In this document: positions 1 through 64,000 of the stretch, piece after piece
Layout of the letters: every line of letters starts with the position of its first letter
Position numbering within the stretch: the first letter of the stretch is position 1
Source: Lingula anatina
Lineage: Eukaryota; Animalia; Brachiopoda
Assembly (NCBI GenBank): GCA_051362555.1
Contig: CM120641.1
Span: forward strand, 32,370,401-32,434,400
Reading direction: 5' to 3'
DNA: 64,000 bases
The notes under the pieces: model-generated
What the model saw: the letters and a program-made list of their open reading frames with translations, nothing else
Told to the model about the DNA's origin: nothing
Databases searched by the model: none
Translations under genes and position numbers: made by a program

Positions 1-735
1 TTCAGGATGGAGTCGTTTGATAACTGTGTCATTTTTTGTGTAAAATGAGGATTGCTTTATCAAGATTCAGTTTAATTGTTTTACTTAAAACTTCACAGGT
101 CTGTTGCACTTAGTTCAATAGACTTAAAAATGCTCTTGGCAGTACAATTTCCATTGCATTGATAAGCAATTGCTTTAAAATTGCTGCTTACTGTGAAAAA
201 AGTTTTCACATCAGAGAAAGGTTAGGCCAGTTGACATCGCAGTCATATTCTCTCTACATTCCTGTCTGTCTTTGACCCCATACTCTCCCCTTCCTGTCAA
301 AACCTATCTTGTTACATTTTGGGTTGTTGTTCCTTGTGCTTTTCAAGTTTTTTTTAACAGTTATTTGGTCAAAAGAAATCCAGAAAAAGTTATCATGATT
401 CACTGAAGTTGATTTAATGTGGATACTTCACATACACACAGCCTCTACTGAACTGCCCCTTCACTGTTAGCTGGAAGCTGACTTTGAAAATCTCATTTCC
501 TTATCTGGAGGATTGAGGGATTATAGGTAAATTTTGAAGTCTTCATTGTGAAGATTTTCAAAAATGGGTAAAAAGGAAGCCACTCTCTGGAGCAAACGTA
601 GACGTCCTTCTAGAACTTGCCTGTTTGAGTTTCTTAGGATTGAAGTATGTGTGCCCATATCTATTTTATAGAATACTACGAAACTTTTGATTGTTAAATT
701 TTGTGTGTCAAAGCTTGTGTTGTGGTGTTTTGCAG

Positions 736-3700
736 ACATTGATCAATGACTTGGACAGAAGTACTGGTGTGTACAGAGAGGAGGTTCACCTGAAGACCGC
801 CATCATGTCTTTCATCAATGCAGCACTCAAATACGGCCCAGGACAGGTGAGGACATTTTCTAACTGTCCTATGTTCTTTGTCGTATTGCAGTACTATCAT
901 AGTCCTAGTAATCTTGCACAAATAAAAAATTTATTTCTCCAGTCAGTAATCTATCAGGAAACATTTAAAATATGGAAATATATTTTTAAATTTTTAATAT
1001 ATGGTATATCAATTGGATGTTGTATAATTTCCATAAACTTGAAGTCAAATCATATGACTGAGCAGAAATTTAATTGTTCTAAAAAGCATCCTTTGTGTTT
1101 TTAAATTTTTTTTTTTTTTTTTTTTTGTAGCATAAAGTGACCATGGCAACCTGCTGCCATGCTGACTTTATCTCCCAAGAAATAAGTCACACCTATGATT
1201 ATTTTTATGAGCACATTATCAAGTCTTCTTTCATTTCCTGAGAGAAGTTGTAAAATGAACAGTAGGTTAAGTCATGTTGGCATTTTGTGTAGTGTGATAT
1301 AGAGTAAACCCCGAGAGACAAAGTTTGAATTTTTTAAATATCTTAGGCTGTGTTCAGATTAAAAACTATCAGCCCAGCAGGATTGATCTGTCTCACCGGG
1401 GATTCTTGCTAAGGTGCAGTCAATGTAATCTGCTCATTTGTCTGGCACGCCCCCTTGCAAAGCAACACGAATAACATCTTGGACTACAAATTTTTTCCAA
1501 CTTTACCCTAGTATTTAGCAAGAATCCCCACAGAGATAGATCTATCCTGCTGGACCAATATTATTTAATCAGAACAGCCTTAAATAAGTATGGAATAGAC
1601 TTTTTTCAATTGAACAAGAGGTAAATGTGTTGATTAACTCGGGGCTCAGGGCCTAAAACATGGTGATAGCTATGTGACGAGTAACCTCTGGGGATGTAAG
1701 TTTTATAATTGATACCTCTTGCTGCCTTACATTGCCACTAGTGGCCATTAGTGAACCCCAGGGTGATTAACCATAAATGACAAAACTGGAGTGACTTCAT
1801 TTTCATTGCTTCAAATAACTCAGTTTCGGTTCTTTTTACTGTAAACAGATACCATGGAATGTCCCCTGTGTTGTTTTATTGTTTTGCTAGTCTTGTCTCT
1901 CCCTGGTAAAAATCTAATAAGGATATAACTGTTGTGGTTCCAATGGATGTTTACCAACAATATATGGTGGAAACCAAGAGAATGGTATTCCATTAGTGAG
2001 GATGTTTTTCTCTTTTAAATTTACATCAGATATGTTGTTTCATGGAGGTCGGTATTATGTTAAAAGATGTAAAGATAGAAATAACAGTCTTTAAAAAATC
2101 AATAAGTTTCTTAGTTACGTTGTTTAGAATTGCAAATGTTTGATGAAAAACTGAAAACAAAACAGATGTCAAATAGTTCAGTTGTCCAGGTTTACCTAGT
2201 ACAAGTTGACAAGCATTTTCCAGCTCGTTTCTTGGACGTGACATGTTCTATTTCACTGTTGGGTGCATCTCGTCTAGGATATCACTCAAAATAGAAACCA
2301 TTACATAACAAAAATGCTTCGGGTGTATATGTTTTCTCTTGAGACAGCAGTGTTTGGTTTTGTTTTAGAGAACTTAGCATGTTTGTCTTTCATTACAGTT
2401 GGAGGGCACATTTTTCTTGCAGTGTTGCAGGGAAAGGAAGGACTTGTTCGACAGTGTTATCCAATGTGTAATATACTCAGATGTGTATATACTTCAGAAA
2501 TATTACTATATGGCAGAAAATTAAATGGAAAAGAAGGGAATGAATTACCAGTGTTTTTCATTTGGTTTTTTTCTTGATATTAATTTGATCCTTTAGGATA
2601 AGGTTTACAGAAAATAGTGCAGGTAGATGGTTACACTTCTTATAATACTGTAATTCATTCTTTGTCTTTCTTTCAGGACCATCTTGAATTCCGCATCCAC
2701 TTACGCTATGAGTTCTTGATGCTAGGGCTCCAGCCTGTTCTAGAAAAATTGCGCTCTCATGAAAATGTCACACTTGACAGGTAAAACGTGTTAATTCACA
2801 CACAGTAAGAATGAATGTTTTTGTGCTAGCTCTGACTGATTTTCTGTAAAAACCTATTGCAGGCATCAGTTGCCTTGCAATCGCACATAAAAAGGAAATT
2901 TATATTGAAACTGATGTCTTATTTCTTGTGTGAAATGGTCACAGTTTGTAGTTTGCCATTTTGCTATTCAGAAACTAGATATCTTTTTTTTTTTCTTAAA
3001 GTTATTTCAAAGTGTTTAAAGGTAGAATATCTGTATTTCCAGACATATTGATTTCTTTGAAATGGTTAGAAATGAAGATGAAAAAGAGCTGGCCAAGAGA
3101 TTTGACCAGGTAGGTAGTTTGATAAGAGAAGAATTTGTCACCATGGCAATATGACATGCTGTGCTTGTCCATTCAACTGGTCATTTAATAAGTTTTGCTA
3201 TAGATTATTACAGATAAGAAAAAAGAAAGATACATATGTTTACTGGCTCACACTTGTTATTTTTTAAGTAGTTAAAAAAAATCAACATAAGTATGACTTA
3301 ATCCTTTGTAAATGTTCTACATAATGCACAGTTAATTAAGATACAGTTACTAATTGAAAATATGTTTTCCATTGATATTGTACTGAAAAAACTCAAAAGT
3401 AACTTAAAAGATTTTACTGTTGCGTTTGCTTCATCAATTGAATTCTTGTTTTTTCCTTTCTTCCACCACTCTGTTTTTCAAACCAAAATAGCCATCTAAA
3501 AATTGTCTCCCTGTTACCTTTATAATTGTTTGTTAATCTATAGGACCCATGGAATTATTTTTATTAAATCAACAGTAATGATAAAATAATGATAATAATT
3601 TATATCTTCAAAATGTACATGCCTCAACAGTGTTTATGTATAGAAAGATTACCTTCCATTATTGTGCTGAAAAAGAGAGCTCTATTAAGCACCAGTTTTT

Positions 3701-6700
3701 ATATTTTTTTTCTTACAAAGTATTGTTTCGTGTTGCAGGATCACATTGACACCCGTAGTGCAACTGCCATGTTTGACATTTTGAAGAAGAAGTTGGGCTT
3801 CACCCTGGCCTACCCCCACTTCCTGTCCATCCTACATCATCTGCTCATGTTACCTTGTAAGTGAGGTTTCCTGATTGTACTCCGCCACACTTTTACATTT
3901 CCTGGTTGTCTTTAAGAGTACTGCTGTGGCCTATTCAGGTGTTATTTTATAAGAAAAAGAGAAAAAGGAGCAGGCCCATAGCCTGTTATTTTAAAAGTGA
4001 AATTCTTTTTTTCTGAAAAAGTGGATCTTTTACCATGAAACCTTCATGTACTTATATAGAATTTTGCCAGGAGTGGACCTGCTTTCTTTTCATTTTTCCG
4101 TGAAAATTAATTTTATATTATGTTGTGCAAAACTTGCTTCATGTTTGTCTTATTCTTTTCTTGGCTGTAGTTTCAACTAATAACACCTCTGAATTTATTA
4201 TTTCTTAAAAAGAAAAAATATATTTTTGTATCTGTACCTATAAAGTATGTGACAATTTAAGACCAAAAAAAGTGTCTTCTTCATTCAGTTGCATTGAAAC
4301 TGTTTCAGACAGCAGTACACATGTATTGCTTCAGTGAGATATTTATAGAAACACAGCACAATAACAGTCTTGAGAATACTGCTCAGAGATATTTCATTCA
4401 CAAGAAGAATTATTTCAGTTTACACATGCTATAAGTCTTCACATGTGTCAACAGCATATGTTTGGGTTTGTTGTTGCTATAATTATAGTTATGTTGCAGG
4501 GTAAACATTTCGCAGAACTGTGCCTTGTTTGGTATCACTTTTCTGAGGTTTGCAAAACAACATGTTTACCAAATGCATTATTGTTTTATTATATTAATTC
4601 AATACCTAAATCTTTATGTCCTTCAAGACAAACATCAAAAGTTGCGACATCACTGTCATCTGAAATTGTTGTTGTCTGATTGATGATATGTTTCCTCTAC
4701 CCTAAAAATAATGGTAATGGCATCATCAGTCGGTCTTTTGTTTGATTGTGGTGCCATTGGTCAGTTTTATGTTTTAGACTTCAAATTTATGGATAATAAT
4801 TTGTATACTTATTTATATGTTTATAAAATTATATATTAATGGAAAACAGAAACTTTGCATGGTCCATGGTATCTTCACTTATCTCCTAACATCCTATACA
4901 TATGTCAGTGCTTGCCACAACTCGTGTTAAATGAAAAATATACAAAATAGAAGACTAATGATCATTTTCATTCTAGTATCAAAGAACAGCGCATTCCACC
5001 ATTGGCAGTTAATAGACAGGATAGTGCAGCAGATTGCACTACAGCAGAAGAATGCCATCAACCCAGATGTGGCACCACTTGACATTGATGTCAATCAAAT
5101 TATCAAACAGTAAGAAATAGTGTTTAATTCATAGTAATGTATGATGCCAGTGCTTCACATTTACATATATTTTATATTCATGGTATTTGTAATTGATTCC
5201 CAAGTGTTATGCACTAGTTTTAACTATAGGGAGCATTATTATCTAAAATTCACCCAAACAATTGGAGATGGTAATATTGGCTACCTTTTTTTTTTTTTTT
5301 TTGACCCCCAAAAAAGTTAATGAAAAAATGAGTCATGATTTCCTATATTTTTACCCCACCCATGAGTCTGAGTGATACTGCTCAAGGCATGCAGCAAGGC
5401 TTAATGGTTTGTCTTTAGAAAACAGTTTGGAATAAAGACTGACTTAAAGTATAATGAAATACCTCAAAATGTGTTTTTAAAAAAATTAAAGTCATACAGT
5501 GCATTTTAGACCTTCATATAGCAAAAAAAAAAAAAAGTAATTTTCCTGAAACTTTATACCATTTCCAATTTATCAGAAAGATGCACCATATCTAAAACTG
5601 TTCACAGAATTAGGATCCATTAGTAAGGAACTAGATCTAGTAGTTTGACATATTCCCCTTAGGAAAAAACTGCTAAGTGATACTGCACCCTTTCAGCAAG
5701 TCAAATGTTGTACTGGTAACATTTCCTTCACCGATGAAACACAATATCCAAATTATAAAAATCAGCATGTGTCTTTTCCTGGGGTTTCTAAGTGCAAGGT
5801 GTTAAAGCATTTGCTTCCTTGCATTTCTTGTTGAACAAAAATGTTGAAATGCCCTAAATTTTCATAGTGTTACTACATTAGTGCTGTCATAATATTTGAG
5901 TTACAAGAGGTATGCAGACATTTTTAAAGCAAAATTTTCCAAACTCTGGACAAAATTAAAAATGCAGTCTCATACTACAGCTGTGTTCTTCTCTTCACCA
6001 AAAAATTGTGATTTTTTTTCTTTTAGTGAAATGAACTTTTTATTTTCTGGTTTCCATGCGTGAAGTCCTACTGTTGAATGTATTTTTAATTGAAAAAAAT
6101 TGTCAAGACGAAATATGTGCCTAGAAAAATCAGACAAAAGATGTTAAGTGAAAGTAGAGGGGCAAGCATAAATAGGAAATTATGGAACAGATAAATAAAC
6201 AAATGTATAATACTTTTTAAAATCAGAATTTTGTTCTTTTAGACTGGCACAGGAGAATGAGATCAAGGCAATTCAGCAGAAGATGAGGGATGTGCAGAGA
6301 GAAAATGATGAACTGGCCTCCAAACTGCAGAAAAAGGAGAGAGAGTGTGACATCAAGACACAGGAAAAGGTGAGTCCATCTCAGAGTTACACAGGGGAAA
6401 CATGTGCCCATTCCTATACTGAAAAAATGTGAGTTATGCTCTTAACCAAGAAAAAGTATGTCCCAGTCTTATAGGATGTATCAAGACTGTGATTAATTAA
6501 AATCTTCAAATGGTTTGGTTTTTCTAATAATTTATTATTTCAAGATTTATCATTTTTATTAAAAGTAAGGGAGAAAGAGCTCCTTTTGGTTAAAGAAAAA
6601 AAGCATTAAATAAAGTTCAACAGAAACAGAAATGAAATGATTCTATCATAATGTGGTATTGATATACATGTATGTGAAATAACTGATCTGTTACTTCAAT

Positions 6701-9700
6701 CAGCTGTAGTGATCTCATCTCTTCACTAAAGAAAAATCTGATGATGGTTTGTGTACAAAATGATTAGATCACTTGATCACTTGATGATTAGATCACTTGA
6801 AATTTTTGATTAGGTATCATGTCAAGAAGAGATAGTTTAAAAATGAGGCATTGATAGTGTTTTTTGACTGGAATGCATATTCTGTTTTACAGGAAGATGT
6901 GATAACAACACTGAACAAAATGAAGAACAGGTTGGAGAGGGAGGCCTCAGCTCATGGAGATGCCAAACAACAGATTGCAGAACTTACAAGTACATATGAA
7001 GAACTCAAGGGACTGGTGAGACCTTTTAAATATATGTTTTCTTTTTTATGTACAGACACAGATGTGTCTGTACATATTGCCATCACTTGCGTCTGTCGTC
7101 GCCGATGGCGATGCCGATGGCGATGCCGATGGCGATGGCGATGCCGGCGCCGTGCACTTTCCTTGTAAACACGATAAGTGGAGGGCAGTTTTACTTTTTG
7201 GCTTTATATTTACAGAGCTGATGAATATTCATAAAACGCAGGTCAAGTTCGAAAATCAGCATGATCGGGCCATTATTGTAGAAGTTATGCTGTTTTTTCA
7301 CTTTTCAGCATATTTTTCACATTTCCTCAGATTCAATTCTTAGGCATGTTAACAGTCTCATTATTAAACTAATAAGATACGTAAAAGTGTTTGTTTGACA
7401 TTTCCTGCATCTTTACAACATTGTTAGTTGATTTTGTAAAAATGATGGTAAACTTGTTATCGTGTATTGTGTAATAAAGTTTAAAAAATGGAAATAAACT
7501 CATATCATTGCAGTTTGTCAGATTCAATCATTCACTATGTTCAGAATCTCAGAATGGAAGAAATTGGACATTTAACACTGCTCTGTTGATATTTTTCCCA
7601 TCTCATCAATTTTCTTAGTTGATCGTATAAAAATGGCAGGAAACTGTTTATTTTGTTTTATGTTTAAAAAATTGTTAAAAATGAAAAAAAAAAACCATTT
7701 CAGAACAGTGCTGTCTTTGTTTACATTTTGGCATTTTCAAGTTGTGACTTTGAAGTTCCATGGGCCTGAAGACCTTTGCTAGTCACATTTTCTGAATATC
7801 CATGATACTAATATTTTATTATTAAAAATTGATGGTCATTATGCTGTTAAACATTAAGTAATATTGCATCAAAATCTGAAAAAATCTATTTTGGGCACTG
7901 CTCCCATGATGACCATTTAAGAAAAACCATGTCACTTACTGTTCTCAAACAGTACAGTAAATAAGTACAGATGTGTCTGTACATATTGCCATCACCTGCA
8001 TCTGTCGTCGTCGCCGTCACTGTCGCCGGCGCCGTGCACTTTCCTTGTAAACACGATAAGTGGAAGGCAGTTTTACTTTTTGGCTTTATATTTACAGAGC
8101 TGATGAATATTCATAAAATGCAGGTCAAGTTCGAAAATCAGCATGATCAGGCCATTATTGAGGAAGTTATGCTATTTTTTCACTTTTCAGCATATATGCA
8201 ACACTGTAAACACATTTCAAGGAAAATCGATAGGCCTGTTGTCATGAAACTCACAGGAGTAATCGATCTTACTATAACACAGGTCAAGTTCGAAAATCGG
8301 CATGATAGGGCCACTACTTTGGTAGTTATGCTGTTTTTTCATTTTTCAGCATATATGCAACACTGTAAACACAATATACGAAAAACAGATAGGCCAATTG
8401 TCATTAAACTCACAGGAGTGGTCATTTTTGCTAAAACGCAAGTTGAGTTCAAAAATCAGCATAATCGGGCCATTATTTTAAAGTTATGCTGTTTTTTCAC
8501 ATTTCCTCAGATTAAATTTTTAGGCATGTTAACAGTTTCAATTTTTAATTAATAAGATACGTAAAAGTGTTTGTTTGGCATTTCCTGCATCTTTACAACA
8601 TCATTACTTGATTATGTAAAAATGATGGTAAACTTGTTATCGTGTATTGTGTAATAAAGTTTAAAAAATGGAAATAAACTCATATCATTGCAGTTTGTCA
8701 GATTCAATCATTCACTATGTTCAGAATCTCAGAATGGAAGAAATTGGACATTTAACGCTGCTCTATTAATATTTTTCCCATCTCATCAATTTTCTTAGTT
8801 GATCATATAAAAACTGTAGTAAACTGTTAATTTTGTTTTATGTTAGAAATTGTTAAAACTGGGAAAAAAATTTCAGAACATTGCTGTCTTGTTTCCATTT
8901 TGGCATTTTCAAGTTGTGACTTTGAAGTTCCATGGGCCTGAAGACCTTTGCTAGTCACATTTTCTGAATATCCATAATACTGATATTTTATTATTAAAAT
9001 TGATGGTCATTATGCCGTTAAATATTATGTAATATTGCATCAAAATTTGAAAAAAAAAAACTATTTTGGGCACTGCTCCCTTGATGAACATTAAAAAAAA
9101 AATGTCACTTACTGTTCTCAAACTTACAGGAAAGAAACATGGGACTAAAATACAGCTTCAGTAGGCAATGCAGTCTGTTTGGTAATTCTTACTGCCAGTT
9201 AAACGTTTTTTTTTTTTTTTTTTTTTTTTTTTGTGAAAATTTAATTTTTCACATATTTTCAAGGTGTAACTTTGAAGTTCCACGGGCTTGAAGACCCATG
9301 ATAGTCACATTTTCTGAAAATCCATGATACGTATATTGTATTATTAAAAATTAACGGTCATTATGCTGTTAACCATTATGTAATATGGCATCAGAATAGA
9401 AGAAAACACAATTTTGGGTGCTGCTGCCATGATGACCATTATGGGAAAACCATGTTACTTATGATTGCCAAACTTTCAAAAAAGAAAAAGAAAAAAAGAA
9501 ATACAGGACTAAAATGCAGAGTTGGAAAAGCAGTCTAATTGGCTTCTTTTTCTGGAAGTTATACATTTTCAAAGTGTGAACTTGTTACACATTTTACTTA
9601 CATTGGTATTACCTGTTGAGCATAATTAAAATTTGATGTTGAATTTGCAGTTTAACATAATGTACTTTTGCATCAGAATTGACAGTAGCCTATTTTGTGC

Positions 9701-10365
9701 ATAGTTATTTCCTGTTTTTTGTCTGTACATTTGACAGCTTTGCTGCCTTGTTGATAATAATAATGATGATAATATTGATAATGATAATAATAATTTGTTA
9801 TTTTTGAATAAAAGTTAAATATTACAATTACAAAACCAAAGTTTGCTTTAATTCAAAAATTTAAATACAGAATAATGATAATAGTAGTTGATAACTGCAA
9901 AGTTGGAGAATGTTTTTATATGTTTACTGGAATTTGCCTGTTCAGGTTAAAGTAGTGCAATGGAAATGACTTTGGTTTCAGCTATATGTCTGTACATTGT
10001 TCAGTTGCACTGCCTACTTAGAAATCATGACTTATTATACTTCCTTTGTTCAGAGTCTGATAAGCATAATGGAAAAATAAATCGCATTTCACCCTTGCTT
10101 CTTTGACAGCTTGAACAAGAAAGGCAAGAGAGAGAAAAACTTCAGCAATATATGAAAAGTGGCAGTCTGCCAGATGATGCTAAGATGGGGTTCAACACGG
10201 CAGCATCTGCCCTGGCCACAGCTTCCACCACAAAATCTGTGGCCCCTCCTCCTCCCCCACCCCCTCCACCAATGTCAGGGGGGCCTGTTCCTCCTCCACC
10301 TCCACCCCCACCCCCTCCACCAGGACCAGGAGGCCCCCCGCCTCCACCACCACCTCCAGGTTAGT

Positions 10366-10405
<40 letters not shown>

Positions 10406-10490
10406 ACGCATATGTGCCATACAATTGCTTGCATAAATTTAATATTTGATCTTTTTATTGATTTAAGATGGTTTGTTTCTACTGGAGATG

Positions 10491-10539
<49 letters not shown>

Positions 10540-13401
10540 TCTCTCTGCATGTGTTTTAAACCAATATAATGATAAAAATACAAATGTATGCCCAGTACTT
10601 ATCAAACAGTTAGTCATTATTTCCACTATGGCATGTTCCAGGTGCTCCACCACTTACTCCAGGGAAGGCAGTCAGGAAGAAAGACATTCCAAAATCATCC
10701 AATCCTCTCAAATCTTTTAATTGGTCCAAACTTCCAGAGGTGAGCTTCGATCTTTAAATATTCCATTGTTACTTAATGGAGTAACTGTCGTCAGATAATG
10801 AACCACATGGAGGCTTTTAAAAATTTAATGTGAAAACAATAAGACAATTATTTGGTTTCATTTCAGTTTTGATGCCATGATTTTTTTTCTTCAACAATCA
10901 TGCTTGCCCTTTGCTTTGATTAAAAAAAGTCAGCAGTATTATTGCCGTTAGTATTTGTATTATAGTAGTGCAACAGTTGTATAATGTCTTGTAACTTTTT
11001 GTAGGTGAAACTTGCTGGTACAGTCTGGAATGATATTGATGATACCAAAGTAAGTCATACAATGCATTATTACAAAAGATAATATATTAATATTAGGGGG
11101 TCTTACCTCAAGTACTTTTAATGCACTTCATGTACACTATAATTCATGAATGGCAATATTATTGTTTTCTTAAAATAAGACACAAGTTAAAGTAAAAAGT
11201 TTAACAGAATAAACTGACTTAACAGGACAAGACTTTCCACACTATCAGACTCCAAGAATTGTTTTTTTTTTTTCCTAAAACAGAATTTTACATTGTGAAA
11301 TTAAGAAAAATATGTTGGGGATAAATATGTTCAATGTCATCAGAAATATGCTCTTCCAGTACAGCATTATTAAATTTTTACCCTTCTTTCCTGTAGTTAT
11401 ACAAGATGCTAGACCTGGACGAATTTGACAAGACATTCTCAGCCTACCAGCACCAACAAAATGGTAGTGAGGAGAACGGGGAAATCATGAGCACAATGAA
11501 CAGACAAAACAAATCCAAAGAATTGTCAGTGATTGATGGCCGCCGTGCACAGAACTGTACTATTTTGCTGTCCAGGATTAAGATGACCAACAGTGAGGTC
11601 CGAGACTGTATCATGAGTATGGACTCCAATGAGGAACTGCCCAAGGACATGTGTGAGCAGGTAAGCAGGTTAAGGAGGTCTTTAAAAAGATTGAAAATTC
11701 TCTTGATCTTACTAGTCTCACTCAGGGATGGAATTTCTTTTAGTCAAATAGCTGAATGATTTAAGCTGAATCAGACAATTGAACCAGAACAATGACAAAT
11801 TCAATGAAAAACGTTTCTGTTGCCACCTCAGCTGCTGAAGTTTTGTCCCACTCCTGAGGAGACGCAGATGTTAGGGGAACATGAGCACCACTTGGAGGAG
11901 ATGGCAAGAGCTGACAGATTCCTGTATGAAATGAGCAAGTAAGACCCTGTCCTAAAACTAGGTTGGAGTGTTTATATTTGTTTTTCAAGCATCATATGTC
12001 TGGGTAAAAACACACATCTTGTTTTTATGTACAGACAACTAGATTCATCGACATCATTATATGTGGAATGAGAGTCAAAGCTAGTATAGAGCTGAAGCTG
12101 GAGCAAGAAAGTATAAAGTTTTAAGTACATCCATTTCCACACATTTGGATTTTAGTTTAAATACCTTTGGGCACAATTAAATTTGCGCAACTGTTTCATT
12201 ACAAAAAGTGTTGTGTCATCATGAGTGTATTTTTGCGATATTTCAGAATTCCACATTACGAACAAAGGTTAAAAGCATTGCACTATAAAAAGAAGTTTAC
12301 AGAAAGGATGGTTGATGCTCGGCCAAAAGTGGAAGGTACTTATATATTTTGCAGTGAAGTATAGATAGAATGGATGTGAAAGGTGGGGTCAAACCATGGG
12401 ACTTCATTATAAAAGTATGATTTACTTTTTTCCTATTGTTTTGATTATGATAATAAAATACAGTATTGCTGGGTTTTTATTCCTTGAATTTTTTTCTTTT
12501 ATTTCAGCTGTTTTACAAGCATCAAAAGAGATGATAAAAAGCCCACGTCTGCGGAAGTTTTTAGAGTTGGTCTTGGCTTATGGCAACTACATGAACCCTG
12601 GCCAGCGTGGCAATGCTTACGGCTTTAAACTTTCTAGTCTCAACAAAATCATTGACACAAAGTCCAGTATTAATAGGAATCTTACCCTGTTACACTACCT
12701 TTTAGAAGTTATAGAAAAAAGGGTAAGTTTTGAAAAGAGAAATTCTGGTTGAATTTCCTGATATGTTTTTGAATAGTTGAAAGAATATGAAATCATCAGC
12801 TCTATGAATAATAATGATGTTGATTTTAGTCATTTTAACTCATTGAGATATATTATTGAAAAGGGTGAGAAGAATTTGAAAGTTTCCAAGATATGCATGC
12901 ATGTAATAACCATACATGTGTTCCACCTCAAAGATATAAAAGGACATCACCAAGTCCTCGTGGCTGTCCATGCAGCCCCCAGAGATTCATGAAAACAGCA
13001 GAAGCATGTTGATAATAGAGCCAATATCCAGCAACCTCTGAAAGCCATAATGTCCATGGTCTGAATTTCCCAAAATTTGCTATATCCTAAGAAATGGTTC
13101 TTCACATGTGCAATTTCACCAAGATATCAGTTGGTACAGACTGATACAAAACTGTTTTCTTCCTTTCAGTTCCCAGATTTACTGAGAATCCATGAGGACA
13201 TTATTGATGTGCGTTTGGCAGCAAAAGTACAGTAAGTGAATTATATTGGATACAGTTTTTTCTGATAAAAATGTTTGGAAGAGAATATAATTTATTTACA
13301 AATAGTTTTATTAGATACTATTAAAATGGCTTAATAATAAGTTTACAGAATTCACAAACATTAATGAAAAAGACTGGTGCTCTTTCTGCAAAATTATGTG
13401 G

Positions 13402-13432
<31 letters not shown>

Positions 13433-15539
13433 CGTTTTACAGATTTAGATTGTCTTCATGAACAATAACAAAAATGTTAAAATTTAGCGTGCTATATTGA
13501 GCATTATTGTTCTCTTTCTTGCAGTATGCCAGAACTGGAGAAAGATATACAGATTCTTAAAAGTGGACTTAAAGAAATTGAAAAGGTATGGGGAGATTGA
13601 ATTGAAATGGAATTCAATTGAAATTATTTATTCCATAACAATCCATTAGCTAAAACTATTAGTTTTACATCAGTGCATTAATCTTTGTTTCGCAGAGTAA
13701 AACTGAGGTTTTTGTAAGATGACTTGTATGTTTTGAATAAACAACATTTGTGTAAGAAAAATTTTAAGAAAACCCAGCATACTTGAACCAATAAGTCTAC
13801 AAATAATATTTTCCAATCCCAGGAAATAGAATTTCACAGGCACCGACAGCTAGAGCCAGATGACAAATTTGTCTCTGTTATGTCAGACTTTATCACGGTG
13901 GCAGCATACAATTATTCTGAGTTGGATGATCTAGTCAGTGAGATGAGGCAGAAGGTCAGTGAGATGACTTGGTTTTTGTGTTGGTGGTTTTATATCATAT
14001 TGTTGCTTCAAAAAGTTTACGAAGGCTTAACCCCAATTTTGACACATTGCTGATAATTATCAGACAAAGGGAAAAGTTAAGTCCCATGAGATATCTATGA
14101 AAATCTTTAGAAACCTAAAATTGTGGATAAATTATCAGTTAAAAAAAATTAATTGAACAATCTCTATATGGATACATTTCATGCAGTTACATGTATGTGT
14201 GGTGACTAGATACAGACCATTTAAGACAATATCTCTATAAAGACATTACTCTCACAATAAATTAATACCATAAATGCTTTTAAATTCTTTCAAATTGTGA
14301 TATGAATTCCAGTATGACCAGGCAACGAGATTATTTGGTGACGACCCAAAAAACAGTCAGCCTGAGGAATTCTTTGGTACAGTAGATGCTTTCTTGACAT
14401 CCTTTGCTGAGGCCAGGCAAGAAAATGAGAAGTTTAAGAGGCAGAGGGAGGAAGAAGAAAGAAGGGCTAAAATTGATGCACAGGTGAGGACTTTCTCATT
14501 TTGTTGATCTGAACCGTATTTTATTCACTTACTTTCTGTGACCCATGACTGTATTTAATATCAGCAGGGTTTACTTTAGTTTAATGTATGTGTATCATGT
14601 AAAGTTTGGCTTTAAGAAGAATTCATCAGTTTGAAGAATAAAATCTACCAGCACTATGTTTTTGAATGTTGACCATGTAAAACCTGGGTACGTACTATTG
14701 TGGGTTATTTTTTTAATGACAAGAATGGTGTTTCTTTTTGCAAATATACAATATTTCTTTGTGCAGTGATAAAGTAACATTTAAAAATGCCCATCGCTTA
14801 CATGTATCCTTCAGGATGATAGATTTTATGTCAGTTTCAATATGTATAATTATGTTTGTAGATGAGAGCTGAAAGAGAGAGACAAAAAGCAACCAGAAGA
14901 CCCTCTGACAGAAGAAATGATGAAAAGGGAGAAGGTATGGTGACGAAACATGTTGTATTCTTACATAAAACAAGTTTGTCAAATATAATGATGTGATAAA
15001 GACGACTTTTATGTGTGTAGTATGAGGAACCCAAAATAACCGTCAGACTTTTTATCTAATACAAATTGATTTCTTTTGCTTATTAGTAACGTGTGATATT
15101 ATCATTGTTCTGCAGCTAACAATGTGAGTTTTTTTTGTTGAATTTTGATATTAAGTATTTTTAATTTTTTTTTAATTTTAATGACAATAGGAGTCACCAA
15201 AAAGTGTAAAAGGAACTTGTGTATAGAAGCCAACATGTATCTAGTATTATTATTATTATTATTATATAATTGTTCTTGCACATGTATCTGTAAATTGTTT
15301 AATCATGTTCAATGTGTGATTAGGTCATATACCCTCTGTAAACTTTGCTTTAGTACCAGTACAGATTATATAAATAATAATACTCTATTTTAGGAGAATT
15401 TGATGACCTCATCTCAGCTCTCAGAACTGGGGATGTATTTGACAAAGACTTAGCAAAAATGAAGAGGAATCGCAGACGACCGAGTGCAGGCCGCGCAGAT
15501 ACAAGAGAGAGGGTAGGAACTCTGAAGTCAGTGGCTTAA
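736..15539 (+). CDS. DAAM: DAAM-family formin (Dishevelled-associated activator of morphogenesis), 5'-partial; 20 coding exons
   Basis: GT-AG exons in continuous frame: 736-846, 2677-2780, 3043-3109, 3739-3856, 4977-5109, 6243-6369, 6893-7015, 10110-10359, 10642-10739, 11005-11049, 11397-11660, 11832-11938, 12247-12335, 12508-12722, 13170-13231, 13525-13585, 13823-13954, 14313-14483, 14862-14934, 15394-15539 (TAA). They encode the FH3 region ([27 protein letters not shown]), a coiled coil, poly-Pro FH1, FH2 ([46 protein letters not shown]) and the DAD ([16 protein letters not shown] plus basic KRNRRR). N-terminal exons lie upstream of the window. Confidence 0.96.
1346..1579. mobile_element. 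MITE with long terminal inverted repeats (Tourist/PIF-Harbinger-like)
   Basis: Imperfect TIR of ~65-70 bp (ggctgtgttcagattaaa...ggggattcttgctaa vs ttagcaagaatcccc...tttaatcagaacagcc), flanked by TTA on both sides; no coding capacity. The superfamily is inferred from the TTA/TAA target site. Confidence 0.75.
7043..9752 (+). mobile_element. Non-autonomous Helentron-like element (HINE/DINE-1 architecture), family A, in a DAAM intron
   Basis: T-run, then a 5' hairpin atgtacagacac-agat-gtgtctgtacat (7048-7075), a (GCCGAT/GGCGAT)n microsatellite, internal ~159-bp tandem units (8121, 8280, 8439), a 3' subterminal IR tgtctgtacat (9720-9730), a short stem-loop gacagc-ttt-gctgcc and a CTTG|TT end. A closely similar inverted copy lies at 34472-37482 with the same boundaries. 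Confidence 0.82.
10368..10402. repeat. (GT)n microsatellite
   Basis: Dinucleotide run directly after the FH1 exon donor. Confidence 0.9.
10493..10546. repeat. (CT)n microsatellite
   Basis: Dinucleotide run with one interruption. Confidence 0.9.
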
Positions 15540-18500
15540 AACTCCATTATTAAGACCGGGTGCTGGCACCAATATGACTTCGTTTCCAAACCATGACTCC
15601 ATTTTTGTAAACCCTGGGATATGATAGAAATCAAGAACCAAGTGCCTGAAGATTTTTTTCCTGTCACAACTGGGAAATGACTGATTGCAATCGACCACAC
15701 ATTACATACAGGTACAGTGAGGAAAAGGTTTCACTAGCGCGGCCTAGGTTTGTTACCATGGTGCTGACAGATTGTTATACCTCGAAAATGGGCCCTTAGA
15801 CCTTTTTTCAAATTATGTGCACGCAGGCAAACTTACACAGAAATCTTGTGAAAATATGGTACTTCCCACATCTAGAAGAGTTTATTAAAGATGTACAATA
15901 TTTGCTGATGTTGTTGGATGTGAAAATGCATTGTGGGTATTTGAGTGTATTTTTAGATTTATCTAGAAAACACATGAAGAAGAAAATGCTGGGAGTCATC
16001 ATTAAACATTGGCGAAAATGCAATAAGGGGAATTGGTCATTGTAATCTTAGACATGTGCACTTGCAGCCTAATGTTACAGAAATTAAATTTTACATCGAG
16101 TAACAGCAGCAGACTTGCAGCACTAATTTCCTTTATTTAAACATTCAGATTATCAAGTGGCCAAAGTTTAAAGTGTTCTTGGCAGTGTTTCCAATGCTTT
16201 GTACCAGAACTTCGCATTCCATGTCACAATGGCACAATGAAGTCAAAATAAAAACCCAACTTTTCAGAGATATAAGAGGACTCTTTAACTTGTCTTTGTG
16301 TGCTACATTGTACCTACTTCTGCAACATATTCCAAGACAAGTATAGGCGGTTATTTTGGATTTCTTTGTTTTACCAAAAGTATCCCTCAAGATGAAGTAC
16401 ACAAAACAATATACAATGTACTGCTTTGTCTTATTTTTGTAAGATGAACCTATGACAAGTTTTGGGTCTAGGATGAGATAATGCGTGTATTTATATGGTT
16501 TGTCATGTTATAATGTCCAGATTTGTGTTACATGTTTACTTTTGTTTCATTTATTGTTGCTGAGGGATTTAAAAAGAGTCCTGCCTTAACTGGTGAATGT
16601 TACATTATTCTAGTGTTTGGCTGCTGAGACTATTGTTTATGCTTTTTTTACATGCCAATTTGTGAAATGATGTTTTTTTTTCTTAGTACATTAATTGGAA
16701 ATTTACTTATGTAAATGTTACTTACAGAGATAACTGTTTACTAATTTAATATAAAGGCAATTATCTTTAGATAAATTGTCAAACTGTAGTTTTGGGGGGA
16801 AGGCTTAACATAACATGGCAGACTTTTAGATAATACAAGGTTATTTATTTGATGTATGCAGGCAGGGGCTCTTAATTGTACTTTAAAATGGCAGAAATTT
16901 CAGAAATCTGTGTTTTTGGCTTATTTAAAATTGATCAATTTTTTATTTAGTCTTCATATCATTGTAGATAAATTTAATCCTCTATGTTAATGTTGTAAAA
17001 TTTGTGATGTATTTATTATTTCAGTAAAAAAATTATAATAATTATAATATCTTGATAAAACATTGTTGTTTTATTGATTTAAAATGTCATTGGTGAAATA
17101 ATTTTCTTTTTTGGAAGATTATGTTTTTGAGGTCTTTTGAGTGTCTTTGAATCCCCAAAAGTTTGGAAGCAGTCTGTTTGTGTTACATGAACAGTATATT
17201 TTGAGCACATGTATAGCATACAGGCATTAAAACCTTGAAACAATACTTGACATAACACAAAAATCCCTCAAGTTGATTCTTCAGATTGACTATTCAAAAA
17301 TCATGCCAGTTGAGATATTAGAGTACTTAGTACTGAAGACTGTCACTACTAGCTGACATCCTTTGAAATGAAGATATATAATCAAACCATTCACAAAATG
17401 AGCAGGATCTTTCAAATCACACAACTAAAACAGTGGGCGTCCAAATCGGTTGTAATACGTACCAGTAATCTATATACAACAATTCAGCAAGGTGTATATG
17501 ATATACACTAGTGCAGAGCACATGCATAGGTATTGGTGATTATAAGTCAATGATTGAGTTCTCGTGGAATACCATGCCCACCCTCTCCCCCTCCGCTTGG
17601 ATCCCACAGTGGTACACATTTTGAAGAAACACCAATATCTCGTGGTCAGCATCCTGGGATGCTTTGAATTTTGTTTACTGAGAATATTGTTGCAACAACG
17701 TACTTTGATGGAAAACAAGCCAATCTTTCTTTTACCAAAAGAATGTATTTGTACACATTGTATGTTAATTGTAGAATGTTCAAATTTTGTCATTTATTCA
17801 ATTGTGCAAAGGAAACGGATTCCGTGCACGAGTGCCTTCAAGTCACCTAGCTAGTATAGTTGAGAATGAAGTTTATCGTAATTGCTTTAAATCACAGCTA
17901 ACACACTACCGTATGTCTCTTGATTCATTGTGACGGCAGTCATCGGCAATGGAAGTTGATAAGATTGTGGAATACGTGTAAATGAAGTATCTCTTTTTGT
18001 GACGTAGTCAAGAATGAGAGCACAGCCAGAAGTAAATTCCACTGCACATCTTACACTTTCCCTGGCTTCAAGCAATGAACACTTAGTCGCTCCTAGGTAC
18101 CGAGTACTGATAATTCGATTTTACTTGCTCTCCTAGCATTTTTCAGAGGCCTCCGTTGTCAAAGTCACTAAGCATCGTTGCTGTCTTTATAATTGGGGAT
18201 GTAAGGATCAGTTTTTTCATCAGCACTTGAAACGGCAAAGGTTACCTGGCTCTGGTATTGTACATGTGTTCTTCGTAAATGTTCTTATTGTCAGCTTTTT
18301 TTATTTACAAAAAATAAATAAATTAATAAATAAAAATGAAGAAATTATTAAAGACGATTGTAGGATATGTGTTTAAGATCCATATGTAAGCTCTTATTGC
18401 TGGTGCTTTTCTTTCCCTCATGATGTCAAAAAATCGTTCGGAAAATCGTATACAATTTCATTGAACGGCGCCCGTGGCAAATGTGATCTAGGCTTTAGGT

Positions 18501-21102
18501 ATGACGTGACTTGCAAGAGCTTTTACAGTTTCCATAGCATTAACATTATGATTTTAGAATGTTCAACGACACCTGTGGAGGTGCAGAGTATAGGGCCCTA
18601 GTTCTTGAAGTAGGGGAAATTGTACCGCTCCTATTCTATTAAGCTTCCCTAATACAATATTGCGCAACAATGTCAAGATCTCTTGATGGGTCGCTCTTGG
18701 TAATCAATATATTGCATTTATTATAAGCGTCACGCTGAAATCACTTGTGTAGAGAAAGCTAGAACAGAAAGATAAAGCACAGGTATACGGAAAGGAAGAC
18801 AACATGCATGCACTGCCCTAGTTAAATAACAGGTGGTGACAACCCGATACCCATTCATGGTGAAAGTGAAATATTTGGGTAATATGTAATATCATTACCT
18901 ATTGTTGCTGTATGTTGGTAAATTTTACATTCCAATCATAACACTATCATACCTAATGACCTGCTGATGAATCGTTTACCTGAATTGCAATTTTCTGCTC
19001 AATGATTTCATCACACTGCTTGTGTTAAGTACGGCACAGGTGGACACCTGGCACTACCCTAGGTTCTAGATTCCGGTATTGTCAGCTCGATCTTGATTTC
19101 ATATATAACGAGGTATATTTAGCAAGCTAGCTTTTACGTTTCTCTGACACTCAGGGTACCTGGCACTGGTTACACGAAAGAATTTTAGCCCGAAAATTGG
19201 GCTGAACTGTTTCGGTCTACATTGACTCAAGATAAATCTATGGAATCCAATGGATGAAATATGACACCGGCTTTATAAAAAGAAAATAAAGATGTAACGA
19301 TAATGTTTAAAAGTTATATTGATAATATTTGCAACTAACAGCAGTTGGATTGTACAACTATGCGCGGTATATATAAATACAGTGCGGTATAGTGCAGTAT
19401 GTATAGAACAGTTTGACGCCTGTTGACTACATAGTGAGACAATACTATACTAACCTTACTATTGAACTTTCGTTACAATGTCCAAGCTTTAATCAAGTTA
19501 ACTACTATGAATAATTCTTGAACTGAAGTCGACCGAATTTCGGCAAAAAAGTTAATTTGTGAAACTGGACCCTCAAGATGGGTATGCCAACTGTGAACAG
19601 GCGTGAACGGGACGCCATAAGCGCACTTCTTGTTGTCAGCCGAGCAGATTATAAAACCATTACATCCAGCGTGTCTAACGAGCAGACCTTAGGAGGGTTC
19701 AATGGTTTTGTAGAATAAATATTTTCCTACAAATTATCAACCCTTAGAAAATATGTAGGATATGTTACTTTTGAAACATTTTTGTCGGCATTTATGCCCA
19801 CGGCATATACATATGTATTTTTATACGGTACGGTGCACACGTTTTATTTGCAGTTCAAGAGTATTCTCCTAGATACACACACACGCCGAGTGTCTATTTT
19901 TAAGTGTGTTCATCGAGAGATTGCTAACACTGACTACAGCATTTCCCCAAGGATAAAATGACATCTGGAAATAAAGGCAATCGATGGCTAAAGAAGAGTA
20001 CAATACTCACACAGGCGTAGGAGCTGTGGGGGTGGGGGGTGGGGGAGGGTGGCTAATTGCGTGTGGGGGGGGGGGGGGAGGGGGTGCAAAACGGACCACC
20101 AGAACTATGGTCTCTAATAGGTGGTAACTTATTAGTTAGTAAACAGCAATGAGATGTACGAACTTATGTGCCAAAGTAAATTACACATCTTAGCTCTTTT
20201 TTTCAAAGATAGTCGTTGTTGGCAGCGCTTCACTGACCAAAGCTTTATCACGATACTCTGAATACTTACCCTAACATCAAGGTGTTAACCCCATGAATGG
20301 ACCAGTATGCCCATGACATTGTTCAGTTCAATCGTTCGCATATCTTACCGCAATAACTGTCAGGTAGAATCTCTCTTGTTGAAGAAAATCGTCAAAGAAG
20401 AACGGACTGCCATCACTGTCGTGGACATCTACTGGGGTCAGGAAATGGATCACTGAGTATCCACGCAGATGCAAAATACTAAGTTTTTTTCGGACAAATG
20501 ATGTACTGGGGGCAATTTAAGTCCCCCCAAATTAATGTTCACATCCTAAAATTCATAACACAAAGCGTGTATTATTCTCTCGTGGTCGTCGCGACCAGAG
20601 TAAGATAGGCAAATGATATGTTCCGTAGTAAACAGTGGAGCAGATGTCACCCCTGTCTCTGTCCACTCAAATTGTATGTTGTCCACCCAAATTTTGTTCA
20701 CAAAATGGCCTCTGGTTTTGATCTAATTTTATACAGAACTTTTGTAAGACGTTTGGACGAGGGTTAGTTGTACACGTTTTTGTATTGCGGTCCTCATCAG
20801 TGTAAACGTGGCAAAGAAAAAACGGTTATGCCAATCAACCTTACTATTCAAGTACTTTTACTTCAAATGCCACATTTAGGCGAATGAAGAATAATACATA
20901 GAGATGTGGGAATAGTGGAACGTTATAAAACGTGTATCTTGAACAAAAATCGATTTTAGGCTCGTTTTTTGATTTTTTGATCAACATGATATAAATAATT
21001 GATCTCCAATTTCCCTCTCTCTGTGTCTCAGTCATATCTGCTTTATTTTTCATCTCATATTGATTTCCAGCGTCGACATTTATTATGTGTGTACATCCCA
21101 AG

Positions 21103-21600
21103 GAAGACACTGGAAGAAGAGTAAAACTAACGGTGTCCTAAATTATTGGCTTTAGATGTACTGGGGTATGCCAACAGGAACTGATCCTATAAAGAGGCCA
21201 GCATCCTAATACATCTGATCAAATTCATAGCAACCACATCAATTTGGTTATATCTAGCTTATTATAAGCAATATATTGTAACCGATTATCACCAAGTTTT
21301 GGTCACGGCATAGTTTACAGCACTGTTCTCAATTATTTGGGTTATTATTTTGATTTTACCGTCAATTAATTTAACTAGATTAGGAAAATCATTTGAGATT
21401 AACATAAATAAAATCTGTCTTAATTGACCAAGCATCAATCGACTTATATATTGTATTTGCTACTTATCTCTTCAATTGTTGGTTGAATTACTGGGATGGA
21501 GGAAATATAAAATGATAGGGTCAGTTCCTGCTGCCATCCATCTAAAATCAATTATTGAAGAGACCGTTAGTTGGACTTTTATTCTTCTTTTAATGTCTTG
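21103..21600. mobile_element. Old, diverged MITE-like foldback element
   Basis: Imperfect ~80-bp inverted repeat: aagaagagtaaaactaacggtgtcc...caggaactgatcctat (~21114-21190) vs atagggtcagttcctg...accgttagttggacttttattcttctt (~21516-21590), with a ~320-bp AT-rich spacer. Confidence 0.5.
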
Positions 21601-22159
21601 CTATCTCACTTTTGGAAAGTAAGGCGTTTAATAACGTTAAACCTAGTAAACGCATAAAAATTCTACATATACCCTAGAACAAAACTTCATTTATATAAAG
21701 TGCATGGGAATTATAAAAATCTATGCAAGAGTTTCCGCGTGGAAAATAATTGAAAACCTCAGGGAATTCGTTCTGATCGTTTTGTTTAAAATCCTAAGAA
21801 CTGTTGCATTGAGGCAACGTGTGCGTAGTCTGCCAGGAGCATTGAGATAATGCGAAGGGCAAGATGGGACCACAAGATAAAAAAATCAATTTCAGAGTTA
21901 TTTTAATACCTGTGTATCATGAAATGTTCGTTATAGCATAGTATAAAGATGTCGTAGGTTTCAGTATCATGCAATTTCACATTAAGTTACTATAGGCATG
22001 ATAACGAAACTGCAGGTAATCACGAAGATTAATCTCATGTAACAGAAAACTAAATCTTTTTCTGTCTTTGGGAAATTTGGCCTGCAGTCCTGAACAGTAA
22101 GCTAGGAATCTATTCTCCCCAACGGTAGATGCCATCATTAAACTCATATAGTGAATGTG

Positions 22160-22162
<3 letters not shown>

Positions 22163-22207
<45 letters not shown>
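22163..22207. repeat. (AG)n microsatellite
   Basis: Pure dinucleotide run. Confidence 0.9.
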
Positions 22208-22209
<2 letters not shown>

Positions 22210-22485
22210 AAATCAGTTAAACGAATAAAACTTTTAAAGATAGACTACTTTGTTTCTTTGATTTGTATTTTGTCACATAAGAACACGTAGCACCTTCAGT
22301 TCACGTCTTACCGCCAGCGAGAAATACACAAACAAAAACTGGCACATTCCTGAAGTCAAAAATAAAAAAGGAAACAATAATGAGGGCTGTGTGATACCCT
22401 AGGGGGTAGCAGCTTTGTGAAAGTGGAAACCATGGTGACGGGGTCTTCAAAAGTCACTCCCCACCTGCATGGTGTGTTGACCCTC

Positions 22486-22522
22486 TATATAAAGACGCAG
22501 CCGTAAATTTACATTAACAGTT
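22486..22522 (+). promoter_or_regulatory. Candidate TATA + Initiator core promoter
   Basis: TATATAAAG at 22486-22494 with CAGTT (Inr-like) ~31 nt downstream, followed by a possible donor aa|gtaaca at ~22550. Confidence 0.35.
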
Positions 22523-23073
22523 GTTCTTAGGGTCGTCGTTTTAACCCAAGTAACATAACCCTGTCCTTTTAATAGTTAGAACTGCTACCATACCACTTGT
22601 TTGTATGGTGGTCGGATAAAGTATGGAGGGTTATCAGGGCTCAGTGAGATAACGTACTGCTCCTGTGAAATACAGCGTCCAGCACCTACAGTATTCAGTG
22701 TATAGGCCCAAGTTGCAGGTGCATTTAGCTTTAAGGGTTAACTGGCGTTGACATAAAGTACCAATATTTGGCTATTGTGATATGATCCACACTTAATCTG
22801 ATAAAAATCGTAAAGAAATGTTGACATAATTTCAAACACCGTCTGGTCAGTGAACTAAGGGGCTTATAAATATATTCACAATTTCAACCCCCAGTTTCTT
22901 CCCACTGCCTTTCGTAGTCTCTTAACTGTCCGAATTTACTTGATGCAGACTGCATTGTTCTTTACAGCTGGTCCTTACTTTCAGAAAACTATGAAAACTG
23001 TATGCACATTCTCATCATTGTCTCTGACAATATTTGGTATGAAAACATCACGACGTAACAGATCAATGAAGTC

Positions 23074-23382
23074 TCATCTTTGCGTGGCATTTTCTTGAAG
23101 TTGAAGTTCATCGATTTTACTCTCGATTGCCTTAAGCTTTGACCCTAACTCTGTTTTCCAATCGTTCAAACTTTTGGTATTGTTATTGTCACTGAACAGT
23201 TGTAGTAATTCCTCCAGCTCAAACTGCAGCTCACCGGCATCCTTCAGAACATTGTCCAGTTTGGACCCGAAATCCTGAAATTCCTGGTTCATGGTTCTAA
23301 TTTCATTGAGGAAGGGTGTAGTACCTTGAGAACCTTGGTTGACCAGCTCGCTGTGTGACATTGAAGAAGTTCCGGGCACAAA
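23074..23382 (-). CDS. Orphan coiled-coil ORF/exon (95 aa from ATG 23361), product unknown; possibly a retroelement ORF1 remnant
   Basis: Open frame of ~100 codons with heptad-like L/E/K/Q composition (LDNVLKDAGELQFELEELLQL; LKAIESKIDELQL), preceded by an acceptor-like cttcacatttcag. No family recognised. Confidence 0.4.
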   Translation of the reverse strand, partial: FVPGTSSMSHSELVNQGSQGTTPFLNEIRTMNQEFQDFGSKLDNVLKDAGELQFELEELLQLFSDNNNTKSLNDWKTELGSKLKAIESKIDELQLQENATQR

Positions 23383-25349
23383 CTGAAATGTGAAGTGACA
23401 CTTAATTTGATACAGTATCAGCACTTGACCCGATTTCACGTGGCTACTGAACGAGGAAATCCTGTGTGGAGCACACTTATCAGCTAGCCGCTATCGTCAA
23501 ACTGACACCAACTCTGTTAAATATGTTGTAATACTAAATATATGTAGATTCGCTGAATAAATGACTGCAGTATCCTGTACTGCTACGTTCGTCTACCCGG
23601 TCTCCTATTAATGATCTGATGATAAACAATGCTCTGAGCGTTCTCTTGTAATACATCAGATGTTGGCTAAATAGGCATGCGCTCCGGGTAGTGCGCTTTT
23701 AACAGTGAACACATTTATTTATCTAATGGCTTCCTTCCAAAATTAGATTCGTCTAATATCAAATTACTGAATGTGGTTGCCTGGAAAAATTAATTTGAGA
23801 AAAATCGATGCTCATCACAAAACTTTGTTTTTTTAGCATCGCCTGAAGTATCTTCACCAAAATACAATTTGACCTACAGACAGTATAAATACTACCTGTC
23901 ATCCTCACGCCTGCATTCTCTGTGTGTTACATAGATATACTTAGGAGCTTGAACTGATAACCCGTAGATAGAGAATTTCAATTATTGGGATATCTCTGAC
24001 AAAATATAGCACCAAAACAGCTGTTTAATAAATCACGTGGATCTTACCGTCACGCCTTCTTTTCGGTAGAACGAAATATATATCTTCGCTGATGTGTCCT
24101 TTTTCAAAGAGAATGAGCGTACCATGGAACTCTTTAGTGTTAGTGTGAAAGTCAACACCTATAGAAATTCTCGGTCTAGATGACACCTCAATACTTTTCA
24201 CATCTCGTTGATGACAGAAAAATCTATATCACCGAGTCACAACTTCGTCAAATATTTACACAAAACAGGCACAATTTCAATACCAGCTTATCGCGGTTCT
24301 CTAGCTGTTTAAAATATAACACAAGCAAACACTTCAGCTCGTTTAATCCTACGTGCTCCCGACACACACGCTCCGTATAATTATGGAATCATTCTAGCAT
24401 GAATATGACCCGACTTCGTACCATTTTCTCATTAGTATTCTCTTCCCTAAGATATGTAGACGTATATCTCTTTAAATCTATAACCAATTACTGACTAAAA
24501 CCACCCATTTACAATGCTCCGTACGTATGGCTTACGCACCTGGCAAAATACGTAATAGCCCTCAGCAATGGTTTCCTGGCGTCAGCTTGTTATTCCACGT
24601 GTATTATGCCCGCATTTCAGAAACTGGGAACAGTAGGCAAAACTGCACAAATGGAAGGCTGTTAAACACTGGTGTACCTTGTAGTTGGAGTGATTTTCTT
24701 GATTTATGTCACACAAAACGTTGTGGTCTAGCGTCTCATTATGACACCAAACAAGCGCTCCGTGGTAACCGCCGGTGATAAAGATGTCTCAGGTCAGTGA
24801 GAAGAGACTTGGCCTTTGTTTTGTGGTGAGGGACACGCACAATAAAACTGCGGTCTAGGGCAGATACATAGCTTTCTTGTACTAAATACGGATATATCAA
24901 GCTGTGATTATTTTCATACAATGCCATTTATATATGAGAACCCGCATAGAGGCCTACACGTGGGTGTGCATAAATGGATAGGGAAGGGGCGATGCATTAG
25001 TTGTGCCAATAAGATGTGGAAAAATGCATTTTCTTTTCATATTTGACTTGTACTGACATTAGCTGGGAACCGCATACTCGTTATTCTATCTGACTGGTAC
25101 CCAATGTATTTTGCTAAAAAAGCTTTGGTTAGGAAATCATTTGTACAAAAAAGCGTCAGTTTTACACTTATTGGTGCTGTGCAGATAGCCCCAGAAGGAA
25201 TCAACCTATACTGTATGTTTAATATCGAAAGATTCATTCTTTTCTGTTTTTCTTAAACTCATCTTTTTAAAGATCCTAGCTTATTGCACACATAAGGTCT
25301 TTTAAATTAACTAAGGCACAGAATACATGTGCTACATGTATGTCATTAA

Positions 25350-25564
25350 GGCTGTATTCCCAGAGCTTTTAGATCGATCTATCCTCGCGGGGAGTCTCAC
25401 TAGATAACTGTCAGATAATCCGGCTTAAATGTCCGTCCCGCCTACTACAAGCTGTAAGGGGGTAATTAACTTTCGTGTCCGCCCGGCTGACAGCTATTTA
25501 GCGTGAACCCCCAGGGAGTTAGGTCGATCTAAAGTAGATGGATCTAATCTCTGGAAATGGGCTC
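25350..25564. mobile_element. Hairpin MITE, family B copy 1 (intergenic)
   Basis: Imperfect TIRs (attcccagagcttttagatcgatcta / tagatggatctaatctctggaaat), TAA flanks; second copy at 48782-48990. Confidence 0.75.
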
Positions 25565-26357
25565 TAAGAGTCCACAATCTCATTTACTCAGTATCGCAGG
25601 TAAGCTAAAGCTGCACGTGCGTTTGAATTCATCAAGCGTCTTTATCACAAAGCACTTATTACCATTTTTCGATTGTCGTTAAAAAGCAAACGCCAAGATC
25701 AAATGACTAATTTTAGTATTAAACTGGTATTATTTAATCACCACAGCACCAAGAACGTAAACTTATTTTAAAATAAATGATCAAAATTAAAAGAATTAAT
25801 TCTGCTAACAATTAAAGGGCCTTTGCCAGCAGCTGCATGGAAATAGCCAGACCAATTCTCTGATCTATAGGTCAAAGCGTGCAAGCTGTCTTACTCGAAC
25901 GATTTTATAAATTACCCCAGCTGTCACATCGCCCATTATAGATGTCATGAAAACGTTTATTATCCAAAATCTAGAACCGCTTTAGTGACTTTGGTCAGGG
26001 ACATAGAAGAAAACACCTCTCATTTTTCAAATTACGCAACGTCTTGCTTTCTTTGCCTACGGGATTTATCTGTCTATATTCACAATTTTCCGCCCCCACA
26101 ATTTGAAAAAAATAAAATGGGCATATGCTGGACTCTCTTCTTGCCCACACTTTTAAACATAGAAAAAAAGCATTAGAACAAAAACTTCAGTCCTGTCTAA
26201 AACTGACCACAATGTATCTGGTCAATAAATATTTGCTAGTTAAAATTCTTAGCACAACAAAATTATTAGATCATTACATCCAAACCGATAAAAATTGAGC
26301 AAATATGAGGTTTTATAGTGAATGTCATGTTATTCTTGCAATAGTTCATGATAAGTC

Positions 26358-27229
26358 TCATCTTTCGCAATAGGGCACTGTATACTGTAACATTTTTTCT
26401 TGAGATTTATTTAGTTTCAGAATGGGACTTTTTGTGTCGGTTCGCAATCGTCGCATCTCGTCTGCTTCGGCTTTCTCGGCGGTCCGTGTTCTCTGTCTCC
26501 TCATAGATAGAGGGCGCACGTTATCTTCACTCATGTGCTCAAAAAGTGCTCGAATATCGGCGGTTATTTCCCTGAAAGGAGAAGAAAGCTATGTACTTTG
26601 GTTCGTGGAATCGAGGAGTTTCTGTTGACACTCCTTGGTGGAATGCAACAAAACATTTCACTTAGCTGTTTTCCAGAGTATCCACACAAATAAAATAATG
26701 GTACTTGTCAAACTTTAATAAAACTTTCATTCTTTTTGTTGATGTAGTGCACATGACCTCACAGCAAAATTATGACAAAGAGATATTCTAATGACTTCAT
26801 TAACTTTCCTTACCGGTTAAGGGCGTCGTACAATGTTGGTAAGAGAGGAATGGTGTCCATGGCTGCAACTCGCTGTGCAACCTTACTAAGAGGTCTGCGG
26901 GACCAAAAGTTTGGATCTTCGGACATCAGTTGCTGTAAAAGATAAAAAAAGATCATGAACCATTAAAAATGAAAGTTTACTAAACGAAAGCATACATAGT
27001 CCTACAAGTATACTCCTTGCTACTCTTACAACGCAAAAACTGCAACTGCCCCCTGATGAAAATTCATCTGTGTAGTCTGTTGATTATCTTATGACATGTT
27101 CTTTTAACACAATTCACAGGCTAAGGCAAGTAAATGCATTTAATACTTGTTGCTGCCGATCCGCGTTTTTACCAGGACTAGAATGTTTGAACCCCTGCTC
27201 CATCTTCTATGCTGGCTGTGTGTGTGTGT

Positions 27230-27260
<31 letters not shown>

Positions 27261-29453
27261 GACCAGTAATTTTGTCTTCTTCTTCTATTATCTAAAAATG
27301 TATCCTTGCCAAACCCGAACCCCCACACTGGGCAACATATTAGATACACCAATGCTGATGCAAAGACCGTGCATAAGGAACTTTTACTTTAAATAACTGT
27401 GCTCTTACCCTAGTTGCTGGGTCGATGTCCTCCTTAACGCCGCCGTACTTCACGTAAGCGTCACGCACGTGAATAAAACGTGGCGGGAGTCCTTGCGTTT
27501 GCATAATAAGGGAGTACGCCACCTATGAAATAAGACGTCAAATCAGTTTTCGATACTGAATTCAGTGAGTGGATCTACCTTTAATTCAAGTTATGAACAA
27601 ACGTCGTCTTGAAACAGTTTTATTAAATCATCACTTCACCCAACACTGATATTGTATGTACGTTTTATGAACAACCTCATCATTTTAAAAATAAATAAAT
27701 GAAGCAATAAATGAGTAAGTAAAAATGAAAATATTGAAAATGTATTGGATCCTAGCTCGCACTTGGCAGCATCGGAGAAACATTTCATTCTTTCTTTTCA
27801 GTTTCTAGGATGTCTCCCATTGTTTTTTTAATTGAAAAGGGCCGGCAACATTTTTGCATTGGATCCGCAGGTGACAAGTTAGATGTACTTTAATTTGGCT
27901 TAAAAAAGAATAGCAAAATCAGCCGAGGAACCCTTGTCAACAATTTGTCTCATCTAAGTTGTCTATTTAATGGCCTAGATGAGTACTGCTTAGCAATAAA
28001 CCAGACCAGAAAACTATCTATCTATTATTCCTTTCATGCGCTCCACGTAAAAACTCCATTGAGTACAAAGGAATTTAATAAAATTGCAGAAAAACTGTTG
28101 ACGCGCACTAATATAGTTCCTTAAAAGTCAACAAAACACGGCACACACTTAAAACTACTTAAAGTCACGAAAAACAGGTTACCTGTGTGTCAAATACGTT
28201 TTGTATCCGCACCCCAAACTGTCTTCGAAGAGCGAGGTTAAACTCGTTGCCGTCGTGGAGTACCTAAAATCAGGAGGAAGATTCTTAAAACACAATTGAA
28301 TTGAAATCACTCATATAATTTTGTTCAATACACACAATTCTTTTTTTCTAACATAAACGTGGAGAGTTTTTTAATCCAAACAAAGGATGCGACTATAATT
28401 TTTTTCTATCTCAATGACTTAATAAAAAACGTTGTTTGCTCTGATTGGAAATATATCAAAGATTTCGAAACTTTGATTCAGACTTGACGTTGGCATATTT
28501 GTTGCTTGATCTTATTTCATTTACTGAATAGAGCCATAACAGACGTCACCTCATGATACAAAATAAACCAACCAATGCAACCCCATCATCACAAGACAAA
28601 GTCAGAACAGTACCTTTTTTAATTCCTTTGACTGTAGCACACGCCCTACTCCTCCGCTGATCATCAAATCTCTGTTTTTTCTGATGTCAAAGATGAAAAC
28701 TTCTCCATGCAATGTGACGACTGTCACCAAAGTAATTGTCTCTGGAATTGGAGTATAAGTTTTTTTTAAATGCGTCTATAAAAATCAATGTGCATTCCGT
28801 ATCAATTTGTTAATACATGTATGAACTTTGTATTACACCCAACGTGAAAAGGGGGGGGGGGCTATCTGCACAGGTGAGAAAAGATACACTCTGTGGTCCA
28901 CAGAGACACGTATCACATACCTAAATCTTCCCTAAATTGCACCATTTAAAAAAAAAACTCCCCTCTTACCGAAAGTTGTAAGCTACTACATCTCTTGGAG
29001 AAAAGTGGAGGATTAATTTTTAAGTCCTCTCCTCATGCGTCTTAAATCCACCGGTGATACGAATTTATTTATTCTATAAAAGACATCCATTATTTTAACA
29101 GAATGTCTTTACTAAATGCATGTGAAAATGTATTTTGAAAGCACTATTTGTACATGGATTTCCTTCCAATTCCACATTGTAAGAATAATTGAAAGAATAA
29201 TACTCAGAAACCAAATGATAATACATGTGAAAATGTATTTTGAAAGCCATTATTTGTGCATGGATTTCCTTCCAGTTCCACATTGTAAGAATAATTGAGA
29301 TCATTTGTTTTAAACTCCCAAACGCTTACCTAAGTTATTGAATGGGACTCCTTTGCCGCTCACCCCAATGATAGGAGGATCCAACATCAATATTCTTCTC
29401 ACCACATCGTTGGCAACTGACAACTTCGTTATCACTTTAATTTTGGTGTACAT
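26358..29453 (-). CDS. EXD1/Egalitarian-like DnaQ-fold 3'-5' exonuclease-domain protein, ~259 aa, probably catalytically inactive
   Basis: Minus-strand GT-AG exons in continuous frame: 29330-29453 (MYTKIKVITK...PPIIGVSGKGVPFNNL), 28614-28741 (ITLVTVVTLHGEVFIFDIRKNRDLMISGGVGRVLQSKELKK), 28183-28263 (VLHDGNEFNLALRRQFGVRIQNVFDTQ), 27409-27522 (VAYSLIMQTQGLPPRF...), 26814-26932 (DPNFWSRRPLSKVAQRVAAMDTIPLLPTLY), 26358-26571 (TGA). The motifs KVxHD, NVFDTQVA and W.RPL are hallmarks of the Egl/EXD1 exonuclease subfamily. A further upstream exon is possible (acceptor at 29458-29459). Confidence 0.88.
29119..29299. repeat. Local tandem duplication (~75-bp core, period ~106 bp) in an intron
   Basis: catgtgaaaatgtattttgaaagc...ccacattgtaagaataattga occurs twice. 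Confidence 0.75.
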
Positions 29454-32392
29454 GGCACTAAGATGAACAGCCGGATGCTGCAATTACCAAAGAGAATAAT
29501 AAAGAAAACACAGGTTGCCTTAAAACACAGGTGCAACGCAAAAACTCAATTAATTTTAACAAACGATTAGTGTGATGGGAAGGTAAACAGTTTCTGTGGC
29601 GGCCGAAGAATGGAAGAGCCGATGTACCCTTGGCGAGTAATTCGGTTTTGTTTGGACCCGTTTTTAGAATAAGAGAAGAGAGAAAAGTCCAAAGCGTCAA
29701 TTCCACTGGTTTATTTTTTCTCTTTAAAAACTCAGAAACCAAATGATAAAGACACATTCAATGTCACCAAAGTTCACGTGTATTAGCATTGTTTTGTGAC
29801 ACATTGAATAATGTCGTCATCACGAACACAGCTTGAATCCATCACTGGCTGGGTGTAGAGTGACAGTTTACATTTCCTGCATTACACAAAGTGTGTGGAA
29901 ACAGTAGTGCCGTTTGATACAGATGGCGTGATTCATACAAACTAAGAGAAAAGAACCAGCAAAAACGGGTCCAGACCAATAAATCTTAGCCTCCCCTATA
30001 TGCCAGACTTTTATAAAACTGAGTTGCTTCAGTTGATCAAATCTGATCTTGTTATTCACTTAAGCTGTTGTAATTAGAGGGAATATAACATGCACTTGTA
30101 TTGCCAGTGAAAAAGGACACAATCCAGATAGAGAACAAATTTTAAGCTACAGTCATTAGAACTAGGGTTGTGGTCTGGTGTACATATCAAGACACAACTC
30201 TCAGGAAATATACGAAACACCTTGATATTCAACTCTCATATATATGCAAAACTGCTGTTGCACAAGAGATACCGTAGAATGTGAAACACTGGTTTAGTTT
30301 GGGAAATTATGGAGCTAAATACCCGAAAAATATCAAATTGTATTATATTCCAAATTGCTTTTGATCGTGTGCCAAATATTTGAAATTAATTTATACACGT
30401 TCTCTAATAGCCACTTCATTTTTTTTCATCTCTTCTATTCTTTCTAGATATAGGCCTACAATACTTCATTCTCTTTTAAGACATGTATAGGACAACTAGA
30501 CAATACTTTTTGGACCAGAGTACTTTTAAGTTATTTTATATTAAAATATCTAAGGTGTCAGCTGATTCGCTCAGGGTGTCACAGACACCCCCCTATATTC
30601 GTTAATGCACAATTTCAACAAATCCTAACAGCATTTATGTTTTTCAGACCTATCTCGATAAATTGTACAGAAAAAATGGGACATCATAATCGAAAACGTG
30701 GTAAAACACACATACTCTACCTATTCCACGTATCCTTATACCATCCCGTGGTAGGAAAGTAACAGCGACTGTTGGCCTAAACCTCAGAGACCGCTCTATT
30801 CTGTTTACTTCAATGGGTTACTTGCCAATACAGTGAATACTGGGCTACTTTTACACTTGGGTCGATTCTAATTAAATATTCAATGCAGGCACAAAAAGCA
30901 CGCAAGGTGCTACTTTGATTTTGATATACAAAGGTCCCTTGGGTGTTTGCATTCCCCCTTTCAAGCCAAATGACACGTCAATAATGAAGTGTAGATGTTA
31001 TCGGGATTGGACGCAATAGATTGAAGGTTGGCTATTCGGTCGCTTAGAGATGGTAAACAGAAGAGGATTCCAGTCTCCACGAGTGGAGAACGCACAACTA
31101 ACACAGTGGAGGCAAAGAAATTGTGTGGGCCGATCTATGTACACACTGATCTGAACGTTAGGATGTCACATATGTAAGAAAACAATAAGTTATGAAGTTA
31201 TGCTGCCATACAAATACACGTACATTTTGCTTTAGCAAATACTTGTATGTTACACTGCTAGGTCCATTAGATAAAAAAAAAATTATTCATTAAAAGTTTT
31301 ATTTTCACAAAAAAGTTTTGATATACAAAAACTTCTTTAAAACATCTACTTTGAGCTTTTTGGTCAGCTTTTACGGTTAAAACACATACTTTGAGCTTTT
31401 TGGTCAGCTTTTGGTCAACTTACAGACATGGCCAGTAAATCGTCTATAAACAACCTTTGTTGGTTCTGATATATCATATCTATGCTCTTACAGTAGTCAA
31501 CATTACTTCAGTTGAGAAACTGTAGGAAGATAGTAGGTAGAAGATGTTAGAAGAAAGACAGCCAGAGAATGCTGTCAGGGTTAAAAAGCACTGTGAAGCA
31601 AATCAGGACTTATCATTACTTGTGCTGCAGGTCCTACAGCTGTTGTGTCGGTAAAATAAAACCAGATAATTAAATGAACTATAAAATACCTATTTCAATT
31701 AATAACTCTAGCAACATAGGAACGTAGACTAAGAACATAGAGGTAAGAAGAATACCTTAACAGAACAAAGATATCATGAGCCAACACTGATAAATTAAAA
31801 AACACATTTACTATGACTAACACTAACATACTTTGCATTGTTCATTCAATATCCTTTTAAAGGATAAATTATATAGTCTAAACTTAGCTGACAAGCATCT
31901 TACTGACTGTTTTTGGCCAATTTGACTATTGAAATAGTTTTAAACTGCAGAAGAATCCTCTTCACCATTTCTAAAGTATAAATACTACAATTATACTCCA
32001 AATCATAGCATTTCTACGCAAATGCTACAGTAATGTAATTTTTGTTGCAATTTTTATAAATATTAACTTTAAAAATCTATGGCATCTTTCTTGAAATCAA
32101 TTGTGTAATAGCAATGGATCAGCGCATGAAATATACAAGATCATTACAAAGAAATTCTTAAGTTTTCCATCAAATGATGATTTGATGTATAGTTTAATAT
32201 CAAGAGTTTTTCAAGAGTCGTGGAAGACAATGTATAAATAAGAAAAACACCACGTCTTATTCCTAGTGGTGAACTCCTGATCTCCCAGAGAATGGGGACT
32301 ATCTGCAGAGATAATGTTGGAAGGTCTTAGAAAACTGTGTCATATCCCCTTGAACTTGGCACATTATTCCATGTTCATGGCTCAGGAAGCAT

Positions 32393-35300
32393 CTAATCTG
32401 CGTGACTGTTACTTTTTAGTTTTGTCTTTTTACTGTAAATAGCTTCAGTAAATGGCCTGGAAAAAAAAGGAGAAACTTAAGTCATTTAATAAGAAAATTT
32501 AACTTTTCTTACTGACATTTATAATTTAGTTCTTACACAAATAGGTTTACATTTTTTCATTTAATAATGCGTCAATAAGTTCCATAACACATTTGTTAAA
32601 AGAAATATAAGGAAGTAGAAAAACCTTGGGTATGAGCAAATACCTAAAACATTTTTATATCCATTTTGTTACTAAAAAAATGCTCAAGTTTTTGCAGCAT
32701 TTTTTGACTTATTTAAATGAGACTTACCCTTCAAACATGATAACAATCTTGTAAGACACAGCAACCCAGAGAGTGAGCAAGAGACCTGCATGGCTAGCTT
32801 GTCTGGAAGACAAAAATTTAGATTTTATTTTCTTACTTTGGATCTGGCCTCCCCCCCCCCCCCCCCCCCCCCCCCACAAATTCCAAACTGAATTTATTCA
32901 GTTCTGTTCTTGCATTAATAAATGCGCCACCACTTAACAACACAGCAATGATTACACATGCCCGCACTTTTTAGTTTCAGCAGAGACATTTTAGTGCAAT
33001 ATTATAATTTCCACAAAAACCACCAAAAACCAGTAACATCCATAGGTTCCTGATAGGATGTAACACACTTAACAAAGTGCTTAAGGTAATTTACTTTAAA
33101 AAATAACTGAATAACTAACTAAATATTATAAAATGAATAATTTTTAATTCTGAAAAATTACTCTTTTTCACTAAAACAAAACAAACACATGCCAGTGTGT
33201 CATCAACAATCACTTACATAAGAGCTACACCAAAGAAATTCATAGTCGATCCCCAATACATAGGGTTGTCCATTATGTTAAACGGGAAACTGGTCACTTT
33301 TTCATCAAGCAAAATACCAAAATAATCTCCTACAAAATAAAAATAGAGATATTGAACATTCATAAGGTACATATATTCAAATTAGCATAAACAATGACAA
33401 TGGTGCATTTAAAAAGATATGAAGTTACTTTGATACAACCTTTACAGGGAGCAATTAATCCAGACCAACACACACACACACACAAAAAAAAACCTAGCCT
33501 CATTCCCTGATGAAGATGTTCTGCTAGACATCGAAACATTGGAGGTAAAAACTACTTCAATACTAAGCTGTTGACTGAAGAAAAATCACTTCATTCAGTC
33601 ACATCAGAGTTTTGTTTACTAAAAAAAAATCTCAGGGCTGGATCATGAAGACTTTACAAATTTCAAAAAGTTACACCAACCTAAAAATGTCCCTGTGACT
33701 CCCAAAGTGAAGAAGCTAGTCAACACCAGCATGCTCCCTACTAGTACAGATACATATCCTGACCAGAGAATCCAGTTACTAAATAACTCAGGAGACTTGG
33801 GCTGACTTTGAAGAGCTAGTCTGTACCTAGAAACAAGATAATTTGTTTTGTTAATGCTTTCATGTGTTTGTTAATTAAAGTCATCCCTGGGACAGTTTAT
33901 TTTCTATGTTGACGCTTACATTTCATTTTCAGTTCGATCTTAAAAAATAAATTCTTTATCTATAAATATTTACGCATAAGTAAATGAGTTGATGCATGGC
34001 CAGTAAATCAGAGATAATAACATAAGGAGGTGCACAGTAAATAATAATCTTCAATATGTCAAATTTGATTATGGAAAAAAAATCAGTGCACAGATAAAAA
34101 GACATTTTAAAGCCTAACCTCCCATCTCTGTAAATGCCAAGAAAAAATATCATAACTGCCAGGACATAACATCCAATGTATGGGGACCCAAACAGTCTGC
34201 TGAGCTTGTGGGTTCTGTATTCCCATCTGGCCACCTGGAGAATAAAAGATCAGAAAACATAATATGATTATCAAATGCCATATTCATATCAAATTGGCAA
34301 AGGATTTTTGCCTATGTCAAGGATGTAATCTGAAGTCTCTAATTGTGTCTTCAAAAAGACAAGGTCTGTAGAAATATTAAAAGTTTTATATTTTTCCCTT
34401 TTTTAAAATTCAATTTTTTTCATGCTCCAATAAATGCATATGCATGTATATGTTCAATAACAGACAAGTGAAACAAGGCAGCAAAGCTGTCAAATGTACA
34501 GACAAAAAACAGGAAATAACTATGCACAAAATAGGCTACTGTCAATTCTGATGCAAAAATACATTATGTTAAACTGCAAATTCAACATCAAATTTTAATT
34601 ATCCTCAACAGGTAATACCAATGTAATTGAAATATGTGACAAGTTTACACTTTGAAAATGTATAACTTCCAGAAAAAGAAGTCACTTAGACTGCTTTGCC
34701 AACTCAGACTGCATTTTAGTCCTGTATTTCTTTTTTGAAAGTTTGGCAATCATAAGTAACATGGTTTTCCCATAATGGTCATCATGGCAGCAGCACCCAA
34801 AATTGTGTTTTCTTCTATTCTGATGCAATATTACATAATGGTTAACAGCATAATGACCGTCAATTTTTAATAATAAAATATACATATCATGGATTTTCAG
34901 AAAATGTGACTAGCATGGGTCTTCAAGCCCGTGGAACTTCAAAGTCACACCTTGAAAATGCCAATATGTGAAAAATTAAATTTTCACAAAATAACTGTTT
35001 GACTGGCAGTAAGAATTACCAAACAGACTGTATTTCCTACTGAAGCTGTATTTTAGTCCCATGTTTCTTTCCTGTAAGTTTGAGAACAGTAAATGACATG
35101 GTTTTTCTTAAATGGTCATCATGGGAGCAGTGCCCAAAATAGTTTTTTTTTTCAAATTTTGATGCAATATTACATAATGTTTAACAGCATAATGACCATC
35201 AACTTTAATAATAAAATATTAGTATTATGGATATTCAGAAAATGTGACTAGCAAAGGTCTTCAGGCCCATGGAACTTCAAAGTCACAACTTGAAAGTGCC

Positions 35301-38300
35301 AAAATGTAAACGAGACAGCACTGTTCTGAAATGTTCTTTTTTTCCATTTTTAACAATTTTTAACATAAAACAAAATTAACAGTTTTCTGCTGTTTTTATA
35401 TGATCAACTAAGAAAATTGATGAGATGGGAAAAATATCAACAGAGCAGTGTTAAATGTCCAATCTCTTCCATTCTGAGATTCTGAACATAGTGAATGATT
35501 GAATCTGACAAACTGCAATGATATGAGTTTATTTCCATTTTTGAAACTTTATTACACAATACACGATAACAAGTTTACCATCATTTTTACATAATCAACT
35601 AATAATGTTGTAAAATTGCAGGAAATGCCAAACAAACACTTTTACGTATCTTATTAGTTCAATAATGAAACTGTTTACATGCCTAAGAATTAAATCTGAG
35701 GAAATGTGAAAAAACTGCATTTCTTTAAAATAATGGCCCGATTATGCTGATTTTTTAACTCAACCTGCGTTTTAGCAGGAATGACCACTCCTGTGAGTTT
35801 AATGACAATTGGCCCATCTGTTTTTCTTATATTGTGTTTACAGTGTTGCATATATGCTGAAAAGTGAAAAAAAAAGCATAACTACTAAAATAGTGGCCCG
35901 ATCATGCCGATTTTTGAACTTGACCTGCGTTATAGTAAGATCGATTACTCCTGTGAGTTTCATGACAAAAAGCTTATCGGTTTTCCTTGAAATGTGTTTA
36001 CAGTGTTGCATATATGCTGAAAAGTGAAAAAACAGCATAACTTCTACATTAATGGCCCGATCATGCTGATTTTCGAACTTGACCTGCATTTTATGAATAT
36101 TCATCAGCTCTGTAAATATACAGCCAAAAAGTAAAACTGCCTTCCACTTATCGTGTTTACAATGAAAGTGCATGGCGCCGGCGACAGCGACAGTGACAGC
36201 AACGACGGCGACGACAGACGCAGGTGATGGCAATATGTACAGACACATCTGTACATATTAACTGTACTGTTTGAGAACAGTAAGTGACATAGTTTTTCTT
36301 AAATGGTCATCATGGGAGCAGTGCCCAAAATAGGTTTTTTTCAAATTTCGATGCAATATTACATAATGTTTAACAGCATAATGATCATCAATTTTTAATA
36401 ATAAAATATTAGTATCATGGACAAATAGTAAACTTGACTAACAAAGGTTTTTAGGCCGATGGAACTTCAAAGTCACGCCTTAAAGATGCCAAAATGTAAA
36501 CAAGACTGCACTGTTCTGAAATGGGTTTATTTCCATTTTTAACACTTTTTTAACATAAAACAAAATTAATAGGTTACTGCCATTTTTATAAGATCAACTA
36601 AGAAAATTGATGAGATGTGAAAAATATCAATAGAACAGTGTTTAATGTCCAATTTCTTCCATTCTGAGATTCTGAACATAGTGAATGATTGAATCTGACA
36701 AACTGCAATGATATGAGTTTATTTCCATTTTTGACACTTTATTACACAATACACGATAACAAGTTTACCATCATTTTTACATAATCAACTAACAATGTTG
36801 TAAAGATGCAGGAAATGTCAAACAAACACTTTTATGTATCTTATTACTTAAATAATAAGGCTATTAACATGCCTAAGAATTAAATCTGAGGAAATCTGAA
36901 GAAATGTGAAAAAACAGCATAACTTCTAAAATAATGCCCCGATTATGCTGATTTTCGAACTCAACCTGCGTTTTAGTAAGACTGACCATTCCTGTGAGTT
37001 TAATGACAATTGGGCTTTCTGTTTTTCTTATATTGTGTTTACAGTGTTGCATATATGCTGAACAATGAAAAAACCGCATTACTACTAAAATAGTGGCCCG
37101 ATCATGCTGATTTTCGAACTTGACCTGCGTTTTAGTAAGATTGATTACTCCTGTGAGTTTCATGACAACAGGCCTAACGGTTTTCCTTAGAATGTGTTTA
37201 CAAGGTTGCATATATGCTGAAAAGTGAAAAAACAGCATAACTTCTACAATAATGGCCCGATCATGCTGATTTTCGAACTTGACCTGCGTTTTATGAATAT
37301 TCATCAGCTCTGTAAATATAAAGCCAAAAAGTAAAACTGCCTTCCACTTATCGTGTTTACAAGGAAAGTGCACGGCGACGGCATCGGCATCGGCATCGCC
37401 ATCGGCATCGGCATCGGCATCGGCGACGACAGACGCAGGTGATGGCAATATGTACAGACACATCTGTGTCTGTACATAAAAATGCTTGTTAACACAGAAT
37501 ATAAGTACACTAACACAATTAACATACATGTGTATTGTACAAGATAGTAAGATAAAATTTAACAAAAGTATAAAAAATAAACAGATATATAAATAAACAG
37601 TTACAAAATTATAAACAATTAAGAAGCCACCAAAGGCCAATATTTCTTTCTTTGGTTCAAATGATATTAATGAAAAAGTATATGTTTTATCAAAGTTTCG
37701 CTTTTCAAACCAACTCAAAATTGTCAAATTGGTCTTTTTGACTTGAAATCATCTTTTTCAATCCCCACACCTTTAGTACTTGTTATCTAGGGTTCACTAC
37801 TGAAGCTTTTTCCACTGGCTTTACTTCATTTAAAAAGTGTAGCTAACTTTAGTATACTGTAAAATACTATGTATTACATCCAAATTATGTTACTGATTTG
37901 TACTTGACAAATCACTTCAGAGAACAAAATTTGCTAACACATTCAAAGTTAGAATGAATTATATCTCACAGTTTAAATATCCCATGCCCTCCAAAAGGGA
38001 TAACAATATAATCTCTTAAAATATAATCAAGGGCCATTCAGAAAACATTTTACAATGCAATAAACACACTGTGTACGATCTAATATCCACTACATATAGA
38101 AAGGTGGCATAGCTTGATGAAAATTTAGGCACGGGTTCATATGAATGGTCATGTCCAGTAGAAGCTTAATAAGTTAAACAAATAGCAACAATTAAGTATT
38201 TAGAAGTACATTGATTTTTAGGGAAAGTCAATATCACAAAAACTTTGGCTTGGGCATGGGAAAAGGAACATACAACCATTTAACAATTTAAATACCTTAG

Positions 38301-40635
38301 AAGCAGGAAGCCCTTTGACAAACAATACACAGCAGCAGTTAAAAGATTCCAGAGTACTTCACATAGGCAAGGATATGGTTTTACAGCATAGGGATATATC
38401 ATAAAATTGGTGTGGGACTGGTAGTTCAATATTTGCTGAATTGAAGTGGCCCCAACAGAATGTTCTTGCTAGCAGTCATGGTAACTTGTTTCATACACCT
38501 CTGGACTACTTAAAGGTAAGGGCTTTTCAATTTTCCGCACGACTTATTTCGCAAACATATACCATTTGGTAAAAGACCATTATATATTAAATAGATGTGA
38601 AAAAATGTAATACTTTTTATATAACTAAAATATATAAAAGAATGAAAAACTTTTAAAAACTAAATGAACTGGTAGCATAGAAAGAAGATTCATTTTTGTA
38701 GTTCCAGTCTAGAGGACATTTCACCAGGTGACACCTACTGAAAACAAAAATGTGAGCAGCATGGCTTTTTATTTCAGAGACAACCATTCAAACAATGCAA
38801 ATTTTCATGTTTCATTAACAAAAAATAGTCCTGTTGATTGAAAAGTTGGGAAAGTAAAATTTGCTGTGGTTTAAGGCAGTGCTAAGATATGCCAGAGGAG
38901 CCCAAGTAAGAGAAATATATATATATATATCAGTTTCTCTCAACTTCAGTATTACAAAGACTGTCCTAAGTTATGTTTTACTATGCACACTAGGGAAGCA
39001 ATAAAAATTCCTCAGCAGGTCAAAAATTAGCTCGGTTCAAAACACACTTAAATTGATTCCATAACTGAATCAATGGACTGAACTCATTAGTCCTTACAGA
39101 TATTTTCAATAAAACATTACCCATTAATTAATAAGCAACCATATGCAACTGACATCTTTATCTATTGAAATGTAAAACAAATAAGGATAGATATTTTGTT
39201 ATAAAGAACAATTACATTATATGCCATTGCAGTCAATGGTGCTTATATGTGGGAGACAATTTACTGAATGGTAGTTTGAACTAAAACAAATATATGCATC
39301 TCTTGCACTGCAAAATAAAAGGATTTATTTATAATTTTATTTATTATAATAAAAGGATTATAGCAGAGAATCTTGTTAACTGTAAACGTGCAAAAATATA
39401 TAATTTCACAAACTTAAAGCAGTACCTCCACTACAAGATGTCTAGCAAGCAAGTCCTGCTAATGCTTGTCTGCTTCAGCTCTTTTATGGCTTTTTGTTGT
39501 GATTTATGGTTAAAAATGTTCTCTTTCAAATATCAGTCCACATTTCTACAGCTGCCTGGCCAAAGTAAACATTTTAATATTGAAAATAGCAAAAGCCAAG
39601 ACCCCTATGTAATACAGTCCTCAATAATAACTCATCTGTTGACTGCACTTTCTCAATGGGCATACCTCAAGAAAATATTTTTATTATATGGGAATAATGA
39701 AAATGAAATAATTTCTAATATTTATTATTAGTTTTTGGTCCCTCAATTAATTTGTGGCTAGCAATGGGAGGTGTTCCTTAATTTCATATTTAAAATACCA
39801 TGGTTAGTTAACCACAAGCACACCAAGGATTAACACTGTGAAGCTATGGGAACATAATTATGTTGCGTCTTTCTTTTTTTTTTTAAGTTGGCTGCTCATT
39901 ATGAAGATTTACTGTGTTTTATGTTCCATGCCAAATGTGTGGTTCACAGGATTTAATTGATTAATTGTACAAAGAGGAAAAAGTAAGTTAAAACAACTTT
40001 GTATGATGCTGAAGTATTTCAAACATTGAGCTAGATAATACAGAATCATAATAATGGACATGGTCATGTACAGCTCTAGAGAGAATATTTTTATGCATAC
40101 ATACTCCAAGGGTCTTTCATTCATCATTTCAGTTGCCTGACTGGACTTTTCATTTCAGAATCACTGTCTAGTGTTTTGGAAAGCATAAAAACCAGTTTCT
40201 CACAGGGTTGTACAGTGCTATATCACACCAAGCCAATTGGTCATGGCAGACTCTGGCACACCAAAACCCCAAACAAGAACTCCTCTGAGAAAATTTCAGA
40301 CCAGTGCTAAAAGGCTGTCAAGTAAGTCTTCTGCTTTTTGCTGCTTATCCACATTGAAATGTTGATGAATCATATTTTATTGGCTAAATAAGTAAACTCA
40401 GCAATGATGCAAAAGTCATGGAACTTTGAAAGTAGTTATGGAACTTTGAAAGGAGTTAAAACCAAAAAAAAAAACAAAATATTGTACTTAAATGTATCCA
40501 AATGACAATATATTTGATGCATTAAGATTAAACCTATATAAGGTTGTGTGTTTAAAAGAGGGCAGCGAAGATAACTTCTATGGCTCAGTTAGAAAGGTTA
40601 AGTCTCAAATAACCAAGTTCTCCAATCTCTCTCTC

Positions 40636-40706
<71 letters not shown>

Positions 40707-41451
40707 CATTCCAAAAGTTAAAAATAAATGACTCAGTAAACAATAAAGTTCTTGTAGTTAATAACTGATGGGCAGTCTGTTGGACGTTATCATTCAAGTT
40801 TGATAAATATTATGAGGAGGATATTTACATGTATTTATGTCAACATACTTATAAGTGACAGTTAGACCACACAAATTTCCATCACTCACTTTCTGGGTCA
40901 TGGGAAAGATACTGGATATACATTAATTTACATAACCACATCACAATATTTTAATATTACATAGATCCAACCAAAAAATTTCAGTTCACTTTGACTAAGA
41001 AAGAATGCAATAATAGTATTTTTCTGTAATTTTCAATCTGGCTTAACAGTGGGTGTTTTTAATCTCTAGTACGCTTATGTATTTTTCTTCAAATATGAAA
41101 GGCTTCATTCTACACTGAAATTCTGTTTTGAGGCTACTTTTCAAATTATATGACATAAAAAAGAAGTTGAACCCTTATATACTGATCCTGTAGGGCGCGT
41201 TCCCAATGAAACTATTGTTCTACATCGACTGATCCAACTCTGCGGGGTGCTGAAAGCAACCAGATTAACTGAATGACACGCCCCTTGAACTTTGTCGAAT
41301 AGAAGAGCACCCAGCTTACTGGCAGGGTTTTGAAAATGTTCAAAGGAGCATATCTTACCACATTCCAAAATAGCGGGTTGAATCCAATACACAGGGCAGC
41401 AACCCACAGGTTAGGGTCTGTGAAGTTGATCCTCAGTCCTGGGACTTCCAT
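32393..41451 (-). CDS. PEMT: Phosphatidylethanolamine N-methyltransferase, ~201 aa
   Basis: Minus-strand exons 41359-41451 ([31 protein letters not shown]), 34119-34234 ([23 protein letters not shown]), 33681-33826 (...LGVTGTFL), 33218-33329 ([29 protein letters not shown]), 32728-32802, 32393-32456 (EGPFTEAIY...TAG). The FNPLFWN, GTFLGDYFG, FPF..DNPMYWG and E.PFT..IY motifs are diagnostic. Confidence 0.97.
34472..37482 (-). mobile_element. Helentron-like HINE, family A, second copy in a PEMT intron
   Basis: Reverse-complement match to 7043-9752 including both termini, the microsatellite and the internal arrays; ~300 bp longer because its first module keeps more 159-bp units. Confidence 0.82.
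40639..40702. repeat. (TA)n microsatellite
   Basis: Pure dinucleotide run. Confidence 0.9.
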
Positions 41452-43127
41452 CTGATACAAAATAAATAAATTATGATAATAATAAATAAATAATCAATTA
41501 AAAATAAAATTGAAAATAATTAGTACATATAGAATGCTATCTCCAGAAATCTAATTCATAGGTATACTCTATTAACTCTACTCTCCACATAACCAAAACC
41601 ACTCTAACGAAAATGGACAAGACTGATATTCTTTTTTCTTTGAATAAAAATACATAAAAAGTTGTTTTTGTACAATATTTGAACCTATAAATAATCATAA
41701 TTTACAGGATTTTTTAAAATTTGTTTATTCAAAAGTTATTGTAACTGATGCATTTTTGTGATAAAGCAAACATCTGTTATCCAGCTCTACACTTATACAA
41801 ATCTTTTTAGTGATAATTTAAAACATGCAAACCTATTGAACTTCATACCTATTGAACCCAGTTATCAAGAATTGACACATTATTTATCACACATAGTAAA
41901 ACTTGGTGATGATAATGACAATTTTGTCGATACCCTTTATCTTGAAAAAAGTCAAACATTAGTAAAAATTTAAATAAAATTCAATAATTTTTTAAATCTA
42001 CAATACAGAAGATAGAACACAATGAAAAATAAATGGTCTGAATCATTTTCAGGCAAAACTGAGATTACTGTCACTAAGTGTACAAACCTTTTTAATGCCT
42101 AAAGACAAATCAGCAGTGGATGTCAATACTGAGACTATATATCAAATTTAATCCACATGAAGATTAAAACAACTTTTCCAGCACAACACTAAACAATCCT
42201 ACAGAATATTATAAGGAATATCCTTCATACATCATGGAACAGGTCTTGTATATCCCAAATTTCCCATTCATACACTCTTATCAACTATCGGAAATGATGT
42301 CAGTATATGGGGACACAAGTGTATATCTGATAATGTTATGCTGTAATGACCAGAAGCTTAGTGGGTAAAGCCATGGATGGAGAAAGTTAATCGCAAGTAC
42401 TTAACATGATAAAAATTTTCCACTGACATCTTGCTTATATAATTCTGCCCTATAAACCTTAATAGCTTGATCTGGTATAAAGTAACCTAGTTACAAGGTA
42501 ACGTCAGCCCTGCTGTCCTGGGGGTGTTTGGACACAGAACAAGGAGATGGAAGGCAACTTGTATGTGAATATACAAGTTAAGATGACTTTTTTGCACAGA
42601 TCCAGTACCTCTTTAATTTGCAATCTGTCATGGTGACCATTGGAGCTTATAATTCAACAGTCTAAAGTACTAAAAGCAGCTTACGCAGCCATAGAGCAGT
42701 AACATGTAAACCGTTACTCATTAGCCTTGGCTTAATCAATCTCTAGATCTGATTATTAATACTTTTCCAAAGTATATAAGGAAGGTGAAATGAAATCAAA
42801 ATTTCTACAACATTCATTACTTATCAGCAGTCTTAAAATTGATTTACGCTATGTCAAGCGGATGTACAAGGGGGGGGGGGGGTACATCACAACATAAATG
42901 CAACCCTTCGCACCGACCCCCTTACTGGTACCTGAACATTTTAGAATACCCATGAACACATGCGACCTTGGAAAATATTAACATTCTGTCGAATACAGAA
43001 AAGCTTTCAGACCTAACAGGCATCACACAGAGACACTACATTATGAAGATAGACTGGCCTGGGTGTGTCAATGTATCTTGAGAGTTGGTGTGGGGAAATG
43101 CATTTGATACAACGCAAAATGTATTAC

Positions 43128-43184
43128 CTTGCTGAGATCCAGCAAGGACAACTCGTCGCAACACTGCAATCTCTCGTATAGCAT
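43128..43184 (-). CDS. PEMT: Probable PEMT first exon with in-frame 19-aa N-terminal extension (MLYERLQCCDELSLLDLSK)
   Basis: ATG at 43184, 57 nt open, phase-0 donor AAG|gtaata that fits the phase-0 acceptor at 41451; lies in the CpG-rich promoter region. Confidence 0.55.
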
Positions 43185-43199
43185 TCCCTGGTCGAAACA

Positions 43200-43571
43200 A
43201 TCGCCTGTACTCTCAAACGGTCGCTTAAATTACTTCACATCCTCCGCCATAACAAAATATATCGTACTTTCTCGTACTCCGTGACTTGCTGCTGTAAGTA
43301 GAAAATTGAGAATCCAAATCAGACCGCTATTGGGATATCATTCTCTCTAAAACGCAAATAATGAGAAAATAATAATAATTTTGCAACAAAACAAGTTTTT
43401 TGTGATTCATATTCCACCAATCATTACCAAAATATTTGATTTTGACATTTGTACACATAAAGTAAGCTAATAAATTCTTAATAATAGATACACCCATTGT
43501 TGTCTAGAAACAATATGGCGATCTGCCTTACCTGCTAACACAGTTGGATTGCGTGACTAATTACAAGCAAA
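43200..43571. promoter_or_regulatory. Bidirectional promoter between PEMT (-) and MYCBPAP (+)
   Basis: Divergent first exons <400 bp apart, locally CpG-rich; YY1-like ATGGCG motifs facing outward (43245-43250 on -, 43512-43520 on +); RFX X-box-like GTTGTCTAGAAAC at 43499-43511. Confidence 0.65.
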
Positions 43572-43626
43572 ATGAGCAGCAAGCTTAACGTTAAGGCTAC
43601 TAGAAAGGAGAGGCCCAGATCATCTG
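43572..43626 (+). CDS. MYCBPAP: MYCBPAP candidate first exon 1a (MSSKLNVKATRKERPRSS)
   Basis: aaaATG, upstream in-frame TGA, 55 nt, phase-1 donor G|gtttgt; at the shared promoter. Confidence 0.75.
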
Positions 43627-44639
43627 GTTTGTACTCATTATATCCGCTCTGAACATTAATCATGAAAAAAATCTGATTCGTGTAAATTTTTCTTACAACA
43701 CCCAATTGTGTTTCACATTGTCATTGGTTACTGTCATCACCTGTCTCTTTCAATGATACTGTGCCATCGGATTTAGAGCATATATTTTTTATTGATTTGT
43801 CATGGTGCAGGCCTTGCTATTCATTAGCTTCAGTATTTTAATAATAAAACACCACTTCTCGTATGTTTGCATGGAATTACCTCTTGACTGCACAGGAAAC
43901 TCGTTGACATTTCGGTTGGGTGCCAACATTTCAGAGTGATGCGACCTAAATAAAAAAAAAGAGATCAAATATGAATTGTGATAGACTTACTATTTCCATG
44001 AACATGTAAATAAATCATGAACAGTTGATTTACAACAATGGATTATGTTAGTAAATGCAATGGATTGTGTAAAATTATATTTGTGTTTGCCGAGTGTGGT
44101 GTGTGTGTACACTGTAAAATATTACTACATGTACAGGTACACTCAGTCACTGATGGCGAGATGCACAATTTATGCACTATATAGTGGAGCTCTATATAGT
44201 GGAGGAAATTGGGTATTTTAAACTGGTAATTTGACACTTTCAAATGTTATAATTTCTTAAGTCTGCATGTTAATGTGTGTGCACGAATGATTTTTTCTGT
44301 GATAAATGAAAGAGTTGCAGTTGACTGCTCCTTGAAGTGTTGGCAGAATACCAACTTTCCTATCATTTCCTCATTATTTATTGACACCTGCTATTTTTGC
44401 TGGTCAGATGGGCCAAATTGCTGCTTATCATTTCACACACCATCTCCTTATATTGTTATGATGTACAGTATAAATATTTATACAATGCAAACCCTTGTTT
44501 GTAATTATTAATGATCTATTGTGATAGCATTTAGTTTGTTGCTGGATTGATGTCATGATTTTTATGATATTTTGATTTCAATATGGATGTATCAAATAAA
44601 AATTAATATTTAAATATTTTGTGTTTTTTATATTTATTT

Positions 44640-44725
<86 letters not shown>

Positions 44726-47700
44726 TTTAAATGAGGGATTTGCAAAAGGTAATAAATAGATGTTGCAGTTGTGATTTGACAATTTTAAGTCAATTGATTT
44801 GAAAGTTCATCAACATTGACTATTAATAATTATACAGGTACATGTAGATTTTCTCATTATGCACTAAAGGTATGAAATTGATTTTCTGTTTGATGAATAC
44901 GATGTTATGGTTATTATCAAGAATGTACATTGTATTACCATTGGTAATCAGCTTTACTAATACTAAGCCACTCTAATTGATACAGTATTTAAGCAGGTTG
45001 AGTCAATATGTGTTTCCATAACAGTTGGAAATTGTGTATTATGATGATAGTGAATGCCAATACTCACATTTGAAAACAAGATGAGTTCATTGGCTGCAAG
45101 CAGATATGGCAGTAATAGAAAAGTTGCAAGCAGGCTCACAGCTGTCAGAGCAAATAGCAGATTCACAGCCAGCAGAAACAGGAAGTCGTCTGTTGCTTCA
45201 AGTATAAGTGAGTTTTTATACTGAACTTTATATTGTAGGATATTATCCAAAGCTAAATAGAAAAAAAATCTATTCATGTGCAGGAAACCTGCATCTATGC
45301 CAACTTGAAGTTTACTTTTAAAAGTTTGCATTATGTACTCTTGTGAAGTGTGATGGTATGTTCTCCAAGCAGTCTTATAAAGATTCTCACCTTGTTTTGT
45401 TATTCCCACTGTTATTTTGTTCTTCTGTTTTGATGTCACTTATGATGCCCACTTCTCCTCCTCCGGTTTGATGTAATTCTATAATAAAAAATTTAAATTA
45501 AATGCATAAATCCATAAAAATAGTAATGGTGCTTTATGAATGATACAGGTTTTAAACCTCATTCCAGATTTAAAGCCTGTGCACCTCAAAATGCTCAAAA
45601 TGATTTGTTTCAGTCTTTTAGCATTTGTGGTACTATGAAGTAAACTGAAATTTACAGAAAGTATTATGAAGTTTTAGGGAAACAACAAATAGTCATTGGA
45701 AATGGATCTGCTCAATACTTGTGTGAGGTATTATAGGGTTTAGCATGGTTTTGTGGCTTTGTTGCAAGTGGTCAACAGGTATGCATTTGTTTGCAATTGA
45801 CCGCTGTATGACAGTGGGTATTATGGTCAGTTGCCATGAGCTTTCAGTATCTTGTATTTAGATTCTGCAACCTTAAGAATGTGAGGTGCACAGAGATTGA
45901 AACATTATTGACTTATAAGGTGTGTTATGCAATACACTCAATTATTATGTGTAATTTGATATATTTTAAATCTCCTAATAACTTAATTGAGCACTTTTTG
46001 TTTACATAAATGCTCAAAGACAGGGGTTAGGATGTGCTTCATTCCTGAAAGTACTCTTTCATATAAGATTACAATTTTTTAAATATTTAATGTAGTTCAG
46101 CAATTGAGCTGGAGGGACCTTTTTGTGATGGTATGAATATGGCAATTTAGGTGTCAACCAATCATGGTTGAAAGGCATAACTGACATAAGTAGAGACATT
46201 TAGAAGGTATATATATCAAAGGAAGCTTGGAGTGGTAGGGATAGTAATTCAAGTCGGTTCAAGTAACTGTTGAAGACAAGAAAGCCCTTAGAGATGGCTG
46301 TAGCAGTGGACAAGATCATTGACAATGTGTCAGCTTCAGCATTACCAGAAGCTAGTGTGTTAAAAATACCAGTTCAGTATAAGTTAATCCAAACTCTGCC
46401 AGGTGACACAAAGATCAAGTCCAGGTCAAAAGAACTTACGAAAATTGCCAGCAATGAAAAAGTCACTGCACAGGATAGAGTCGAGGAAAACTCACTACAC
46501 CAAACAAAACCACCAGTATTGTCAGAAGAAAATGAGAAGGTGTCATTAAAACGTCTAAAGTTTAAGAATGTGATACCACTGCTTAAGACTGCAGTAAAGT
46601 CTACTGGACCAGAAAGTAAAGGCTCGCCAGTGCTTTTGTCAGAGACAAAAATGCCATCCAAGAAGACACCAAAGGGCAGAAGACTAAAAGATTCTGTTCG
46701 CATGCTTGGTTTGTTAAGTAGGTCTCCAGTTTTGTATTGATTTAAAATTAAGAATTTTTTATACCATAGTAGAAAGTGTGTAGTATGTTGGCTAAAATGC
46801 TTTTGAGTAGGATGCATCCTAAAGATAATGTTAATGATAAGCAAACTGTAAGATATGTGTGTTCCATTAAAACAGATTAAAGGAGCACTGATGCTTGATA
46901 TCTATATTACAAAATTTCATACAATCTTTTCTATATTGATTAAAAGATTAGCGTAAGCTGATTAAATTTCATCTTTTGCTATTAACAAATGTATGCTATA
47001 ACACTTATTTCCAGATTTTCCCTAGAATTATTCAACATATTTTTTAAACATTGCATTCAACTAGAAATTTTATTTTGACATAAATAATTGGCCTTTTTCC
47101 TTTTCTAGTATTTCCCATGAATATCAGGATCATGCTAAAAAGTGTTATGTCGTCTATAGGCTTTTTTTTTAAATATATATATTATTGATTTATCATTTGC
47201 ATTCTTGACATTCAATGAAATAGGTTTAGGTACACAGGTATTGAAGGAATTATACATAAGAAATTATATGAAATGTTTGCTAAGAGTTTTTTTTTTTTCA
47301 GATTGATGTGATTAAAAGCTACAGTATTTAGAAAGTTTTTCAGATTTAAAATGTTTGACTTACCATTTTGTTGACCTGAGTGCTTATCTGAATACTATTT
47401 CACAATAGAAATACTTGAATTGATTTTGAAATTAAATTCAAAGCTCAGCAAGATGTGCTTGCAAATAGTTTACCTCTAAGATTGCGTTTTGTCCATTGTC
47501 ACATGTGTTAGGTTAAATACAAAGTAATAGAGCAGCTCAGCATTGTCTGCCATTTTAGTTCTATTTACTCTGGCAAACAGACATAACTTTGCTTTTTGGG
47601 TGCCTCTTGAATATGACAAAATTGTTAATGAAATTGAAGACTTTTTTTACCAACATGATTATTTAGGCCACAAAACTTTAAGAATTATTTTATGGTTCTT

Positions 47701-50700
47701 AGATTTATTTATGGTCATATGCAAAATGAGGACTGCAGGTGTTGTTACGTGTGTATTTAAAGATTTTTTTGTCCTAAAAAGATTAAAAATGCAATTACAA
47801 AGATGAAAAACTCCCCATTACTTGAACTGTACATCATCATGATTATGATTTGTTCTAAATGCAATTAACAAATGGTATGAATACTTTTGTTTAAATCATA
47901 ATAACTAAACATCTTTACTTAAAGCAAGTGAAATAAAGGGAAAATTGGTAAGTTTAAGGCATAAATATTTAAAATGTATTTTATTTAGGTTTCAAAGTAT
48001 GTAAGTGAAAACATGCAGCTTATATGTAAAACATAAAAACTTATGGCCTAAAATGAAAACCAAATCCTCAAGTGCGATGTATACTTTTTGATTCTTAAGT
48101 GCCTGTTTGTTAATGTAGGTCTCTAAGGATGAACAGCTTTTACTGTTATCAAACTTAAGATATAGTATTAGTTGGAGAAAGTGCAGAAAACATGAACATG
48201 TTGTTTCTGACAACTAGAGAATTTCATATTATGATGAGATGAGGATAAAACATGACAATTTCATTATATGTGTGGACACTTGGAGGACAATAGATGATAC
48301 ATGTTTTAGTAACATGTGACTAGATGTCAAGTGATATGGATTATTTACTAAACATAGGACATTGCAAAATGGAGGGCTAATAACAGGGATAGAAAAAAAA
48401 ATTTTTTGTAAAGAACTAGATATGATAGCTTCAGGGATATTGGTGGAAAGGATGTATATTTAAATTATCAGAAAATGTCTGAGGTGTCGCATCACAAGCG
48501 CAAACGGCATGCCAAGACAGCCAAATCCAGGGATGGTGTCAACAAACGAGCATTAAAGCAGCTGCATAAAACTGTGACCATTGTCACAATAATAAGTAGG
48601 TTCACTTTTTACTACACTGGCAATACAACAGATTTGATGATGTGCTTGATTTAATTGCATGAGGCATTGGATTAGTTTTAAGTATGATGGCTTTGATTTA
48701 AGCACGCGTTCATACTGACTGTACTGGTATTTCTGCATGTGTAAGTCAATCATGGATTCACTTGTACAACTTTGTCACTTTGGGCACATTCCCATAGATT
48801 TTAGATCGATCTATCCCCGTGGGGAGTCTCACTAGATTACTGTCAGATAATCTGGCTTAAATGTCCATCCCGCCTACTACAAGCTGTAAGGGGGTAATTA
48901 ACTTTTGTGCCTGCTCGGCTGACAGCTATTTAGCATGAACCACCAGGGAGCCTTTAAGTTGGATCCATCTAATCTCTGGGAATGGGATCTTTGATGTAAC
49001 TTTCTTACCTTTATGCAATACTTACACATTTCTTTTACCTCTCCTTTTCTTCAGTTTCACCTTGCTTCTTTCATACATCTATTCACTAAGTAGCTGCATG
49101 TTTCCCTAGATTTTAAAAACACAGAATTTGGTGAAATGTTTTCCATCTTTCAGTCAAGTCTGTGTTGGCAGCAGAGAGCAGGCTGTATGCAAGCTCACTT
49201 TCACCAATGAAAACTAACAATTGTCCAACAGTTTCTTATTATTTTGAGCCTTTTGTTACCTTTGTTGACATGCTTGGGATACGGGTGTCCATTGAAAGCC
49301 TTAATTTGAGGAGAAAATAATTCTTTATAGCAGCAGTGAATCATGAAATGGCATTTGTAGACTTAGATGCCATTGGTCACTATGAAAATCAAGCACTGGC
49401 GTTGCAGTCCACCAATATTACACAATCAATACATTCATTCTTTTTTCATCTGAAGAAATTTTAAAGTGGAATAATTTCAAGTGGACAATGATTTTTGTGC
49501 CCCTGCTGTTGAATAATTCCACTAGGGCAATAATGACCAGCATAGAAACAGGGCTGTGGTTGTAAGCTTTGTTGGTACAAACATTTGAACCCTGTAACCT
49601 AAAAATCAGTCACAGTTGGTTGATACAGGAAGGTTTATCAAGCTTCTTTATTTTCGTGTTCATTTATAAATGCAGGAAAAAAACAGTGGTAACAAATTCA
49701 TTGGACATTTAAAGAAAACATGTTTAATGTGGCAACCAGAGCAAAAGCACTTGGATCTGGGAAAAAAGGTACCAAATTTTGGTTAGATACAATGGCAAAA
49801 TATTTTTTGATATGATTTTTAGGTTTGATTTGCTGGATTAACGTTTATCAAGCTCAATCCTTCATGAGGAAAATTAGGATTCTACTGAATGGACATACGT
49901 TTGTTACTAGTTAGTAATTTGTATCACCTAGAAATTAAAGTCACTTTGTTTTAATTTTATATGATATACCCACAACCTTAAGTGATTAAGCCACTCGTAT
50001 ATTATGAACTGTTAGGCAAATGATAAAGTGACATATCTAAAATTATGAATGAATTTTTGATTTTATGAAATAATCACCATCAGCTTTCACAATCATAAAA
50101 CACATAAAACAGCAATAAATTATTTGATCTATCATAAGCCTTTGAAATACATTTATACATGTATGTATAATAACTACATGTATTATTTAAAATGCAGGTT
50201 TAATTATTGAAGTGTGATGTACTGTACCTTTTTCCTGGACTCCTTTCTCTGAACCTTATTTACTAGTAATATGTTTTTTAATCTTCAATCCAAAAAGATG
50301 GTTTCACGGGGCCGTAGCAATAGTCCGAAGGTTCAATAGTCCAAAGGTTCATTGGTCCGAATGTTCACTATAGAACCTTCGGACCAACGAACCCTTGATT
50401 AAAAAATCGATGAAAATGTTACCACTTTTCGGACCAATGAACCTGCGGACCAATGAACCTTCGGACTATCGAGACACCCTCGGTTTCACAGCTCTACTCT
50501 AGATTCTGGCTTAAGTTTGTAATTTATAAGGGGGTAAAGGGTGAATTTTTCATGGCATTCTTGTATTTTTAATAGCAGGAGGCAGGGTTGCACTCCAGTA
50601 ACCACATGCTGTTGTAATGAAAAAAAGATGTTAAGCTCATACATTTCTTTGAACTATTGTTATCTTATTATGTAGAGATAGTATACTTGGGTATGTAATT

Positions 50701-53700
50701 AAATGCCATTGAAAGATGGACACTTTTTTCCTATTAGTAGTAGTAATAAAATAAATAATAATGCAAGGCACACCTGACAGTGATATTTGGGACTACCAGT
50801 GGTCAGTGTTGTAAGGTACCAACACAGTGAACAACCAAAGTGGTGTGCTAGCTAATACATTTTGGGTGATTTTTGTATATTGTCATTGGAAATAAGTAAA
50901 CAGCATTTCTTTTTCCCTCTCCCCCTCCTCCTATCTTGCAAGTCTCTCTTTTGTGGGAACAATGTGTATGGTAAGGTTATCGTAAGCAATTAGTTAGGGC
51001 TACTTCCTAAATTATGTTTAGACAGGTTACCAAGGTAGCCTTTATCAGAGCTTTCTAGCGTATCTGAGGCTGTCACAAGATAAGAAATAAATGGTCCCAT
51101 AACAAAGAAAACTGTTTGATTGTGACATTTTGAAGGATAAGGTACAAGACTTTTGCTGTGTTTTGAGATCACTTCTGAAGCAGCTTTTCTAAAATGGCGC
51201 GATCACCAACGGCATCCTACGATATTTTACATGTCCATGTGAAATCTCCCAGCACCCATTCTAGTTCAAGAGGTTCTTCTCGTAAGTTAAAATCTATTAA
51301 TATTTATTAAAAGCTTGCAAAATTTGAAAATATGTATTTGGCTTAATATGCTGACATGCTAGGTAGTAGAAGACACTTAGCACTTTTTTCCTACTGAAAA
51401 AATTTATCACAAACAGATCTTATTGTTAAAAAATAATATAGGTACATGTATTCACATCATGTAAGGCTACTTTGTAATAGCTACCAATCAATGTGTATGT
51501 ATTAATTGGAATAAATATAGTATCATGCTTTGTCTGTTTTTTAAGGTTGCCAGTATCATAGGACTTGAAATGGGTAGACCTGGTCATCAGATGCTAAATT
51601 AACAACTAAAAGAGATGAGAAATTGATGTTGACCAAAAAGAGTAAAACATTTTATATATAAATTACTTGAGTAAGTCCACCCAAGTGCTTGCAGCACAAA
51701 TGTGTGTGCAAATTAGCTATTGGTTACCAGATGCCGTGTTGAAATGATATCTTAATGAATATGATAATGACTAAATGATTTTTCTCTAATTTTTTAGAAA
51801 GTCACAGCTACATGTTAATATATCAATAGGCTTATGTAGGATTGCAGAAACTGACTCGGGAAAAACTGGATCAAGAAAGCATTGATTTTCAGCTGATAAA
51901 GGTCACAGTGACAGTGTCCACATTTTTTCTTTAATCTCACTGCAATACAAAAATCAGTAGCAGCACACTAAGCAGTAAATGAGACAATACGTATGTACCT
52001 AGTTAGGTGTTATGCACTTCAGAGTATTTACAAAACTATTTAGTTAATGGACAGTGGCTTACATCATGTTGACTATTAGATTCTTAAGTAACCATATTAT
52101 ATGTTGGTTCCAAGCAACTAAGTTTTACAGAGGATTAAATGTCATAGAACTGGACAGGCATTGTTCAGCTGTGACAAGAATTGATTTGATAACAAACTTT
52201 CAACAAAACTGACATTTGAGGACACATTGATCCCACTGCTTACACACAGAATTGCTTCCTTGCATACACAGACTGCCGAATGAAAGGTACCAATTAAAGT
52301 TTAGTATGGAAATTCAGGAGAAATTGGAGAAGAAGTATAATATTTAACAGGGGTGGACAAATAGCCTTGTTGCTGGGATAAAATGTTGAGCACAACTGAA
52401 TGAGAGTGCATGTGGAAAAGAGCTCTTAAACTTACTTTCCCTGTATGACATGATATGGAATCTAGCAATCAGAAAGGCGGAGGCAGTTTTTTGACTGCTA
52501 TGAAAAAGAATAAGGTAACCAGGCAGATAGGGTTGAAGATTCTTGCTGCAGGTATGAAAACTTAGGTTTTATTTTTTTATATTGAAGGTGTATGAGATGA
52601 TGCTCTTTATAATTGGAGAAGTTGTAAAGAATTTTTGAACCCCTGTGTTACTTTTCTATGTAAGGATATTAAGAATTTTTCAAATGAAAGTAACTTAATT
52701 CATTATACTTTTATGTAAATTGAGAATCTATTTTTTCTGCTCTTTGAACAACAGTATCTATCACTTGCCTACTACCAGTTTTTTGTGACTATGCTTGAAT
52801 ACAACTTTGCCTTTGAGACAATAATGAATACTATCCATATAATTATTACCTCTGAAAGGCATTTTACAGGATATATATTTTCTCATATGTTTCCCTTTCT
52901 TGCTATTTTAACATAATTAGCCTGGCAGTTTTCTCAGTTTTTTTTACTTTGGCAATTTTTTTTTCATGAGTGTTAGTTCCTTTATCTGCCTAAAGGTGGC
53001 ACTGCATGCATAAGTATAAATGACATTTGATTGAAAGGAGGATTCTTTTATGGTATCATTGTTTGCCCAATAAATTATAGTTTAGACATAATTTTATTTT
53101 TGATATGTCTCCATAATATTGAGTCTTATTTTATGTTCTTGTAAAATCTGAAGTTATATTTTTGAACAATTCTTATGGAGATAAATTGAACAGTATGAAT
53201 AAGGCTTATATAAACAGTTTTACATAAAATTGCATTCCTCACTTACTGTTTAATCACTATGAAAAACAACTTATTTACTTTTAAACCATGGCCATGCTTT
53301 TTACTTTTTTTATATGAAATACCTCAAGTGTTAACCTCTGTTAACTCCCAAAAAGCAGCACATGTAGACCTAGAACTTGGGTTATTGTATGCCATCTTGG
53401 TGGGAAAAGTTTTAACAAATGTTAGTATTTTAAAGCCATAAAAGGTTGGCAAGTCTTCCAAGTTCCATATATAAAACTCAGGAAATAAATATCATGAAAA
53501 TTACACATAGCTGGGTGTTATTACTTACAAGGCAAAGAATATGGATGATACTTACCTTTAAGCCAACTCTTGCTGCTCAGGTATGTCTGTAAATAATTTT
53601 TATTCAGGCATTATTGAATTTCTGTTTTACACCAGTTGGGTATCTAGGGTTAATTTCCTTATATGGGTTACTTAACTGTTTACCCGTATGCTTTTGAACT

Positions 53701-55741
53701 GTAACAGGCTTAAAAAAGTACCTCACATGTCAATATCTTAAAGAAAGAAACTAAACTAAGTAACAAGATAGCTCTATAAGTTTGTGTAAAATTGCATGGC
53801 TGCCTTTGTTTGGTGAAAGACCAACTACAAAGCGTCATGTATCAATTGCAAGTGAAAGAGTTATTTCTTTCTATTTCCTTTGGTCTGTTGCTCAGTTGAT
53901 TTACATACAAATGGAATTGGATCAGGGGCATTGGGAATCGATGAAGTGCACAAGTAAGAGAAGAAAAACAGACTGTTTTTTTAAACAGACCTGGAGCAAG
54001 CACAAATAAAAGAAATGGTAGAGGACAACAGTTCTGTGTAAGAATAAAGGGCAAAGGTGTCTGGAGTTGCCCTATGGTTAGCCTTACAGACAGATGGTGT
54101 TAGACTCGGCCTATTGAATAGGCCCCCACTTGGATACAGGTTCAGTGTGTGTGACTTGTTCATATTGACCAACCCAGGGGATAGAAACCAAGAAGGAGGG
54201 GAGCGAAACAGCAATATTATCAACATCTTTGTGACAACAACAGACCATAATGGCAACAAATCTGTTGCTAAGGTGTTAATCATTTTTAGAAAGTTATTGG
54301 AAACCGAAAAGCAATTTACTGGTGTTCTTAACATTCATGAGGAAATTTTACAACTGAAACAACCTGCCACCAAAGGGACTACAGACAAGACATTTTGTAA
54401 GAACAAAGTGTAGTAACAACAATGTCTACAACTAAGAAGAAGGCCACTATGCCAGTTGGAGACAAGAAGGGAGGAGATGGAGCATCCGATTCTTCTAAAA
54501 GGCCAAGATCCAAGTCTCCCAGTATGCTGTTTGCCTAGAATATATCATTGTATATCCATGTATTTTTAGTGGAAAATCATTCTAGATCTTTTTGGTGTGG
54601 ACTGGGTATAATTTCTAGTGCACAGTGTACTTCAGTACTATATATACTTATAAGATGGTGTATGATTTGAACAAAATTTTTTAATATCTTAGTTTCACAC
54701 ATCCACAGGCTAGTACAGGGATATGCATGGATTTGAAGTTGTAATATACCAGTAACTGCGTACTTAACTGAGTAACTTAGATTTTCTCCCATTTAGAACC
54801 ACCTGTTCCTTAGTGTCATGGGCAAAAAAAAGTCATGACTTTTGGAATTTTTGTTTATTATTTCTATGGAAACTACAAACTTGTACATCAAAATTTCACC
54901 TCAGTTATACTTTTGATTTAACACAATAAGGTTTAAATGCCAATAGGGATACATTAATATTTCCAGCTGTACAGAACATGTTAGAAAAGTTTTGTGCATG
55001 CTGTTAGAAAAGTTTTGTGACATGCAGTTAGGGAATAATTTGGTCAGCTAAGTAGGGCACTAGATTTACTGGTATATGTATATGTAAGCCTGGTCACCAT
55101 GCCATCTACACTGACACCATGACCAGTGTCCACTTGAACAACAAACTAAACAAATACATGTACCACTTATGTTTGTGGACTTTCTTGATTTGCAGATAAA
55201 ATAATCTTTGCAGACATTTTATTTGTAGGTAAACATTTACCACACAAATGTCAATTATACCATGAAGAAACTCCAGAATTTATTTTACCTGGCTGCTACG
55301 CATAAATGGATGGCTAATTGATCACACAATAGGAAATGCTTTTAGGATACACACCATATGTTGGTTGTTAATATTTTTCTTGATTTCTTACCCTTCAGAC
55401 AAATTGAAGAAACGTAAAGATGGTGGTACGCCAGAGAAAAGTCAGACACCCAATCCTGATGAGGCATCTGAGGATAGTGGACCTGCACAGACCAAGAATG
55501 TCATCACAGGTGCCGATGTCCTCAGTTTGGCTATCAAGGAGGATGACCTCCTCAAAGTCAGTGATCATTTATTCTCCTTAATGATGATATTGTTTTTTTT
55601 TTTTTTTTGAAGTTGTAAATTAAAGCAAATGTTAAACTGTTAGAGACTGTGACTTAATTCACCTTATTCTAATTAAGAGGATTATGAACTAAACCATTAA
55701 GGCCACCAGCAGAGAGTTGACATTTAAGCCATATTGTTTAG

Positions 55742-55778
<37 letters not shown>

Positions 55779-58700
55779 CTTCAAATGGAATGTTTGCTTT
55801 AAAACTATGGGACTGTAAGGTGCTGCCTCCTGGTGCATATCAGTTTTGGCTACAAAATAATTGAAGCCAGGTATTTAACTTCCTAGACTTTTGTAATTCA
55901 TTTCATGCACATTTTTGTGCAGTGGTGTCTTAATATAAAGAGTTATTCCACTGTGGTAAAAAAGAAAATTATTCTTGTGTGTGTGTGTGTGTGTATAGAA
56001 TATTGTTATTTGGTATATCACTCACAACATATCTCTGTAGTTGAGAGAGCCACACCCCCCAGAGACTAAGAAGACTCCTGTTACTCAGCCAGTGGTGGTC
56101 AGGAAAAGAAAACCGCAGTCGGAACTGGATAAACCAACACCGAGAGTGTAAGTTGATCAATTGTCCACTGGCATATCTCACTTTTGTTGTTTGATAACAA
56201 ATCAATAAGTAGTATTTAACACTGATGTGCCCTTTTCCTGTGATGTTTAGTGATATCACAAAACAAGAACAATAAAGACAAAAAAGAAAAGACATATTTT
56301 CACTAGTCCTAATATAACATAACGTACATCTATGTTCTTACAGAGTTACAGTGGCCAGACCTGCTCCACCAAATGCACCCATCAAGCCTGTTGACACCAG
56401 TGAGTTGAATTTGACCATATTTAATACTAAATAAATCTATGATTGTTCTGCTAGATTTATAATGTTTTTATAGTACCTTCAGAAAAGATCATTTCATTGT
56501 ACCACCAGCGTTAGCGCTGGCGGTACACATGGTTTCGGTCCCGTCCGGATCGTTCCGCCGGCTCCGCCGGCTCCGCCGGACGGCTACCGTTACCGCTTCT
56601 CCTCCTAGACGGTAAGGGCCCCCGCACCCATCTCATGGATTTAGGTCACCTATAATCTCAACTCGTTCCACGTAAAATTTGGGCTTTGTCAGTATTGGGG
56701 TCTGGGTGTGGCACTCATTACAATGCACCCTTGTCTAAAAATGGCAAAATTAAATGCTTATTATCTACCCTACGGAAGGAGTTATGGGAAAAATTTCTAT
56801 AGACGGCTTTCCAAAAGTCATATGTGTAGATTTCAAATATACCCTTGGATTTGACCTTTGACCTTTACTTCAAGGTCAAATTGGCCAAAATTTTCAAAAA
56901 AATGAAATTTTTTACGAAAAAATTTTTTTTTGCCCTGTTATTCAGACACTACACAGACTTAACCAACAATATTATTGGAAAGTGTTACCCTTCAGGTCAT
57001 CTTTCATCTCCATGAATTTGGGGTCAATCGGTGCATTTTCACGGGAGTAGCGGCCATAAGATACCGAAACTGAAAACTGTCTCTAATTCGGGAACCGTTA
57101 ATGCTAGAGACCCATTCTTTTTTGCATTTTGTAGAGCATGTAAAGCCCAACACTGAAGGTGGTCTCGTTTTTTTTGTATTCCATACGGTTTTCGAGTTAC
57201 GCTGTATCAAAAAGTACATATTGGTGGTAAAAGCAAAATGTGCAGTACGGTAATGGATAATAAATTTTGAACTCTGGAAAAATAAAACAAAAGGCTTGGC
57301 AAAGCAGACAACTTGTGTTCAAAAATGACATTATTTCATCAAATTTGAACTTCTGAAACTTCAGAGCACCTCCTATTTCAAGAATTTTGACCAAAATGAC
57401 ATTTTCTTTATTTTAATTAATTTTTTCTGTACGAAATTTAAGGCACATTATGGTAACTCCAAAATTATAACATTTAGTCCCTTATATCTCCAAAACTGGC
57501 AGAGATAGGTCCATAGTTACTATTGAAGTTGAATAGGAAGTCATATACTGGCAATCTTACTGTGACCTTGAAATTGACCTTTGACCTACTTTTCACCATG
57601 AACTGAACTTTGCAAATTTTGCTTCCCTTTTATCTCCAAAACTGGCAGAGATAGGTCCATAGTTACTATTGAACTTGAATAGGAAGTCATATACTGGCAA
57701 TATAAATGTGACATTAAAATTGACCTTTGACCTACTTTTCACCATAAACTGAACTTTGCAAATTTTGCTTCCCTTTTATCTCCAAAACTGGCAGAGATAG
57801 GTCCATAGTTACTATTGAACTTGAATAGGAAGTCATATACTGGCAATCTAAATGTGACCTTAAAATTGACCTTTGACCTACTTTTCACCATGAACTGAAG
57901 TTTGCAAATTTTGCTTCCCTTTTATCTCCAAAACTGGCAGAGATAGGTCCATAGTTACTATTGAAGTTGAATAGGAAGTCATATACTGGCAATCTAAATG
58001 TGACCTTGAAATTGACCTTTGACCTACTTTTCACCATGAACTGAACTTTGCAAATTTTGCTTGACTTTTATCTCCAAAGTTACGCTGTATCAAGAAGTAC
58101 ATATTGGTGGTGAAAGCAAAATGTGCAGTACGGTAATGGATAATAAATTTTGAACTCCAGAAAAATAAAACATTAGGCTTGGCAAAGCAGACAAGTTGTG
58201 GTCAAAAATGACATTATTTCATCAAATTTGAACATCTGGAACTTCGGAGCACCTCCCATTTCAAGAATTTTGACCAAAATGACCTTTTCTTTATTTTAAT
58301 TAATTTCTTCTGTAGGAAATTTATGGCACATTATGGTAACTCCAAAATTATAACATTAAGTCCCTTATATTTCCAAAACTGGCAGAGATAGGTCCATAGT
58401 TGCTATTGAACATGAATAGGAAGTCATATACTGGCAATCTAAATGTGACCTTGAAATTGACCTTTGACCTACTTTTCACCATGAACTGAACTTTGCAAAT
58501 TTTGCTTCCCTTTTATCTCCAAAACTGGCAGAGATAGGTCCATAGTTACTATTGAAGTTGAATAGGAAGTCATATACTGGCAATCTTACTGTGACCTTGA
58601 AATTGACCTTTGACCTACTTTTCACCATGAACTGAACTTTGCAAATTTTGGTTCCCTTTTATCTCCAAAGTTACGCTGTATCAAAAAGTACATATTGGTG

Positions 58701-61700
58701 GTGAAAGCAATATGTGCAGTACGGTAATGTATAATAAATTTTGAACTCCGGAAAAATAAAACATAAGGCTTGGCAAAGCAGACAAGTTGTGGTCAAAAAT
58801 GACATTATTTCATCAAATTTGAACATCTGGAACTTCGGAGCACCTCCCATTTCAAGAATTTTGACCAAAATGACCTTTTCTTTATTTTAATTAATTTCTT
58901 CTGTAGGAAATTTATGGCACATTATGGTAACTCCAAAATTATAACATTTAGTCCCTTATTTCTCCAAAACTGGCAGAGATAGGTCCATAGTTACTATTGA
59001 AGTTAAATAGGAAGTCATATACTGGCAATCTTACTGTGACCTTGAAATTGACCTTTGGCCTACTTTTCACCATGAACTGAACTTTGCAAATTTTGCTTCC
59101 CTTTTATCTCCAAAACTGGCAGAGATAGGTCCATAGTTACTATTGAAGTTGAATAGGAAGTCATATATTGGCAATCTCAATGTGACCTTGAAATTGACCT
59201 TTGACCTACTTTTCACCATGAACTGAACTTTGCAAATTTTGCTTCCCTTTTATCTCCAAAACTGGCAGAGATAGGTCCATAGTTTCTATTGAACTTGAAT
59301 ATGAAGTCATATACTGGCAATCTAAATGTGACCTTGAAATTGACCTTTGACCTACTTTTCACCATGAACTGAACTTTGCAAATTTTGCTTCCCTTTTATC
59401 TCCAAAACTGGCAGAGATAGGTCCATAGTTACTATTGAAGTTGAATAGGAAGTCATATACTGGCAATTTACTGTGACCTTGAAATTGACTTTTGACCTAC
59501 CTTACGATGAACTTAACTTTGATTGTACCATTTTTAGGCATATATATTTTTTGCATATTTTGAAAATTTTTGTTGATTGCATTTTTACAGCTTGTCAAGC
59601 AGAAGACTGGTGGCTGTGACCCTTATTTTGTGTATGTGGGGGTCTATACGAATGTGCTTGCTCCAGCTGGTGGTACAATATTCGGAGGCGGTATCGCCTC
59701 TCTGATCCTCTAGTTTTATTTGTATATTCAGCATACATATTTCATTTGCTGTGCTAAATCTTTGTTTGACTTTTCTGTGAATTTGGGCATTTTTCATTGT
59801 AGGTGTCACAGGTCCTAGATTTGATGCAATGGGAAATGTGATTCCACACAGCATTCTTGGAACACTAGAAGACTTCAAGAAAGAGGCAGAGAGGAGGGGA
59901 GAGTCAGTGGTAAGGCTGGATACTTGATTATAAGGGGCTGTAGCGATAGTCCAAAGGGTCATTGGTCCAAAGGCTTGACAGTCCAAATTAATGCATAAAT
60001 AACGTCCAGAGTGTACCGGCAGTAAAGTAAAGTTCATCAGTGCATATGATTTTTTGGACTAATGAACCTTCTGACCAATGAACTTTCAAATGAACCTTCA
60101 GATTATCGAGAAGCCCCCAATTATAAATGCATACAATGAATTCAATGTATTGGCAAAATATTAATTTTTTAGAAATTTCAGCAGCTTTACCTTTATCCTA
60201 AAGATATACCTTACTCAAAACTAGTGAAAGAATTACAATCTGTATAAGTGTTTTTTCAGCTCTAAATTTCTTATCTTTGTGAAATTTGCAGTGTCTATAT
60301 CACCTTTTCTAAAGTGACTCAAAAATTAGAAACTGCACTTCAAAACTGATTTATTGGTCGTAATTCTGTGAATGTTATTGAATGTGGTATACCTTATGGA
60401 AACTGTTGAAACTTTCAGGAAAATTTAATTTTTACTTTAGAAAGTTCTTAGACTCTTCGTGTTTCTTAAACACTAATGCTGTCAAAAACAAATTATCTTT
60501 TGTCAGAAAAATCTTTTCTTGACATTTTATCTACACTTTCATAAGAATTATTCAGCTTGATGTACATGTTGCCTATTTGAACATTTTATCATCTGAAAAA
60601 GAAGACATTTAATTTCAGTACCAAAGTAATTTTATAAAATGGTAGTGAGACAGTTTTACATGTAGTACTAGTATATCATCAATATGCCATCTGTGAAATA
60701 TAGCAATATATCTCCTTTACTATCTCTTTCTTTTTTTTTTTCTTGTTTCAGAGCTTTGAGATCCCAGAGAGATTAAAGGTCCACACACCTACTGTGAAGT
60801 ATGAGAAGAAGAAGAAAGCCAGCTCTCACCCCAGGTACCAGAGTGTGGATGAGACCAATGCACTGGTGAACTGGCAGAAGAAGATGCTGGAGAGGAAGAA
60901 ACAGCAGGGCTATATATCCAGTATGTTTTTAGGAGGCATTTTCCCTCTGTATTTTTGTAAGAATGATCATTTACAATAGGAATTAGTTGTCTAGTATCAA
61001 ACGGATTATGTGTTTTAATGGAAGTAGTAAGCTGAAAGTCTGAAACAATTGTTAATGTTTAAAAACAGTTGAAGATCTTAGATGTACAGGCTGCTACAGT
61101 TATATGGATCTGCAATCATTGAATGTCATCAGCTCCATTATTACATAGACTTACTATATTTATATTTTGTCACTCTTACTTTGTGATCAGAAGTATTTGT
61201 AGTAAGTACTTACCGCATATTGGCTGATTTTCTTTCTCCAGAACTTCTTCAAAAATCAGAAGATACCCTGCTTATGAACCATGGAGACAACTACAGGAAA
61301 AAACAGGAGGAGCGCTACCTGATAGACAGAACAATACCCTCCATGGATTATGGAAAAGGATGTAAGGATGGCAGAATATTTCTCTTGACTTGTTCAGTCA
61401 CTGTTTTTCATCTTATCCTGCAGAAAAATTAGTACCAGTGTTAGATATGAGAATAAATTAGGATTGGATTGTCATAGAATTTTATTTACATTTAGGTATA
61501 ATATATTTTTGAAAACAATATTAAAACCAATCTGTTGGAACATTATACTTCAACAGATTCCGTAGTGATTTCCAAACAAAAATCAAAGGGAAAAAACATG
61601 TTTGATCCATGTTTCCTTCATTTACCCCTATTGTTATTTACTGTAGTCGTGTGATAAGTCATGCTTCTAATCACAGTAATAGCAGCAATTTAGGAGGCGA

Positions 61701-63716
61701 CTGTGTTTGCTGCCAATTGATTCAAAATAATGTGGGCTGAAACATAATTGTACAATGTCATGGAGGCAACACAGATTGATTGCAGTATATTTGTGAAGTG
61801 TTTGTGTGTTCTATGGGGTATGCACTGTGTAGAACAGGCCATGGTGATGTATGTCAATTATACTCCAGTATACTGCGGGCAAACTGTGGCAGCTAAGGTT
61901 TATAGTTTGCATCAGTAATATGATAACCACTTTGCAATGATAGTGATAATTGGTAGTGGCAACCCATTAACTCTCAGAGTGTGATAACGACTTCAGGGAA
62001 TTGATTGTCAGGGGTTGGTAATTGCACCTTTTTACTGGTTTCAGCCTGGTACAGGATAAAATGATGGTAGCAATAAAATATCATCTCTTAGCCATGTATG
62101 TTTTACTGGAAGCTTTATCATTGATTTTCACTTTTTTTTAAGGGAAATTGTGCATGAATGAATTTAAATTGGCTGCTTGCTATTAAACATGATAAAAGCC
62201 TCTTTGCTACATGTCTTTTAAAAATAAATACTCAGCATTATTGATACATATATGATGTCATGTGATTACAATAAGTTTATATTTTCAAATGCAGATCGAG
62301 TTGGAAGTGAATTCTGGAAGCAACAAGAGAGAATTGGCGATGATCTGGAAGGAATGCAGTAAGCACAGTGCAATGATTGTTGTTTATTGAGATGAAAATT
62401 TAATTTAATTTCAAAAAGGCAAACTTTGTGTCTCTAACAGAAGTGTATTATAGAGAAACAAGCAAACAAGTAATAATAATAATAATAATACAATAAGAAC
62501 ATTATTTAGTTTTTTACTTGATTAAAAGGGCAATTATTTTTCTTGTCCACATTAAACATATAAAAAGATACATGAAGAATCATTAAAAAAAAAACACATA
62601 AGTGTTACATTTGATTTAAATCTTTCCAGCATGACTTTGACCCAAACAGAGCGTGGGTACCCACCACCTATTGAACATGTCGGGGTACCAACCATGATTA
62701 AAGAGGAGAAAGGTACAGAATACAGTAGTACAATTATTATTATCGTGTTATAGATTTTTCCTTGTATCTTTTTTAGTGATGGTGAAGAATTAAATCATTT
62801 CTAAAGAGACGATATTGGAATATTTCCTTTCTGATTAATATGATTGTTATTTGAGTGTTTGATAATGACTCTTGAAAGATGTGTAATTGGCTTTACTTGT
62901 GTCTATGTGTGAGTTTGCTGACTACCTCCTGCAGTACATGAATGTCATGTGTTTGTACCACCATGTTGATGAGATTTTTCTAAGTATACCAGCATACCTT
63001 TCAAGAATCAGTGCCGAATGCAAATATCTACCTGCAATGTCAGTACACAAATGTTTTGTCATTATAATTATCTGTGTTAATGATGAACAAAAAAGTTGTA
63101 TTTTTTTTAAACAATGTTCCTTCATCATACTTCTTCCAAACAGGCTATATATAAGTCTAACTCTCATTGTGTGTTTCAAGGTGTGTATTGGAGTAAACCC
63201 AGCACCCCAGTTCACTACCCCTGGGACAGGTCTGCTTTCCTGAAGCAGAGGAAGCAGCAACTACAAACTGTCATGGATGAACTGGACCCCCACAAACCTG
63301 TAAGTTGGAAAAGGCCATTGTGAGAAAATTATATATTATTATTATTATTATTTAAGCCTATGGCAAAATAATTCATGTGATGGAATTAACTTAATTTGAG
63401 TTTATCAAAGATGTTACCTTACAAATTCAGAAAGAAGTCAGACAGAAAGAAGTCAGAAAATATCAACCAAGGGTCTTTCTATACAAGTATTTATATTTCT
63501 TAATGATGTAATTATTAAATATCTTATTATAACCAAGGTTGAGAGGTAAATTTTTTAACTATATTGTCAGTTACTGATTTCTTTGTAGGACATGTCATCA
63601 CTGGCCATCACTGGTTTCAAGCAAGGCCCAAAGCTTGTGGATAAGGAGGACGAAAGAGAGGAGCCAAGGACCATGTCTGAATTTGAAGATTCAGTCTTGG
63701 AAGACCAAGAAAATCT
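43572..63716 (+). CDS. MYCBPAP: MYCBP-associated protein (MYCBPAP/AMAP-1), 3'-partial
   Basis: Constitutive exons in continuous frame: 55399-55556, 56041-56147, 56344-56399, 59803-59909 (GPRFDAMGNVIPHSILGTLEDFK), 60752-60920 (NALVNWQKKMLERKKQQ), 61242-61361 (LLMNHGDNYRKKQEERYLIDR), 62295-62358 (GSEFW), 62630-62711 (MTLTQTERGYPPPIEHVG), 63181-63299 (PWDRSAFLKQRKQQL), 63589-63716. These motifs match what I recall of the MYCBPAP family. The first coding exon is one of several candidates; the most upstream is 43572-43626. Confidence 0.9.
44644..44722. repeat. (TA)n microsatellite
   Basis: Pure dinucleotide run. Confidence 0.9.
45081..45207 (+). CDS. MYCBPAP: MYCBPAP candidate first exon 1b (MSSLAASRYGSNRKVASRLTAVRANSRFTASRNRKSSVASSI)
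   Basis: aagATG (alternative in-frame ATG at 45054), 127 nt, phase-1 donor A|gtgagt. Confidence 0.65.
46294..46708 (+). CDS. MYCBPAP: MYCBPAP candidate first exon 1c (138 aa, Lys/Ser-rich, MAVAVDKII...RRLKDSVRML)
   Basis: gagATGG, 415 nt open, phase-1 donor G|gtttgt; upstream in-frame TAA. Confidence 0.65.
48475..48595 (+). CDS. MYCBPAP: MYCBPAP candidate first exon 1d (MSEVSHHKRKRHAKTAKSRDGVNKRALKQLHKTVTIVTII)
   Basis: aaaATG, 121 nt, phase-1 donor A|gtaggt. Confidence 0.6.
48782..48990. mobile_element. Hairpin MITE, family B copy 2 (within MYCBPAP)
   Basis: Colinear with 25350-25564; terminal IR gggcacattccca / tgggaatgggatc. Confidence 0.75.
49720..49768 (+). CDS. MYCBPAP: MYCBPAP candidate first coding exon 1e (MFNVATRAKALGSGKK)
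   Basis: aacATG, upstream in-frame TAA, 49 nt, phase-1 donor AAG|gtacca; acceptor-like sequence at ~49675 suggests a 5'UTR exon upstream. Confidence 0.5.
50307..50482. mobile_element. Short non-autonomous DNA transposon, family C copy 1, 6-bp TSD
   Basis: GTTTCA duplicated on both sides (50301-50306, 50483-50488); ~16-bp subrepeats (gtccgaaggttca..) in inverted orientation at the two ends. Confidence 0.75.
51194..51281 (+). CDS. MYCBPAP: MYCBPAP candidate first exon 1f (MARSPTASYDILHVHVKSPSTHSSSRGSS)
   Basis: aaaATGG, upstream in-frame TGA, 88 nt, phase-1 donor C|gtaagt; X-box-like GTTACCAAGGTAGC at 51026-51039. Confidence 0.65.
52455..52551 (+). CDS. MYCBPAP: MYCBPAP candidate first exon 1g (MESSNQKGGGSFLTAMKKNKVTRQIGLKILAA)
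   Basis: gatATGG, upstream in-frame TGA, 97 nt, phase-1 donor CAG|gtatga. Confidence 0.62.
54422..54521 (+). CDS. MYCBPAP: MYCBPAP candidate first exon 1h (MSTTKKKATMPVGDKKGGDGASDSSKRPRSKSP)
   Basis: acaATG, upstream in-frame TAA, 100 nt, phase-1 donor A|gtatgc; nearest to the common exon 55399. Confidence 0.7.
56492..59715 (+). mobile_element. Non-autonomous Helentron-like element (HINE), family D, with internal satellite array, in a MYCBPAP intron
   Basis: 14-bp perfect subterminal IR attgtaccaccagc (56496-56509) / gctggtggtacaat (59666-59679); 5' internal IR gctggcggtaca; GC-rich (ccgccggct)n microsatellite; 3' stem-loop gaggcg-gtat-cgcctc (59685-59700); CTAG|TT end (59710-59715). Confidence 0.85.
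57196..59520. repeat. Composite tandem array inside the HINE: 146-bp unit A and ~299-bp unit B arranged B-A4-B-A2-B-A4 (last A partial)
   Basis: A units start at 57485, 57631, 57777, 57923; 58368, 58514; 58959, 59105, 59251, 59397. B blocks start (gttacgctgtatc) at 57196, 58079, 58670. Confidence 0.9.
59933..60119. mobile_element. Short non-autonomous DNA transposon, family C copy 2
   Basis: Termini similar to 50307-50482 (ggggctgtagcgatagtcc... / ...tatcgagaagcccc); ATTATA duplicated on both sides. Confidence 0.65.
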
Positions 63717-64000
63717 GTGAGTGTGATTTCTGCTGTCATGAGTTAAATATCAAACTATTTGATTGCATTGCTCAGATTCCAGTGTATCAAGTATTTTTTG
63801 AATTGAGGAAGTTGATTTTTTAGGTAATATTTTGAGATGTAACACATACAGGATCCAGCAAGCTGTAGTTTGCGCTGTATTTTCTTTCAAGCTGTTTTTT
63901 ACTAGATTCTATAAAATATTCAACTATTTGAATTTTTATTGTAAAAAAATGCCTTTTTATTTTTTGACATCAATATCCGTCTTTCATTGTTATTATTTTT

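What the first reader, a model, noticed from the sequence alone, without database searches (positions are those of the whole stretch)
43572..55556. Tandem array of at least eight alternative ATG-bearing first exons feeding one MYCBPAP body
Seen: between the promoter and the first conserved exon (phase-1 acceptor at 55399) lie eight unrelated coding-like islands at 43572-43626, 45081-45207, 46294-46708, 48475-48595, 49720-49768, 51194-51281, 52455-52551 and 54422-54521, spaced ~1-2 kb apart. Each starts at an ATG with a purine at -3 and ends in a GT donor at length 3n+1. Seven have an in-frame stop shortly upstream (1d was not traced), and none has a convincing phase-1 pyrimidine-rich acceptor, so they cannot simply be chained as internal exons. 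Each splices in frame to exon 55399 (junction residue D, N or H). Established: variable-first-exon/constant-region layouts are known for clustered protocadherins, UGT1A and plectin, and MYCBPAP is a motile-cilium/sperm-flagellum protein. I know of no such array described for MYCBPAP. Inference: promoter choice swaps 16-138-aa basic, low-complexity N-termini onto one axonemal protein, possibly specific to cilium type or spermatogenic stage. Unlike protocadherin cassettes, these exons are not paralogous, which suggests independent de novo origin. Caveat: I searched for phase-1 donors by eye, so there is selection bias.
Basis: partly seen in the sequence, partly recalled or inferred. Interest (0 to 1): 0.88.

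Follow-up and report, generated by a model that had tools for sequence, protein, structure and literature searches.

The report
Swappable tails on a ciliary scaffold
In a lamp shell (brachiopod), a scaffold protein from the core of beating cilia has at least five alternative short front ends spliced onto one constant body, a layout also seen in gene models of molluscs, ribbon worms, acorn worms and sea urchins, which likely lets different cilia or sperm tails respond to different signals such as cAMP or calcium.

Summary
Real, and wider than reported. The gene is Lingula anatina MYCBPAP, a scaffold of the ciliary C2a projection. Five of 8 islands have transcript-level support for joining exon 55399: 1a, 1d, 1e and 1g in RefSeq isoform models, 1h in raw reads (9 reads, 3 of 8 runs). 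1c (donor better placed at 46717) and 1b have homology support only; 1f has none. The ATG..GT pattern alone is barely above chance (18 vs 13 on the minus strand). All 17 invertebrate bilaterian species sets checked show 2-7 alternative N-termini at the homologous junction; coral and amphioxus show only the 1a type. So 'independent de novo origin' is wrong for 1a and doubtful for 1b, 1c and 1d. Non-1a tails carry RRxS/T motifs (36 vs 4 shuffled) or a calmodulin-type 1-5-8-14 pattern, completed by the constant exon in 1c and 1d; 1a-type tails carry neither. Likely a plectin-like swap of regulatory tails between cilium types. Separate promoters, tissue use and binding are not shown. Not found in print or in earlier scan notes.

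The parts
43572..43626 (+). Exon 1a coding part (18 aa); ancestral N-terminus of animal MYCBPAP
   Evidence: RefSeq X5 starts here; z 12-15 to mollusc/nemertean tails; same type in Acropora, Trichoplax and sponge proteins
45081..45207 (+). Candidate exon 1b (42 aa), ends in a basic-serine motif next to the junction
   Evidence: No transcript support; coding score -7.9; matches mollusc RRxS-class core, shuffle p 0.001, class chosen after the fact
46294..46717 (+).
   Evidence: No transcript support; longer-protein search found nothing; coding score +18 to +22; junction-anchored match to two gastropod exons z 6.1 with 46717 vs 1.2 with 46708
48475..48595 (+). Exon 1d (40 aa), ends in a calmodulin-type 1-5-8-14 pattern completed by the constant exon
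   Evidence: RefSeq X1, X2, X4, X6; anchored z 4.7 to gastropod class; motif
49720..49768 (+). Exon 1e coding part (16 aa); possible acceptor at 49676, so it may be an internal exon behind a leader
   Evidence: RefSeq X7; acceptor score 9.0
51194..51281 (+). Candidate 1f (29 aa), unsupported
   Evidence: Pattern only; coding score -0.5; no RefSeq form, no reads, only low-complexity or short matches
52455..52551 (+). Exon 1g (32 aa)
   Evidence: RefSeq X3; weak match to an annelid tail, z 4.0 among 136 compared
53930..54521 (+). Exon 1h: transcribed leader (start approximate, set by depth bin) plus coding part 54422-54521 (33 aa)
   Evidence: Joint 54521->55399 in X7, X9, X5; depth over 53930-54665 in X4, X5, X7, X8, X9 and none in X1-X3; not among the RefSeq forms read
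55399..55556 (+). First constant exon (phase-1 acceptor)
   Evidence: all 9 listed read differences at 8 places are synonymous third-position changes
56041..63716 (+). Further constant exons: 56041-56147, 56344-56399, 59803-59909, 60752-60920, 61242-61361, 62295-62358, 62630-62712, 63181-63299, 63589-63716; the gene runs off the window
   Evidence: Translation matches RefSeq X5 (last end corrected by one base); Pfam PF14646

Best explanation
Lingula MYCBPAP joins at least five alternative ATG-bearing 5' exons to one constant exon at 55399, and these likely work as interchangeable regulatory tails on a scaffold of the ciliary central pair, probably chosen by cell type through separate promoters. 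Shown: the joins (four in RefSeq models, one in reads), the shared phase-1 junction across bilaterian gene models, the ancestral 1a tail, motif classes among the other tails, and sample-dependent use of 1h. Inferred: the tail hangs as a disordered, basic extension from the C2a stalk. 1a is the default with no motif. The RRxS-rich class (molluscs, ambulacrarians, probably Lingula 1b) would add PKA sites. The 1c/1d class would add a Ca2+-calmodulin site, made partly from the constant exon in Lingula and gastropods. Feeding, larval, sensory and sperm axonemes would thus get the same stalk with different cAMP or Ca2+ inputs.
For: Four N-termini in 7 Lingula RefSeq proteins. Reads for 1h in 3 of 8 runs, with leader depth in 5 of 5 runs of studies P2/P3 and 0 of 3 of P1 although the body exon is covered there. 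67 distinct N-termini in 17 invertebrate bilaterian species sets, 2-7 each; junction residue D/N/H/Y in 85 of 97 N-termini over 25 sets, as a phase-1 join predicts. Tail classes shared between bivalves and gastropods, and between acorn worm and sea urchin. RRxS/T: 36 in 49 non-1a tails vs 4.0 +/- 1.9 shuffled (0 of 2000 reach it), 0 in 18 1a-type tails, 6 vs 5.1 in whole bodies. Basic 1-5-8-14 pattern in 5 of 49 vs 0.7 shuffled, 0 of 18 1a-type; 1c (46717) and 1d in the same register as Patella and Gigantopelta. Residues 1-70 at pLDDT <50. MYCBPAP/FAP147 is the C2a stalk (PMC13345628; 10.1101/2022.01.23.477438; passages read).
Against: No transcription start data; only 1h shows a long unspliced leader. 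1e has a good acceptor, and Mercenaria and Mya have 1a-plus-cassette forms, so some variable exons are not first exons. Lingula's eight islands contain no strict RRxS/T, only RKSS in 1b and KKAT in 1h; 1e, 1g and 1h fit no clear class. The five 1-5-8-14 hits are one homologous class and the pattern was chosen after seeing them; the model shows no helix there. RefSeq isoforms are predicted models whose read support I could not see, and I have no baseline for how many N-termini other genes show in these annotations. Two of the three P1 runs were laid at the stricter 93% likeness, depth is low, tissues are unknown, and the animals differ from the window by several percent. 1b, 1c and 1f have no transcript support.
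Confidence: 0.6

Rival explanations
1. The array is real, but the tails mainly set where and when the protein is made or delivered (tissue-specific promoters and leaders, ciliary import or tubulin-tail binding by basic charge). The motifs are by-products of basic, serine-rich disorder.
For: 43 of 49 non-1a tails are net positive. Tails of 2-3 aa exist in Mercenaria, Mya, Mytilus and Tubulanus. 1e, 1g and 1h fit no clear class. The 1h leader region 53900-54421 holds 7 upstream ATGs. Plectin tails work by targeting (PMC3695321, passages).
Against: RRxS/T is nine-fold above composition-matched shuffles and absent from the equally basic 1a tails. The hydrophobic register is kept between brachiopod and gastropods.
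Confidence: 0.25
2. One or two promoters with mutually exclusive internal exons rather than alternative first exons.
For: 1e acceptor score 9.0. 1a-plus-cassette isoforms in Mercenaria (2) and Mya (1). One Haliotis and one Lineus protein each carry four accessions, compatible with several non-coding leaders.
Against: Best acceptors within 300 nt of the other seven ATGs score 1.9-6.4 vs 9.6-14.5 for true ones. Reads cover about 490 nt upstream of the 1h donor with no listed joint into it.
Confidence: 0.1
3. Neutral promoter noise: a long first intron spawns weak cryptic first exons that annotation pipelines record as isoforms.
For: Chance candidates are common (13 on the minus strand). Several donors are weak. 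1f and maybe others may be such noise. No annotation baseline was obtained.
Against: The same junction and recurring tail classes appear across phyla. The 1h donor is used in two diverged sets of animals. Amphioxus and coral gene models show only the 1a type.
Confidence: 0.05

Closest known systems
Plectin variable first exons (PMC3695321, passages read)
   Same: Many short alternative first coding exons, each spliced separately to a common exon 2, giving different N-terminal heads on one large scaffold.
   Different: Here the body is an axonemal central-pair protein, the layout spans protostomes and deuterostomes, some pieces are cassettes after 1a, and isoform-specific localisation is not shown.
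Clustered protocadherins, UGT1A, chelicerate sDscam (search listing and abstract starts only)
   Same: Tandem variable 5' exons upstream of constant exons.
   Different: Those variable exons are large paralogous domains (recalled). Here they are 16-141 aa disordered tails with no pairwise similarity above z 1.9 in Lingula, though 1c and 1d share a terminal register and one sea-urchin pair is paralogous (z 15.8).
MYCBPAP / FAP147, stalk of the C2a projection (Pfam PF14646; PDB 9ijj_v, 7n61_0I)
   Same: Pfam E 1e-134; mouse chain E 1e-134, aligned from the junction onward.
   Different: The eLife C2a paper has 0 occurrences of 'isoform' in its main text. The mouse chain has only about 10 residues ahead of the aligned part.
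1-5-8-14 Ca2+-calmodulin-binding motif; PKA consensus RRxS/T (residue sets recalled; an example of the former read in PMC6684243)
   Same: Pattern matches in two tail classes.
   Different: Binding and phosphorylation untested; in Lingula and gastropods position 14 comes from the constant exon.

Membership tests
MYCBPAP/FAP147 | PF14646 domain above cut-off | tested here: met
   450 bits vs cut-off 24.5; single exons also hit
Variable-first-exon genes, plectin type | Several ATG-bearing 5' exons each spliced directly to one constant exon | tested here: met
   Four in RefSeq models, one in reads
Variable-first-exon genes, plectin type | Each variable exon has its own promoter | tested here: inconclusive
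   Long unjoined leader for 1h; good acceptor before 1e; no cap data
Variable-first-exon genes, plectin type | Tissue-specific use of the exons | tested here: inconclusive
   1h depth in 5 of 5 P2/P3 runs, 0 of 3 P1 runs; tissues unknown, depth low
Variable-first-exon genes, plectin type | Tails set isoform-specific localisation or partners | not testable with these tools
   Needs experiments
Protocadherin/UGT1A-type clusters | Variable exons are paralogous duplicates encoding a folded domain | tested here: not met
   No Lingula pair above z 1.9; tail predicted disordered; no Pfam hit in 1c
Protocadherin/UGT1A-type clusters | Shared promoter element / CTCF-directed choice | not tested
   One search found no repeat family tied to the exon starts, but no motif search was run
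1-5-8-14 calmodulin targets | Hydrophobic 1-5-8-14 spacing in a basic stretch | tested here: met
   1d, 1c (donor 46717) and four mollusc tails; also an internal match in 1b
1-5-8-14 calmodulin targets | Ca2+-dependent calmodulin binding | not testable with these tools
PKA substrates | RRxS/T sites above chance | tested here: inconclusive
   Met across species (36 vs 4.0) but 0 strict sites in the Lingula islands

The most novel reading that the evidence does not exclude
Bilaterians evolved a cassette switch on the central-pair stalk MYCBPAP: each ciliated cell type picks one of several ancient tails, wiring the same C2a arm to cAMP/PKA, to Ca2+/calmodulin or to neither. This would be a genetic route to cilium-type-specific control of beating kept for over 500 million years, with a calmodulin site that in some lineages is assembled only by splicing.
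Probability: 0.35. Interest if true: 0.8.

Novelty: new member of a known kind. Interest (0 to 1): 0.6.

Why it matters
How one conserved axoneme gives cilia that respond differently to calcium and cAMP (feeding cilia, larval bands, sperm) is an open question. A conserved set of swappable tails on the C2a stalk gives a concrete handle that can be tested in sea urchins, mussels and oysters, which are standard cilia models: isoform-specific in situ, peptide binding and tail swaps. The isoforms already sit unremarked in automatic annotations. My searches found no paper describing them: MYCBPAP + 'alternative first exon' 0 papers; 'MYCBP-associated protein' + isoforms + N-terminal 4, off topic by listing; Lingula + 'alternative promoters' + cilia 1, off topic; 30 of 116 MYCBPAP papers listed, none on isoforms by title or abstract start. 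Most subscription papers are not searched.

Tried and rejected
No whole genome was held. The run search listed no RNA holder; the 9 runs came by species label and 8 were laid. The search for longer proteins carrying 1c found none among 665 candidates, which is weak evidence. Pfam found nothing in 1b, 1c, 1f, 1g or 1h and only a sub-threshold DUF3918 hit in 1d. The ATG-less 121-codon frame upstream of 1h (54048-54410) has no Pfam hit and 5 of 7 listed read differences change the residue, so I treat it as leader, not coding. Internal phase-1/phase-1 cassettes in Lingula: only 3 weak candidates just upstream of 55399, rejected. High depth at 48780-48990 and 50307-50480 comes from repeats (both strands, loose ends), not exons. 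Low depth in bin 45098-45465 was not counted for 1b: it lies on the opposite mate direction in stranded run X5 and spills into the next bin. The sequence-only null is inconclusive; the formin region was used for training and is not a clean control, and one training donor was off by a base (fixed). No complex was predicted. Earlier scan notes: none on this array; two on other MYCBPAP features. Supplements of the papers were not read.
Full report
Identity. Body exons hit Pfam MYCBPAP. Exon 60752-60920 is 100% identical to a protein named 'MYCBP-associated protein-like isoform X2 [Lingula anatina]'. Exon 1a plus ten downstream exons translates to the first 389 residues of isoform X5. The closest solved chains are mouse MYCBPAP (9ijj_v) and Chlamydomonas FAP147 (7n61_0I). 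Passages read in PMC13345628 and 10.1101/2022.01.23.477438 place this protein as the stalk of the C2a projection of the central pair, binding CFAP65 through an N-terminal fragment. PMC12297659 (passages) describes the mouse sperm C2a. PMC4901443 (abstract) puts the MYCBP orthologue, an AKAP binder, in the central pair.

The observation. All eight islands have the features claimed. As a sequence pattern they are weak. A scan with a donor matrix trained on 23 other donors of the window finds 18 phase-1 ATG..GT candidates in the 11.9-kb region, 13 on its minus strand and 1 in 8.7 kb of PEMT introns. With a coding score of at least 0 the figures are 12 and 3. 1b and 1f score below 0. The case therefore rests on transcripts and comparison.

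Transcript evidence. Seven of eight members of the Lingula cluster were read. They carry four N-termini, equal to islands 1a, 1d, 1e and 1g, each joined at the 55399 exon. These are predicted RefSeq models; I could not see their read support. Eight RNA runs were laid on 44730-55740, reading 6-30% of each. The only listed GT..AG joint is 54521->55399: 3 reads in X7, 2 in X9 (one start), 4 in X5. So 1h is a fifth form, absent from the RefSeq set read. Depth runs from about 53930 to the donor in X4, X5, X7, X8 and X9, with no listed joint into it, as expected of a first exon with a long leader. X1, X2 and X3 show no depth there although the constant-exon bin has depth 1.5, 5.0 and 3.6. Only X2 of these three was laid at the lax 85% setting. 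The bins over 1c-1g were at or near zero (apart from repeat-edge depth in the 1d bin), so these runs say nothing for or against them. 1a was outside the stretch.

Comparison across animals. Isoform sets came from 22 clusters, some only partly listed (15 of 44 for Mytilus, 15 of 34 for Magallana). Cutting each protein at the homologous point gives 2-7 distinct N-termini in all 17 invertebrate bilaterian sets used, one species per genus: 67 tails in brachiopod, bivalves, gastropods, nemerteans, an acorn worm, echinoderms and tunicates. One Pecten protein lacked the junction and was dropped. The junction residue is D, N, H or Y in 85 of 97 tails over 25 sets, which is what a phase-1 join to an exon starting AC/AT gives; the 12 exceptions are Styela, shark and amphioxus. 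Seven Acropora proteins and seven amphioxus proteins show only the 1a type, and sponge and placozoan representatives start with it too. 1a is therefore likely ancestral and the array likely bilaterian (inference from gene models, no tree built). Turtle and shark models also vary here, less regularly. Two Mercenaria forms and one Mya form are 1a plus an extra piece, so cassettes exist alongside first exons.

Tail classes. Non-1a tails cluster across species: an RRxS class in bivalves and a nemertean, a second one in bivalves and gastropods, one shared by acorn worm and urchin, and a long class in bivalves that ends in a basic hydrophobic stretch. RRxS/T occurs 36 times in 49 non-1a tails (21 tails) against 4.0 in shuffles, never in 18 1a-type tails, and at chance level in the bodies. 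A basic 1-5-8-14 pattern occurs in 5 of 49 against 0.7; these five are one homologous class and the pattern was picked after seeing them. For Lingula, 1d matches the two gastropod members when anchored at the junction (z 4.7), and 1c does so with the donor at 46717 (z 6.1) but not at 46708 (z 1.2); both then end in the same donor context. 1b matches the mollusc RRxS core next to its junction (p 0.001, one of 8 tested). 1e, 1f, 1g and 1h have only weak matches (z up to 4.0 among 136). No Lingula island has a strict RRxS/T. AlphaFold2 on the 1d isoform gives pLDDT under 50 and no helix for residues 1-70, consistent with a disordered tail.

Mechanism. Shown: alternative 5' coding exons on a constant body, a conserved junction, motif classes, and sample-dependent use of one exon. 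Inferred: separate promoters chosen by cell type, tails exposed on the C2a stalk, and PKA or calmodulin input through them. I put the layout at about 0.9 and the regulatory-tail reading at about 0.6. The main rival is that the exons serve expression or targeting only.

Relation to known systems. It works like plectin, where many variable first exons join a common exon 2 and give short heads that set localisation (PMC3695321, passages). It fails the paralogous-domain test of the protocadherin/UGT1A type. My searches found no description for MYCBPAP, and the scan's notes hold none. Verdict: a real, apparently undescribed and widely conserved new member of a known kind; five exons supported, two inferred, one unsupported.

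Noticed in passing
Downstream promoters would free MYCBPAP from this shared promoter.
   Followed up: no
window 53554-53581 and 55392-55425: Two reads in stranded run X5, in the antisense direction, link these places with 11 extra letters; a minus-strand donor-like site lies near 53555. Possible antisense spliced RNA or artefact.
   Followed up: no
window 48042-48409: Sense-direction depth 0.79 in run X3 just upstream of 1d, possibly its leader.
   Followed up: no
window 53911-53953: Extra ATG..GT phase-1 candidate (14 aa, donor score 8.0, pyrimidine at -3) at the start of the 1h leader; a ninth exon or an upstream ORF.
   Followed up: partly
window 55399-55556: Runs X7-X9 differ from the window at 8 places within about 80 bases, all synonymous, more than the other runs; suggests a diverged lineage under the same species label.
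   Followed up: partly
window 48780-48990 and 50307-50482: Short repeats heavily covered by RNA reads from elsewhere in the genome; the second has 55-nt inverted arms, with a relative near 59940-60120.
   Followed up: no
window 56480-59700: A 3-kb insertion with internal tandem repeats in a MYCBPAP intron; similar repeat-rich insertions lie in introns at about 7000-9500 and 34600-37450.
   Followed up: no
window 1-15000: Plus-strand formin gene with a polyproline stretch, DAAM-like by recall.
   Followed up: no
P0022, P0225, P0183, P0170: Clam, mussel and ribbon-worm isoforms with a tail of only 2-3 residues, a near tail-less class.
   Followed up: no
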